The notes under the pieces are model-generated. The model was given only the letters and a program-made list of their open reading frames with translations, was not told the DNA's origin and made no database searches. 46,479 nt of DNA, from the IMG/VR virus record IMGVR_UViG_3300048565_000112, positions 1 to 46,479 of that record, one strand, 5' to 3'. Below, piece by piece: positions 1-46,479 of the stretch (the stretch's first letter is position 1; each line of letters starts with the position of its first letter). Position numbers and translations under genes: made by a program. The stretch is from a virus. Taxonomy: Duplodnaviria > Caudoviricetes.

Positions 1-2115
1 GTCGGGCGAGGCGGCCAGGTCTCTGAGCACATTGCCGCGGTTGTTCTGGGTCATGGCATAGTCGAGCGGGGCGGTGTCTGGGCGGCGGAAGTGGAGGGCT
101 TCGGTGTAGGCGGCGAGGGCTTCGAGCAGGCGGGCGCGGCGGTCTTCGTCGGGCAAATTCGCCAGGCGCGACAGGGCATTCCCGAGCGTGACTTGTGCAC
201 GCGCAAGAGTGGAAGGATCATTGCCTGCTTGATAAGCAGAAACAAGTTTACACGCCCAATCATACTCATCCCGAACCAGGTAGAAGGCCGCCTGGAGATT
301 GGCTGCATTCACTGCCAGGTCTTGCGCCAGTTCGATATTGTGCTCAATGGCCCAATCGAAGGCATGCCGAAGTTGTGGGTACTCATCCAGCATGCGATAA
401 TGTTCCTGGTGATCATCAGCTTCACTGATCCGTTGGCTATAGGTCTCGGCATGGATCTCGCGGGCGGATTCCTGCTCGCCAGCCCGGCGCAGGAGGGCCA
501 GCGCATAGGCGCGGAGAAGGGTATGCTGACGCCAGCGCTGGTCGGAGACCTGGGTGAGCAGGCCGCGCTCGACGAAGAGGGTAAGTTGATCCTCGGCTTC
601 TTCGGTAGTGCATCCATATACGCCAGCAGCGGCTTCGGCGCTGAAAAGGCCATCCGGGGCGAAGGCACCCAGGGTACGGAAGCGGCGCTGGGATTCGGGT
701 TTGAGGTCTTGATAGGAAGTAAACAGGGCGGATGCAAGACGGGGGTCAGGATACTCGTCAGGAAGTTGAATCTCGCCAAAGCCTGTGCCTTCCACCACCT
801 GGCGGACCATTGTCTGTATGGCGGCAGGCCAGCGGTCCTTGCGCAAACGGAGGAGGCTGCCGCAGGCGATGTTGAGGGCCAGCGCCTGGCGGCCCAGGCC
901 CTCGGCCAGGTCGACGAGGAGAGGCATGACGTTTACATCAGCGTCGGGCAGGCGGGAGTGGATCAGGTCAAGGGCATCTTCGGCTGTGAGCACTTCGAGA
1001 AAGTAAACTTCGCCTTGCAAATCATGGGCGAGCCACTTGTTTCGGGTGGTGATGATCAGGCAGGCATCCTGGGGCAGGGCATTGCGCAGGGGTTGAATGG
1101 CAGCCAGATCCCACACGTCATCGAGGACGACCAGCAGGGGCTGCTGCCTGCTAAATAGGGCGCGGACCATGGCCGGGGTGATGGGTGTGTTGGGATCTCT
1201 TCCCCGTTCGCCTGCATCGAAGAGGCTCCATTCCTTGAGGATCGGGTTGCAAAGCTCGGGGCTGCGGAACTCACTGCCGAGGTTGTTTTGAAAGATGACC
1301 CCGCCAGGGAAGAGCGGATCGAGCTCGATGGCCAGTTGGTGGGCAAAGACGGTTTTTCCGACACAAGGCGCGCCTTGAATGGTGACGATGACTGCCTGCG
1401 CGTCAGGTTCGAGAAGTTTCCTGACAGCATGGAGCTCGGCTTCGCGCCTGATCATATTGTGCAGGGGCGGAGCGGAGGGGCGCAGCCAGCCATCCACGTT
1501 GGCAGGTGGGAGGGAGGTGAATTTCAACTCAGGATAAAGGAATTGAAGTGTTTCCGTAACAATGGAAAAGGAACGACCCCGTTTGCCGAAATCCGTGTCT
1601 CCTGGAATCCCTGAGGTGATAATTCCCACCACGATATGGGATGTGATATCGAGGACGGGGCCGCCGCTGAACCCTGGCGCTACTTCAAAAGAGGAGAGTT
1701 GTAAAAAGGCATACCCCTTGATGTTGTGAATGACCCTGTAGGTCTTCCCCTGGGCGGTCTGCGCGGGGATGTCCCCTGTTTGCGGATATCCCAGGCTTTC
1801 GAACTCGCGGTTTTCGGCGCTTCCAGAGGGTGCTACGAGCAAAGGAGCCACACCTTCAGGCAGCGACAGCGGACGCAGCACAGCCAGGTCACGCTCGGAG
1901 TCATCGACGAGGACTTCGGCACAGGTGATCCCTTGCTGGCCGTAGAAAAGCAATTCGACCTGGCCCGCTCCGTTACGGCGCGCATTCTGGAGGACATGCG
2001 AGCAGGTGACCATGACCCCGCCCTGGACCAGGAAGGTAGTGCCCCGAAAGGGCAGTGACGGACTTGGGTCTTTGGCGAGGACGCCTGCAACGCTGTTACG
2101 GGGATCAAAGGTCAT
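1..2115 (-). CDS. Trypsin-like serine protease + NB-ARC/STAND NTPase + TPR protein (bacterial NLR/Avs-like), 3' end outside window
   Basis: Manual translation from ATG at 2115 (MTFDPRNSVAGVL...) shows the trypsin triad motifs VTCSHV, DLAVL and GFSGGP, Walker A GAPCVGKT, Walker B LLVVLDDVW, IITTR, and a TPR-type repeat YAMTQNNRGNVLRDLA at the window edge in the same frame. It is absent from the ORF track because no stop lies inside the window. Confidence 0.88.
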   Translation of the reverse strand, partial: MTFDPRNSVAGVLAKDPSPSLPFRGTTFLVQGGVMVTCSHVLQNARRNGAGQVELLFYGQQGITCAEVLVDDSERDLAVLRPLSLPEGVAPLLVAPSGSAENREFESLGYPQTGDIPAQTAQGKTYRVIHNIKGYAFLQLSSFEVAPGFSGGPVLDITSHIVVGIITSGIPGDTDFGKRGRSFSIVTETLQFLYPELKFTSLPPANVDGWLRPSAPPLHNMIRREAELHAVRKLLEPDAQAVIVTIQGAPCVGKTVFAHQLAIELDPLFPGGVIFQNNLGSEFRSPELCNPILKEWSLFDAGERGRDPNTPITPAMVRALFSRQQPLLVVLDDVWDLAAIQPLRNALPQDACLIITTRNKWLAHDLQGEVYFLEVLTAEDALDLIHSRLPDADVNVMPLLVDLAEGLGRQALALNIACGSLLRLRKDRWPAAIQTMVRQVVEGTGFGEIQLPDEYPDPRLASALFTSYQDLKPESQRRFRTLGAFAPDGLFSAEAAAGVYGCTTEEAEDQLTLFVERGLLTQVSDQRWRQHTLLRAYALALLRRAGEQESAREIHAETYSQRISEADDHQEHYRMLDEYPQLRHAFDWAIEHNIELAQDLAVNAANLQAAFYLVRDEYDWACKLVSAYQAGNDPSTLARAQVTLGNALSRLANLPDEDRRARLLEALAAYTEALHFRRPDTAPLDYAMTQNNRGNVLRDLAASPD

Positions 2116-2289
2116 GAGGATTTCCTTTAAAAATCCTATCCTGTTTTGCTTTATCGGCCATCTGCCTTGGACCGCCAATGACTGGATCTAAATCTTCGAT
2201 CAAGATGATTGACTTCTTCAGCGACGGCCTTTCGGTCATTTTAAGTAAATTTGATCTTAGCCAACGAGAGTAGGCTGACACTGTTGTTC

Positions 2290-4437
2290 TTAGTTGTCAA
2301 CATTTAATACGTCTTTATTGTTTTCTTTAAAGTAACGGCCTTCGGCTAATGAAGTAATTGAAAATTGTGGGCGTCCCTGCTCGTCAAGTTCTCTGTTTAC
2401 AAGGTTGTTTTGTTTTAAGATCTTTCCTCTTTTTCCAACTAATTGATATGAACAATCTAACTCAGCTGCAATTTGTCTGGCATAAAGTGGCTCTTTTTCT
2501 GTAGCCAAGGTTTGAAGTATTTCTAATTCCGTCTTAGGTAATAAAAGTTCGGGCTTTAAATTTTGAATAACACTTTCATATTTTTTTGATAAATTGATTA
2601 CTATACATAACCCGTTTTTGCATTTGGGGCATTGCATACCATAAAGTTGTAAAGCGGGTACCATTTCGATGTCAAATTTCTCGTTGCAATTTTCGCACAC
2701 TACTTCTTGATTGTCTTTCATGTAATCCACCAGAATAGAACTATAGTCAAATACCCTTTCTACAAAATAAAGACGAAATTCACGTTGACCTCGAGGTCTG
2801 CCATATTCAAGATTGTATTTTTGGCAGAGCCCATAGTTAAGGGAAAACACAGTTACCTTGCGCCCATCCCTATCACTCATTTCAAAGTATTTTGTAAGGA
2901 AAAAATTTAATTCTAATGTTGAAAGCAATGCCTCCAAATTAGCTAAAACGTGAAAATGACTGGTTGGTGGAGTACCTGTTGTTTCACTTATCTTGATCAT
3001 TACCTTTGAACCGCGGTGGCTTTTTAATTCGCGAGATCGATTGACCACAGTTTCTAATAGCTCTTTTAGACTATAAACTGAAGACCGCTCATCAAAGGTC
3101 TGATGAAGGAATTTGTTCATAGAAAAATAGGGCTCAATTTTATCTTCATAATATTTTTGGGCTGCATCGCGTATTGATCTGCTTCCTATAGTTCGACCAT
3201 AAATTAGCTGAGATTCATACAGGTAAAACAATATGTACCCTAGATTTCGAGGGTTTGCCATAGTGGCATAAAACAGCAAACGCCATAAATCATCGTTTTG
3301 GTTTTGAGTAAAAAATATCTCAGGTTTTTTTCCACAATAGTGATTAATTCGACGCTCGATTATTCTTCTTGTGAAATCTACAGCCTTATCTTCCATGGTG
3401 GAAACATCATTTCCACCATACATCTTATAGGTATCAAGCGAGATCTCATCAATTTTTGTTTTGTCAATTTCCCCGTAATATACTCTTCCTGGGTAGGCCG
3501 CTATCTTAAATTTGATAAGCTCTTCAGACCAGTTGTTAAGCGGCGCCAATAGTGTGTCGACCACAATTTTCATTGCATCTTCGGGAAGTTCGGAAAAATC
3601 ATCAATAAATATGTATAACCGTTTGATGTTAATGGTTTCAAGTAATTTTTTTAACTTTAGAAGCAGTTCTTTAATATCGAGAACGCGCATGAGAATGTCA
3701 GAGTAATTCTGTTCATTTCCTTGCTTGACGGTCGTCGTGTTCGATATAGTAAGGCCTGCACTTATCTCAGGATTACTACTTACTTTTCCTGTAAGGTTAC
3801 CCTCCAGACCTTTAGATTGCTCTTTTTCTAATGATTCCTGGAGTTTGACTTTCTTTAATCCAAGTATGCTCATGAATCGATCATCATTATCATCATTTAT
3901 TAGGTCATCAAGATCTTTGAATAACTCATCAAGAGTTAGAGGACCAAATAAATTTAGTTTTAAATTTTCCCAAATTGAACTTTTTACTCGTTTTTTTAGT
4001 TCGTTTTGAATATCTAATACAACCTCTTTTAAGAATGCTTTGTAGAGTAAAAGCTTATGTAAAGTTTCTTCTGGAAGAATATTAGGAGCAATCTCTTGTG
4101 CCTTACTTAATAAATTTGAATCCACAGTAGAGGACTCGTAAAGAGTCTTTATGTCAATGTAAACAGAAAGAAAGGACGAATTCTTTCTTAACTCGTGCTG
4201 AGCTCTTTGGAAAACAGTAGATTTTCCTGTACCTTTTCTCCCAATGATAAATGTTGTATTAGGCTTTATAGTAGTTTGCAGCACATGATTGTTAGGAAGT
4301 GGGTCCACATAAAGTTTTTCAATTAAATTATTGCCACTATCCTCATCTTGTAATTCAGCTCGGCGATAAAGCTTCAAAGATTGAGCAGCTTCATGAAAAG
4401 CATTGAGTTGTGCTGAGGTCAAAAGTGGTTTTTGCAT
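2290..4437 (-). CDS. P-loop NTPase with C-terminal Zn ribbon and winged HTH (probable defence protein)
   Basis: 715 aa, AT-rich; Walker A GRKGTGKS, Walker B YIFIDDFSE, CENC...CPKC, C-terminal HTH (LYARQIAAELDCSYQLVGKRGK). Confidence 0.8.
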   Translation of the reverse strand: MQKPLLTSAQLNAFHEAAQSLKLYRRAELQDEDSGNNLIEKLYVDPLPNNHVLQTTIKPNTTFIIGRKGTGKSTVFQRAQHELRKNSSFLSVYIDIKTLYESSTVDSNLLSKAQEIAPNILPEETLHKLLLYKAFLKEVVLDIQNELKKRVKSSIWENLKLNLFGPLTLDELFKDLDDLINDDNDDRFMSILGLKKVKLQESLEKEQSKGLEGNLTGKVSSNPEISAGLTISNTTTVKQGNEQNYSDILMRVLDIKELLLKLKKLLETINIKRLYIFIDDFSELPEDAMKIVVDTLLAPLNNWSEELIKFKIAAYPGRVYYGEIDKTKIDEISLDTYKMYGGNDVSTMEDKAVDFTRRIIERRINHYCGKKPEIFFTQNQNDDLWRLLFYATMANPRNLGYILFYLYESQLIYGRTIGSRSIRDAAQKYYEDKIEPYFSMNKFLHQTFDERSSVYSLKELLETVVNRSRELKSHRGSKVMIKISETTGTPPTSHFHVLANLEALLSTLELNFFLTKYFEMSDRDGRKVTVFSLNYGLCQKYNLEYGRPRGQREFRLYFVERVFDYSSILVDYMKDNQEVVCENCNEKFDIEMVPALQLYGMQCPKCKNGLCIVINLSKKYESVIQNLKPELLLPKTELEILQTLATEKEPLYARQIAAELDCSYQLVGKRGKILKQNNLVNRELDEQGRPQFSITSLAEGRYFKENNKDVLNVDN

Positions 4438-4582
4438 GATTTTTAGTTTTGCACCTTTCTGAATTATTTACCTGACGAAGCTGTGCTGTTTACGAACATA
4501 TTTTGGGTTTTCAATAGACAATTGCGAATCTAGTCGGGATCGAAAGACAAGGAGTAATTCCTATGGTAGATATTCGGCCAGA

Positions 4583-7180
4583 TTATTGAAGAATCTTTGC
4601 ATCTATCTGGGCTTCAACTTTTCGCCCTTTTTCATCTACCTTGATCGCCAAAAGGAAGAGGGCCTTTTTATCGCTTTTCTCTTCCCATTTTTCGCCGATG
4701 TTCTTCTTTTCCTGTGAACCATCAATTAAATGTGCGCCTTTGTATTCGATGACAAAGATGCGCCCGTCGTTGAGCATGGCCACAAAGTCGGGGTAAAAGA
4801 AGTGCCCATTCGAGAGCGGAAGGCGGAAGGCCCAGGTTTCCTGGACAAGGTTCCGCACCCAGTATTTGACGTGTTCATTCTGGTCGATGCTCTTGGCGCA
4901 CTCCAACTCTTCTGTGTCGAGTTCAGCGATGGTATTGCCGTAGTAGTGTTTGTTGAATTGATAGCTGCCCTGATAAAAAGCGTTGGCGGGGTAGCTCTTG
5001 GGGTCGAATATGAAGGCGTAATCGTAGGTGGTTTGAGCGGTGGTGGTGTCACCAAATAATAAGGCTTGATAGTTTTTCTGGCTGTCTGTCACTTGATGAT
5101 CTTTTACTTTTTTGGCAATTGCTTTTAGCAATTGAAAGCGCCCTCGGACCAGCGTGACGAGGGATATTTTGCGCTTCTCCAGCAATTGCTTTAATATCCT
5201 GCGTGTGAATTCAAGCAGGTCTTCAGCGCGAATATTGGGTTGACGCAAGCGTGGCTCCAGCCAGCGCGAGAGTTGCAGGTCGGTCAGGCCGCTTTCGGTG
5301 TCGCTAAAATCAAGCGGGAGTTGTTTACCTAAAAATTTATAGGTGAGTTTTTCACCTTGGATATCGAACTCGTAGCTGGTGGCTTTCTCTTCGACGGTAA
5401 AGTCTATTTCGGTGAGTTCGGCGGGGTAGTCGAGGAGCTTCCATAGGTGGTCGTCCAAAACGTACTCTGCAAGTTCGGGTTCCCCATCCACCTGAAGGCT
5501 TAGTTGGGGAACGACAAAAGGCTCACCGCGTTCGGCAGGGGAGAGCGGGCGTTTTGGATGCTGGCGGTATAGTACTATGGTTTCACTGACTCTGAGACGA
5601 TCCTGTTCCTGCACAGAGGCGATGATCTTCTTTTCCAGTTCAGGGGTGACTTCTCCAGAGACGCGCAGAAGCAGACGATCATCCTGACCCGTTTCGATCT
5701 TTAATTGTGCGCGTTCCACCAGATTAAACTTTGAAAGGTCGGGTTCTTCGGTGAGGAGGAAGACGACGGGTTCCTGCGATTTGAAGGTGATGGGGGAATC
5801 ATCCATAAAAGTAGCTTGTGCCTGTGTGTATTGTTGGGCTTCCAGCTTGTCGAAGCCCATGTCCACCAGGCAATCTTCCATCTGTTCGGCAGCTTGTGTC
5901 CAACTGGTGGAGGAAACATGGGCATAGGCGCGATTCAACTCGGTGTGGACACGTTCGCGGGCATAGGGCATGCGCAGCACGCGACCCAGCAATTGCTCGA
6001 CATCCTTCTTTGAATGGACGGTGGCTACCGAGCAGAAGACATAGGCGAAGGAGCAATCCCAGCCTTCCTTCAAGGCTTCCATCGTGATGATGGCTTCGAT
6101 CTTGTTGGCGGGGTCGAAGAGATTCACTCCGTCCAGTTCGCGCTGTATGCCTGTGGCAATGGCAATTTGACTGCGAGACAGGCCGCAAGTTTCCATCAAA
6201 AACTTTTCCACCACATCCACGGTCACTTCATGGCCTTTGTCTTCAGCCTGAATGAGCACAATCGGGCGCAGGAAATCGGGTTCTTTTGCGGCAATTTCAG
6301 CCAACTTGTTGCGCGTGAGAATAGCGTCCTGAACGGCTTGTTCCCAAGTCTGATGTTCGGTCAGGACGATGGGCAGCTTGATCATTTGCTCGTGCCTGAG
6401 CTGTGAGGCAGAGACGTTATACAGAATGTTGCTGCTATCGGTGGGGGTGGCGGTGAATTCAAAGACACATTCAGGTTGAATGCGGGTAAAGACTTCGTGC
6501 ATTAATTTGGTGCCAGCGTTGTGAGCCTCGTCCACGATGACCAGTGGACGGTGCAGGGTTAACAAGTTGCGGAAGGAAAACCTGGGCTTGCCCTTGTCTG
6601 TGCCTTCATCGATGGGTTCCAAATTGTCGATGTCTGCGGGCAGGTTTACGAAATGCGGCTCCAGATATTCATTGTGGGCATAGACCTTGCGGCCTTCGGT
6701 GTCTTTGACCTTCAGGCTGGCGAAGGTACCAACAAAGACGCAGGCGTGGTCGCGCAAATCCTGCGGGCGGATCTGGGTGAACTCGCTGATATCCAACACT
6801 TTGACATGGCCCTTGAAGGCAGCCATCAGGGCTTCACGGTTGGGATGGTTGGGGGATTTGAGGGTTTCGAGTGTTTGCTCGCGGATTATCTTGGTGGGGA
6901 CCAGCCACAGGATGAGTGGGTACTCATCATCCAGGTACATACCTGCCGCAATGGACGCGCTGCGGGCGGCCATGTAGGTCTTGCCACCGCCTGTTGGGAT
7001 ACGCAGACAGATGTACGGTGTTTCAGGCAGGGGCTTTAGCGGCTTGTATGCGCGAGGCTGTTCGTTCGCTTGGGTGATGCTCTCGAAAGCGGATTTTGCC
7101 CCCCGCACGCGCGCGGCTTCGAGATAGTTCTTCAAGATATCTAAAGCGGTTTCCTGATATTCTTTGCGTTGAAAGGACAT
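4583..7180 (-). CDS. res: Type III-like restriction subunit (SF2 helicase/ATPase + PD-(D/E)xK nuclease)
   Basis: PTGGGKT, DEAH, TATP, LKEGWD, QLLGRVLR and C-terminal YPDF...IEYKG; directly coupled to the upstream methyltransferase. Confidence 0.88.
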   Translation of the reverse strand: MSFQRKEYQETALDILKNYLEAARVRGAKSAFESITQANEQPRAYKPLKPLPETPYICLRIPTGGGKTYMAARSASIAAGMYLDDEYPLILWLVPTKIIREQTLETLKSPNHPNREALMAAFKGHVKVLDISEFTQIRPQDLRDHACVFVGTFASLKVKDTEGRKVYAHNEYLEPHFVNLPADIDNLEPIDEGTDKGKPRFSFRNLLTLHRPLVIVDEAHNAGTKLMHEVFTRIQPECVFEFTATPTDSSNILYNVSASQLRHEQMIKLPIVLTEHQTWEQAVQDAILTRNKLAEIAAKEPDFLRPIVLIQAEDKGHEVTVDVVEKFLMETCGLSRSQIAIATGIQRELDGVNLFDPANKIEAIITMEALKEGWDCSFAYVFCSVATVHSKKDVEQLLGRVLRMPYARERVHTELNRAYAHVSSTSWTQAAEQMEDCLVDMGFDKLEAQQYTQAQATFMDDSPITFKSQEPVVFLLTEEPDLSKFNLVERAQLKIETGQDDRLLLRVSGEVTPELEKKIIASVQEQDRLRVSETIVLYRQHPKRPLSPAERGEPFVVPQLSLQVDGEPELAEYVLDDHLWKLLDYPAELTEIDFTVEEKATSYEFDIQGEKLTYKFLGKQLPLDFSDTESGLTDLQLSRWLEPRLRQPNIRAEDLLEFTRRILKQLLEKRKISLVTLVRGRFQLLKAIAKKVKDHQVTDSQKNYQALLFGDTTTAQTTYDYAFIFDPKSYPANAFYQGSYQFNKHYYGNTIAELDTEELECAKSIDQNEHVKYWVRNLVQETWAFRLPLSNGHFFYPDFVAMLNDGRIFVIEYKGAHLIDGSQEKKNIGEKWEEKSDKKALFLLAIKVDEKGRKVEAQIDAKILQ

Positions 7181-7181
7181 G

Positions 7182-8696
7182 TCAGCGTGCCTTTATGTCG
7201 TAGGGAACCTGTTTGAAGTTGATGTTTTCGCGGGTCAGCCGTTGAGAGCCAAAGGTGGTCAGCTCGCCATAGATCACCTTGGAGCCCTGATGCGGGGGCA
7301 GGCTGGCAAGGATTTTGCCTGTCAGCACATTGCCGCCATCTTTGGCCTTATCGCCCAGGATGCCGTTGTAGAGAAGGTAATAGGCGGTGCCGTTGTGGAT
7401 CCCAAGCAGGGGGGAAGGCTGTTTGCCTTTGAAGCCGAGCGGGGTATGGGTTTCAGTAAACCAGATATGTGCAGCCAATGGATGGAATTTGACCACTGGG
7501 TTGATCTGACCTTCTTCGTTGAAGATGGTTTCGCCGAGACGATAGAAGTGAAAGCCACCGCCACCCTGCCAGCCTACTTCTTGACTGATGCCGCCCTGCT
7601 CACCTTCAATGACTTTCTTCAATCGTGGGGTGCAATGCGTAATAGCGTGTTCGCCCATTTCAATGCCGATATACCGCCTGCCCATTTTGTGAGCAACGGC
7701 AGCAGTTGTGCCTGAGCCGAGAAAGGAGTCAAGGACAAGATCATTTAGTTTTGTAGATATATACAATATTCGATGTAAGAGTCTTTCAGGCTTTGGTGTA
7801 TCGAAAGCATTATTAGCACCAAAAAGTTCGTTTATTTCTTTTTTTGCTTCTTGGTTATGGCCAACTTCATTGTTTGACCACCAAGTCCACGAACTTACGC
7901 CTTCGCTTTCAAACAAGTACGTCTTTACTCTTGGTCGCCCATTTTTATCTTTTCCATACCACATCCTGCCTTCGGCTACTAATTTGTTGTATTCGCTTTC
8001 AATGTTGCTCCAACAACGTCCTAAAGGCGGTTCATATACAGTGCCGCCTGGCGTTGTTAATTTGTACATTTGATTTGGTCGCCAACCTTGTGCCGTAAAG
8101 TCTGTTGAAACCCATGGGCCACGAGAGTCGTTGTCTGGGTTTTTATAGCCTTTTTTCTGTTCCTCAGTCAAAGGCATTTTATTAAAGCTAATATTATCGG
8201 CATTTTTTGCATAAACAATAATGTAGTCATGAGCTGCGCCTAGCTGAATTCTTGCGTCAGGTGAAGTTCTTTTTTGCCAAACAACATTAGCAATAAAATT
8301 CTTGCGATGAAATATCTCGTCTAATAAAATCCTAATATAAGGCTCTTCATTATCATCCATAGAAATCCAAATTGAGCCATTATCTGCTAGAAGATCGCGT
8401 AGTATTTCAAGGCGCGGGTACATTAGACTCAACCATGTAGAATGTTCCAGATTATCGTCATAATATTCAAAGGCGCTTTGGGTATTGTAGGGTGGGTCAA
8501 TGTAAATGCACTTCACCTGTCCCGCGTAGTATGGCAATAAGGCTTTCAAGGCTTCGAGGTTGTCGCCTTGAATGAGCATGTTCTCGGTGTTCGGGTCGCC
8601 AGCCGAAATTGCCTCATCCGCTTCGAGCAGGCGATAGGGTACGCGGCTGGAGGTCTTGCGCGCTTCTTCGTCATTAAGCCAGTGCAAAATGGGCAT
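7182..8696 (-). CDS. mod: Type III-like Mod DNA adenine methyltransferase
   Basis: QGDNLEAL, IYIDPPYN, TPKPERLL, DSFLGSGTT; beta-class motif order with a central target recognition domain. Confidence 0.92.
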   Translation of the reverse strand: MPILHWLNDEEARKTSSRVPYRLLEADEAISAGDPNTENMLIQGDNLEALKALLPYYAGQVKCIYIDPPYNTQSAFEYYDDNLEHSTWLSLMYPRLEILRDLLADNGSIWISMDDNEEPYIRILLDEIFHRKNFIANVVWQKRTSPDARIQLGAAHDYIIVYAKNADNISFNKMPLTEEQKKGYKNPDNDSRGPWVSTDFTAQGWRPNQMYKLTTPGGTVYEPPLGRCWSNIESEYNKLVAEGRMWYGKDKNGRPRVKTYLFESEGVSSWTWWSNNEVGHNQEAKKEINELFGANNAFDTPKPERLLHRILYISTKLNDLVLDSFLGSGTTAAVAHKMGRRYIGIEMGEHAITHCTPRLKKVIEGEQGGISQEVGWQGGGGFHFYRLGETIFNEEGQINPVVKFHPLAAHIWFTETHTPLGFKGKQPSPLLGIHNGTAYYLLYNGILGDKAKDGGNVLTGKILASLPPHQGSKVIYGELTTFGSQRLTRENINFKQVPYDIKAR

Positions 8697-8723
8697 GTAT
8701 TTTTCATCTTCCTGGAGATGTTT

Positions 8724-8921
8724 TTATCTTATTCGCTTCCAAAAAAATATCTTTACAGTTCTAGTCCTACACCAAACCCAATATTTCAGTCGTAAATCTT
8801 CAGTATGGATAATAGGTAACCCGATCATCACGTTTGTAAGGAATACTAGAATTCCCAAAACGAATTTGAAAATGTTGATACTCTGTCCCTCACCTGGATT
8901 TTCACAAACTTTGAAAGGCAA
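8724..8921 (-). CDS. small putative membrane protein
   Basis: 65 aa with one hydrophobic stretch (FKFVLGILVFLTNVMIGLPII); start uncertain. Confidence 0.35.
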   Translation of the reverse strand: MPFKVCENPGEGQSINIFKFVLGILVFLTNVMIGLPIIHTEDLRLKYWVWCRTRTVKIFFWKRIR

Positions 8922-9087
8922 GGATTATCAGAAAACCAACGATATTGAAAATGCCTAACATGATCATGCGACGGACGAATACCTTGTTTGGGACCATTTT
9001 CAACGCTGACCAGGCTCCCAGCGCCAGGGGAGACACTGTTACCCAGATGATCCAACCGAGAAAAAAGGGGTTAGACACTGTAAACAT
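8902..9087 (-). CDS. small putative two-TM membrane protein
   Basis: 61 aa with two hydrophobic segments; overlaps its neighbours in operon-like fashion. Confidence 0.45.
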   Translation of the reverse strand: MFTVSNPFFLGWIIWVTVSPLALGAWSALKMVPNKVFVRRMIMLGIFNIVGFLIILAFQSL

Positions 9088-9409
9088 TTAATCTCACCCA
9101 GTGAGCTAGATAAACGCGCTTCGGCGGTCTCAGCATCAATATCGTGAGCGTGGTGAACATGAAGGAACTGGCCAGCAACGCAAAGAGCTGAATGGGATGT
9201 GGAGGAAAGACCCGCAGGAGGGAGAGATAGCTCCCCAGAAAGACCAGCGGGGGGAAAAAGTATAACTCCCGATAATAGGCCCACTTAAAGAACCTGATGG
9301 CATGTTGATGGAACGAACGCCTGCCACACAGAAATAACACTACCAATAAGACAATAATGACGCGGGTTTCAGATGCGTCATATATAGCTTTTCGAAGCTT
9401 CTCTTTCAC
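9071..9409 (-). CDS. putative membrane protein
   Basis: 112 aa with several hydrophobic segments, immediately downstream of the repressor. Confidence 0.5.
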   Translation of the reverse strand: MKEKLRKAIYDASETRVIIVLLVVLFLCGRRSFHQHAIRFFKWAYYRELYFFPPLVFLGSYLSLLRVFPPHPIQLFALLASSFMFTTLTILMLRPPKRVYLAHWVRLNVYSV

Positions 9410-9425
9410 GATCTTCCACTGATTC

Positions 9426-9794
9426 TCACTTCACAGGTTTTGTACTGGGATTCTTTTTATAGAAATCGTTGCGCTGTTCCAGTAGAGTAATGGCGAGTTC
9501 TATATCACTATCGGGCAGACCTTCCGAGGCATGCAATAAAGCGCGGCGGGCGGGGGAGAGATCAGCCTTCGGGGGAAGAATTCCTAATTTCTCAAAGACA
9601 AAGTCAACCGGTAAATTTAATGCTTTTGCAATCGCGCGTGCGGTTGTTTCCCCCGCATTCCTTTTTTGATTGATGATATTGCTTATTACAGCCGAATCAA
9701 GGTTCGACTCACGAACCAGGTCGGCCTGTTTCCACTTGCGTTTGGCAAGTTCATCTTTTAGCCAATCAGCTGGGGATGCGGCATTGTTGTCCAT
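9426..9794 (-). CDS. XRE-family HTH phage repressor (CI-like, no peptidase domain)
   Basis: N-terminal WLKDELAKRKWKQADLVRESNLDSAVISNIINQKR...IAKAL; divergent from the early operon. Confidence 0.88.
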   Translation of the reverse strand: MDNNAASPADWLKDELAKRKWKQADLVRESNLDSAVISNIINQKRNAGETTARAIAKALNLPVDFVFEKLGILPPKADLSPARRALLHASEGLPDSDIELAITLLEQRNDFYKKNPSTKPVK

Positions 9795-9888
9795 AGATAG
9801 CTAAAATTTACTTTTTAGAATACTATCTTGGGATAGTAATTAGTTGACAATTTGTCATAATTGATTATAATGCTATCTGTAGATAGCA
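9785..9888. promoter_or_regulatory. Repeated palindromic operators, consensus TRCTATC-N4-GATAGYA
   Basis: TACTATC-TTGG-GATAGTA (9821-9838), TGCTATC-TGTA-GATAGCA (9871-9888) and degenerate TGTTGTC-CATA-GATAGCT (9785-9802). Confidence 0.75.
9844..9871 (+). promoter_or_regulatory. Consensus sigma70 early (PR-like) promoter
   Basis: TTGACA (9844-9849), 16-bp spacer, TATAAT (9866-9871); AAGGAG RBS before 9916. Confidence 0.8.
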
Positions 9889-9915
9889 AAACACAAGTTT
9901 GTGAAGGAGTAACAA

Positions 9916-10119
9916 ATGCCGAAGAAATACAAGAACGTCCCTGTGGATATGGAGACCTACGAACGGCTGCAGGTGGTCTGCCAGCGCAACCAACGCAAGC
10001 AGGGCGCGCAGGTCAGGTTCTGGGTCGATACGGAATTGGGCAGGCTCGAACTGCTGCCCGTTCTGCCCAAGGGGGAAGTGAAAGCAAAGAATCCCAAACC
10101 CGTCAAAGTCGCTGCATAA
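9916..10119 (+). CDS. Small DNA-binding protein in Cro position (ribbon-helix-helix-like)
   Basis: 67 aa; KNVPVDMETYERLQVVC...QGAQVRFWVD fits a strand-helix-helix pattern; good RBS. Confidence 0.7.
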   Translation: MPKKYKNVPVDMETYERLQVVCQRNQRKQGAQVRFWVDTELGRLELLPVLPKGEVKAKNPKPVKVAA

Positions 10120-10129
10120 GGAAGTGTGC

Positions 10130-10465
10130 ATGAAAACCCTGATCGATCTACGAACCCTGGCCGAGGTTCAGGAGGCCGCTCCGCGCGTGACCAAGGTGTC
10201 GCTGGATATGGCCATGGTCGTGCTCCGCGCGATGGAGGCCTTCGCCGAGCAGAACCCCGCCCAGATCGATATCCGCGGCGCGCGCTACTGGCAGACCCGC
10301 TTCCAACATTTGCGCGACCTGACGGGCTTGTCCATCACCGAAGTGGCGGTGGGGCAGGCGCTGAAAGCGATGGGCTTCGAACGCTGGCGCAGGTTCGACG
10401 GCATGTACGTGGCCTGGAGCCAGGCCCAGATCGACATCCTCAAACGGCACCTGATGCTGGAATGA
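10130..10465 (+). CDS. hypothetical phage protein (possible wHTH)
   Basis: ORF following the Cro-like gene with AAGGAAG RBS; phage-like codon usage. Confidence 0.6.
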   Translation: MKTLIDLRTLAEVQEAAPRVTKVSLDMAMVVLRAMEAFAEQNPAQIDIRGARYWQTRFQHLRDLTGLSITEVAVGQALKAMGFERWRRFDGMYVAWSQAQIDILKRHLMLE

Positions 10466-10629
10466 ACGTCGAGCGCAACGGGTTCCCGTTCTGCCCCGGT
10501 GAAGGGACGGCTTCACGGGACTTCGCAGGTCCATTGCGCTCGAGGACGGGCGGCGCTGGGCAGGCGCCTGGTGCGCCCAAAGTATAGAACCCTTCCTTTC
10601 CCTTGTGTAGTTTTTCCGAAGGAACACGA

Positions 10630-11580
10630 ATGACCCCACAAACCGAACTCATCCCCTGGCGCGTCGCTCCCAGCCTGCACTGGACTGAAGATTTCGCCGC
10701 CTGGCTGCATGCGCACGACCGCAGGCCCAAGACCATCTCTGCCTATTTGCAGGACCTGCGCCACTTTGGGTGCTACTTCGAGCAGGTCAACGGCCTGGCC
10801 TTCACGCCCAGCCACCTCAACGCCATCGACGTTAAGGCCTACTTCGCCGCGCAGGACGCCGATAAACAGGTGGCCGCCACCTCCCGCAATCGGCGATTGG
10901 CCAGCCTGCGGGTGCTGGTGGGGTGGGCGGTGGAAGCGGACATGCTCGAATACGACCCGACCGTCAGCGTCAAGCGCCAGGAAGTCGAACTGGCCCCACG
11001 CGACCGCACCAACGCGGAAATGGCGCGCCTGGAGGAGGTCGTGCGCAATGGGCTGCACATCCGCTGCGCAGGCCACGGCCATGCCTGGCTGGCTGGCAGG
11101 GACCGCATCATGTGGGCGCTCTTCAAGAAAACAGGCCTGCGCATTCACGAGATTGCGGCGCTGCGCATCGATGACCTGGACTTCGATGCCAATGAGATCC
11201 ATGTGCTGGGCAAAGGCGGCAGGAAGGCCATGGTCACCATCAGTTCCGACTTGCGGGATCTGCTGGTGCATTGGGCGGCGCTGAACCCGTCGGCGGAGAC
11301 GCTGGTTTGCGGCTTGAATGGACGGGCGCTGACGACAGGTCAAATCCGTAGGCGCATCCAGATGATTGGCGAGGCGGCAGGCATCCACGATCTCAGGCCC
11401 CATGACCTGCGCCACACCTACGCATACCAATTCAAAGAACAACTGATGGACAGGGGATTGGATGAGAGCAAGGCCAAAGACGCGGTCCGCAGGCAATTAA
11501 GGCATAGCGACGAACGAACCACCCAATTATATTTCCGCGCGCGCCAGAGTGAGATCCGCGCCGCGGTGGAGGCGATGTAA
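10630..11580 (+). CDS. Tyrosine recombinase (XerC/Cre-like)
   Basis: N-terminal SAM-like domain (TISAYLQDL, TSRNRRLASLR); catalytic residues in GLRIHE, LGKGGRK, HDLRH, LRHS and TQLY. Confidence 0.92.
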   Translation: MTPQTELIPWRVAPSLHWTEDFAAWLHAHDRRPKTISAYLQDLRHFGCYFEQVNGLAFTPSHLNAIDVKAYFAAQDADKQVAATSRNRRLASLRVLVGWAVEADMLEYDPTVSVKRQEVELAPRDRTNAEMARLEEVVRNGLHIRCAGHGHAWLAGRDRIMWALFKKTGLRIHEIAALRIDDLDFDANEIHVLGKGGRKAMVTISSDLRDLLVHWAALNPSAETLVCGLNGRALTTGQIRRRIQMIGEAAGIHDLRPHDLRHTYAYQFKEQLMDRGLDESKAKDAVRRQLRHSDERTTQLYFRARQSEIRAAVEAM

Positions 11581-11582
11581 GC

Positions 11583-11957
11583 ATGGAAAAGACCCCGCAA
11601 GAAATCCAGGCATTGAAAGACAACTGGCTCGCCGATCCCATCTGGGATATCGAGCACACCGAGGGCTTCGAAGAGTACGCGCCCGAACTGAAGGCCTTCC
11701 GCGAAGAGTGGGAAATCAAATGGGCCGCAGACGAGGAGGAACGGATCAAGCTGACCTTCAAGTACCAGGCGCAGCAGATTCTCAACGCGCTCGACGGGCT
11801 TCCAGCCGGGGCGGACCCTGTGGCCAGGATCGCCAACCTGCAAGTGCGCGCCACCTTGCTGCTGGCCGAGCAGGTCCATCACGTGGCGGAGGGTCTCGAT
11901 GATCTGGTGTCCAACAATGAGCAGGAATTCGCGATGTTCCTGCATAACTTCAAGTGA
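11583..11957 (+). CDS. hypothetical phage protein
   Basis: 124 aa ORF coupled to the recombinase stop. Confidence 0.65.
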   Translation: MEKTPQEIQALKDNWLADPIWDIEHTEGFEEYAPELKAFREEWEIKWAADEEERIKLTFKYQAQQILNALDGLPAGADPVARIANLQVRATLLLAEQVHHVAEGLDDLVSNNEQEFAMFLHNFK

Positions 11958-11963
11958 TCGTGA

Positions 11964-12170
11964 ATGCCCCGCAAACTGCAGCTGGAGGTCAAGGTCGAGA
12001 TCCGCTGCCTGCCCATGCCTCCCGGACATGCAGCGGCCAGGCGCGCGGCTCTGCTGCTGCTTGCACGCTGGGTCCTGGAAGACCTGGCTTTGCACCCCGA
12101 GGAGAACGACCAAGAAGGACTTTTATTCGATGACCGCATATTACAGGAAGCAGTTTCTGAAAAAGCATGA
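11964..12170 (+). CDS. hypothetical phage protein
   Basis: 68 aa ORF in operon order. Confidence 0.5.
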   Translation: MPRKLQLEVKVEIRCLPMPPGHAAARRAALLLLARWVLEDLALHPEENDQEGLLFDDRILQEAVSEKA

Positions 12171-12236
12171 GATGCACAGCTTGTGCATTCTCATCGTAGT
12201 AGACGCCATCAAAGACTTGAACTGGGAGGAAGAAAC

Positions 12237-12476
12237 ATGCCTGGGAAACAGGGTGTGCAGGTGCGTAAGGTGCGCGCCGAGTTGGATGGCGTGACCCTGG
12301 CTCTGGTGGACTGGCAGGAGGCCGAATCGTTCGTGCGTTTGCGCATCGAGCAGGCCATCCGACGGGCAGGTTTGGGCGATCTGCTCGCCCCTGCATTGGA
12401 GGACCTGGACCGCATGGGCAAATCGGTCCAGGAAGCCAAGTCGCAGGTCAGCGCCGCGGTCAGGCGGTTGGAGTGA
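12237..12476 (+). CDS. hypothetical phage protein
   Basis: GGAGG RBS before ATG 12237. Confidence 0.55.
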   Translation: MPGKQGVQVRKVRAELDGVTLALVDWQEAESFVRLRIEQAIRRAGLGDLLAPALEDLDRMGKSVQEAKSQVSAAVRRLE

Positions 12477-12588
12477 GCGCGCGCATGGTGTTCAAGGCAG
12501 TAGCAGACAGAATCGCGAAGTTCCCGTTTTGGGTGCGGTGCGCGGCGCGGCTGCGCTCCCCCCAAAAAACGGGCTCGCGGGGCGGGAA

Positions 12589-12623
12589 TTCGTGCCACAT
12601 AACATGGAGTTATGTTGCACGAA
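12589..12623. other. dif/loxP-like palindromic recombination site candidate
   Basis: TTCGTGCCACATAAC-ATGGA-GTTATGTTGCACGAA: 15-bp inverted arms with one mismatch and a CATAA...TTATG core as in Xer dif sites; about 1 kb downstream of the tyrosine recombinase. Confidence 0.6.
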
Positions 12624-12756
12624 CGGGGCCAGGGGGGAGGGGTGAATTCCCAGCGGCCTCGGGCCAGGCCTATGTCTTGCCGCCTCGAAAATTTTTAGCA
12701 GGTTTGTAGAAACGGCCTGTACGCAGGCCGCGAATTCAAAGTTCGGACGGGAACGA

Positions 12757-15700
12757 ATGACAATTATTGACGACATCAAAGCGCGAGTCGATCTTGTGGA
12801 TCTGATCCAGCAGGACGCTGGGGTGAAGCTGCGCCGCTCGGGCAAGAACTGGACGGGCTTTTGTCCCTTCCACACCAACACGCACACCCCCGCGTTGATC
12901 GTTTTTCCAGACACGGGCACCTGGCACTGCTTCGGTGTCTGCAACGAAGGCGGCACGGTCATCGATTGGGTGCTGAAAAAGAACCCTTCCTTCGATATGA
13001 AGGAAGCCATCGAGAACCTGGCCGAAAGGGCAAACATCCCGCTCAACGGCCAGTTGGACCGGCCCGACCTCAAGCAGCGCCTGGCCCTGCACGCGCGCGA
13101 AACCGTGCTGCAGATCGCGGCCAGGCTGTTCGCCAAATGGCTGAAGGAGGATCCCGAGGCTCTGGCCTACGCTCATTCCCGCGGCTGGAGCGATGAGACC
13201 ATCGCGGCCTCGCGCCTCGGTTTCAGCGGGCGGGCTGCTGCTGCTCAGGTGGCTGAGATGAAGGGCGAATTCGACCTGCACGGCATTCCGCACGACTCGC
13301 CCGACGCGGCCCTGATCCTGGGCTACAGGGGCGACGTGGCGGCCTGGGCGCAAAAGCACGGCCTGGAACCGCGCGGCTTCAAGGAACGCAGCGTCCACGG
13401 CATGATGGGCGCGCCAGGCCTGGTGTACGCGCACAAACTCAACGGGCGCATCGTATACCTCTCGCGCAGGCAGCTGCCCGGGCATGACGTAGTCCATCGC
13501 GACGGCCAGGCCAGCGAGTGGAAATCCTTCAACCCCTACGAGCAACTGGCAGGCGAGAAGGTGCCGTTTTTCAATCACATGCACCTGCGCGACCGCTCAC
13601 GAATCGTGATCGTGGAAGGCCAGGGGGATGCCATCACACTCGGCCAGTGGGGCATCCCCGCCATGGCCTTGTGCGGATCCGCATGGAAGAACCTGGACGA
13701 ATACATCGAGATGCTGACCGCCAAAGGCAAGTACGAGACCATCTACTTTGCCACCGATGCAGACACCCCAGGCGAGGCGGTGGTGACGGGCTCGGGTCGG
13801 GATGAAGGCAAATTTCCGCTGACTGCTGCTTTCGGGCCCATGCTCTGGGTGGCGCGCTGGCCCAAGTTCAAGTGGACGCGGCCCGATGGCAAGGAGAAAG
13901 TCTCGAAAGACCCCAACGACCTGGCCATGTACCACCTCAACCAAAAAGTCGACCCGCAATTGCAGAAGGCCAACGTCCAGGCGGTCTTCGACCAGGCCGC
14001 GCCCATCGTGCTGCTGGCTGCCCAGTATGCGGGCCGCAAACAGGGTGCGGAGCGCGAGAAGGTGCTGGAGATCGTCCTGCCGCTGATCGCCAGGATGCCC
14101 ACCAACACCCGAAATGACTGGCGCTTGAAGCTGGCCAAGGCCATCTACCCCGAGGACCTGTTCCCCGAGTACAAGGGCGCGCCGCTGCGCCCGTTCGAGA
14201 AGCTGATCGGCGCGGAGCTCAAGGCCAGGGATGACGATGACAAGCCCGTCGAGGTCGAGGAGACGATGGGCGGATGGTACGCGGTGAACGAAGACGGGTC
14301 CGAGGGCTATCTGCTGGAGATGTGCTACGACAAACGCAATGGCAAGGCCAAGTTCGCCTACGCCCACATCTGGCTCAAGCAACGGGAAGGCTCGGTGACC
14401 CTGACCTCGGACCGCGAGATCGGCACCGCCAACTTCCTGGACCTCAACGGCAAGCGCCTCACGCCCATGATTGATGACAACGTCCGCTATGGCACGGTGC
14501 GCCTGCCCAGCGACCTGGGCGCGAAGAAACCCATCCGCCAACTGCTGGCCGAGATCCGCCTCTTCATCACGCGCTACTTCCTGCTGGACGTGGACATCCA
14601 CATCATCCAATCCTCCCTGTATGCGCTCTTCACCTGGGTCTACGACTGTTTTCCCTACCTGCCATACCTGCGGGCGCGCGGGGCCCCGGGCGCGGGCAAG
14701 TCGGAGCTGATGCTGCTGGTGGGCAAGATCTGCTACCGCATGATGACCACCGCAGGCCTGACCAGCATCGCGGGCTTCAAGGGCATGGCCCACATCTACA
14801 AGGGCACGCTCTTCATCGATGAGGTCGACTCGTTGGGCACCAGCAGCAAGGAAGACCGCGGCGAACTGCGCGCGCTGCTCAACGTGCGGGCCATGCGCGA
14901 ACAGGCGCGCATCGTGACCATGATGGACGTGCTGAAACCTGACGGCACGCACACCTTCCGCCCGACCACCACCTTCGTCTTTGGCCCGACCCTGCTGACG
15001 ATGTACGGCGCTTTCAAGGATCCCGCCACCGAGAGCCGCTGCCTGAGCTTTGATTTATACAAACGCGACGTGCGCGACCTGCTCAATCACCAGCCTCCCA
15101 TCGAACCAGGGGTGATCCCGCCCGAACAGGAGATCGAGGCCCTGGCCCTGGCCAACGACCTGTTGTACTTCCGCCTGATGACCTGGATGCCGCGCATCGA
15201 AGTGGATGCCAGGGTAAGGCTGACCGACGTGCGCGTGAGCGCGCGCATGAACCAGGTCATGCGTCCGCTCAAGGTGCTGGCCTACCTGCAGGAAGACAAG
15301 GAACTGATGGACGACCTGGACATGGTGGCCGAGATCAACTTCGAAGAGGAGATGAATCGCACCAAGGCCAGTTTCGAGGCGCACATCTTCCGCACCATCG
15401 TGGAACTGGACGAGGATCCCGACTTCGTCCGATACGTGCAGACGGGAAAGCTCGGCAAGTATGGAGTGGTGCGCTACGTGCTGGCCAAGGATGTGGCCCT
15501 GCTGGTGAACGAGCGCATGGATGCCGAGAACTACTCGGACCCGAGCGCCAAGAAGGATAAGGAAGGCGTGACCTCCCAGACGGTGACCGGCCTATGCCGC
15601 GACATGTTCCGCCTGCCCGTGGAGCGCGCGGGCTCGCGCGGCGGCGGCAATGCCATCGCCCTGGACAAGGAGAAGATTGCCGCGGGCAAGTTCCGCTTTG

Positions 15701-15759
15701 GAATGACCGCCACCGAGGAAAAGGCCCCCGAGCCGGAACAACTGGAGATGAACCCATGA
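12757..15759 (+). CDS. Primase-helicase fusion (CHC2 Zn finger, TOPRIM, P-loop NTPase)
   Basis: CPFH...CFGVC; IVEGQGDAI...ATDAD; RGAPGAGKS; FIDEVD; 1000 aa. Confidence 0.9.
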   Translation: MTIIDDIKARVDLVDLIQQDAGVKLRRSGKNWTGFCPFHTNTHTPALIVFPDTGTWHCFGVCNEGGTVIDWVLKKNPSFDMKEAIENLAERANIPLNGQLDRPDLKQRLALHARETVLQIAARLFAKWLKEDPEALAYAHSRGWSDETIAASRLGFSGRAAAAQVAEMKGEFDLHGIPHDSPDAALILGYRGDVAAWAQKHGLEPRGFKERSVHGMMGAPGLVYAHKLNGRIVYLSRRQLPGHDVVHRDGQASEWKSFNPYEQLAGEKVPFFNHMHLRDRSRIVIVEGQGDAITLGQWGIPAMALCGSAWKNLDEYIEMLTAKGKYETIYFATDADTPGEAVVTGSGRDEGKFPLTAAFGPMLWVARWPKFKWTRPDGKEKVSKDPNDLAMYHLNQKVDPQLQKANVQAVFDQAAPIVLLAAQYAGRKQGAEREKVLEIVLPLIARMPTNTRNDWRLKLAKAIYPEDLFPEYKGAPLRPFEKLIGAELKARDDDDKPVEVEETMGGWYAVNEDGSEGYLLEMCYDKRNGKAKFAYAHIWLKQREGSVTLTSDREIGTANFLDLNGKRLTPMIDDNVRYGTVRLPSDLGAKKPIRQLLAEIRLFITRYFLLDVDIHIIQSSLYALFTWVYDCFPYLPYLRARGAPGAGKSELMLLVGKICYRMMTTAGLTSIAGFKGMAHIYKGTLFIDEVDSLGTSSKEDRGELRALLNVRAMREQARIVTMMDVLKPDGTHTFRPTTTFVFGPTLLTMYGAFKDPATESRCLSFDLYKRDVRDLLNHQPPIEPGVIPPEQEIEALALANDLLYFRLMTWMPRIEVDARVRLTDVRVSARMNQVMRPLKVLAYLQEDKELMDDLDMVAEINFEEEMNRTKASFEAHIFRTIVELDEDPDFVRYVQTGKLGKYGVVRYVLAKDVALLVNERMDAENYSDPSAKKDKEGVTSQTVTGLCRDMFRLPVERAGSRGGGNAIALDKEKIAAGKFRFGMTATEEKAPEPEQLEMNP

Positions 15760-16058
15760 AACATGAAGGCATGAAGCGTATGAAGGCGATCTGGCGCGGT
15801 ACGGCAAAACTTTGTTTTGTACGGTCCGGGCTCTACAAAACAAATTTTACAGGGGCCTATTTCCCGAAATCGCTTCATAAAATCTCATAACCTTCATGAC
15901 GTCTCCAGTTGTCTGACAGGCAGAGTTCAAAATATGAAGGTTATGAAGATTTATGAAACCAGGTCATTTAAAGGATTTTATTTGCCCTGTATGGAAAGAG
16001 GGGCTCGCGCCCCGAAAAACATGAAGAGGTCATGAAGGAATATGAAGGCGGCTTCATG
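15748..16058. repeat. Clusters of ATGAA(G) iterons in direct and inverted orientation, putative replication origin
   Basis: ATGAA at 15748, 15756, 15763, 15771 and 15780; inverted copies at 15874-15897; direct copies at 15934, 15943, 15953, 16021, 16032 and 16042; directly after the primase-helicase. Confidence 0.7.
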
Positions 16059-16081
16059 GCCGAGCCTGGAAAGGTGAAGAG

Positions 16082-16423
16082 ATGGTTGACTTAATTGGCT
16101 GTTTGCTCGCTGCGGGCCTGCTGGTCTGGGCGGCGGTGGAGATCGGTGGGCTGGGGCGGAGCAGGGGAAAGACCCCGCGGACCGCGCCACAAGCCAGGAC
16201 GGAGGCTCCCAGGAGTCCCGAGAACTTGGCTTTCGAAGAGCATCAAGACTGGCTCGCCCGTCACGGTGTGAAGGCTGATCGGGCGCGCGAAGGCCAGCAC
16301 ACAATCTGGTGGGACGCCTGCGACCAGGCTCATGAAGGCGTGGAGTATATCAGCGACACGCTCGGAACCATTACCCGTGAGCACGCAGCGGACCCCGAGA
16401 CGGGCAAGTATCACTGGGTATAG
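16082..16423 (+). CDS. hypothetical protein with N-terminal TM
   Basis: Hydrophobic N-terminus; operon position. Confidence 0.55.
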   Translation: MVDLIGCLLAAGLLVWAAVEIGGLGRSRGKTPRTAPQARTEAPRSPENLAFEEHQDWLARHGVKADRAREGQHTIWWDACDQAHEGVEYISDTLGTITREHAADPETGKYHWV

Positions 16424-16432
16424 GAGGAAGAC

Positions 16433-17170
16433 ATGAACAACCTGCGTCCGATTTGGCTCGGTGTGCTGGCTGTGGTGCTGCTGGTGTCAGCCTGGAGCGT
16501 GCAGACCTTCCTGGCCGTGACTTATCCAGGCCTGGATCCGCTGGTCTATTGCCTGTATGGCGTGGCGGTCCCCGTGCTTCTGGGCATGCTCCTGGATGGC
16601 TGGCTGCAAGTCCGCGAGCGCGCCACCGACATCTTCCAGGCGCGCCAGCGGGCGCTGGCCATCACCTCCATGGGCCAACTGCTGGAAGCTGCCAAGGGGG
16701 TGCATCCCGAGGTGCTCAACCAGTTGTTCCGCGACCGCGCGCGCCGCTGGGGACTGGTGAGCGGCACGAAGAGTCGCGACAAGAGCCCGTACTCGGTCCT
16801 GATCGCCCGTCCCCAGGTCACCGATCGCTTCCTGGCGCACGTGCTGAAGGTGAGCAACGAGACCACCATCATGTCCAAGCGCATGCTGAGCGATGGAGAC
16901 AAGCGCTTCGACCCGCAGGGCATAGTCACCGCCTACGAGATGTACGACGCCCTGCACAGCCTGCTGGAAGCGGAAATGAAGCTCACGCGTCCCTACGGCC
17001 CGAACAAGCCTGGCTACTGGCTGAACGACTGGACCCCAGAGAGCGTGGCGGCAGACTTCGGCCTCAACCTGGACGACTACGAGTACGGCGTGACGGTGTC
17101 TGACCTGGGTCAAACACCCGAGAATGTTCAAGCTGCGCTGCGGGACCTAACCCCGCTGGCGAATCAATAA
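16433..17170 (+). CDS. hypothetical membrane-anchored protein (2 N-terminal TM)
   Basis: AGGAGG RBS; two hydrophobic segments followed by a soluble domain. Confidence 0.7.
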   Translation: MNNLRPIWLGVLAVVLLVSAWSVQTFLAVTYPGLDPLVYCLYGVAVPVLLGMLLDGWLQVRERATDIFQARQRALAITSMGQLLEAAKGVHPEVLNQLFRDRARRWGLVSGTKSRDKSPYSVLIARPQVTDRFLAHVLKVSNETTIMSKRMLSDGDKRFDPQGIVTAYEMYDALHSLLEAEMKLTRPYGPNKPGYWLNDWTPESVAADFGLNLDDYEYGVTVSDLGQTPENVQAALRDLTPLANQ

Positions 17171-17188
17171 TTCAAAGGAGTGTATGCA

Positions 17189-18169
17189 ATGTCAATCAAG
17201 ATCGGTCTGGACCTGGGACAAAGTGCGGTGAAGATGGTGGGATCGAAGGGAAGCGTGATCTTCCCCAGCCTGGCTGCCCTGAGGGGAACATCCAACGTGG
17301 TGAGCCTGACCAGTAGGCGCAAGAAGAATGCCCCCATGCTGGTGGACGACCTGTACGTGGGTCACAACGCCCACCGCGACGGCATCCCGCTCGAGAACTT
17401 CTCCTTCGACCGTCTGGCCGGTGTCACGCCTGAAATGCGCGCCATCCTGCACGGCACGCTGACCGAATACCAGCACAAATTTGGTCCCTTCGGAGAGGAT
17501 GTGCAGATGGTGGTGGGGCTGCCTATGCAGATGCTGTTCGGCGATGAGAAGGTGGTGGAGAAGTACAAGAGCGGCGTCAAGCACTGGATCGGTGGAAATC
17601 ACCAGTGGACCGCGGATGGCGAACCCTTCACCCTGGATGTGACCCGTGTCGACCTGGCCCCGCAGGCGCTGGGAGCGCTCTTCGACTATGGCCTCTCGAT
17701 GGAGGGTCTCCCCAACGGCAGGGAAGGCGGAGAAGCCATGAAGCGTGAGTGCGCCATGATCTCCATCGGCTCGAACACGGTGGAACTGCAGGTCACCAAA
17801 CGCAATGATGACACCTTCCGCTTCAATGGCGGCAAACCCATCGGCGTGCGCTGGCTGCACAACCAGGTCGATCCCAATACCATGTGGACCTTCGGCGAGT
17901 TCGATCAGTTGTTGCGGGCAGGTGAGTTGCCCGAGGAGATCGAGATTGAATCCTTCCTGGGAGCCTGGGCGACACAGGTGTTGGACTTCGTCAACAAGAA
18001 ATGGAATGACGCCTTCCCCCGCTTCCACAGGATCTTCGTGGTGGGCGGTGGCTCGCTCCTCCTCAGACCGTATCTGGAAGCCAAGTTCAACAGCAAGGCG
18101 GTCTTCTTCGATGACCCGATCCTGCCGATCAGCCGCGGGCTGTACAAAAGCGCCCTGCGTGTGCGATAG
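17189..18169 (+). CDS. parM: ParM/StbA-family actin-like ATPase
   Basis: IGLDLGQSAVK (phosphate 1), VVGLP, PQALGA, ISIGSNT (phosphate 2 variant), VVGGGSLL (adenosine motif). Confidence 0.85.
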   Translation: MSIKIGLDLGQSAVKMVGSKGSVIFPSLAALRGTSNVVSLTSRRKKNAPMLVDDLYVGHNAHRDGIPLENFSFDRLAGVTPEMRAILHGTLTEYQHKFGPFGEDVQMVVGLPMQMLFGDEKVVEKYKSGVKHWIGGNHQWTADGEPFTLDVTRVDLAPQALGALFDYGLSMEGLPNGREGGEAMKRECAMISIGSNTVELQVTKRNDDTFRFNGGKPIGVRWLHNQVDPNTMWTFGEFDQLLRAGELPEEIEIESFLGAWATQVLDFVNKKWNDAFPRFHRIFVVGGGSLLLRPYLEAKFNSKAVFFDDPILPISRGLYKSALRVR

Positions 18170-18176
18170 AACCCAA

Positions 18177-18214
18177 TCTCCCTCCAGATTGAATAAAAAA
18201 GATCTGGAGGGAGA
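18177..18214 (+). other. 13-bp-arm inverted repeat between parM and the parR-like gene
   Basis: TCTCCCTCCAGAT ... ATCTGGAGGGAGA. Confidence 0.6.
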
Positions 18215-18226
18215 CGAAAGGACAAT

Positions 18227-18502
18227 ATGGCAAGAAGAAAACACGAAATCCCCAGTGAACGCGTGCGGCTGGATGGCTTTCAGCGCATGCCCATCGCGGA
18301 TCCCAGGGTACAGAAAGCCTTCGACTGGTACCTGGAGCAGAAACGCCTCAGGCGTGCCTTCCCGATGGCCTGGGCGCTGATCATCAAGGCCCTGAACGGG
18401 GAACTTGGAAGTGAGATCCAGCAGGCGGTGGAAGCGGGCGCGCAGGACACCCAGGAGGCGCTCGAGGCGTTGGACGACTTGATGGGAACCTACTTTTCAT
18501 AA
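18227..18502 (+). CDS. ParR-like adaptor / small DNA-binding protein
   Basis: 91 aa with a basic N-terminus and acidic C-terminal helix (EALEALDDLMG), directly after ParM; the call is positional. Confidence 0.55.
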   Translation: MARRKHEIPSERVRLDGFQRMPIADPRVQKAFDWYLEQKRLRRAFPMAWALIIKALNGELGSEIQQAVEAGAQDTQEALEALDDLMGTYFS

Positions 18503-18645
18503 CCGTCAAGAATTCGGCCCGATTTTTAACCGTCATCAATTCAGCGTGCGCTCGGACAGAGCACCGCACGGGCGAGAGGACAGTAGTAGGGGAGGGCGGA
18601 GCAAAAAGGAGGAGGTGATGTTGAACATGGTTAGTAGTATGCAGG

Positions 18646-18984
18646 ATGAGTGTCATGAATGATGTGATCGAGGCGCGGCCTGGCCAACTGTACATTATTG
18701 AAGAGATCCGTAACGAGCGGATCAGCCAGGCCGTGAGCCGCGCAGTGCGGGCCTACCTGGGCCAGTTTGGGGTGGGCCCGCAGTACGTCTTCCTGCGCGG
18801 CCTGCCGAACGGTGTGGTGCTGGGCTACGTAATCCGCCACCTGGGCTGGGAGATCCTCCTGCTTCAAGCGGACTGGGTGCCCGATGGACGGGTGGCCGTG
18901 GGCGAACCTGGCACGCAGATCGGAACCCCATCGGAGCGCTTCGAGGCAGAAGAACTGCCTGCTCCGATGGTCTTACGGGTATGA
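18646..18984 (+). CDS. hypothetical phage protein
   Basis: 112 aa ORF with phage-like codon usage. Confidence 0.6.
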   Translation: MSVMNDVIEARPGQLYIIEEIRNERISQAVSRAVRAYLGQFGVGPQYVFLRGLPNGVVLGYVIRHLGWEILLLQADWVPDGRVAVGEPGTQIGTPSERFEAEELPAPMVLRV

Positions 18985-18996
18985 AAGGAGACTTTA

Positions 18997-19290
18997 ATGG
19001 ACGGGAAGCTGGGTAGCTTGAAACCGTGGACATGCAAAAATGGCCACGTGCTGGGCATGGTTCGCAGGGATCGTGAGAAGAGCAGGGAAGGCCGAGAGTT
19101 CTGGGTCTCGCGGCTGATGCTCTTCCGCCAGGCGCAAAGCCATCTCCAGAAGGACATAGATGTGATCGCGGTGATCGAGGGCACCACGCTGGACGTGCGC
19201 TGCTCGATGCCTGACTGCGGATGCGTCCGCACCTGGTGGATGGGGGAGGATGCGCTGGAGCGGGTATTGCAGCGGACAAATATGGTGTGA
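18997..19290 (+). CDS. small Zn-binding protein
   Basis: AAGGAG RBS; CKNGH...CSMPDC motifs. Confidence 0.65.
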   Translation: MDGKLGSLKPWTCKNGHVLGMVRRDREKSREGREFWVSRLMLFRQAQSHLQKDIDVIAVIEGTTLDVRCSMPDCGCVRTWWMGEDALERVLQRTNMV

Positions 19291-19308
19291 TTTGTTAAAA
19301 CCCTGGGG

Positions 19309-19339
19309 AATAGTCTGCCGAACAGCAGGCTGTTTTATT
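19309..19339 (+). terminator. intrinsic terminator ending the early operon
   Basis: AATAGTCTGC-CGAACA-GCAGGCTGTT followed by TTATT. Confidence 0.5.
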
Positions 19340-19517
19340 GTGGGATGGGGGAGTTGGACGTATAATTCAGGCAATCGACAGGCTGGTATGCGAATGGTTT
19401 CTGGGTAACCGATCTTTATGCTGGGCTTTTCTGGTAGACGAATTCGAGTTTTTCGTTATCGATAATTTCGTATTAATCTATGGCGGCCTAAAACCCTAAA
19501 TTAATTTAGGCATTAGA

Positions 19518-19575
19518 ATCCAACAAGCATATAAGGAATTGGGACGCGAAATGGCGTCCGAAACAATTGTTGGGC
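19518..19575 (+). other. degenerate attC-like site (R'' ATCCAAC ... R' GTTGGGC)
   Basis: RYYYAAC at 19518-19524, internal hairpin GGACGC/GCGTCC, GTTRRRY at 19569-19575; L boxes poorly paired. Confidence 0.5.
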
Positions 19576-19612
19576 GCTTAGTTAGTCATTTGCATACAAA
19601 AGAAGATAAAAA

Positions 19613-22429
19613 ATGTCAGAAGTGAACATAGAAGATAAAGCCAATGCTCTTCAAAAAATATTACATCGATTAGAAGCACTGGGACAATTTAGTGCTAAGT
19701 TCTTAATGTACTCAACTGCAATCGGTGCAATAACAATAATTGGCGGTGTAAATTTACCGCCTGACTTAAAATTATTATTTGAAGGTATAGGTATTAATAT
19801 TATTAGCTCCTTGATTGAACGGGTAGCAAAAGGGGAGGATATATCTGACGACACACTCAAATCAGAGATTAAAGATGTCGTTAATATTGAGAAAATTGAA
19901 ACACTACTTACAACAAATGATTTTTTCAGAGCCGTATCCAAACTGATGAGACGCCAAGATATTGCCCTCTTCAAGTTGCAAACAGCAGAGATCAATATCG
20001 TTGAAAAACTTGATACAGCATTGAATTATCTTCGGGAAACAAGATACTTAAGTGAAAAAACAGATTTCCCATTTCCTCCATACATTGCTCATCCTTATAC
20101 GCTTTCAGAGCAACATGGTTTTTTTGGGCGGCAAAAAGAAATTTCAACATTAACCAAGTGGGCTAATTCAAAACGAGAATCTTCATTACTATTTATAACA
20201 GGGCTTGGAGGGACGGGAAAAAGTGCGCTAGCGTGGAATTGGTTTAATCAAGTTCGAGATACCATTAAGTGGGATGGGATGATTTGGTGGAGTTTTTACA
20301 AAACGGATGCAAGTTTCGGAGACTTCATTGCACATAGTCTAGCATATATTAGTGGTCAGGAAATATCCGAAATAAGAAAGTTGCCTCGAGCTTCTCAAGA
20401 ACAAAATCTAATTAACTACCTTAACCATAACCGATTTCTTGTTGCAATTGATGGCTTAGAACGACTAACCTTTACTTACGCCAAATCGGCACTTCCGAAA
20501 GAAAAGCTCCGTTCTCCTCACAAGCATCTTGCGCAAATGGTTGACGAACGTGATGGACACTTTTTGCTATATCTAACCAGGCTGAAACAATCTTGTATTT
20601 TGATTACGAGCAGATTATATCCTTTTGATTTGTGCGACCAACATACATTTGAAAAAATACCCAACACTCATTTTATTCTTAAAAAAATGAAAAACATGGA
20701 CGCCCTTGCTTTATGGAAATCAATGGGCGTCAGCGGAAGGGAAGAGGATCTCTTTGCTTTATTCCATGCACTACACAACAATCCATTACTTATTAAAGTC
20801 TTAGCAGCTTCTATAATGAAATATCGCTCAGCCCCAGGAGATTTTGAGAAATGGGCTTTGGAAAACAAACATCTTAATCTTTATAAACATACGAGTTTGA
20901 GAGAAACAATAACTCACATTCTTGAATCGGCAAATATGGGAATTAACAAATCGCAAGGAAAAATCCTCGAAGTAATTTCTGCTTTAAGAACCCCCATTCA
21001 ATACATCTTGCTTTTTGATTTAATGGTCGGAAAGAAAACACCACCTTATATTGAATATCGATGTTTTGACCATGAGGAAGACTTTCACAACGCATTGGAT
21101 GATCTAGAAGAAAGAGGGTTGCTCTCATGGGACGCTGTGAACAACGTATATGACATCCACCCCCTCGTGCGCGATTTTGTTTGGTATTCATTACTAAAAA
21201 GTTCGCAAGAAAAAATTACTTCTGTCATGTTATACAGCTACTCCTTACTTAATATATTAGAGTCGCTAAACATCTCAGTTAATACTAACAATATTTCCAC
21301 AAGAATTGAATTATTCTTTTTAATGATTCGACTTGGGGAATACTCACAGGCATGGGAATTATGTGCAAATAATTTTCATTCTATCTTACAAGTTGATGGA
21401 GTTAGTCACTTAAGGACTATGCTCAATTCATTGGGCAAAGTCGCGTCACGCAGAATTGCCCCATTTGATAATCCAATTAATTTCGCAAGGCTACTAGGAT
21501 TATTCACTTCTATACATCTACTGAGAGGCAGTATTTCAAAGGCAAAACGGGTAGCAAAAAGCCAACTTTCAATTTTTCTTCAACAGGAACATTTTGAAGG
21601 TATCATTAGAAGTCAATTACAGTTAGCAATGCTTTTAGCTCTCTCAGGAGAATTTAAACAATCAGAAATGCTAGCAATTGACGCTTTCAGATGGAGCCAA
21701 AGACATTTTGATTACAATCTTTTAGGTTGGAGTCAATTAACCATAGGGCTAATAGGGCTATTAGCGGGTGACGAAGAAAACTCTATCAAAACAATACAAA
21801 ATGGCACTGCGTGGATAGCCTTAAAGAGTAAAATTTCCTGGGAAAGAGAAATTGCCTTATTTGTTCGTGCCCTCGTTTCTTCCCATACAGAGACTTTACC
21901 TGTTGAATTTAGTCAAAAAGGAAAATTGTATAGTTTAATATTGTTTATCATGCAAGGAGAACTTGCATTGACAGATAATAAATTAGATGATGCACAAACT
22001 TTCATAACGAACGCATTATTTTCTGCAAGAAGAACGGAATTCACTCTTTATGAGCTTATTAGTTTGTACATGCAAACTGAGATAGCAATCAAGCAAGGTG
22101 ACACAGATCTGTTTCGCAGGCTGGCAGTCAATCTGCTAAATCATCCAAATATCTATGATTTAAGATTTATTCAAGCAGATTTGCTGAACAATCTTGCCGA
22201 ATTAGAACAAAAAGAAGGTAATAATCCTGAGGCGATAGGATATGCAATTAAAGCATATGAAATTTCTTCTTCAGAAGGGAATTCTCCATTCTTTTTAAAG
22301 GAACTGGAAAGAGCAGCAACTATTATCCGTAAATCCGATGGCGAGATTCCAGAAAAACTAATATCAAAACCATCGAAAGAAAAAATAGTCATAGATCCAG
22401 ATTTAGGAGAGTTGCTCAAAATTATGTGA
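19613..22429 (+). CDS. STAND (NB-ARC/NACHT-like) NTPase with TPR-like C-terminus, probable antiviral NLR
   Basis: 938 aa, AT-rich; FFGRQKE, GLGGTGKS, LVAIDGLE, LITSR, NNPLLIK, YDIHPLVRD (MHD-like), then helical TPR-like repeats. Confidence 0.85.
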   Translation: MSEVNIEDKANALQKILHRLEALGQFSAKFLMYSTAIGAITIIGGVNLPPDLKLLFEGIGINIISSLIERVAKGEDISDDTLKSEIKDVVNIEKIETLLTTNDFFRAVSKLMRRQDIALFKLQTAEINIVEKLDTALNYLRETRYLSEKTDFPFPPYIAHPYTLSEQHGFFGRQKEISTLTKWANSKRESSLLFITGLGGTGKSALAWNWFNQVRDTIKWDGMIWWSFYKTDASFGDFIAHSLAYISGQEISEIRKLPRASQEQNLINYLNHNRFLVAIDGLERLTFTYAKSALPKEKLRSPHKHLAQMVDERDGHFLLYLTRLKQSCILITSRLYPFDLCDQHTFEKIPNTHFILKKMKNMDALALWKSMGVSGREEDLFALFHALHNNPLLIKVLAASIMKYRSAPGDFEKWALENKHLNLYKHTSLRETITHILESANMGINKSQGKILEVISALRTPIQYILLFDLMVGKKTPPYIEYRCFDHEEDFHNALDDLEERGLLSWDAVNNVYDIHPLVRDFVWYSLLKSSQEKITSVMLYSYSLLNILESLNISVNTNNISTRIELFFLMIRLGEYSQAWELCANNFHSILQVDGVSHLRTMLNSLGKVASRRIAPFDNPINFARLLGLFTSIHLLRGSISKAKRVAKSQLSIFLQQEHFEGIIRSQLQLAMLLALSGEFKQSEMLAIDAFRWSQRHFDYNLLGWSQLTIGLIGLLAGDEENSIKTIQNGTAWIALKSKISWEREIALFVRALVSSHTETLPVEFSQKGKLYSLILFIMQGELALTDNKLDDAQTFITNALFSARRTEFTLYELISLYMQTEIAIKQGDTDLFRRLAVNLLNHPNIYDLRFIQADLLNNLAELEQKEGNNPEAIGYAIKAYEISSSEGNSPFFLKELERAATIIRKSDGEIPEKLISKPSKEKIVIDPDLGELLKIM

Positions 22430-22458
22430 AAATTAAGCAAAAACGCCCAACAAAGCGT

Positions 22459-22853
22459 CCTCAGAAACCGTCCCACCCCAAGCGCCCCGGATGACACATT
22501 CCGGGGTGCTTTTTGGGGGAAGATAACGCCGATCTTCCGTTCGAAGCCCTAAAATCGCCAAAATCCTGCGGGGACTTAAATGCAAAGCAGGCGCCTTGCC
22601 GGTAGACGCCGATCGAAGGGCGTATTTCGGGGTCCGCCCCTATGCAGGTACCAGTTGATAGCCGAGCTTTGCCGCCTTCTTCTTCATGTACTTTACCTGC
22701 TGCTCTTCATACTTCTGTTGATACTCGTTCACGCTCAACGGGTCATACTCCACCTTGTACTTGAGCATCTTGTATACCGTCCGCGCGATGGCGTGCGCCG
22801 TTGCCACCGTTGCCTGCGCGGACGTGTGCTGTTCGGTGCCAGACTGAGGATGC
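22459..22853 (-). mobile_element. IS110-family remnant (transposase C-terminus plus downstream non-coding end)
   Basis: Minus strand ~22822-22640 reads AQATVATAHAIARTVYKMLKYKVEYDPLSVNEYQQKYEEQQVKYMKKKAAKLGYQLVPA*, typical of an IS110 transposase C-terminus; a 9/10 inverted repeat GCGTCCTCAG (22455) / CTGAGGATGC (22844) flanks it. Element boundaries are approximate. Confidence 0.7.
22480..22514 (+). terminator. GC-rich hairpin with T tract downstream of the STAND gene
   Basis: AAGCGCCCCGGA...TCCGGGGTGCTT then TTT. Confidence 0.5.
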
Positions 22854-22931
22854 GTCGGAGCGGTTGCTGCAGCACATAATTATAGCTAGGGTATAATTCA
22901 AGTGTAATTTATTTGATTAAAAGGAGATCGA

Positions 22932-23936
22932 ATGCCTTCGGGAGACGCTTTAAGGAGGTTATTTAAGAGCTACAAGCAGCTTGACGCTGATGGCTTTCAC
23001 GCGGCTGCTTATGAACTCATTAATGAAGAAAAGCAAAAGAAACATAATATATTAGCCCGCGACCTTCAACGAATACTTGAAAACGGGAATGGAAAGTCTG
23101 TGAATAATTATCAGATAAGCGAATTGCAACGATTGCCCAAAGATACTGAACGTGGTACGTTGTTATTTGATATAAAGACACCTACTAAGTACTTAAGTGA
23201 CATTGTCCTGGATGAAAAACTTCAGCAACAGGTAGGAGAAATTATTGATGAATTTAATTATAGCGAGGTACTACTGACTCATGGAATGTCCTCACGTCGA
23301 AAATTATTGTTTGCTGGACCTCCTGGATGTGGAAAGACTTTATGCTCTCAAATAATAGCTTCGGAACTGGGATTGCCGATGCTCTACACAAGATTTGATG
23401 CTGTAATTTCTTCTTACTTGGGAGAAACTGCCAGTAATTTACGGAAGGTGTTTGATTTCGCACAATCAGGAACTTGGGTTGTTTTTTTTGATGAGTTTGA
23501 TGCAATTGGAAAAAGTAGAGACGATCTTTCAGAGCATGGAGAATTGAAAAGAGTCGTCAATACATTTCTACAGTTGTTAGATGGCTTTGGGTCAGATAGC
23601 CTTTTTATAGCAGCGACTAATCATGAATCATTGCTAGATAATGCATTGTGGCGAAGATTTGATGATATTCTCTTTTTTGATAAGCCTAATCCTGAACAGA
23701 TACGGAAATTGTTAAATATAAAGTTAGCCAGCTTCTCACATAAAAAATTGGATGTTGAACCCTTCCTTCAGGATATGAAGGGATGGTCGCACGCAGATGT
23801 AGAGCATGTCTGTATTGATTCTATGAAGATGGCAGTATTAAGTCAAAGAGAAGAAATAACAAATGACTTATTTAAGAAGGCTATTGAAAAACAGAAGTAT
23901 CGAGATCTGTTGATTAAAAAAAGTCAGAGAAAATAA
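22932..23936 (+). CDS. ietA: AAA+ ATPase (IetA-like)
   Basis: GPPGCGKT, FFDEFDAIGK, AATN, LWRRFD; directly upstream of an S8 protease. Confidence 0.85.
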   Translation: MPSGDALRRLFKSYKQLDADGFHAAAYELINEEKQKKHNILARDLQRILENGNGKSVNNYQISELQRLPKDTERGTLLFDIKTPTKYLSDIVLDEKLQQQVGEIIDEFNYSEVLLTHGMSSRRKLLFAGPPGCGKTLCSQIIASELGLPMLYTRFDAVISSYLGETASNLRKVFDFAQSGTWVVFFDEFDAIGKSRDDLSEHGELKRVVNTFLQLLDGFGSDSLFIAATNHESLLDNALWRRFDDILFFDKPNPEQIRKLLNIKLASFSHKKLDVEPFLQDMKGWSHADVEHVCIDSMKMAVLSQREEITNDLFKKAIEKQKYRDLLIKKSQRK

Positions 23937-23948
23937 GGGAGTATCAAC

Positions 23949-26363
23949 ATGGCCGATGAGGGATTAAGACATTTATCATTACGAAAAATTGATATACAAT
24001 ACGAACGCAAGAAGTCAAAGAAAAAAATCCCACAACCTACTAGACCACCAAACGTAGAATATGGGAAAGAGTTAGAACTGCTTGTCCAACAAGTGGAGGA
24101 AGACTACAAAGCTTCTATGAAGGTTGCTCCTCCAGAATTTGATCCTGCCCTGATTTTTAGAATTAAACTTGACAAAACTCAGGTGCCTGATGAGCAATGG
24201 GAACGTAGCCAGTTAACGGTTCTTAGTGAGGAACCTGGTGGCTATGTAGTCCTTTTTTCCGCAGATCAGTTGGCTGAATTCAGAAGCCGGATTGAAAAAT
24301 ATGGAGAGGAAATTCAGCCTGATAAAAAGGGCCCCCAATATGCTTGGATTGCTTCACTCGCTACTGATATGAAGCTATGGGGAAAAGAAGACCGAATCGG
24401 TAAGAAACTATCGAAAATAGAAATTTGTCCTAATGAGAGATATTTACTAGATGTAGAACTATGGGCTTACGGGGAGAGACAAGATTGGGATAAGCGAATG
24501 AATGAGCTCAAAACCTACATAATAAATTCGGGTGGTGAGTTCTTGGATAAGTTTGTTAGCGTGACTATAAATGTAGCGCGCGTGAGAACCAATGGTGAGA
24601 CTTTGGAGCATTTACTTGATGTGGGAATTGTTGAGAGAATAGATATTCCACCCCAGCCAGATATATATTTGGGGCAATTAATTAATACCCAAATAGATGA
24701 CTTTAAAGCACCTATCAACCCACCTGTCAATGACGCGCCGAGTATTTGTATCATTGATAGTGGTATTGCTGTAGGACATCCACTCATTGGCCCAGCCATT
24801 GGGGATGTTTCTTCTATCCCCACTAAAATCGGTTTGGGGATAGATGATCATGGCCATGGGACGATGGTGGCTGGCGTTGCTCTTTACGGTGACGTAGAAC
24901 AAGCTGTTAGCACACTTAATTTCGAACCCAACCTGTATATCTACGGTGCTAAAGTTACTAACAAAGAGGGTAAATTTGATGATGAGCGGCTGATTGTTAA
25001 TCAGATGAGTGAAGCTATAAGGTATTTCTCTGAAACCTATGGATGCCGAATCTTTAATATATCCTTGGGCGATCCTTCTCATGTTTTTAGCGATGGAAGA
25101 CCATCTCTTTGGGCTCAGATATTGGACACCTTAGCTGCTGAGTTGGATGTGTTGATTTTAGTTTCCGCAGGAAATTTTAACCTGCGAGAATTAAGCTCGG
25201 AAGAAGCCGAGCTTTATCAAGATCGATACCCAAAATATTTATTGGAATTGGAGGATGCGCGTATTATTGAACCAGCTACGGCAGTAAATGCCCTGACTGT
25301 TGGTTCGCTAGCCAGGTCAGAAGCTTCAAAGGCTGCCGCTAGATATCCGAATGATCCATCGATACGTATTGTTGCCGATATAAACCAACCTTCACCATTC
25401 ACACGATCAGGACCTGGGGTTAATGGGTCCATAAAGCCTGATGTTTGTGATTATGGTGGAAATTCTGTTTGGAGTGGTTACCACAGAAGGATTTATTCAG
25501 ATGATCCTGAAACTGGCATTATGACCATGAGTCATGAGCCTGGTGGCAGACCGTTCACTATAGGCCATGGGACTAGTTTGGCTACCCCCAAAGTAGCTTA
25601 TTTAGCTGGACAGATTTTGGTACATTACCCTGGTATTAGTGCAAACCTTATTCGTGCTCTAATTGCAAATTCAGCATCAATTCCAATCGCTGTCTCTGAG
25701 CTTGGCTTAAGTTATGAAGAGCAGTTGAGGTTATGCGGATATGGTCAGCCAAATCATAATGCTGCGCTTTACTCTAATGAACATCGTGTTACTTTAACTG
25801 CAGAAGATGAAATCCCTTTGAATGGCGTACATATCTTTCAAGTGCCCATACCTGTTGAGTTTAAAGAAAGCAAGGGAAAACGGAAGGTGAGTGTGTGTTT
25901 AGCATATGATCCACCTGTCCGTTTTTCGAGGAAGGAATATCTCGGTATTAAGATGGACTATGATTTAATCCGTGGACTTTCAACTGAAGAGATCGTTAAA
26001 CTTTATGCCAATGTTGACGCCGAAATGAATGAGGGTGATCAAAATGAAGAAAACGAAGAAGGAAATGATGCTTCTTCTAGTTATAAATGTAAAATGGATA
26101 TAAATTGGACTTTAAGACGAAAAAATACATTACAAAAAGGCATATGGAATATAAGCAGAAGTACTTCTATAACCAATTATGCAGGTGATGTATTGCATTT
26201 AGTGGTGCGTTCGTATTCAACGCCATGGGTGGCACAGCAGGTTTTAGATGGCCAAAGATATGCACTAGCAATAACTTTAGAGCATTCGGATGAGCAAGTC
26301 CAATTTTATAATTCTATCCAGCAATTTGTGCGGCAACAGCAACGCGTCAGAATCCGTCAATGA
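23949..26363 (+). CDS. ietS: Subtilisin-family S8 serine protease (IetS-like)
   Basis: Catalytic triad in IIDSG, HGHGTMVAG and GTSLATP; SAGN; no signal peptide; 804 aa. Confidence 0.88.
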   Translation: MADEGLRHLSLRKIDIQYERKKSKKKIPQPTRPPNVEYGKELELLVQQVEEDYKASMKVAPPEFDPALIFRIKLDKTQVPDEQWERSQLTVLSEEPGGYVVLFSADQLAEFRSRIEKYGEEIQPDKKGPQYAWIASLATDMKLWGKEDRIGKKLSKIEICPNERYLLDVELWAYGERQDWDKRMNELKTYIINSGGEFLDKFVSVTINVARVRTNGETLEHLLDVGIVERIDIPPQPDIYLGQLINTQIDDFKAPINPPVNDAPSICIIDSGIAVGHPLIGPAIGDVSSIPTKIGLGIDDHGHGTMVAGVALYGDVEQAVSTLNFEPNLYIYGAKVTNKEGKFDDERLIVNQMSEAIRYFSETYGCRIFNISLGDPSHVFSDGRPSLWAQILDTLAAELDVLILVSAGNFNLRELSSEEAELYQDRYPKYLLELEDARIIEPATAVNALTVGSLARSEASKAAARYPNDPSIRIVADINQPSPFTRSGPGVNGSIKPDVCDYGGNSVWSGYHRRIYSDDPETGIMTMSHEPGGRPFTIGHGTSLATPKVAYLAGQILVHYPGISANLIRALIANSASIPIAVSELGLSYEEQLRLCGYGQPNHNAALYSNEHRVTLTAEDEIPLNGVHIFQVPIPVEFKESKGKRKVSVCLAYDPPVRFSRKEYLGIKMDYDLIRGLSTEEIVKLYANVDAEMNEGDQNEENEEGNDASSSYKCKMDINWTLRRKNTLQKGIWNISRSTSITNYAGDVLHLVVRSYSTPWVAQQVLDGQRYALAITLEHSDEQVQFYNSIQQFVRQQQRVRIRQ

Positions 26364-26364
26364 C

Positions 26365-26393
26365 TTGACCTGGCAGAATAAATGTTCTACAAT
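26365..26393 (+). promoter_or_regulatory. Late promoter overlapping a LexA-type box
   Basis: TTGACC-N17-TACAAT with AGAATAAATGTTCT (26375-26388) in the spacer. Confidence 0.6.
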
Positions 26394-26459
26394 TGAATCA
26401 ACAGCCAGCCATGCGGGCCCGCACTTGCATGCTGGCTGTTGTTGTTTAACGAGGTAGAC

Positions 26460-27077
26460 ATGCCCATTCCCAAACCCACTTATCAGTTACCGCTTGAGCT
26501 GGATCTGCCAGCACCCGAAGACGGGGGGAGCATCGGAATTGAGGAAGACCGCCAGCGAAGCGAGCTCGCACAGAAAACCCTGGAGGCCATGTTCGGCAAG
26601 GCTGGTGCACCGCGCTGGCTCGAGGACTACCTTGAGCTGGTGCGCGGAGGCTGGCCCTGGCGGGTGGCCGCGTACATTGCCTGGGCATCGAGTCCCAGGG
26701 CGGGGCGCGAGCCGAAGACCCAGGACGAGCTGGCCCGAATCCATCTGGGTCTGACCAGCGACCGTGCGATCAGCACCTGGCGCAAACGCAATCCCGCCAT
26801 CGACGAGGTCGTGCGCATGTTGCAGGCGGGTCCGCTCTTCAAGCATCGCGCCGAGATCTTCACCGCCCTGGTGGCCGTGGCGGTCAAGCCCGAGTACAAG
26901 AGCCACGCGGACCGCAAGCTGGCGCTGGAGCTGATGGGAGACTACACCCCGCTGCACAAGGTCCTGGCCGAACTGCGCCGCAAGGGTGATGGCGATATAA
27001 GCGACCTGAGCGACTCCGAGCTGGCGGACATCGCCGCCTCGCTCGAGGAGGACAAGCATGGACAGGATCCAGCCTGA
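26460..27077 (+). CDS. Terminase small subunit-like HTH protein
   Basis: TQDELARIHLGLTSDRAISTWRK HTH, ADRKLALELMGDY; first gene of the late region. Confidence 0.65.
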   Translation: MPIPKPTYQLPLELDLPAPEDGGSIGIEEDRQRSELAQKTLEAMFGKAGAPRWLEDYLELVRGGWPWRVAAYIAWASSPRAGREPKTQDELARIHLGLTSDRAISTWRKRNPAIDEVVRMLQAGPLFKHRAEIFTALVAVAVKPEYKSHADRKLALELMGDYTPLHKVLAELRRKGDGDISDLSDSELADIAASLEEDKHGQDPA

Positions 27078-28326
27078 TCAGCACAATGCCAACCAGGGCA
27101 CCAAGCGCGGACGGGAACTGCTCAGGCAGTCCCTGAAGGAGCTGGGCGCAGGCCGCTCGATCCTGCTCGACAAGGATGGGAACATTATCGCAGGCAACAA
27201 GACCTTCGAGGGCGCGCAGGAGGTTGGGCTGAAGGTGCGCGTCATCACCGCAGGACGGGACGAGCTGGTGGCGGTCCAGCGCGAAGATCTGGATCTCAAC
27301 GATCCCGCAGGCGAGGCGCGCAGGCTGGCCTACCTGGACAATCGTGTCAGCGAACTCGATCTGGCCTGGGATCCCGAGCAACTGGCTGCGGACCTCGAAG
27401 CGGGCATGGACCTGGACGCGCTGGGCTTCCTGGACAACGAGCTGAAGGCGCTGCTGGCCGAGATCGACCTGCCCGAGGAGCGCGACGTGCCCGATCCCGA
27501 CCTCGAGCACGCGGACGAGCTCGTCCTGAAGTGGGGCGTGGCTGAGGGCCAGGTCTGGCAACTGGGCGGGCACCTGTTAGCGGTGGGGGATGCCATCGAC
27601 CCCGAAGTCTTCAAGGCCCTGATGCAGAATGAGCGCGCCCAGATCTGCTGGACGGATCCGCCCTGGAACGTGGATTATGGTGGGAAGTTGGATGAGGATA
27701 ACCCCCAGGGCTATAAGAAGCGCTCGATGAAGAACGACAACCTGGGCGACAAATTCCCCGAATTTGTACAGGCCGCGGTCAAGGGCATCTGGGACCATTG
27801 CGCGCCAGGCGCGATGCTCTACATGGTGATGAGCGCCCAGGAGTGGCCCACCGTGGACAAGGCCCTGCGCGACCAGGGCTTCCACTGGTCGAGCACGATC
27901 ATCTGGGCCAAGGACCAGCTGGTGCTCTCGCGCAAGGACTATCACACCCAGTACGAGCCGATGTGGTACGGCTGGAAGGGCGACCGGGCCAGGCTGGTGG
28001 AACTGGTGGATCGCAAACAGTCGGACGTGTGGTTCATCGACCGTCCGCGGAAGAGCGAGGAGCATCCCACCCAGAAACCCGTCGAGTTGGTGGAGCGGGC
28101 GCTGATCAACTCGTCCGTGCCTGGCGCGATTGTGCTGGATCCATTCTGCGGGAGCGGCACGACCATGATGGCCTGTGAACGCCTGGGCCGATATTGCAGG
28201 GCGGTCGAGCTGGATCCACTCTATGCCGCGGTAACCCTCGAACGCTGGCACAAGATGACGGGCCTGGCCGCTAACAAATACCTTGACTTCGTGGGGAGTA
28301 GAGGGATACTGTCGGACACTGAATAA
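27058..28326 (+). CDS. Phage DNA methyltransferase with ParB-like N-terminal domain
   Basis: N-terminal SLKELGAGRSILLD...IIAGN; WTDPPW, HPTQKP, DPFCGSGTT. Confidence 0.9.
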   Translation: MDRIQPDQHNANQGTKRGRELLRQSLKELGAGRSILLDKDGNIIAGNKTFEGAQEVGLKVRVITAGRDELVAVQREDLDLNDPAGEARRLAYLDNRVSELDLAWDPEQLAADLEAGMDLDALGFLDNELKALLAEIDLPEERDVPDPDLEHADELVLKWGVAEGQVWQLGGHLLAVGDAIDPEVFKALMQNERAQICWTDPPWNVDYGGKLDEDNPQGYKKRSMKNDNLGDKFPEFVQAAVKGIWDHCAPGAMLYMVMSAQEWPTVDKALRDQGFHWSSTIIWAKDQLVLSRKDYHTQYEPMWYGWKGDRARLVELVDRKQSDVWFIDRPRKSEEHPTQKPVELVERALINSSVPGAIVLDPFCGSGTTMMACERLGRYCRAVELDPLYAAVTLERWHKMTGLAANKYLDFVGSRGILSDTE

Positions 28327-28336
28327 GGAGCTGACG

Positions 28337-28654
28337 ATGAAAACCTACCCACCACAACAAACCGCCCTCGAGGCTTACGAGGAACACCAGGCCAGGATCC
28401 AGAAACTGCTCAGGCGGATCACCGCAGGGATCGAGGCGCACGATAAAAACTGCCACCCCCGGCACAATTGGGGCCACGTTGGCGATCTGGAGAGCATCGA
28501 GGAAATCCTGCAGGATATCAGCGACCGCCTGCACGGTGAAGGCGAGTACGCTGAGGTTGCCTTAGGCGAATCCTTGACAATATGGAACTTGTGTTCTAAA
28601 ATCAAACTTGTCACCGCCCGACCTGCCCCCCTCAGGCCGGGCGGTGACATTTAA
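28337..28654 (+). CDS. small phage protein (WGHVGDL motif)
   Basis: AAGGAG RBS; the C-terminal part overlaps a promoter and hairpin and may be non-functional read-through. Confidence 0.55.
   Translation: MKTYPPQQTALEAYEEHQARIQKLLRRITAGIEAHDKNCHPRHNWGHVGDLESIEEILQDISDRLHGEGEYAEVALGESLTIWNLCSKIKLVTARPAPLRPGGDI
28574..28602 (+). promoter_or_regulatory. sigma70 promoter with a perfect GAAC-N4-GTTC LexA-type box
   Basis: TTGACA (28574)-N17-TAAAAT (28597); GAACTTGTGTTC at 28585-28596; a further box AGAATTTCTGTTCT at 28673-28686. Confidence 0.72.
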
Positions 28655-28780
28655 TCGGGAAATCGAAACATTAGAATTTCTGTTCTAACTCTTGTTGAAT
28701 CTGGAAAAATCGTTAAAATAAAGGCAATCGAATATCTCCGCATGGCCTAGCATTTGGCGGGGCCGTTTTCGTCAGAGATG

Positions 28781-28820
28781 AGCGCCTGGCACCTTTATGG
28801 TGTCAGGCGCTTTTTTGTTT
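28781..28820 (+). terminator. intrinsic terminator in the leader of the lysis/morphogenesis operon
   Basis: AGCGCCTGGCACC-TTTAT-GGTGTCAGGCGCT followed by TTTTTGTTT. Confidence 0.7.
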
Positions 28821-28864
28821 CCAACCCTTGAGCGGAGCAGGGGAGATTTCAAAAGGAGTGCTCC

Positions 28865-29272
28865 ATGAAGCGCAATAGGTTCCTGGTTGTTCTTTTGCTC
28901 GTGAGCGTGATGGCGCTCGCGGTTGCCAGGCCAGTCCTGGCCCAGGGGGAGCAGCCGCCTGTCCCGACCTCGCCTGTCGAGCTGCCCATGCCGCTGCAGG
29001 CGCTGATCGCCTCGGGCATCGGCTTTCTGGTGACCGCTGGCCTCAAATCCCTCTCAACCCTGCTCAAGAGCGATATCAGCGGCTGGGGCTCGGTCATCAC
29101 AGGCGGGCTGACCACCAGCGTGATCTTCTTCTTCAACGCACTGCTGTCCACCGTGCCCGAAGCGGCCCAACCGTCCGTGGCCATTGCCCTGACCCTGCTG
29201 GTCTCGATCCTCTCCGCGTTTGGGATCGCCCGCACGGTCAAAGGCTTTCAGCCTGCCCCCAAGAGCGAGTAA
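28865..29272 (+). CDS. holin-like membrane protein with signal peptide
   Basis: Signal-like N-terminus (…PVLA/Q) plus about three hydrophobic segments; AAGGAG RBS. Confidence 0.6.
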   Translation: MKRNRFLVVLLLVSVMALAVARPVLAQGEQPPVPTSPVELPMPLQALIASGIGFLVTAGLKSLSTLLKSDISGWGSVITGGLTTSVIFFFNALLSTVPEAAQPSVAIALTLLVSILSAFGIARTVKGFQPAPKSE

Positions 29273-29274
29273 CC

Positions 29275-29640
29275 ATGCCCACCGTCCCCGTCAGCGTCTG
29301 GGAGCAGATCCCCGTCATTGTCTTGTTTGCCTTCCTCCTGGCAGGCATGGCCTGGTGGATGGTCAAAGCCTTCTCCAAAGCGGTGGCGGATATCAACGCG
29401 CATTACGCCTCGATCATCGATGCCAGCAACCAGCAGTGGCAGCGCTATTTCGATGCCAGGTCGGACGCCAATCGGCTGGTCAATCAGCAGGTGGTGGAAA
29501 AGCTGGAAAGCCTGACGGGCGTGATCGAGAAGCTGGACAACGATTTCGACAAGCACGACGCGATGGAACGCCAGGCCCTGGCCGATTACATCCCCGCGCG
29601 GATCGCGCCCTCCAGGCGCAGGAAGAACCCGAACGGGTGA
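29275..29640 (+). CDS. holin-like protein (single TM + coiled coil)
   Basis: N-terminal TM followed by heptad-rich helix and basic tail. Confidence 0.55.
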   Translation: MPTVPVSVWEQIPVIVLFAFLLAGMAWWMVKAFSKAVADINAHYASIIDASNQQWQRYFDARSDANRLVNQQVVEKLESLTGVIEKLDNDFDKHDAMERQALADYIPARIAPSRRRKNPNG

Positions 29641-29647
29641 GGCTGCC

Positions 29648-30466
29648 ATGACCCTCCGAAAAATGCGCAGGCTTTTCGATGTTCAGGATGCCGATCAGAA
29701 CGACACCGACCAGATCGGCTTGTGCTGGACACCGCAGGTTGGAAATTGCTCGGGCGTCACCAACTGGATCGAGCTCGGGCAGCCCGAGATCGATCTGATC
29801 AAACGGCTGAACCCTGGCGACAGCGTAGCCACACTGGAAGAGAAGATCCACTGGGCCGTGTGGGAACGGATCGGTGGACTGTACTATGCTGCAGACCGCA
29901 CCCGCCCGCCCTGGCGCTGGCCCTCCATTGTGATGGGTTCCAAGTCGGATCGAGCGGGCGAGTTCAACCAGGTCAACGTGCTGGCGGTCGAGAGGGGCTA
30001 CCACAAGATCGAGACCATCCCCATCCTGCCCAATTACGACCACATCCGCCTGGCGACCCATCCGCACCTGATCCACCGCGTGTACGTGACCAACGTGCGC
30101 GGCATCACCTATGACACACCCAAAGGCGCGTTCTACATGCCCATTTTCTCGCCCATCAACCGTCGCCATGCCAGGGGCAACGTCAGCGGCATGTGGCTGC
30201 GCGGCAAGTATGTGGGCGATATCGTGACCACAGTTGAACCTCCCCCCGTGGAACCGCCTGCCGAACCCCCGCCATTCGTCTATCCATACGCGATAGAGGT
30301 GCTTCGACGCTCTGTCGTCAGGCAGAGACCCAACGCCAGCAGCGCCAAGATCGAGCCTGTGGCCGAGCCTGGCTGGCTGTGCCTGGTGTACGCCGAGATC
30401 AACGGCTGGGGCGACATCGGGGGCGGCCAAAAATGGATCTGGCTGCAGGACACGAGAAGGTTGTAG
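29648..30466 (+). CDS. putative lysin/cell-envelope protein with C-terminal SH3b-like domain
   Basis: Pro-rich linker (VEPPPVEPPAEPPP) then VVRQRPN...YAEINGWGDI...KWI; N-terminal domain unrecognised. Confidence 0.55.
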   Translation: MTLRKMRRLFDVQDADQNDTDQIGLCWTPQVGNCSGVTNWIELGQPEIDLIKRLNPGDSVATLEEKIHWAVWERIGGLYYAADRTRPPWRWPSIVMGSKSDRAGEFNQVNVLAVERGYHKIETIPILPNYDHIRLATHPHLIHRVYVTNVRGITYDTPKGAFYMPIFSPINRRHARGNVSGMWLRGKYVGDIVTTVEPPPVEPPAEPPPFVYPYAIEVLRRSVVRQRPNASSAKIEPVAEPGWLCLVYAEINGWGDIGGGQKWIWLQDTRRL

Positions 30467-30472
30467 GCGCGC

Positions 30473-32101
30473 ATGTTGCCATCCTCCAGTGCGCAACTCT
30501 CGCCCCGCGAGGCGAAACGCGAAACGGACCGTCGCAGGCTGGCGCGGGCCAGGTTCCTGTATTTCAACAGGTATGTGGACTCGAAGTTCGAGTCGCCTGC
30601 CCACATGGAACTGATCGCCGAGAAACTCGAACAGGTCGAGAAGTATCTGCGCACAGGCGGCAGGGAGGGCATCGGGCGGCTGATGATCCTGCTGCCCCCC
30701 AGGCATGGCAAGAGCGAGATGGCCAGTCGCAAGTTCCCCGCCTGGGTGCTCGGGCGCCTGCCCGACACGCGCATCATCATGGCCTCGTATGGCGCGGACC
30801 TGGCCAGCAAGAACAGCCGCGCGGTGCGCGACCTGATCGAAGGCAAACGCTACCAGGCCCTGTTCGGAGGCCTGTCCTCGAAGGGCGAGCCCGTGGAACT
30901 CTCGAGCGATTCCCGCTCGGTGTCCGCCTGGGACCTGGCCCAGCCGCATCGGGGCGGGGTGGTGGCCGCGGGCGTGGGCGGCGGCATCACAGGTCTGGGC
31001 GCAGACCTGCTGATCCTGGACGATCTGTTCAAGAACCGCGAGGAGGCCGAATCCGAGTCGCGGCGCGAGCTGGTGGACGATTGGTACAAGTCCAGCGCGT
31101 ATACCCGCCTCGAGAAGGAATACTCGGCCATCATCCTGTTCTTCACGCACTGGCACCCCGATGACCTGGTGGGGCGCATGTTGAAGCGCATGGTGGAAGA
31201 CCCGATGGCTGATCAGTGGGAGGTCGTGGATCTGCCTGCCCTGTCGCGGGCGGAGTGTTATGCCAGCAGTCCTGAGGAGCAGCGCCAGAAGATGCGCGAT
31301 GGCGTGTACCTGCCGCTCGCGGACCCGATCGGCAGGAGACACGATGGCGCGGCCCTGTGGCCCACACGATTCGGCCAGGAATGGCTGGTGGCCAAGGAAG
31401 CCAACATCGGCAAGTACGACTTTGCAGCTTTGTATCAGCAAATGCCCTACCTACGTGAAGGCGGCCTGTTCAAACGTGAGTGGTTCACCATCGTGGATCG
31501 TGGTCCTGCTGATGAAGTCGTCACGCGCAGGATCGATGGCATCCGCGTCAACGCGCGCGTGATGGCCTGGGACAAGGCTGCCACGCCAGGCGGTGGGGCG
31601 CGCTCTTCGGGCGTGTTGATGTGCAAGGGCAAGGACGGTTTCTATTACGTCGAGCACGTAGCCAAGGGACAGTGGTCATCCTATCAGCGCGAACAGAAGA
31701 TGGTGGATCTGGGTCAGCAGTTCTACAAGGAACTCGGACCGTTCCTCATTCGCCATCCGCAGGACCCAGGCAGCGCGGGCGTGGACAGCGCCTCGGTCAC
31801 CAACATCAACCTGGCCGAGGCAGGCCTCGAAGGGCATGCCCGACCCGTGAGCGGCGAGAAGGAAGTGCGCGCACATCCCTACTCCACCGCGGCAGAAGCG
31901 GGCAGGGTGCGCCTGGTGCGCGGAGGCTGGAACGACGACTACCTGGACGAGCTGGCCTCCTTCCCGAAGGGCACCTTCAAAGACCAGGTGGACGCCAGTT
32001 CGGATGCCTTCAACGGGATCATCGAGATCGTCAACGAGCCCGAGATCCCCGAGGATGAGATCGTGACCTATGAGGAGCGAGTGAGCATCTCGCCTGTATA
32101 G
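30473..32101 (+). CDS. terL: Terminase large subunit
   Basis: PPRHGKS, GGGITG, LILDD, THWH.DDLVG, ALYQQ.P, AWDKA, DQVDA. Confidence 0.93.
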   Translation: MLPSSSAQLSPREAKRETDRRRLARARFLYFNRYVDSKFESPAHMELIAEKLEQVEKYLRTGGREGIGRLMILLPPRHGKSEMASRKFPAWVLGRLPDTRIIMASYGADLASKNSRAVRDLIEGKRYQALFGGLSSKGEPVELSSDSRSVSAWDLAQPHRGGVVAAGVGGGITGLGADLLILDDLFKNREEAESESRRELVDDWYKSSAYTRLEKEYSAIILFFTHWHPDDLVGRMLKRMVEDPMADQWEVVDLPALSRAECYASSPEEQRQKMRDGVYLPLADPIGRRHDGAALWPTRFGQEWLVAKEANIGKYDFAALYQQMPYLREGGLFKREWFTIVDRGPADEVVTRRIDGIRVNARVMAWDKAATPGGGARSSGVLMCKGKDGFYYVEHVAKGQWSSYQREQKMVDLGQQFYKELGPFLIRHPQDPGSAGVDSASVTNINLAEAGLEGHARPVSGEKEVRAHPYSTAAEAGRVRLVRGGWNDDYLDELASFPKGTFKDQVDASSDAFNGIIEIVNEPEIPEDEIVTYEERVSISPV

Positions 32102-32103
32102 CC

Positions 32104-33753
32104 ATGCGGATCTCCTTCTTCCAACGTCCCGACAAACTGGACCAGGCTCTGCGCGATAACGAGAGCCTGCGTCAGACTGTGAATTCCCTGGAGAACAACC
32201 AGGAGTTGTTGCAGGAGAACCTGGTGCAGCTGGAACTGGCGCTCGAGGATGCCAACTGGATGCGCTTGATGCTGGCGGGCGAGCATGAGTTTAGCCGAGA
32301 CGGGATCAAGCGCATTGCAGAACTGGCGCGCACGATGGTCCTCAAGAACCCGCTGATCAAACGCCAGGTGATGGTGCAGGCTTTGTATGTTTGGAGTCAG
32401 GGTGTCACCATCCGCTCGAAGAACAAAGTGATCAACCAGGTGCTGCAGGACTTCTGGGACGATGAGAAGAACCGCTCGGAACTGACCAGCCACCAGGCCT
32501 TGATGTTGAAGGAGATCGACCTGCAGGCGGAAGGCAACCTGTTTTTTGTGTTCTTCACGCGCCCGACGGATGGACGGGTTCGGGTGCGCACCATCCCGCC
32601 CGATGAGATCGTGGATGTGATCTGCGACCCGCAGGATGCCAGGTCGCCCTGGTACTACAAGCGCACGTGGACTGAGAAGCAGATCAACCCCGAGTCGGGT
32701 CGCACCCGAAGCACGCGCAAGACCGCCTACTACCCAGACTGGCGCTACCACCCGAATGCTCAGCTGTCCGCCATCGGTGGCCAGCCTGTGCAATGGGACG
32801 CGCCGATCTATCACGTCAAGACGGGCGGGCTGGCAGGCTGGAAGTTTGGGCTGAGCGAGGTGTACGCCAGCATCGACTGGGCGCGCGCCTATAAGGATTT
32901 TCTCGAAGACGTGGCCAGCCTGATGCGCTCCTACAGCCGCTTCGCCTGGAACCTGAAATTCAAGGGCGGCAAGAAGACGATGGAGGCAGCCAAGTCCAAG
33001 CTGAACAGCACGTTGGGTGATGCGGGCACGGGATCGGAGAGCAACCCTGCACCGGTGGCAGGCTCGACCTTCCTGGGCTCGGACCTGTACGACCTGCAGC
33101 CCATGAACATCCGCGGCGCGAGCATCTCGCCTGATGACGGGCGCAGGCTGTTGTTGATGGTGGCATCCTCGGCTGGGTTGCCCGAGACCTACTTTGGCGA
33201 TGTCAGCGTGGGCACGCTGGCCACCGCCAAGACCATGGACCGCCCGACCGAATTGGCCATGCGCAATCGCCAGATGACGTGGACGGACATCCTGCGCGAC
33301 ATCCTGACCTTCGTGATCTTGCAGGCCTTGAAAGCCAGCGCAGATAACGAGATCCAAAAGCTGGGGAGCATCCAGCGCATCGCAGACGGGGACGAAACGG
33401 AGGAGAAGATCGTGTGGGGGCAGGAGATCCAGGCCCTGCTCGACATCGACTTCCCGCCCATCCTGGAACGCGACGTGCAGACCGCAGTGCAGTCGATTGT
33501 CACGGCAGCCACGCTCAACGGCCAGGACCTGGGCATCTTCAACGAACCGACCGTGGCGCGCTTGTTGCTTACCGCCCTGGCGCAGGATGACGTGGACGAG
33601 ATCATGACGGAGTTGTATCCCGACGAGACCGTCAATGTTTCGCGCCCCGACACCGCTCCCAGTGAGGCCCACCTGACCGCAGCCTTCGTGAAGGCAGTCG
33701 AGGCGGTGGTTCAGGCTCTGGATAAGAAAGGAGTGATTCATGTTGCTGGATGA
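32104..33753 (+). CDS. Portal protein
   Basis: 549 aa directly after TerL; portal-like size and pattern. Confidence 0.8.
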   Translation: MRISFFQRPDKLDQALRDNESLRQTVNSLENNQELLQENLVQLELALEDANWMRLMLAGEHEFSRDGIKRIAELARTMVLKNPLIKRQVMVQALYVWSQGVTIRSKNKVINQVLQDFWDDEKNRSELTSHQALMLKEIDLQAEGNLFFVFFTRPTDGRVRVRTIPPDEIVDVICDPQDARSPWYYKRTWTEKQINPESGRTRSTRKTAYYPDWRYHPNAQLSAIGGQPVQWDAPIYHVKTGGLAGWKFGLSEVYASIDWARAYKDFLEDVASLMRSYSRFAWNLKFKGGKKTMEAAKSKLNSTLGDAGTGSESNPAPVAGSTFLGSDLYDLQPMNIRGASISPDDGRRLLLMVASSAGLPETYFGDVSVGTLATAKTMDRPTELAMRNRQMTWTDILRDILTFVILQALKASADNEIQKLGSIQRIADGDETEEKIVWGQEIQALLDIDFPPILERDVQTAVQSIVTAATLNGQDLGIFNEPTVARLLLTALAQDDVDEIMTELYPDETVNVSRPDTAPSEAHLTAAFVKAVEAVVQALDKKGVIHVAG

Positions 33754-34603
33754 TCCCCAACTCAGAGAGGCCCTGCAAGATCTCGACGAGGCCTCGCGCA
33801 AGGCTGGCTTCCGCAGGCAGAGCGAGCGCCTGGCCAAGCGGCTCGAGCAGGAGATGCAGAAAGCCTTTCGCGAGCAGGGCAGGTTGTTTGTGAGCAGCCT
33901 GCGCACGCAGCTGCGGCGCTTCTTTGCCGAAGGCTTCGAAGGCCATGCAGCCTTCCTGACCGCAGCGCTCAACGAATCCCTGCTGCCTGGCGACTGGCTG
34001 CCGATGTGGATCGAGGTCTCGCAGCGCACGATCAAGATGTTCACGAAACCCATCGAGGCTGCGGCCCGAGTCTCCATGGAGTTGGGCGCGCGCTCCACGA
34101 TCTCTGCCCTGGATATGAAGCTGTCCTTTGACCTCTCGAACCCACGCGCGGTGAGCTACCTGCAGGAGTACGGCGCGCGCCAGGTGACGCACATCAACGA
34201 GACTACGCGCGAGTACATCCAGACCCTGATCACTCAGGCCGTGGACGAAGGCTGGTCCACCCAGCGTACTGCGGAGGCCTTGATCGAGCGCTTCCAGGAA
34301 TTTGCCATTGGCCAGCCGCAGAACCATATCGACAGCCGCGCGCACCTGATCGCGGTGACCGAGACAGGCAATGCCTATGCCCAGGGCAATCTGCTGGTGG
34401 CCCAGGAACTCAAAGCCGCGGGCCTGGAGATGCAGAAAGCCTGGAGCACGGTAGGCGACGACAAGGTCACGCAAGGCTGCCTGGAGAATGAGGCCACAGG
34501 CTGGATCGAAGTCGACCAGGCTTTTCCCAGCGGGCACCAGCGACCACTGCGTTTCCCTGGCTGCCGCTGCGATATGAAGTTTCGAGTGAAGAAGGAGCAA
34601 TAG
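33740..34603 (+). CDS. Head morphogenesis protein (Mu gpF / SPP1 gp7-like)
   Basis: INETTR, RAHLIAVTETGNA, KAW...DDKV...C, PGCRC. Confidence 0.85.
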   Translation: MLLDDPQLREALQDLDEASRKAGFRRQSERLAKRLEQEMQKAFREQGRLFVSSLRTQLRRFFAEGFEGHAAFLTAALNESLLPGDWLPMWIEVSQRTIKMFTKPIEAAARVSMELGARSTISALDMKLSFDLSNPRAVSYLQEYGARQVTHINETTREYIQTLITQAVDEGWSTQRTAEALIERFQEFAIGQPQNHIDSRAHLIAVTETGNAYAQGNLLVAQELKAAGLEMQKAWSTVGDDKVTQGCLENEATGWIEVDQAFPSGHQRPLRFPGCRCDMKFRVKKEQ

Positions 34604-34605
34604 CG

Positions 34606-35682
34606 ATGGAAGAGAACACAACCGACCTGAATCTGGACGAACTGGGCGAGGGCAGTCTGTTCATGCCATTGGTCGAGAAGGCCGTGAGGCGGGACGGGAC
34701 CATCCCGATCAAGATCATCCAGCCTGGCTGGGGCTCGAGTGGCTATTACCCCGCGGATGTGCTCGAGCGCGATGGCCCGAAGATCTTTCCCAAGGGCATG
34801 CACATGTATTGGAACCATCCCACCCCGAGCGAGGAGGCCGAGCGGCCCGAGCGCAGTCTCAATGACCTGGCCGCTGTGCTTTCAAGTCACCCTCGTTGGG
34901 ATCCCAATGGCCCGAAAGGTCCTGGCCTGTATGCAGACGCCAAGGTCTTCGAGAACTACGAGGGTGCGGTGGACAGCATGGCCGAGCATATCGGCGTGAG
35001 CATCCGCGCGATGGGCAAGGCCCAGAAGGGCACGGTGGAAGGGCGCAGCGGCCCGATCATCACCGAGCTCACCGCAGGGCGCAGCGTGGACTTCGTCACG
35101 GCACCTGGTGCGGGTGGCGAGATCCTGGCTTTGTTTGAAGCAGCGCGGCAGGTCCGCACTGAGCAAGATCCTGACGCAGGGACGGTCCCTGCGCCAGCAG
35201 CCACGAGCGGCGTGGCGACAACTGAATCCGATACGGAGGATCCAATGAAACTTGAAGAACTGCAAGAAGCGGTCACCACGCTGCAGAAGCAAAACGGAGA
35301 CCTGACCGCCACCAACGCGCGCCTGGTGGAACGCATGGCCATGCGCGATGCGCGTGAGCTGGTGCAGGAAGCCTTGAGCGGCCTGCAACTGCCACAGGCC
35401 ACCCGAACCCGCCTGGTTCGCACTTTGCCTGCGCAGGCCGTGATCCAGGAAGGGGTGCTGGATCGCGAGGCCTTTGGCAAGATCATCAAGGAGGCGATCC
35501 AGGCCGAGGTGCAGTACCTGACCGACACGCTCGGGCTGGGCAGCATCAAAGGCCTGGGCGAAGCAGCCAATGACAAAGAAGATGCCGAACCCGAGAACGT
35601 GGAAGAGGCCCTGGCTGAATCCTTCGCTGCGATGGGGTTGAGCGAATCGGCTGCCCGCATTGCGGCGCAAGGCCGCAGGTAA
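34606..35682 (+). CDS. Prohead protease / scaffold
   Basis: MYWNH, IGVSI, SVDFVTAPGAGG, followed by a coiled-coil scaffold region. Confidence 0.8.
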   Translation: MEENTTDLNLDELGEGSLFMPLVEKAVRRDGTIPIKIIQPGWGSSGYYPADVLERDGPKIFPKGMHMYWNHPTPSEEAERPERSLNDLAAVLSSHPRWDPNGPKGPGLYADAKVFENYEGAVDSMAEHIGVSIRAMGKAQKGTVEGRSGPIITELTAGRSVDFVTAPGAGGEILALFEAARQVRTEQDPDAGTVPAPAATSGVATTESDTEDPMKLEELQEAVTTLQKQNGDLTATNARLVERMAMRDARELVQEALSGLQLPQATRTRLVRTLPAQAVIQEGVLDREAFGKIIKEAIQAEVQYLTDTLGLGSIKGLGEAANDKEDAEPENVEEALAESFAAMGLSESAARIAAQGRR

Positions 35683-35696
35683 CAAGAGAGGTAATC

Positions 35697-36056
35697 ATGG
35701 CGAAGAACCTGAAATACAAAGACCTGGATGGCCTGCGCATACAGTGCAGCCACCCAACCACCCCAGCCTCGGGCGATCCCGTGCGCTACGGAGAGATGAC
35801 GGGCGTGGCGCTCGTCGATGAAGACGCCACGGGATACACCCAGGTTGACTTCAAGGCAGGCCGTGTCTGGAGCCTGTCCGTGAAGGCCGTGGACGGAGTA
35901 GGCAATTCGGAAGTGGCCCTGGGCGACAAACTCTTCTATGTCGATGCGGATACGCCCGTGCTGAGCAAGAAGAACACGGGGAGCTTCTTCGGGTATGCGC
36001 TCGGGACCATCACGGCTGGATCCACTGCAATCATCGATGTGGCCAAGGCGCTCTAG
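35697..36056 (+). CDS. Capsid decoration/cement protein (DUF2190-like)
   Basis: MAKN..., SGDPV..G...GVAL, FFGYAL; precedes the major capsid gene. Confidence 0.75.
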   Translation: MAKNLKYKDLDGLRIQCSHPTTPASGDPVRYGEMTGVALVDEDATGYTQVDFKAGRVWSLSVKAVDGVGNSEVALGDKLFYVDADTPVLSKKNTGSFFGYALGTITAGSTAIIDVAKAL

Positions 36057-36080
36057 CCCACCACACAAAGAGAGGTAACC

Positions 36081-37247
36081 ATGGAAATGCTCGAATTGCT
36101 CGACACCATGCGCGCAGAAGAAGCCAGCGTGCAACGGTTATTCGGTACAGAAGGTCAGGGCGCGCGTTCCCGTCTGCGTGGCCCAAGGTATAGGACCCGA
36201 TTGGTGGAGGCCACCCGTCTGATGGCCGATGTGTACAACGGCAGACGCGGGATGCATGTGCTGCGCGAGGCCATGACCACCAGCGACTTCCCGCTCCTCT
36301 TCGGCGACATCGTCGACCGCCAGATCCTGGCCTCGTATCGCGAAGCGCCCTACAACTGGAACCGCATCGCCAAACGCAGCCGCGTGCGCGACTTCCGCGC
36401 GGTGAAACGCTTCGGCGTGTATGGCGCGGACCAGGTCCTGCCTGCCATCATAGGCGAGAAGGGTGAGTATCCCTACGAGAAGATCAACGAAGAATCTCCT
36501 TATTCGCTGGCGGTGGCCAAGTATGGTCGCAAGCTGAAGTTCTCCTGGGAGGCGATGGTCAACGATGACATGGACCTGTTGAAGGATGGCCCCGACCGCC
36601 TGGGTCGAGCCGCGCGACGTTCCGAGGAAAAGTTCGTGACGCAGCTGTACGTGGATGCCAACGGTCCGCATGCCTCGTTCTATAACGCAGGCAATGGCAA
36701 CCTCCTGGCGGGTAACCCTGCCTTGTCGATTGCATCCTTGCAGACTGCGCTCGAGCAGCTCTCGACCATGACCGACCAGATGGGCGAACCCATCGTGATC
36801 GACATGGTGGAACTGCGCATCCCACCTGCCCTGGAGGTGACCACGCTCAATATCGTTAATGGCTTGCAACTCGAACTGACCGAAAAAGGTGGGACCGACA
36901 AGCGAAAACTGATAAGCAGCAACTGGATGAAGACGCGCTTTAACATCAGTGTCGATTACTACATGCCGATTGTGGCCAGCAGCGCCAACGGCTCGACCAG
37001 CTGGTTCCTGTTTGCCAACCCAGACAGCGGGCGTCCCGCGATTGAAGTGGGCTTCCTGACGGGGCACGAGGAACCCGAGATCTTCATGAAATCCCCGAAT
37101 GCTCTACGTGTAGGTGGTGGCGATGTGGACGTGATGAACGGCGACTTTGACAACGACGCCATCGAGTACAAGCTGCGGCATGTGTTTGGTGGGACCCGCG
37201 AGGATCCCAAGATGACCGTGGCCAGCAACGGCAGCGGCACCCCGTAA
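36081..37247 (+). CDS. Major capsid protein (Mu gpT-like)
   Basis: TTSDFPLL, V.DFR, KYGR...SWEAMVNDD, WFLFA, YKLRHVFG. Confidence 0.88.
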   Translation: MEMLELLDTMRAEEASVQRLFGTEGQGARSRLRGPRYRTRLVEATRLMADVYNGRRGMHVLREAMTTSDFPLLFGDIVDRQILASYREAPYNWNRIAKRSRVRDFRAVKRFGVYGADQVLPAIIGEKGEYPYEKINEESPYSLAVAKYGRKLKFSWEAMVNDDMDLLKDGPDRLGRAARRSEEKFVTQLYVDANGPHASFYNAGNGNLLAGNPALSIASLQTALEQLSTMTDQMGEPIVIDMVELRIPPALEVTTLNIVNGLQLELTEKGGTDKRKLISSNWMKTRFNISVDYYMPIVASSANGSTSWFLFANPDSGRPAIEVGFLTGHEEPEIFMKSPNALRVGGGDVDVMNGDFDNDAIEYKLRHVFGGTREDPKMTVASNGSGTP

Positions 37248-37254
37248 TGATTGA

Positions 37255-37280
37255 GGCTGGGAGGGGCAACCCTCCCAGCC
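37255..37280 (+). terminator. hairpin after the capsid gene
   Basis: GGCTGGGAGGG-GCAA-CCCTCCCAGCC; no U tract, so it may be a stabiliser or pause hairpin. Confidence 0.5.
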
Positions 37281-37291
37281 ATGGAGATCTG

Positions 37292-37678
37292 ATGAGCTTT
37301 ACCTATGACCCCGCGACCGAGATCGGCAAGGTGCGCATGTTAATCCCAGATCGGGACTCGCAGCACTATGTCTTTCAGGACGAAGAGATCCAGGTCTTCC
37401 TAGAACTGAACGCTTCCTCCCTGAGGTGTGCGGCAGCCGAGGCGCTGGAGACCATCGCCAGCGATACCGCGATGGTCTTGAAGGTCATCTCCATCCTGGA
37501 CCTGACCACCAACGGCGCGGCCACAGCCAATGCGTTGATGGCCCGTGCCGCGACCCTGCGCGCGAGCGCGGATCAGTCTGAGGAAGAGGAGGAAGCCCTG
37601 TTCGATTGGGCAGAGACCACCGAGACCGTCTTCCAGCAACGAGAGCGACTCTGGAAACAAGGCTTGAGATCTCGATGA
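37292..37678 (+). CDS. Head-tail connector
   Basis: MSFTYD...VRMLIPD...FQDEEI; position after the capsid gene. Confidence 0.75.
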   Translation: MSFTYDPATEIGKVRMLIPDRDSQHYVFQDEEIQVFLELNASSLRCAAAEALETIASDTAMVLKVISILDLTTNGAATANALMARAATLRASADQSEEEEEALFDWAETTETVFQQRERLWKQGLRSR

Positions 37679-38037
37679 GCAGACTGGTCCATCCCCGCAT
37701 GATGCAGAGCCTGACGCGCGATTTCTTCCCGCAGCGCTGCGCGCTGAAGGAACCGATTAAGACCCCCGACGCGGCGGGCGAAGAGTTGCGCACGTATGCC
37801 CTCCACCAGGGCTGTGAGGCCATCCCGTGCCGGGTAGGCCCAGCAGGCGGGGGTGAGCGACGAACGGATCGCTATGCCTATCTGGACGCCACACACCGCA
37901 TCGTGCTCTCGGGCATGTTTCCTTTCGTGACCGAGCAATGGATCGCCGAGGTGAACGGGCAGGCCTACGAGATCCTGCTGGTGACGGGCGACGGGGAAGG
38001 CGCAATGACGCGCCTGGAGACGAGGATCATTCGATGA
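37675..38037 (+). CDS. Head closure/adaptor protein
   Basis: ATGA overlap with the previous gene; beta-rich, THRIVL...YEIL. Confidence 0.7.
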   Translation: MSRLVHPRMMQSLTRDFFPQRCALKEPIKTPDAAGEELRTYALHQGCEAIPCRVGPAGGGERRTDRYAYLDATHRIVLSGMFPFVTEQWIAEVNGQAYEILLVTGDGEGAMTRLETRIIR

Positions 38038-38585
38038 CCGAAGAGATCGTGATCGGCAAGGAAGCATTGGTGCGCAAGTTCAAAGGCCTGAGCGACGTGG
38101 CGCAAGGAAGCACGCTGGCCAACACCGTGCGCGTGGGTGGCCTGGTGATCCTGAACGCGGCCAGGGACAACATCAAGAAGCAGGGTCTGATCCAAACCCG
38201 AACCTTGAGCCGCTCCTTGCACGAAGAGGTCACGATGCAAGGCAAGCACGTGGCCGTGGATGAGATCGGCACCGATCTGGAGTATGCAGCCATCCACGAG
38301 TTCGGTGGAGTGATCCATCCCAGGACCGCCAAGTACCTGGCCATCCCTGTGGGCGACTACACGGGCAGCCCGAGCAAGTATCCAGGCTTGAAGCTGCGCA
38401 AGACGAAGAATGGCAACCTGGTGCTGGTCTCTGCTTCAGGCCAGGTGCAGTATGTACTCAAGAGCAGCGTGGAGATCCCAGCGAGACCTTATCTGCGGCC
38501 TGCCCTCGATGAGCATCAGGAAGAAGCCCTGCAGGAGATGGGTGAGGCCTTTGCAACGCTGGTGACGAAAGCAGCCGAAGCATGA
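38034..38585 (+). CDS. Virion morphogenesis / HK97 gp10-like neck protein
   Basis: TRTLSRS, EYAAIHEFGG, IPARPYLRPA. Confidence 0.8.
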   Translation: MTEEIVIGKEALVRKFKGLSDVAQGSTLANTVRVGGLVILNAARDNIKKQGLIQTRTLSRSLHEEVTMQGKHVAVDEIGTDLEYAAIHEFGGVIHPRTAKYLAIPVGDYTGSPSKYPGLKLRKTKNGNLVLVSASGQVQYVLKSSVEIPARPYLRPALDEHQEEALQEMGEAFATLVTKAAEA

Positions 38586-38965
38586 CGACCTTCGTGGAAG
38601 ACCTGCTGACCTTCCTGAGCGACCAGGCCACGGACGCGGCCAATCGCATCTATCCCCAGACTTTGCCTCAGGGCGTGATGCTGCCTGCCGTGCGCTACTT
38701 CCAGGTCAGCGACCCACCCGAGCACACCCATAGCGGGCGCAGCAGCCTGCGCCATCCACGCTTCCAGTTGGATTGCTTCGGCGAAACCTACCTGGCCTCG
38801 AAACGCCTGGCGGACCAGGTGATCGTTGCCCTGGACGGGTATCGCGGCGCGCTGGGGTCCAGGACTTGTTATGCAGGCCTCCAGAAGAACGCGCTGGACA
38901 ACTATGACCCCGAATTGAACCGACACTGGATCTCGGTGGATATCGAGATCTGGCACAAGGAATAG
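38582..38965 (+). CDS. Tail completion/terminator (DUF3168-like)
   Basis: RIYP..LPQ...PAV.Y, RFQLDC. Confidence 0.75.
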   Translation: MTTFVEDLLTFLSDQATDAANRIYPQTLPQGVMLPAVRYFQVSDPPEHTHSGRSSLRHPRFQLDCFGETYLASKRLADQVIVALDGYRGALGSRTCYAGLQKNALDNYDPELNRHWISVDIEIWHKE

Positions 38966-38973
38966 GAGACGCC

Positions 38974-39294
38974 ATGCCTAGAAAGAAAAAAGAACCTGCG
39001 AAGGCTCCCAAGTATGAGACACAGGAACCGAAATACATCCTTAAACCATGGAAGGGCATGCAGCACTACGAATGCACCCTGTGTTCCTTCGATACGTTTA
39101 GCACGAGTGCGATCTTCGATCATATCGCTTCCCACCAACTGGTCAGCAGAAAACCTGTCCAGCCTGTGGAGGCCCAGCAGAATCCCGAGCAGGCAGGCGA
39201 AGCCTTCGAAGTCGAACTGGAGGAACTCTCCAGCTTTACTGATGCAGAAGGCAACCAGCACAAACAGTACACACTTAATAGGAGAGCAACATGA
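38974..39294 (+). CDS. small C2H2-type Zn-finger protein
   Basis: YECTLCSFDTF...IFDHIASH. Confidence 0.6.
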   Translation: MPRKKKEPAKAPKYETQEPKYILKPWKGMQHYECTLCSFDTFSTSAIFDHIASHQLVSRKPVQPVEAQQNPEQAGEAFEVELEELSSFTDAEGNQHKQYTLNRRAT

Positions 39295-39716
39295 GCGATG
39301 CAATTTCTTCCTTTGGCACCCTGTTGAAAATGGGAGACGGTGTCACGCCCACCCAGGTCTTTGCCAGCATCGCCGAACTGGGCGATCTGGATGGACCTGA
39401 TGAGAGCCTGGCCACCGAAGAGGTGACCAATCACGGCTCGCCCAATGGACGCGACGAGTACATCGGCACGATCCTGAGCGGTGGTGAGGTGAGCTTCGCG
39501 CTCAACTGGCTGCCCACGCAACCCACCCACGCGGCCTTGCGCCAGGCCATGGTGCAGCGCCGCTTGACCAGCTTCCAAATCATCTTCCCTGGGACAGGCG
39601 AGGAAGGGTATCAGTTCAAGGCACTGGTGACGGGCATCAAACCCAAAGCGCCTGTGGAAGGCAAGCTGGCCGCGGACGTGAAGATGCGCATCTCGGGCGA
39701 CGTGACGGAGCTGTAG
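39291..39716 (+). CDS. Major tail tube protein
   Basis: SFGTLLK.GDG, EVTNH.S, GEVSF, ISG; siphovirus tube size. Confidence 0.85.
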   Translation: MSDAISSFGTLLKMGDGVTPTQVFASIAELGDLDGPDESLATEEVTNHGSPNGRDEYIGTILSGGEVSFALNWLPTQPTHAALRQAMVQRRLTSFQIIFPGTGEEGYQFKALVTGIKPKAPVEGKLAADVKMRISGDVTEL

Positions 39717-39718
39717 CC

Positions 39719-40108
39719 ATGCTGACCCGTGACCAGATCCTGCAAGCCAATGACATTCAAACCGAAGAGGTCTCCGTCCCAGAGTGGGGTGGAGCGGTGA
39801 GGGTGCGCGCCCTGGATGGCGAGGAACGCGATGCGCTCGAAGCCAGCATGATCCAGGGCAAGGGCAGGAACGCCCAGGTGAACCTCAAGAACCTGCGCGC
39901 CAAGCTGGTGGCGCGTTCCATCGTGGATGAGAAAGGCAAGCGCATCTTCAGCGATGAGGATATTCCCGCCCTGGCCAGGAAGAGCGCGGCGGCGTTGACG
40001 CGTGTGTACGAGGTGGCCCAGCGGCTGAGCGGCATCACCCCCGATGACGTGGACGAACTGACAAAAAACTCCAAGCCCGCCCAGAGCGAAAGTTCTGGTT
40101 CGAGTTAG
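39719..40108 (+). CDS. Tail assembly chaperone (gpG-like)
   Basis: VPEWGG.VRVRAL; ends in the slippery sequence A AAA AAC. Confidence 0.85.
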   Translation: MLTRDQILQANDIQTEEVSVPEWGGAVRVRALDGEERDALEASMIQGKGRNAQVNLKNLRAKLVARSIVDEKGKRIFSDEDIPALARKSAAALTRVYEVAQRLSGITPDDVDELTKNSKPAQSESSGSS

Positions 40109-40419
40109 CCCTAGCGCTGGGCGGGCGAAGCGTGGCTGAATGGCAGCAGTCGATGAGCAGTCGTGAGTTTGCAGAGTGGATGGCCTTCTCGCGCTTGCAG
40201 CCTTTTGGCGAGTGGCGCAAGGACTATCGCATAGCCACATTGGCTGCGGTGCTGGTCAACGCGCTGACACGTACCAAGGACAGCGACCCTGTCCATCGGC
40301 CCGAGGAATTCATCCCCGACTTCGAACGAGCCCTGGATGAGCAGGCAGCGATCCCTGAAGAGGTGCGCCTGGTCGATAAGGTCCGCAGCGTGTTCAGTGG
40401 ATTCCTGAAGAAGCCATGA
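40063..40419 (+). CDS. Tail assembly chaperone extension (gpT-like), reached by -1 frameshift
   Basis: The -1 frame is open from the slippery site: LQARPERKFWFELALALGGRSVAEW...REFAEW...PFG. Confidence 0.78.
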   Translation, partial: KKLQARPERKFWFELALALGGRSVAEWQQSMSSREFAEWMAFSRLQPFGEWRKDYRIATLAAVLVNALTRTKDSDPVHRPEEFIPDFERALDEQAAIPEEVRLVDKVRSVFSGFLKKP

Positions 40420-42254
40420 CGACCATCGCAACCTTGGCAGTGAGATTGATCGCGGATGCAGGCGGATTTTTGAGCGCGATGGACCAGGCAGAAAGCAAGA
40501 CCCAGACCTGGTCTGCCAGCGTGTCTCGGAGCATGAAGGAAGTGGGGGGCAACATCACCGACTTCGGACAGAACATGACCGTCAAGGTCACTCTGCCGAT
40601 CCTGGCTGCGGGTGCTGCGGCCATCAAGTACGGCAGCGACCTCGAGGAAACCAGGAACAAGGTCAGCGTGGTCTTTGGGGCTATGTCGCAGGACATCTTC
40701 GCCTGGAGCCAGGTCTCGGATACAGCCCTGGGACTCTCGCAACAGAAAGCCCTGGACGCGGTGGGCATCTTCGGTGCTATGGGCCAATCGGCTGGACTGA
40801 ATGGCGAAGCGAATCTCAAGTGGTCTGAGTCCCTGGTGCAGCTGGCCGCAGACTGGTCCAGTTTTTACAACCTGAATCCGACCGATGCGCTGCTTGCTCT
40901 GCAAAGCGCAGCCGCTGGACAGTATGAACCGCTGCGGCGTTTGGGCATTGTGCTCAACCAGGCCACCCTCGAAGCGAAAGCCATGCAGATGGGCTTGATG
41001 GAGGAGGGCGGTGTCTTGAGCGATGCGGCCCGCTACCAGGCCTTGTATGCTTTGTTGGTGGAGAAGAGTTCTGCGGCCCAGGGAGATTTCGCCCGCACCG
41101 CAGATGGCGCAGCCAACCAGGCGCGCATCGTGCAGGCCCAGTTCGAGAACGCAGCGGCCACCCTCGGCCAGCAACTGCTCCCATACTGGGTCCAGCTACT
41201 TGGGCTGCTGAGCCAGGCCATCACCTGGTTCCAGCAACTGACGCCCGAACAGCAGAAATGGATCGTGGTCATCCTGGCCGTGGTGGCAGCCATCGGGCCT
41301 TTGCTGATCGTGATCGGCTCGTTGATTACAGCCATCGGCGCGATCATCGGCGTGATCGGAGCCATCATGGCTCCTGTGCTGATCGTGATTGCGGTCATCG
41401 CGGCCTTGATCGCCATCGGATATTTGCTGTATCAAGCCTGGACAAACAACTGGGGCGGGATCCAGGAGAAGACCCAGTCAGTGATCGACTTCGTGAAGGC
41501 CCTGATCGCTGGCGGTCTGCAGTTCATCCAGGATCTGACCAGCGGGAAGTTGGGTTGGATGAGCCAGTACTGGAATAACGTCTGGACCATGATCCTGACC
41601 GTGGTCAACACCGTGATCGCCAACATCCAACTGTATGTTCAAGCCTTCCAGGCAGCCATGAGCGGCGACTGGTACCGCTTCGGCGAGATCCTGCGTCAGA
41701 TCTGGGACAACAGTTGGAAGATGATTGGCACGATCCTGAGCCTGGCCTGGAGCAACTTCAAGATCCTGATCTCCACGGCAGTGACGAACATCATCGCCTT
41801 CTTCCGCGACACGGACTGGGGTTCGGTGGGCACGAACATCGTGCAGGGCATCGCCAACGGCATTCGCAACTCGCTGGACTGGATCATGGATGCAGCCATT
41901 GCAGCGGCCCAGGCTGCGCTGGATGCAGCCAAAGGTTTCCTCGGGATCCAGTCGCCCTCGAAGGTATTCGAGATGCAGGTCGGCTGGCAGATGGCCGCGG
42001 GCACCGCCAGGGGCTGGGAGCAAGGCCTGGACCGTCTTCTGCCTGGTGCGATGGGCGGACTCGCTCCTGCGTTTGTTTCCGACGTCGGAAATGGGTTCGG
42101 GGCTGTCAGTTCAGCGGGTGGTCGCGCGGGATCGATCCACGTGACCGTGGAGAATCGCCCGCTCTTGAGTCTGGGTGATCGCTATGAAGCCGAGCACGTT
42201 CTCAAGCCCATGTTACAGGACCTGCTGCGTGAGCTCGGCGTGGAGACTAAATAA
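40416..42254 (+). CDS. Tape measure protein
   Basis: 612 aa Ala/Gly-rich helical protein; EPLRRLGI, GDFART, hydrophobic mid-section, W-spaced repeats, LGIQSPSKVF. Confidence 0.9.
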   Translation: MTTIATLAVRLIADAGGFLSAMDQAESKTQTWSASVSRSMKEVGGNITDFGQNMTVKVTLPILAAGAAAIKYGSDLEETRNKVSVVFGAMSQDIFAWSQVSDTALGLSQQKALDAVGIFGAMGQSAGLNGEANLKWSESLVQLAADWSSFYNLNPTDALLALQSAAAGQYEPLRRLGIVLNQATLEAKAMQMGLMEEGGVLSDAARYQALYALLVEKSSAAQGDFARTADGAANQARIVQAQFENAAATLGQQLLPYWVQLLGLLSQAITWFQQLTPEQQKWIVVILAVVAAIGPLLIVIGSLITAIGAIIGVIGAIMAPVLIVIAVIAALIAIGYLLYQAWTNNWGGIQEKTQSVIDFVKALIAGGLQFIQDLTSGKLGWMSQYWNNVWTMILTVVNTVIANIQLYVQAFQAAMSGDWYRFGEILRQIWDNSWKMIGTILSLAWSNFKILISTAVTNIIAFFRDTDWGSVGTNIVQGIANGIRNSLDWIMDAAIAAAQAALDAAKGFLGIQSPSKVFEMQVGWQMAAGTARGWEQGLDRLLPGAMGGLAPAFVSDVGNGFGAVSSAGGRAGSIHVTVENRPLLSLGDRYEAEHVLKPMLQDLLRELGVETK

Positions 42255-43774
42255 TGCCTGTTTATGGTGACTTCAAGTATGGCCAGGAAAAGTACGGCCC
42301 CTCGGCGCTGGATCGCCTGCGCCTGGCGTTGCAGATGGATTGGGATGGGGACGGGATCTATGACCACGACAACCTGGCTCTCTCCCTGGAGTCCCTGTCC
42401 ATCACGCGCGGCAGACCCTACTTCATCCGCAAGGATGGGTCGGGCTTCGAGAAGTTGGACGTGGGCAAGTTACGCGGCACGTTGACCAATACCGATGGGC
42501 GCTTCAACGTGGAGAACGAAGCCAGCACATACTATCCCTACATCCCCGTGGGCAAGCTGATGAAACTGATGGCGAGCACACCCGGATCCGTGCGGACCTC
42601 GGTGTTCACGGGCACGGTCGAGGACATCGTGCCTGATTCGCGTACTGCCAGCAAGGCCTCCATCTCCTGTGAGGATGGCGTGCGCTTCCTGGACCAGACC
42701 GCCAGCGTCTCGGTGCGCTCTGGGGTGCGCGTGGACCAGATCATCCCGCTGGCGCTGGAGGCCGTGAATTGGCCTGCACAATGGAGCAGTCACGTGGACA
42801 TCGGGGCAGAGGTCAAGCCCTACTGGTGGATGGACCGAGAGAATGTGCTCAATGCTTTGCATGATGTGGTGGGCAGCGAACTGGGCGGCCTGTGGCTGGG
42901 CAATGATGGCTCGCTGAAGTTCCGCAGCCGATATGCATCCCCGAGCGTGGTGGCCAGCCTGACAACCAACGACTTTGTGTTGGGATCCATCGAAACGCCC
43001 CGACCCTGGGAGGTGGTGCGCAACTCGCTGAGGGTGAACGTGTATCCGCCTCTCCTGCAAACGGCTGTGGAAGTGTGGCGCTGGCAAGAGACCGTTCAGC
43101 TGAACGCAGGCGAGAGCCGAACCGTGTGGGCCAACTTCGCCTACGCTGGCGTGAGTGTGCCGATCAATAACTTCATCCCGCCCGTGGCCACCACCGACTA
43201 CCTGGCTAACGCGAACTCGGATGGCAGCGGGACCAACCGAACCGCCAACATCACGGTGACGGTCCTGTCTGTTTTCTCAGGCTCGGCGAAATTACGCCTG
43301 ACCAACACGGGCGCTACGTCCGCCTGGATCACGCTGATGCGCACGCGCGCGGATGCCATCACCGTGCCCGACGAGACCTTCGTGGATGCAGAGGATAGCT
43401 CCAGCATCCAGCGCTATCAGCGGCGCACCTTCGAGCTCACCTCGCGCTGGTTTCAGGACAGCGAAGTGGCGCAAAGCCTGACCGACTTCATGGTCTCCTT
43501 CCTGGCCTCGCCGCGTTTGTTTGTGCGCGGCGTGATCGCCAACAACCTGGACTTGCAGTTCGGGATCGATCTGGGCGATGCCGTGGATCTGTATATCCCC
43601 GAGAAAGGTATCAACGGCACCTATCGCCTTGCCTGGCTCGATCACAAGAGCCGCGACCGCAACTTGCGCGTGTTCGACACCACCCTGCTGTTCGAGCCGT
43701 TCTTCGACCTGAGCGGAAATTACTGGCAGTTCGACAGTGCGCAGGTCGGGATCTCGACCATCTTTGCGCCCTGA
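42254..43774 (+). CDS. Tail tip/hub protein
   Basis: 506 aa after the tape measure gene; SITRGR, VFTGTV, D..SI.RY.RR, IDLGD. Confidence 0.7.
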   Translation: MPVYGDFKYGQEKYGPSALDRLRLALQMDWDGDGIYDHDNLALSLESLSITRGRPYFIRKDGSGFEKLDVGKLRGTLTNTDGRFNVENEASTYYPYIPVGKLMKLMASTPGSVRTSVFTGTVEDIVPDSRTASKASISCEDGVRFLDQTASVSVRSGVRVDQIIPLALEAVNWPAQWSSHVDIGAEVKPYWWMDRENVLNALHDVVGSELGGLWLGNDGSLKFRSRYASPSVVASLTTNDFVLGSIETPRPWEVVRNSLRVNVYPPLLQTAVEVWRWQETVQLNAGESRTVWANFAYAGVSVPINNFIPPVATTDYLANANSDGSGTNRTANITVTVLSVFSGSAKLRLTNTGATSAWITLMRTRADAITVPDETFVDAEDSSSIQRYQRRTFELTSRWFQDSEVAQSLTDFMVSFLASPRLFVRGVIANNLDLQFGIDLGDAVDLYIPEKGINGTYRLAWLDHKSRDRNLRVFDTTLLFEPFFDLSGNYWQFDSAQVGISTIFAP

Positions 43775-44433
43775 TGGAGAAGCGTATGACCAGAATTATC
43801 AGTGCCAAAGACTATGCCAAACGGGAGGGGGTGGCCAATATGCGCGAACTGTTCAAACGCTGGAGTCGCAAGATGTACCAGCGCGCGCAACTCGACACAC
43901 CCTTCAAGGAAGGCAAGCCCGCTGGAAAACCTGTGGTCGCAGAGATCAATCACGGGCAATGGATCGCGCGCTGCGATCAGTGCTCAACGACTATGTGGGT
44001 GGACCCAGACGACCCGCTTTTCTATTGTTTCGGCTGCGGTAACCAAATTACAGGGGGGCGACCCAGGCCTGTGATCTTCCCCTCTGCCGAAGATCGAGCC
44101 GTGATCGAGGCCTTGCTGCTCGAGCGCCCAGTGGATGATCGCAGAGGCACGAATAACATCGACCGAGCCTTCCATGCCCTGCCGCTGGCCATCGGTGCGG
44201 TGGGCGGGGAACTGGTCTCGCTGGATCGATCCTGGAAGCCCGAGGAGAGCATCGAAGATCTGCGCACTCAGAACAAGCTGATTGAGCCGCTGATGCAGAT
44301 GCGCGGGGCCGTAGGTTTGAAGACGCAACAGGTGCCTGCCAGACAGGCTTTCCTGGAAGCCGTGGGGCACTTCGCCCTGGAGCGTGAAAGGCAGCGAGTT
44401 GAAAAGAAGGATGAAAACGCGGAGGAATCATGA
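43774..44433 (+). CDS. hypothetical Zn-ribbon protein in tail module
   Basis: INHGQWIARCDQC...FYCFGCGN. Confidence 0.65.
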   Translation: MEKRMTRIISAKDYAKREGVANMRELFKRWSRKMYQRAQLDTPFKEGKPAGKPVVAEINHGQWIARCDQCSTTMWVDPDDPLFYCFGCGNQITGGRPRPVIFPSAEDRAVIEALLLERPVDDRRGTNNIDRAFHALPLAIGAVGGELVSLDRSWKPEESIEDLRTQNKLIEPLMQMRGAVGLKTQQVPARQAFLEAVGHFALERERQRVEKKDENAEES

Positions 44434-45311
44434 CCATATACGTGGAACCTCCTGAGGTCGTGCCTGGCCAGGTGATGAGCGCCACCAACTGGAAGGACTG
44501 GGTGGTGGACGTGGCCAGGGCGATGTGGGTGTACACCGCGGCAGGCGACCTGGAGTACGCCTTGTCTGCCAATCAGAAGGCGCGTCTTGGAATTGGGGCA
44601 TCTCAATCCCTGCTCATGTCCAATGGATCTGCGCCTGCGTGGTTCTCCAAAGGGGCGGCAGTATCCCTGTTGAAGGTTAGTAATGACGGAACCGCACTGG
44701 ACTGGTTGGCCAAAGGCACAGCTGATTCATTGCTAAAGGTGAATGGCGCAGGAAGCGCCCTGGAGTGGCTGGCGAGGGGAACTGCCGCCTCTATCCTGCG
44801 GGTGAACTCAGCAGGATCCGCCCTGGCCTGGTTCGCCAAGGGCGGAGCCAACCAGGTTCTGGGTATGAATGCGGGCGGGACGGACCTCGAGTGGAAGAGC
44901 GATATTGGGGCCGTGAAAGGCGCGCGCGTGGTGAATGCATCCTTCGCGCTGGCAGACGCGACGTTGACCAATGTTCAATTTACTGCCGAAAGCATCGATG
45001 AAAACAATTACTGGAACATTGGCGTTCCCACTCGAATCACGATCCCAGACACAGGCTGGTATTTTATCGGGGTCTACGTATCCTACGCCAACAATTCCAA
45101 TGGCAGACGGATGACGAACGTCATCATCAATGGAACTACAGCCGTGGTGGCCACCGATTATCGCATGCCTGTCACCGGAGGCACGACCAATGTTTCGATG
45201 GGGATGCCCTACTATTTGAATGCAGGAGACTATATCGAACTGCAGGTGTATCAGACCTCTGGTGCAGGACTGACTGTTGCTCCTTCTGTTATGACAATCG
45301 CGAAGGTATAA
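44430..45311 (+). CDS. Tail fibre / receptor-binding protein with 21-aa repeats and C1q-like head
   Basis: Four 21-aa repeats; C-terminal RITIP.TGWY...LNAGDYIEL.VYQ. Confidence 0.7.
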   Translation: MTIYVEPPEVVPGQVMSATNWKDWVVDVARAMWVYTAAGDLEYALSANQKARLGIGASQSLLMSNGSAPAWFSKGAAVSLLKVSNDGTALDWLAKGTADSLLKVNGAGSALEWLARGTAASILRVNSAGSALAWFAKGGANQVLGMNAGGTDLEWKSDIGAVKGARVVNASFALADATLTNVQFTAESIDENNYWNIGVPTRITIPDTGWYFIGVYVSYANNSNGRRMTNVIINGTTAVVATDYRMPVTGGTTNVSMGMPYYLNAGDYIELQVYQTSGAGLTVAPSVMTIAKV

Positions 45312-45321
45312 GGAGGTACCC

Positions 45322-46479
45322 ATGCCCAGCACTTTCCCTGGCGCAATCGATGTGTTCGACCCCGATCCACCCGTAGACGGATTTGATTATGTAATGGCCA
45401 GCGATATTGCCCAACTGCAGGATGCCGTCCTGGCGGTGGAGAACGCCCTCGGCGAGAATATGCAGAACGTGGATACAGTCGCGGTGATTAACAGCGCCAC
45501 AGTCAAGCCCACCCCCGTGGATACTGACAAGTTCGGTTTCTGGGATAGCGCAACCCAAATGTTGGCGAGTCTATCCTGGGCCAACATCAAGGCTGCATTA
45601 AAGGCATATTTCGATACTCTGTATGTAAACTCGATTGCCTTAAATGGCCCTGAAGGTCAACTGCTCAATGGATATATCTCGCGGACTGTGACCAGCAATA
45701 ACCTCACCGTGGCGATCAAGACCCTGAGCGGTGCGGATCCCAGCGCCAGCAATCCTGTCCATGTGCGAATCGGAAACACCATGCGTACGATCACTACTGC
45801 ATTATCAGTGACCAAGAATGCGGGCTTGAATTATTGTGGTGCGGGAGGATATGAACTGGCCAGCCAGGAAGTAGACTACTTTGTCTACCTGGGCTACAAC
45901 GCGACCGATGGCGTGGTGATCGGCTTCTCGCGCATTCCCTGGGCGCGGACCTATGGCGACTTCAATACCTCGGTAGCCACCGAGCGGTACTGCGCCATTT
46001 CCACTATTACCAATGCCGTGAGTACGGATCGCTACCAGGTGATCGGGCGTTTCAATGCCACTTTGTCTGGCTCTCCCTATCAGTGGAGCATCCCCAATCC
46101 CGATGTTGTGATCAACTATCCGATCTATCAAACGCGTTGGCTGACTTGGAATCCGGCTTACAGTGCCAGCGGGTCCATGACTTACACAAGTGTTTCCACC
46201 ACTTTTGCCAGGTATAAAGTAGATTACCGCGAACTGAAGTTCCAGTTGATCGCCATAGGTACGACGGGCGGAACCGCCAGCAATATCCTGAGGGTGACTG
46301 TCATGTTCAACGGAGTAAACAACAGTATGGTGACTGGGGCAACCCTGACGGGAAGTGTATTCGGTGGCGTTTACCTGAGCACTGGCAGCCCTGGGATCTT
46401 GAACATCGTTAAGTATGATTTGTCCAATTTCTCCCTTGGGACAATGGGACTCAATACGGCAGGATTTGCAGAGATATAA
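45322..46479 (+). CDS. Tail fibre / receptor-binding protein
   Basis: KPTPVDTD...DSA...LSWANIKAALKAYFDTLY fibre motif; Ser/Thr/Asn-rich beta C-terminus; ends at the window end. Confidence 0.7.
   Translation: MPSTFPGAIDVFDPDPPVDGFDYVMASDIAQLQDAVLAVENALGENMQNVDTVAVINSATVKPTPVDTDKFGFWDSATQMLASLSWANIKAALKAYFDTLYVNSIALNGPEGQLLNGYISRTVTSNNLTVAIKTLSGADPSASNPVHVRIGNTMRTITTALSVTKNAGLNYCGAGGYELASQEVDYFVYLGYNATDGVVIGFSRIPWARTYGDFNTSVATERYCAISTITNAVSTDRYQVIGRFNATLSGSPYQWSIPNPDVVINYPIYQTRWLTWNPAYSASGSMTYTSVSTTFARYKVDYRELKFQLIAIGTTGGTASNILRVTVMFNGVNNSMVTGATLTGSVFGGVYLSTGSPGILNIVKYDLSNFSLGTMGLNTAGFAEI

Follow-up and report, generated by a model that had tools for sequence, protein, structure and literature searches.

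The window, i.e. the whole 46.5-kb contig that was analysed, belongs to a temperate phage, with Anaerolineae bacteria as its likely hosts. A cargo slot is situated between the conserved gene X and a probable terminase gene, and its features are as follows.

18997..19290, + strand: gene X, a conserved gene for a 97-aa phage protein with no family match; left edge of the cargo slot
19338..19369, + strand: candidate slot promoter, likely serving as Pc (TTGTGG-N17-TATAAT at 19338-19366, with TATAAT at 19361-19366)
19473..19569, + strand: solo attI of an Anaerolineae-type integron, by host-site homology and profile match; crossover G^TT at 19569/19570
19570..22457, + strand: gene cassette (TTGGGC, ORF, R'' half of attC) of 2888 bp with an exact R'/R'' complement, 36% G+C against ~60% in the phage backbone
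19613..22429, + strand: gene for a 938-aa STAND NTPase with a helical N-terminal module (~1-150), an NB-ARC-like NTPase with winged helix (~165-525) and a TPR solenoid (~530-910)
22445..22457, + strand: R'' end of an Anaerolineae attC, first 13 bp, the remainder lost; the 13-mer also opens intact attC sites
22458..22819, - strand: right end and last 60 codons of a truncated, attC-targeting IS110-family element, by relatives, DNA match and transposase model
22820..22900, + strand: decayed second copy of the gene X 3' end (29-bp internal deletion) with a TATAAT, found by self-search; start of the second cargo unit
22932..26363, + strand: ietA (AAA ATPase) and ietS (S8 protease), a known defence pair (PADLOC IetA E 1e-96, IetS E 2e-145)
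26460..27077, + strand: probable terminase small subunit, labelled by position alone; in most relatives its homologues lie just ahead of the large terminase gene; right boundary of the cargo slot

Gene X has 43 homologous proteins. Its relatives occupy 43 loci from viruses and 59 from metagenomes, and most of the long loci continue into terminase genes. The putative small subunit has no PHROG or Pfam match. An IntI of their own is present in the slot of 8 of 63 related phages, and a scan of the cassette genes in related phage integrons gave no PADLOC match and no recognisable defence genes. The sequence-only reading had described a slot between early and late genes that takes up host defence cassettes. 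The variable cargo site after a conserved early gene, holding integrons in relatives, is upheld by these comparisons; defence cassettes as its rule are not, given the PADLOC result.

The Pc-like promoter of the same reading has its letters in place. Its match to the consensus is weak, and a consensus scan, which lists 12 sites in comparison with 18.1 expected, does not include it; promoter and terminator scans give no excess over shuffles. GTATAATTCA of the slot promoter recurs before ietA, and a related phage locus (L001) has a TATAAT 60 nt past gene X. The second gene X copy is 86% identical to 19191-19227 over 37 bp (E 8e-5, self-search), and in one wetland contig the IS remnant runs into a gene X end that lacks the deletion. 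No attC is found around ietAS by the attC model.

The STAND protein

The protein has the P-loop, Walker A and B motifs, helical and winged-helix domains and repeat sensor of a STAND NTPase, and Walker A, Walker B and the other family motifs are intact. Pfam gives weak matches to NB-ARC, AAA_16 and TPR_12. The best PDB match of the structure model (pLDDT 73.6) is the STAND-TPR protein 6MFV (E 3e-13); Foldseek also returns Apaf-1, plant NLRs and Avs3 (E 2e-6), all remote matches with 12-14% identity. The arrangement of N-terminal module, STAND NTPase and TPR sensor, with N-termini swappable across the family, is shared with Avs and other STAND-TPR proteins (PMC13581612, which distinguishes 589 STAND clades, in the part of the text available; PDB 6MFV, 8DGC). 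In contrast to Avs, the present fold matches are remote and PADLOC 2023, a library from which later families are absent, gives no match for the protein, to an Avs family or to any other model.

There is no recognisable effector at the N-terminus, as judged by Pfam families and fold matches. The best Foldseek E for the module is 0.88, and the best VIA-align Z of 6.1 covers the long helix only, which is not proof of a new fold. In the atlas comparison the lead is NNH2 (0.85, 133 shared features), which is under the atlas bar.

We lean toward an antiviral function, because the NTPase motifs are intact, the N-termini of STAND relatives are of effector type (DUF4062, TIR-like, Mrr-like or HTH) and ietAS is the neighbour. 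In NLR-like sensing, the TPRs would bind a product of a competing phage and the NTPase would oligomerise; the helical module would then act on the cell or recruit a partner, and the lysogen would be protected. A rather doubtful alternative is that the protein is a sensor of a signalling or conflict system, with an N-terminal adaptor that needs a host-encoded partner, like the effector-associated domains of multicellular bacteria. Such a role fits the occurrence of the module elsewhere in fusions with NB-ARC, TIR + NB-ARC, trypsin, CHAT + NACHT, GGDEF and TPR proteins, its lack of a catalytic family or fold match, and the title of the closest solved structure, PH0952, which names merely a STAND protein with a TPR sensor. 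However, the STAND gene is alone in its cassette, beside ietAS and in a phage cargo slot, and at that position DUF4062 or another N-terminus of effector type is the rule among close relatives.

The attI, the cassette ends and the IS110 remnant

Positions 19473-19575 share 80-84% identity with a set of Anaerolineae sites whose last letters are G^TT. Alignments were obtained to the host loci L252 (83%, 130 nt), L247 (84%, 108 nt) and L244 (80%, 104 nt), of which L244 has a divergent intI. A profile from 23 host loci, with the window excluded, scores the phage site at 61.7 bits (E 1.5e-18). The homology to host sites begins at 19473 and stops at GTT, after which each site has a different gene. 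Host attI sites are 69-86% identical. A divergent intI adjoins the host site in 6 of 30 loci (5 genomes), while 24 stand alone, and 13 of 32 loci have a same-strand attC further downstream. The family shows a conserved site ending at G^TT, placed upstream of a divergent intI and followed by varied first cassettes. Because the same 103 nt of the phage match host sites between intI and the first cassette, the upstream site is identified as an attI.

The sequence-only reading took the STAND gene for an integron cassette, and this is supported by the attI match, the G^TT and the exact R'/R'' complement; every motif that it named (GTTGGGC, GCCCAAC, the 10-bp extension, ATCCAAC and TTGTGG-N17-TATAAT) is found at its position. 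A single ORF begins just past the G^TTRRRY core, with GTTGGGC at 19569-19575 and the ATG (19613) 37 nt further on. GCCCAAC, the R'' complementary to that core, is located at 22445-22451, 15 nt past the stop (22429), and the inverted match extends to 10 bp. The complement rule is exact in 15 of 17 attI-linked first cassettes that served as a control set. Chance was gauged with 20,000 dinucleotide shuffles of the gene's flanks (80 nt upstream, 40 nt downstream), windows that were set after the match had been seen: an exact GTTRRRY/complement pair arose 14 times and any 10-bp inverted match 67 times. It is very probable that the upstream site is an attI and the gene a true cassette, the two taken together.

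GCCCAACAAAGCG is the start of the host attC, and the prediction that it would match the start of host-type attC sites is borne out by intact host attCs and by IS flanks; the same 13-mer opens intact attC sites at L002 12835 and in L248. A whole attC with paired L and R boxes is absent at the cassette, where 13 bp remain before the IS110 end and the attC model gives no match. On these letters the STAND unit is a cassette by origin and no longer a complete one. The attC model finds no intact attC in the window, which consequently holds no CALIN, i.e. at least two attC sites without an integrase. The expectation of attC-flanked STAND homologues failed at the loci of distant relatives (27-42% identity): none of 15 has an attC, with at most two candidates per genome scored and three loci ending before the stop codon.

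The downstream half-site was rightly read as the start of an attC; the IS110 element that breaks this attC had been missed. The remnant shares 91% identity with the C-terminal end of the L104 protein, and the full L104 transposase passes NF033542, which assigns the element to the IS110 family. Relatives up to 91% identical are found mainly in Chloroflexota genomes, and the DNA of 22444-22821 matches L105 with 81% identity. In host loci, an attC-like flank follows 28 of 42 IS right ends, against a background of 2.1%, and the exact 13-bp flank of the phage is present at 6 of the 42. Empty sites read as whole attCs. The relatives have non-coding ends of ~290 nt on the left and 170-190 nt on the right, with an inverted motif close to each end, which on the left is set in by about 35-45 nt; attC targeting is present. 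A quick look at the left end found no target guide. We also note that a hairpin at 22471-22520, considered as part of the attC, belongs to the IS right end. The insertion at a fixed place near one attC end resembles that of the IS1111/IS110 elements ISKpn4 and ISPst6, as far as these are covered in the available text of Siddiquee et al. 2024 (PMC11187229); the present element differs in its Chloroflexota lineage and in having non-coding ends on both sides.

Cassette loading and turnover

The identity of the attI, the cassette ends, the IS110 remnant inside the attC and the lack of an intI in the contig are read directly from the sequence. As the sequence-only reading had stated, no IntI is present in the 46.5-kb contig; the sole tyrosine recombinase (10603-11580) scores 60.9 bits against an IntI cut-off of 265, and a complete integron, with intI beside attI, is absent from the window. 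IntI is common among hosts, occurring in 92 of 301 genomes of the order. The cargo slot is fairly probably an integrase-free integron, composed of a 97-bp Anaerolineae-type attI and one STAND-TPR cassette with its attC cut by an attC-targeting IS110, and loading by host IntI in trans is likely. The host integrase would recombine a circular cassette into the phage attI at G^TT, under the slot promoter. By then an IS110 would have inserted in the cassette attC, at the position that it usually takes. A later recombination event involving a related phage would have fused the IS to the second gene X end, brought in ietAS and deleted the rest of the IS and the attC. IntI could no longer excise a STAND cassette without a whole attC, and the attI would still be open to new cassettes in front.

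A 250-nt contig from a wetland run (X21) matches 19349-19573, i.e. 225 nt including promoter and attI, with one difference, outside the attI. Past the attI match it continues with 25 other letters, which open like the first cassette of the host locus L236. In a second wetland run (X22), a contig bridges gene X, the promoter and the left half of the attI. A nearly identical site in a sample from another habitat, followed by the start of a different cassette, suggests that host integrase likely loads swappable cargo into the phage; the basis for turnover is a single short contig of one study, in which the divergent end is 25 nt long, and strains may be mixed in metagenome contigs. It is quite probable that cassette turnover at the phage site is driven by IntI. 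No contig of either run covers the STAND gene, and none of X21 covers ietAS, such gaps not being evidence of absence. Contigs of an RNA run (X14) cover parts of the STAND gene, which does not imply transcription.

An improbable alternative is passive capture, in which a ready-made chromosomal piece (attI, STAND cassette and attC with IS110) was taken up by illegitimate or homologous recombination, the attI is inert, and cargo changes by phage-phage or host-copy recombination. Recombination of this kind is consistent with the fusion of IS remnant and second gene X end at 2-4 nt of microhomology, the similar tandem copy of the gene X end in L001, the solo attI arrays of host chromosomes, and the arrival of ietAS without att sites. 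In contrast, the wetland contig is identical through the attI and diverges right past the crossover, whereas recombination should leave differences in the site, since host attI sites are only 69-86% identical.

Loading of a phage-borne attI by host integrase has a second candidate in the phage contig L266, where this solo attI is followed by one cassette whose attC is intact. A profile search found this attI in none of the phage loci L001-L103; hence it is rare in the phage family. A wider picture, tentative and slightly less likely than not, is that Anaerolineae have a distributed integron, in which an attI module of ~100 bp has spread without integrase, a single IntI acting on all copies in trans; temperate phages would use the module, or an IntI of their own, as a cargo port, so that a lysogenic phage would be loaded with, and export, cassettes of the host library, NLR-like defence genes of full size among them.

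Defence and resistance genes are stored as libraries in integron cassettes. Phage integron fragments are known already and are mostly read as passive captures. If the phage attI works, it would give the host cassette pool a direct way into a transmissible genome, and would be one explanation of the way in which hotspots of temperate phages acquire cargo from unrelated DNA. Since a unit with no intI and no whole attC is invisible to searches for attC and integrase, similar cases may be undercounted.

Phage integrons, defence cassettes and attC-targeting IS elements have each been published separately; a literature search found no report of a dispersed solo-attI family adopted by phages. The following comparisons draw on the available parts of the cited texts. 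Qi et al. 2023 (PMC9892861) described integrons and CALINs of phages, among them the Shewanella prophage M16-3, where a CALIN and an attI belonging to it lie between late genes. In both, a tailed temperate phage bears integron parts that lack their cognate integrase; there, the solo attI is a single instance, and the cryptic prophage around it contains a complete integron as well, whereas here we find a dispersed host family (24 of 30 sites without adjacent intI), two phage contigs, an NLR-like gene of 2.9 kb and a hint that cassettes are exchanged. The anti-phage cassettes of Darracq et al. (10.1101/2024.07.02.601686) and Kieffer et al. (10.1101/2024.07.02.601719) likewise have defence genes behind an upstream promoter, but come from chromosomal and plasmid integrons of Proteobacteria with tested function, in contrast to a phage-borne STAND gene of putative defence role. 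SALINs and attG insertions (Loot et al., 10.1101/2022.09.11.507474) share the single cassette distant from the integrase, and differ in using a short genomic attG motif instead of a full conserved attI. The defence hotspots of P2 and P4 (PMC13586616) are also fixed slots between core genes with fast-changing cargo; 'integron' is absent from the text of that paper, whereas integron sites probably serve part of the slot turnover here.

Other readings of the flanking sites

The sequence-only reading saw in the upstream 58 bp a degenerate attC. The ATCCAAC (start at 19518) and the hairpin are present, and the bottom strand of 19519-19575 folds better than 200 of 200 shuffles (z -3.65); as placed by the alignment, this hairpin is part of the attI. 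A degenerate attC or a secondary attG site, with the gene as a solitary cassette or as what is left of an attC array, is very improbable, although the 58-bp length, the R''-like and R'-like ends and the hairpin fit it. By eye, 5 of 7 L-box pairs form at best. The attC model, which was trained on 13 longer sites (7 by regex and 6 others, an earlier rule-based finder having been too strict) and is biased against short ones, gives 6.3 bits (E 8.6), and the 103 nt match host sites lying between intI and the first cassette. The attC reading was accordingly dropped. A coincidence, in which the target of IS110 behind an ordinary gene only resembled an attC and the GTTGGGC further upstream arose by chance, can draw on IS copies in non-attC sites (L119, L120, L122) and on 35 GTTRRRY occurrences on the + strand of the window, and is dismissed as GTTGGGC coincides exactly with the crossover of an attI that was identified independently, and the complement rule is obeyed.

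An Rfam search with E up to 1 gave no match. A GTTGGGC after gene X in L001, considered as a shared junction, aligns with the second promoter copy of that locus, and the only match of the type-A attI pattern in viral contigs (L267) was set down to chance. An 85-nt match in L225 and L231 was at first taken for the terminus of an IS91-like element; across the wider family it proves to be the attI, with such an element behind GTT.

The phage and its cargo slot

The window spans the entire virus record (46.5 kb) and carries genes for an integrase, an HTH repressor-like protein, a primase, large terminase, portal, capsid and tail, a content that identifies it as a temperate tailed phage. Judged by where relatives of the IS remnant and of the att sites are found, the host is probably a member of the Anaerolineae. 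An AT-rich stretch between gene X and the probable small terminase holds the STAND gene and the ietA-ietS pair. One bioreactor run, possibly the source sample, contains this whole stretch as a single 26.8-kb piece with 0 differences.

Features of the slot in the window
18997-19290, gene X, conserved 97-aa gene, one boundary of the slot
22458-22469, right end of an IS110 element, mapped by comparison with relatives
22640-22819, minus strand, last 60 residues of the transposase (C-terminus)

A second cargo block at 2290-8696 (minus strand) consists of a type III restriction-modification pair and a 715-aa P-loop NTPase with weak Sll1717 and DS41 matches; neither attC nor attI was matched in this block. 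Besides the phage integrase, an actin-like protein (ALP_N) and a small downstream gene form a ParM/ParR-like pair at 17180-18169.

An attI upstream and an attC remnant downstream

A sequence-only reading of this DNA had described the STAND gene as an integron cassette bounded by GTTGGGC and GCCCAAC, with an upstream 58-mer as a degenerate attC. The observation is confirmed, in that every motif is found in the window; an exact core pair arose by chance in 14 of 20,000 shuffles and a 10-bp inverted match of any kind in 67 of 20,000. The interpretation is partly supported and is corrected here. A covariance model trained on 13 intact attC sites detects no significant attC in the window and gives the 58-mer 6.3 bits; this DNA matches a host attI family instead. 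DNA similar to the upstream sequence lies ahead of intI in two host integrons, and a search with that DNA found matches in 29 of 251 genomes of one family. Across 30 loci the conserved element measures about 100 bp, and complete copies end at a GTT core, behind which the gene differs from copy to copy. A divergent intI adjoins it in 6 of these loci (5 genomes) and is absent beside the other 24, as judged on flanks of up to 1.5 kb, some shorter. Window 19473-19575 matches the attI loci L252 (83% over 130 nt), L247 (84% over 108) and L244, where intI is present (80% over 104); the similarity to host sites begins at 19473 and stops at the core. A profile of 23 host loci, with the window excluded, matches 19473-19572 with 61.7 bits (E 1.5e-18). 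An attC on the same strand lies downstream of the attI in 13 of 32 loci (strands read from coordinates), and three 5-kb stretches contain attI, cassette and attC without intI. In 15 of the 17 loci where attI and attC both occur, the 7-mer at the attI and the R'' of the first attC are exactly complementary, and 1 further locus deviates by a single base; the window conforms to this rule. The host-site similarity, the profile match, the downstream attCs and the complement rule together identify the upstream site, at the level of sequence, as an attI of a family often standing without an integrase.

The inner 21 bp of the attI (window 19493-19513), between CTAA and TTAG repeats, occur in both orientations among the host copies L232-L261; the window-type orientation is found in L242, L244, L246, L247, L252, L254, L225 and L231. 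This segment is possibly an invertible or symmetric binding element. In these copies, as at window 19473, the similarity begins sharply at TTAA, often shortly past a -10-like box. Locus L262 (3575-6170) has three tandem attI copies with one gene after each and no attC matched between them, an arrangement of attI-delimited units. We also note that IS91-like transposase genes, so labelled from reading of the sequences (one form has a tyrosine recombinase), stand directly after GTTGAAC at attI in L174, L178, L205, L225 and L231, placed like first cassettes.

For the downstream end, 70 loci with relatives of the transposase were fetched, mostly from Chloroflexota genomes, and the best 60 of the 70 were taken into the IS110 analysis. 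The full-length transposase of one of them, L104, passes the IS110 model NF033542, and the IS DNA similarity extends to 22444 (L105, 81% over 379 nt). An attC-like flank follows 28 of the 42 right-end motifs that had enough flank (2 were too short and left out), compared with 2.1% at random places; the exact 13-mer of the window flanks 6 of the 42. Many of the empty sites reconstructed across both IS ends read as complete attCs whose ends pair (L118, L129, L133, L116), and off-target insertions are seen in L119, L120 and L122. The 13-mer also begins an uninterrupted attC in the phage L002 and in the host locus L248. The earlier proposal that GCCCAACAAAGCG corresponds to the start of host attC sites therefore holds, as the 13-mer of uninterrupted attC sites and IS110 flanks. 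These attC-like flanks, whole-attC empty sites and uninterrupted attCs identify GCCCAACAAAGCG as the R'' end of an attC of the host type, which an attC-targeting IS110 has interrupted. The IS is cut short at 22819, where a degraded duplicate of the gene X 3' end adjoins it; past this duplicate, a second TATAAT and then ietAS are located. In L268 (about 4975-5030), one attC of a phage array that also has an IntI fragment keeps a 34-bp leftover of the same IS110, comprising both IS ends without the transposase.

The slot in related phages

Relatives of gene X were obtained from 43 viral and 59 metagenome loci, and 63 slots that were closed or had at least 1.5 kb behind gene X were scored after removal of 7 known duplicates. 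An integron integrase co-oriented with gene X is present in 8 of the 63; seven pass TIGR02249, L017 scores 245 of 265 bits, and the eight represent six distinct proteins below 90% identity. In a scan of 96 loci, in which four of the sites found belonged to the model training set, a same-strand attC follows the integrase in L002, L004, L045, L047, L049 and, weakly, L017, and slot attC without integrase occurs in L025 and L042. L002, L004 and L045 have the site behind intI in common and different first cassettes. The attI of the window was found in none of these phage loci (L001-L103). PADLOC applied to 70 of 84 slot ORFs returned 10 matches, to type IV Cas8, Cas7 and a CysH-like gene (L010, L023) and to PDC-M41B/M30B (four loci); loci with matched ORFs had no attC, and the scanned cassette genes of the slot integrons had no PADLOC match. 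By its gene content in related phages, the slot is a general cargo site for which integrons are one filling route; the earlier suggestion stands to this extent, and defence cassettes as the rule of the slot are not shown.

Phage-borne inverted-type integrons (L002, 10444-13195; L004, L045, L047, L049, L085, L090, L017) have IntI co-oriented directly behind gene X; the arrays that come next consist of small phage-like genes, which often reach into the attC at their ends. The type IV-like cas8, cas7 and CysH-like genes fill the slot of two related phages (L010, 9221-13118; L023, 10268-13958). Among about eight AT-rich cargo genes, L001 has a tandem copy of the gene X end and promoter, and one ORF between half attC sites.

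Features of L001
3600-3690, 6035-6135, 7040-7060, 7916-7945, gene X-end copy/promoter, half attC sites and cargo

A close relative of the phage occurs in two wetland runs of one study (X21, X22). A 299-nt contig of X22 carries the gene X end, the promoter and the left half of attI with 4 differences. A 250-nt contig of X21 agrees with 19349-19573 except for one difference, at 19419; past this match come 25 other letters, which start like the first cassette of the host locus L236. In another X21 contig, of equal depth, the IS remnant is fused to a gene X end that lacks the deletion. The wetland relative thus shares the slot architecture, and its first cassette differs at the crossover, with attI unchanged. 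Such a change at the crossover, seen in one short contig, favours site-specific exchange rather than recombination with a diverged host site. Scanning viral contigs by pattern brought up a second phage contig, L266, which is otherwise unrelated. It carries the same attI (81% over 109 nt), then a cassette of 223 aa and an attC that is intact (80.8 bits); no IntI was found in the 5.9 kb that were fetched, up to the contig edge behind attC.

Most likely, the phage acquired a solo attI about 100 nt behind the slot promoter. The STAND cassette would then have been integrated by a host IntI, which is found in 92 of 301 genomes of the order, and most of its attC would have been removed by IS110 and later phage-phage recombination. 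The loss of attC would fix the STAND cassette while attI remained open. The order of events (attI gain, cassette, IS110, recombination) is tentative.

Each component is of a known kind. Defence cassettes, attC-targeting IS1111 elements, lone cassettes at attG sites and inverted-integrase integrons have already been described. Among 10,705 phages, Qi et al. 2023 (PMC9892861) counted 3 complete integrons, one lone integrase and 17 CALINs, and one prophage among these has a CALIN with its own attI. A search of main texts, with most subscription papers outside it, found no report on integrase-free Chloroflexota attI families or phage use thereof; the solo-attI family is apparently new, as is what appears to be its use by phages as a cargo port.

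The STAND protein

The 938-aa STAND product retains Walker A and B and the other motifs of the family. Its structure model (pLDDT 73.6) best matches the STAND-TPR protein PH0952; next come plant NLRs, Apaf-1 and CED-4, and Avs3 ranks 26th. A protein search found 19 relatives with 24-35% identity, many with DUF4062, HTH or Mrr-like N-termini. Within the class, relatives occur in 12 of 401 genomes, and their starts, read from the sequences, look DUF4062-like or TIR-like. The expectation that homologues lie in attC-flanked loci was not borne out, since attC was found at 0 of 15 such loci, which counts against cassette-borne STANDs being common. The domain architecture and the ietAS neighbour suggest a role in defence.

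Residues 1-150 are modelled with confidence (pLDDT 86.9) as an all-helical module, for which neither a family nor a fold was matched. The module occurs in 163 clusters, fused to NB-ARC, TIR, trypsin, CHAT, GGDEF and TPR domains (30 scanned). A direct membrane effector is the alternative for this module; its fusion pattern resembles that of adaptor domains, which are proposed by Kaur et al. 2020 (PMC7159879) to act through homotypic contacts.
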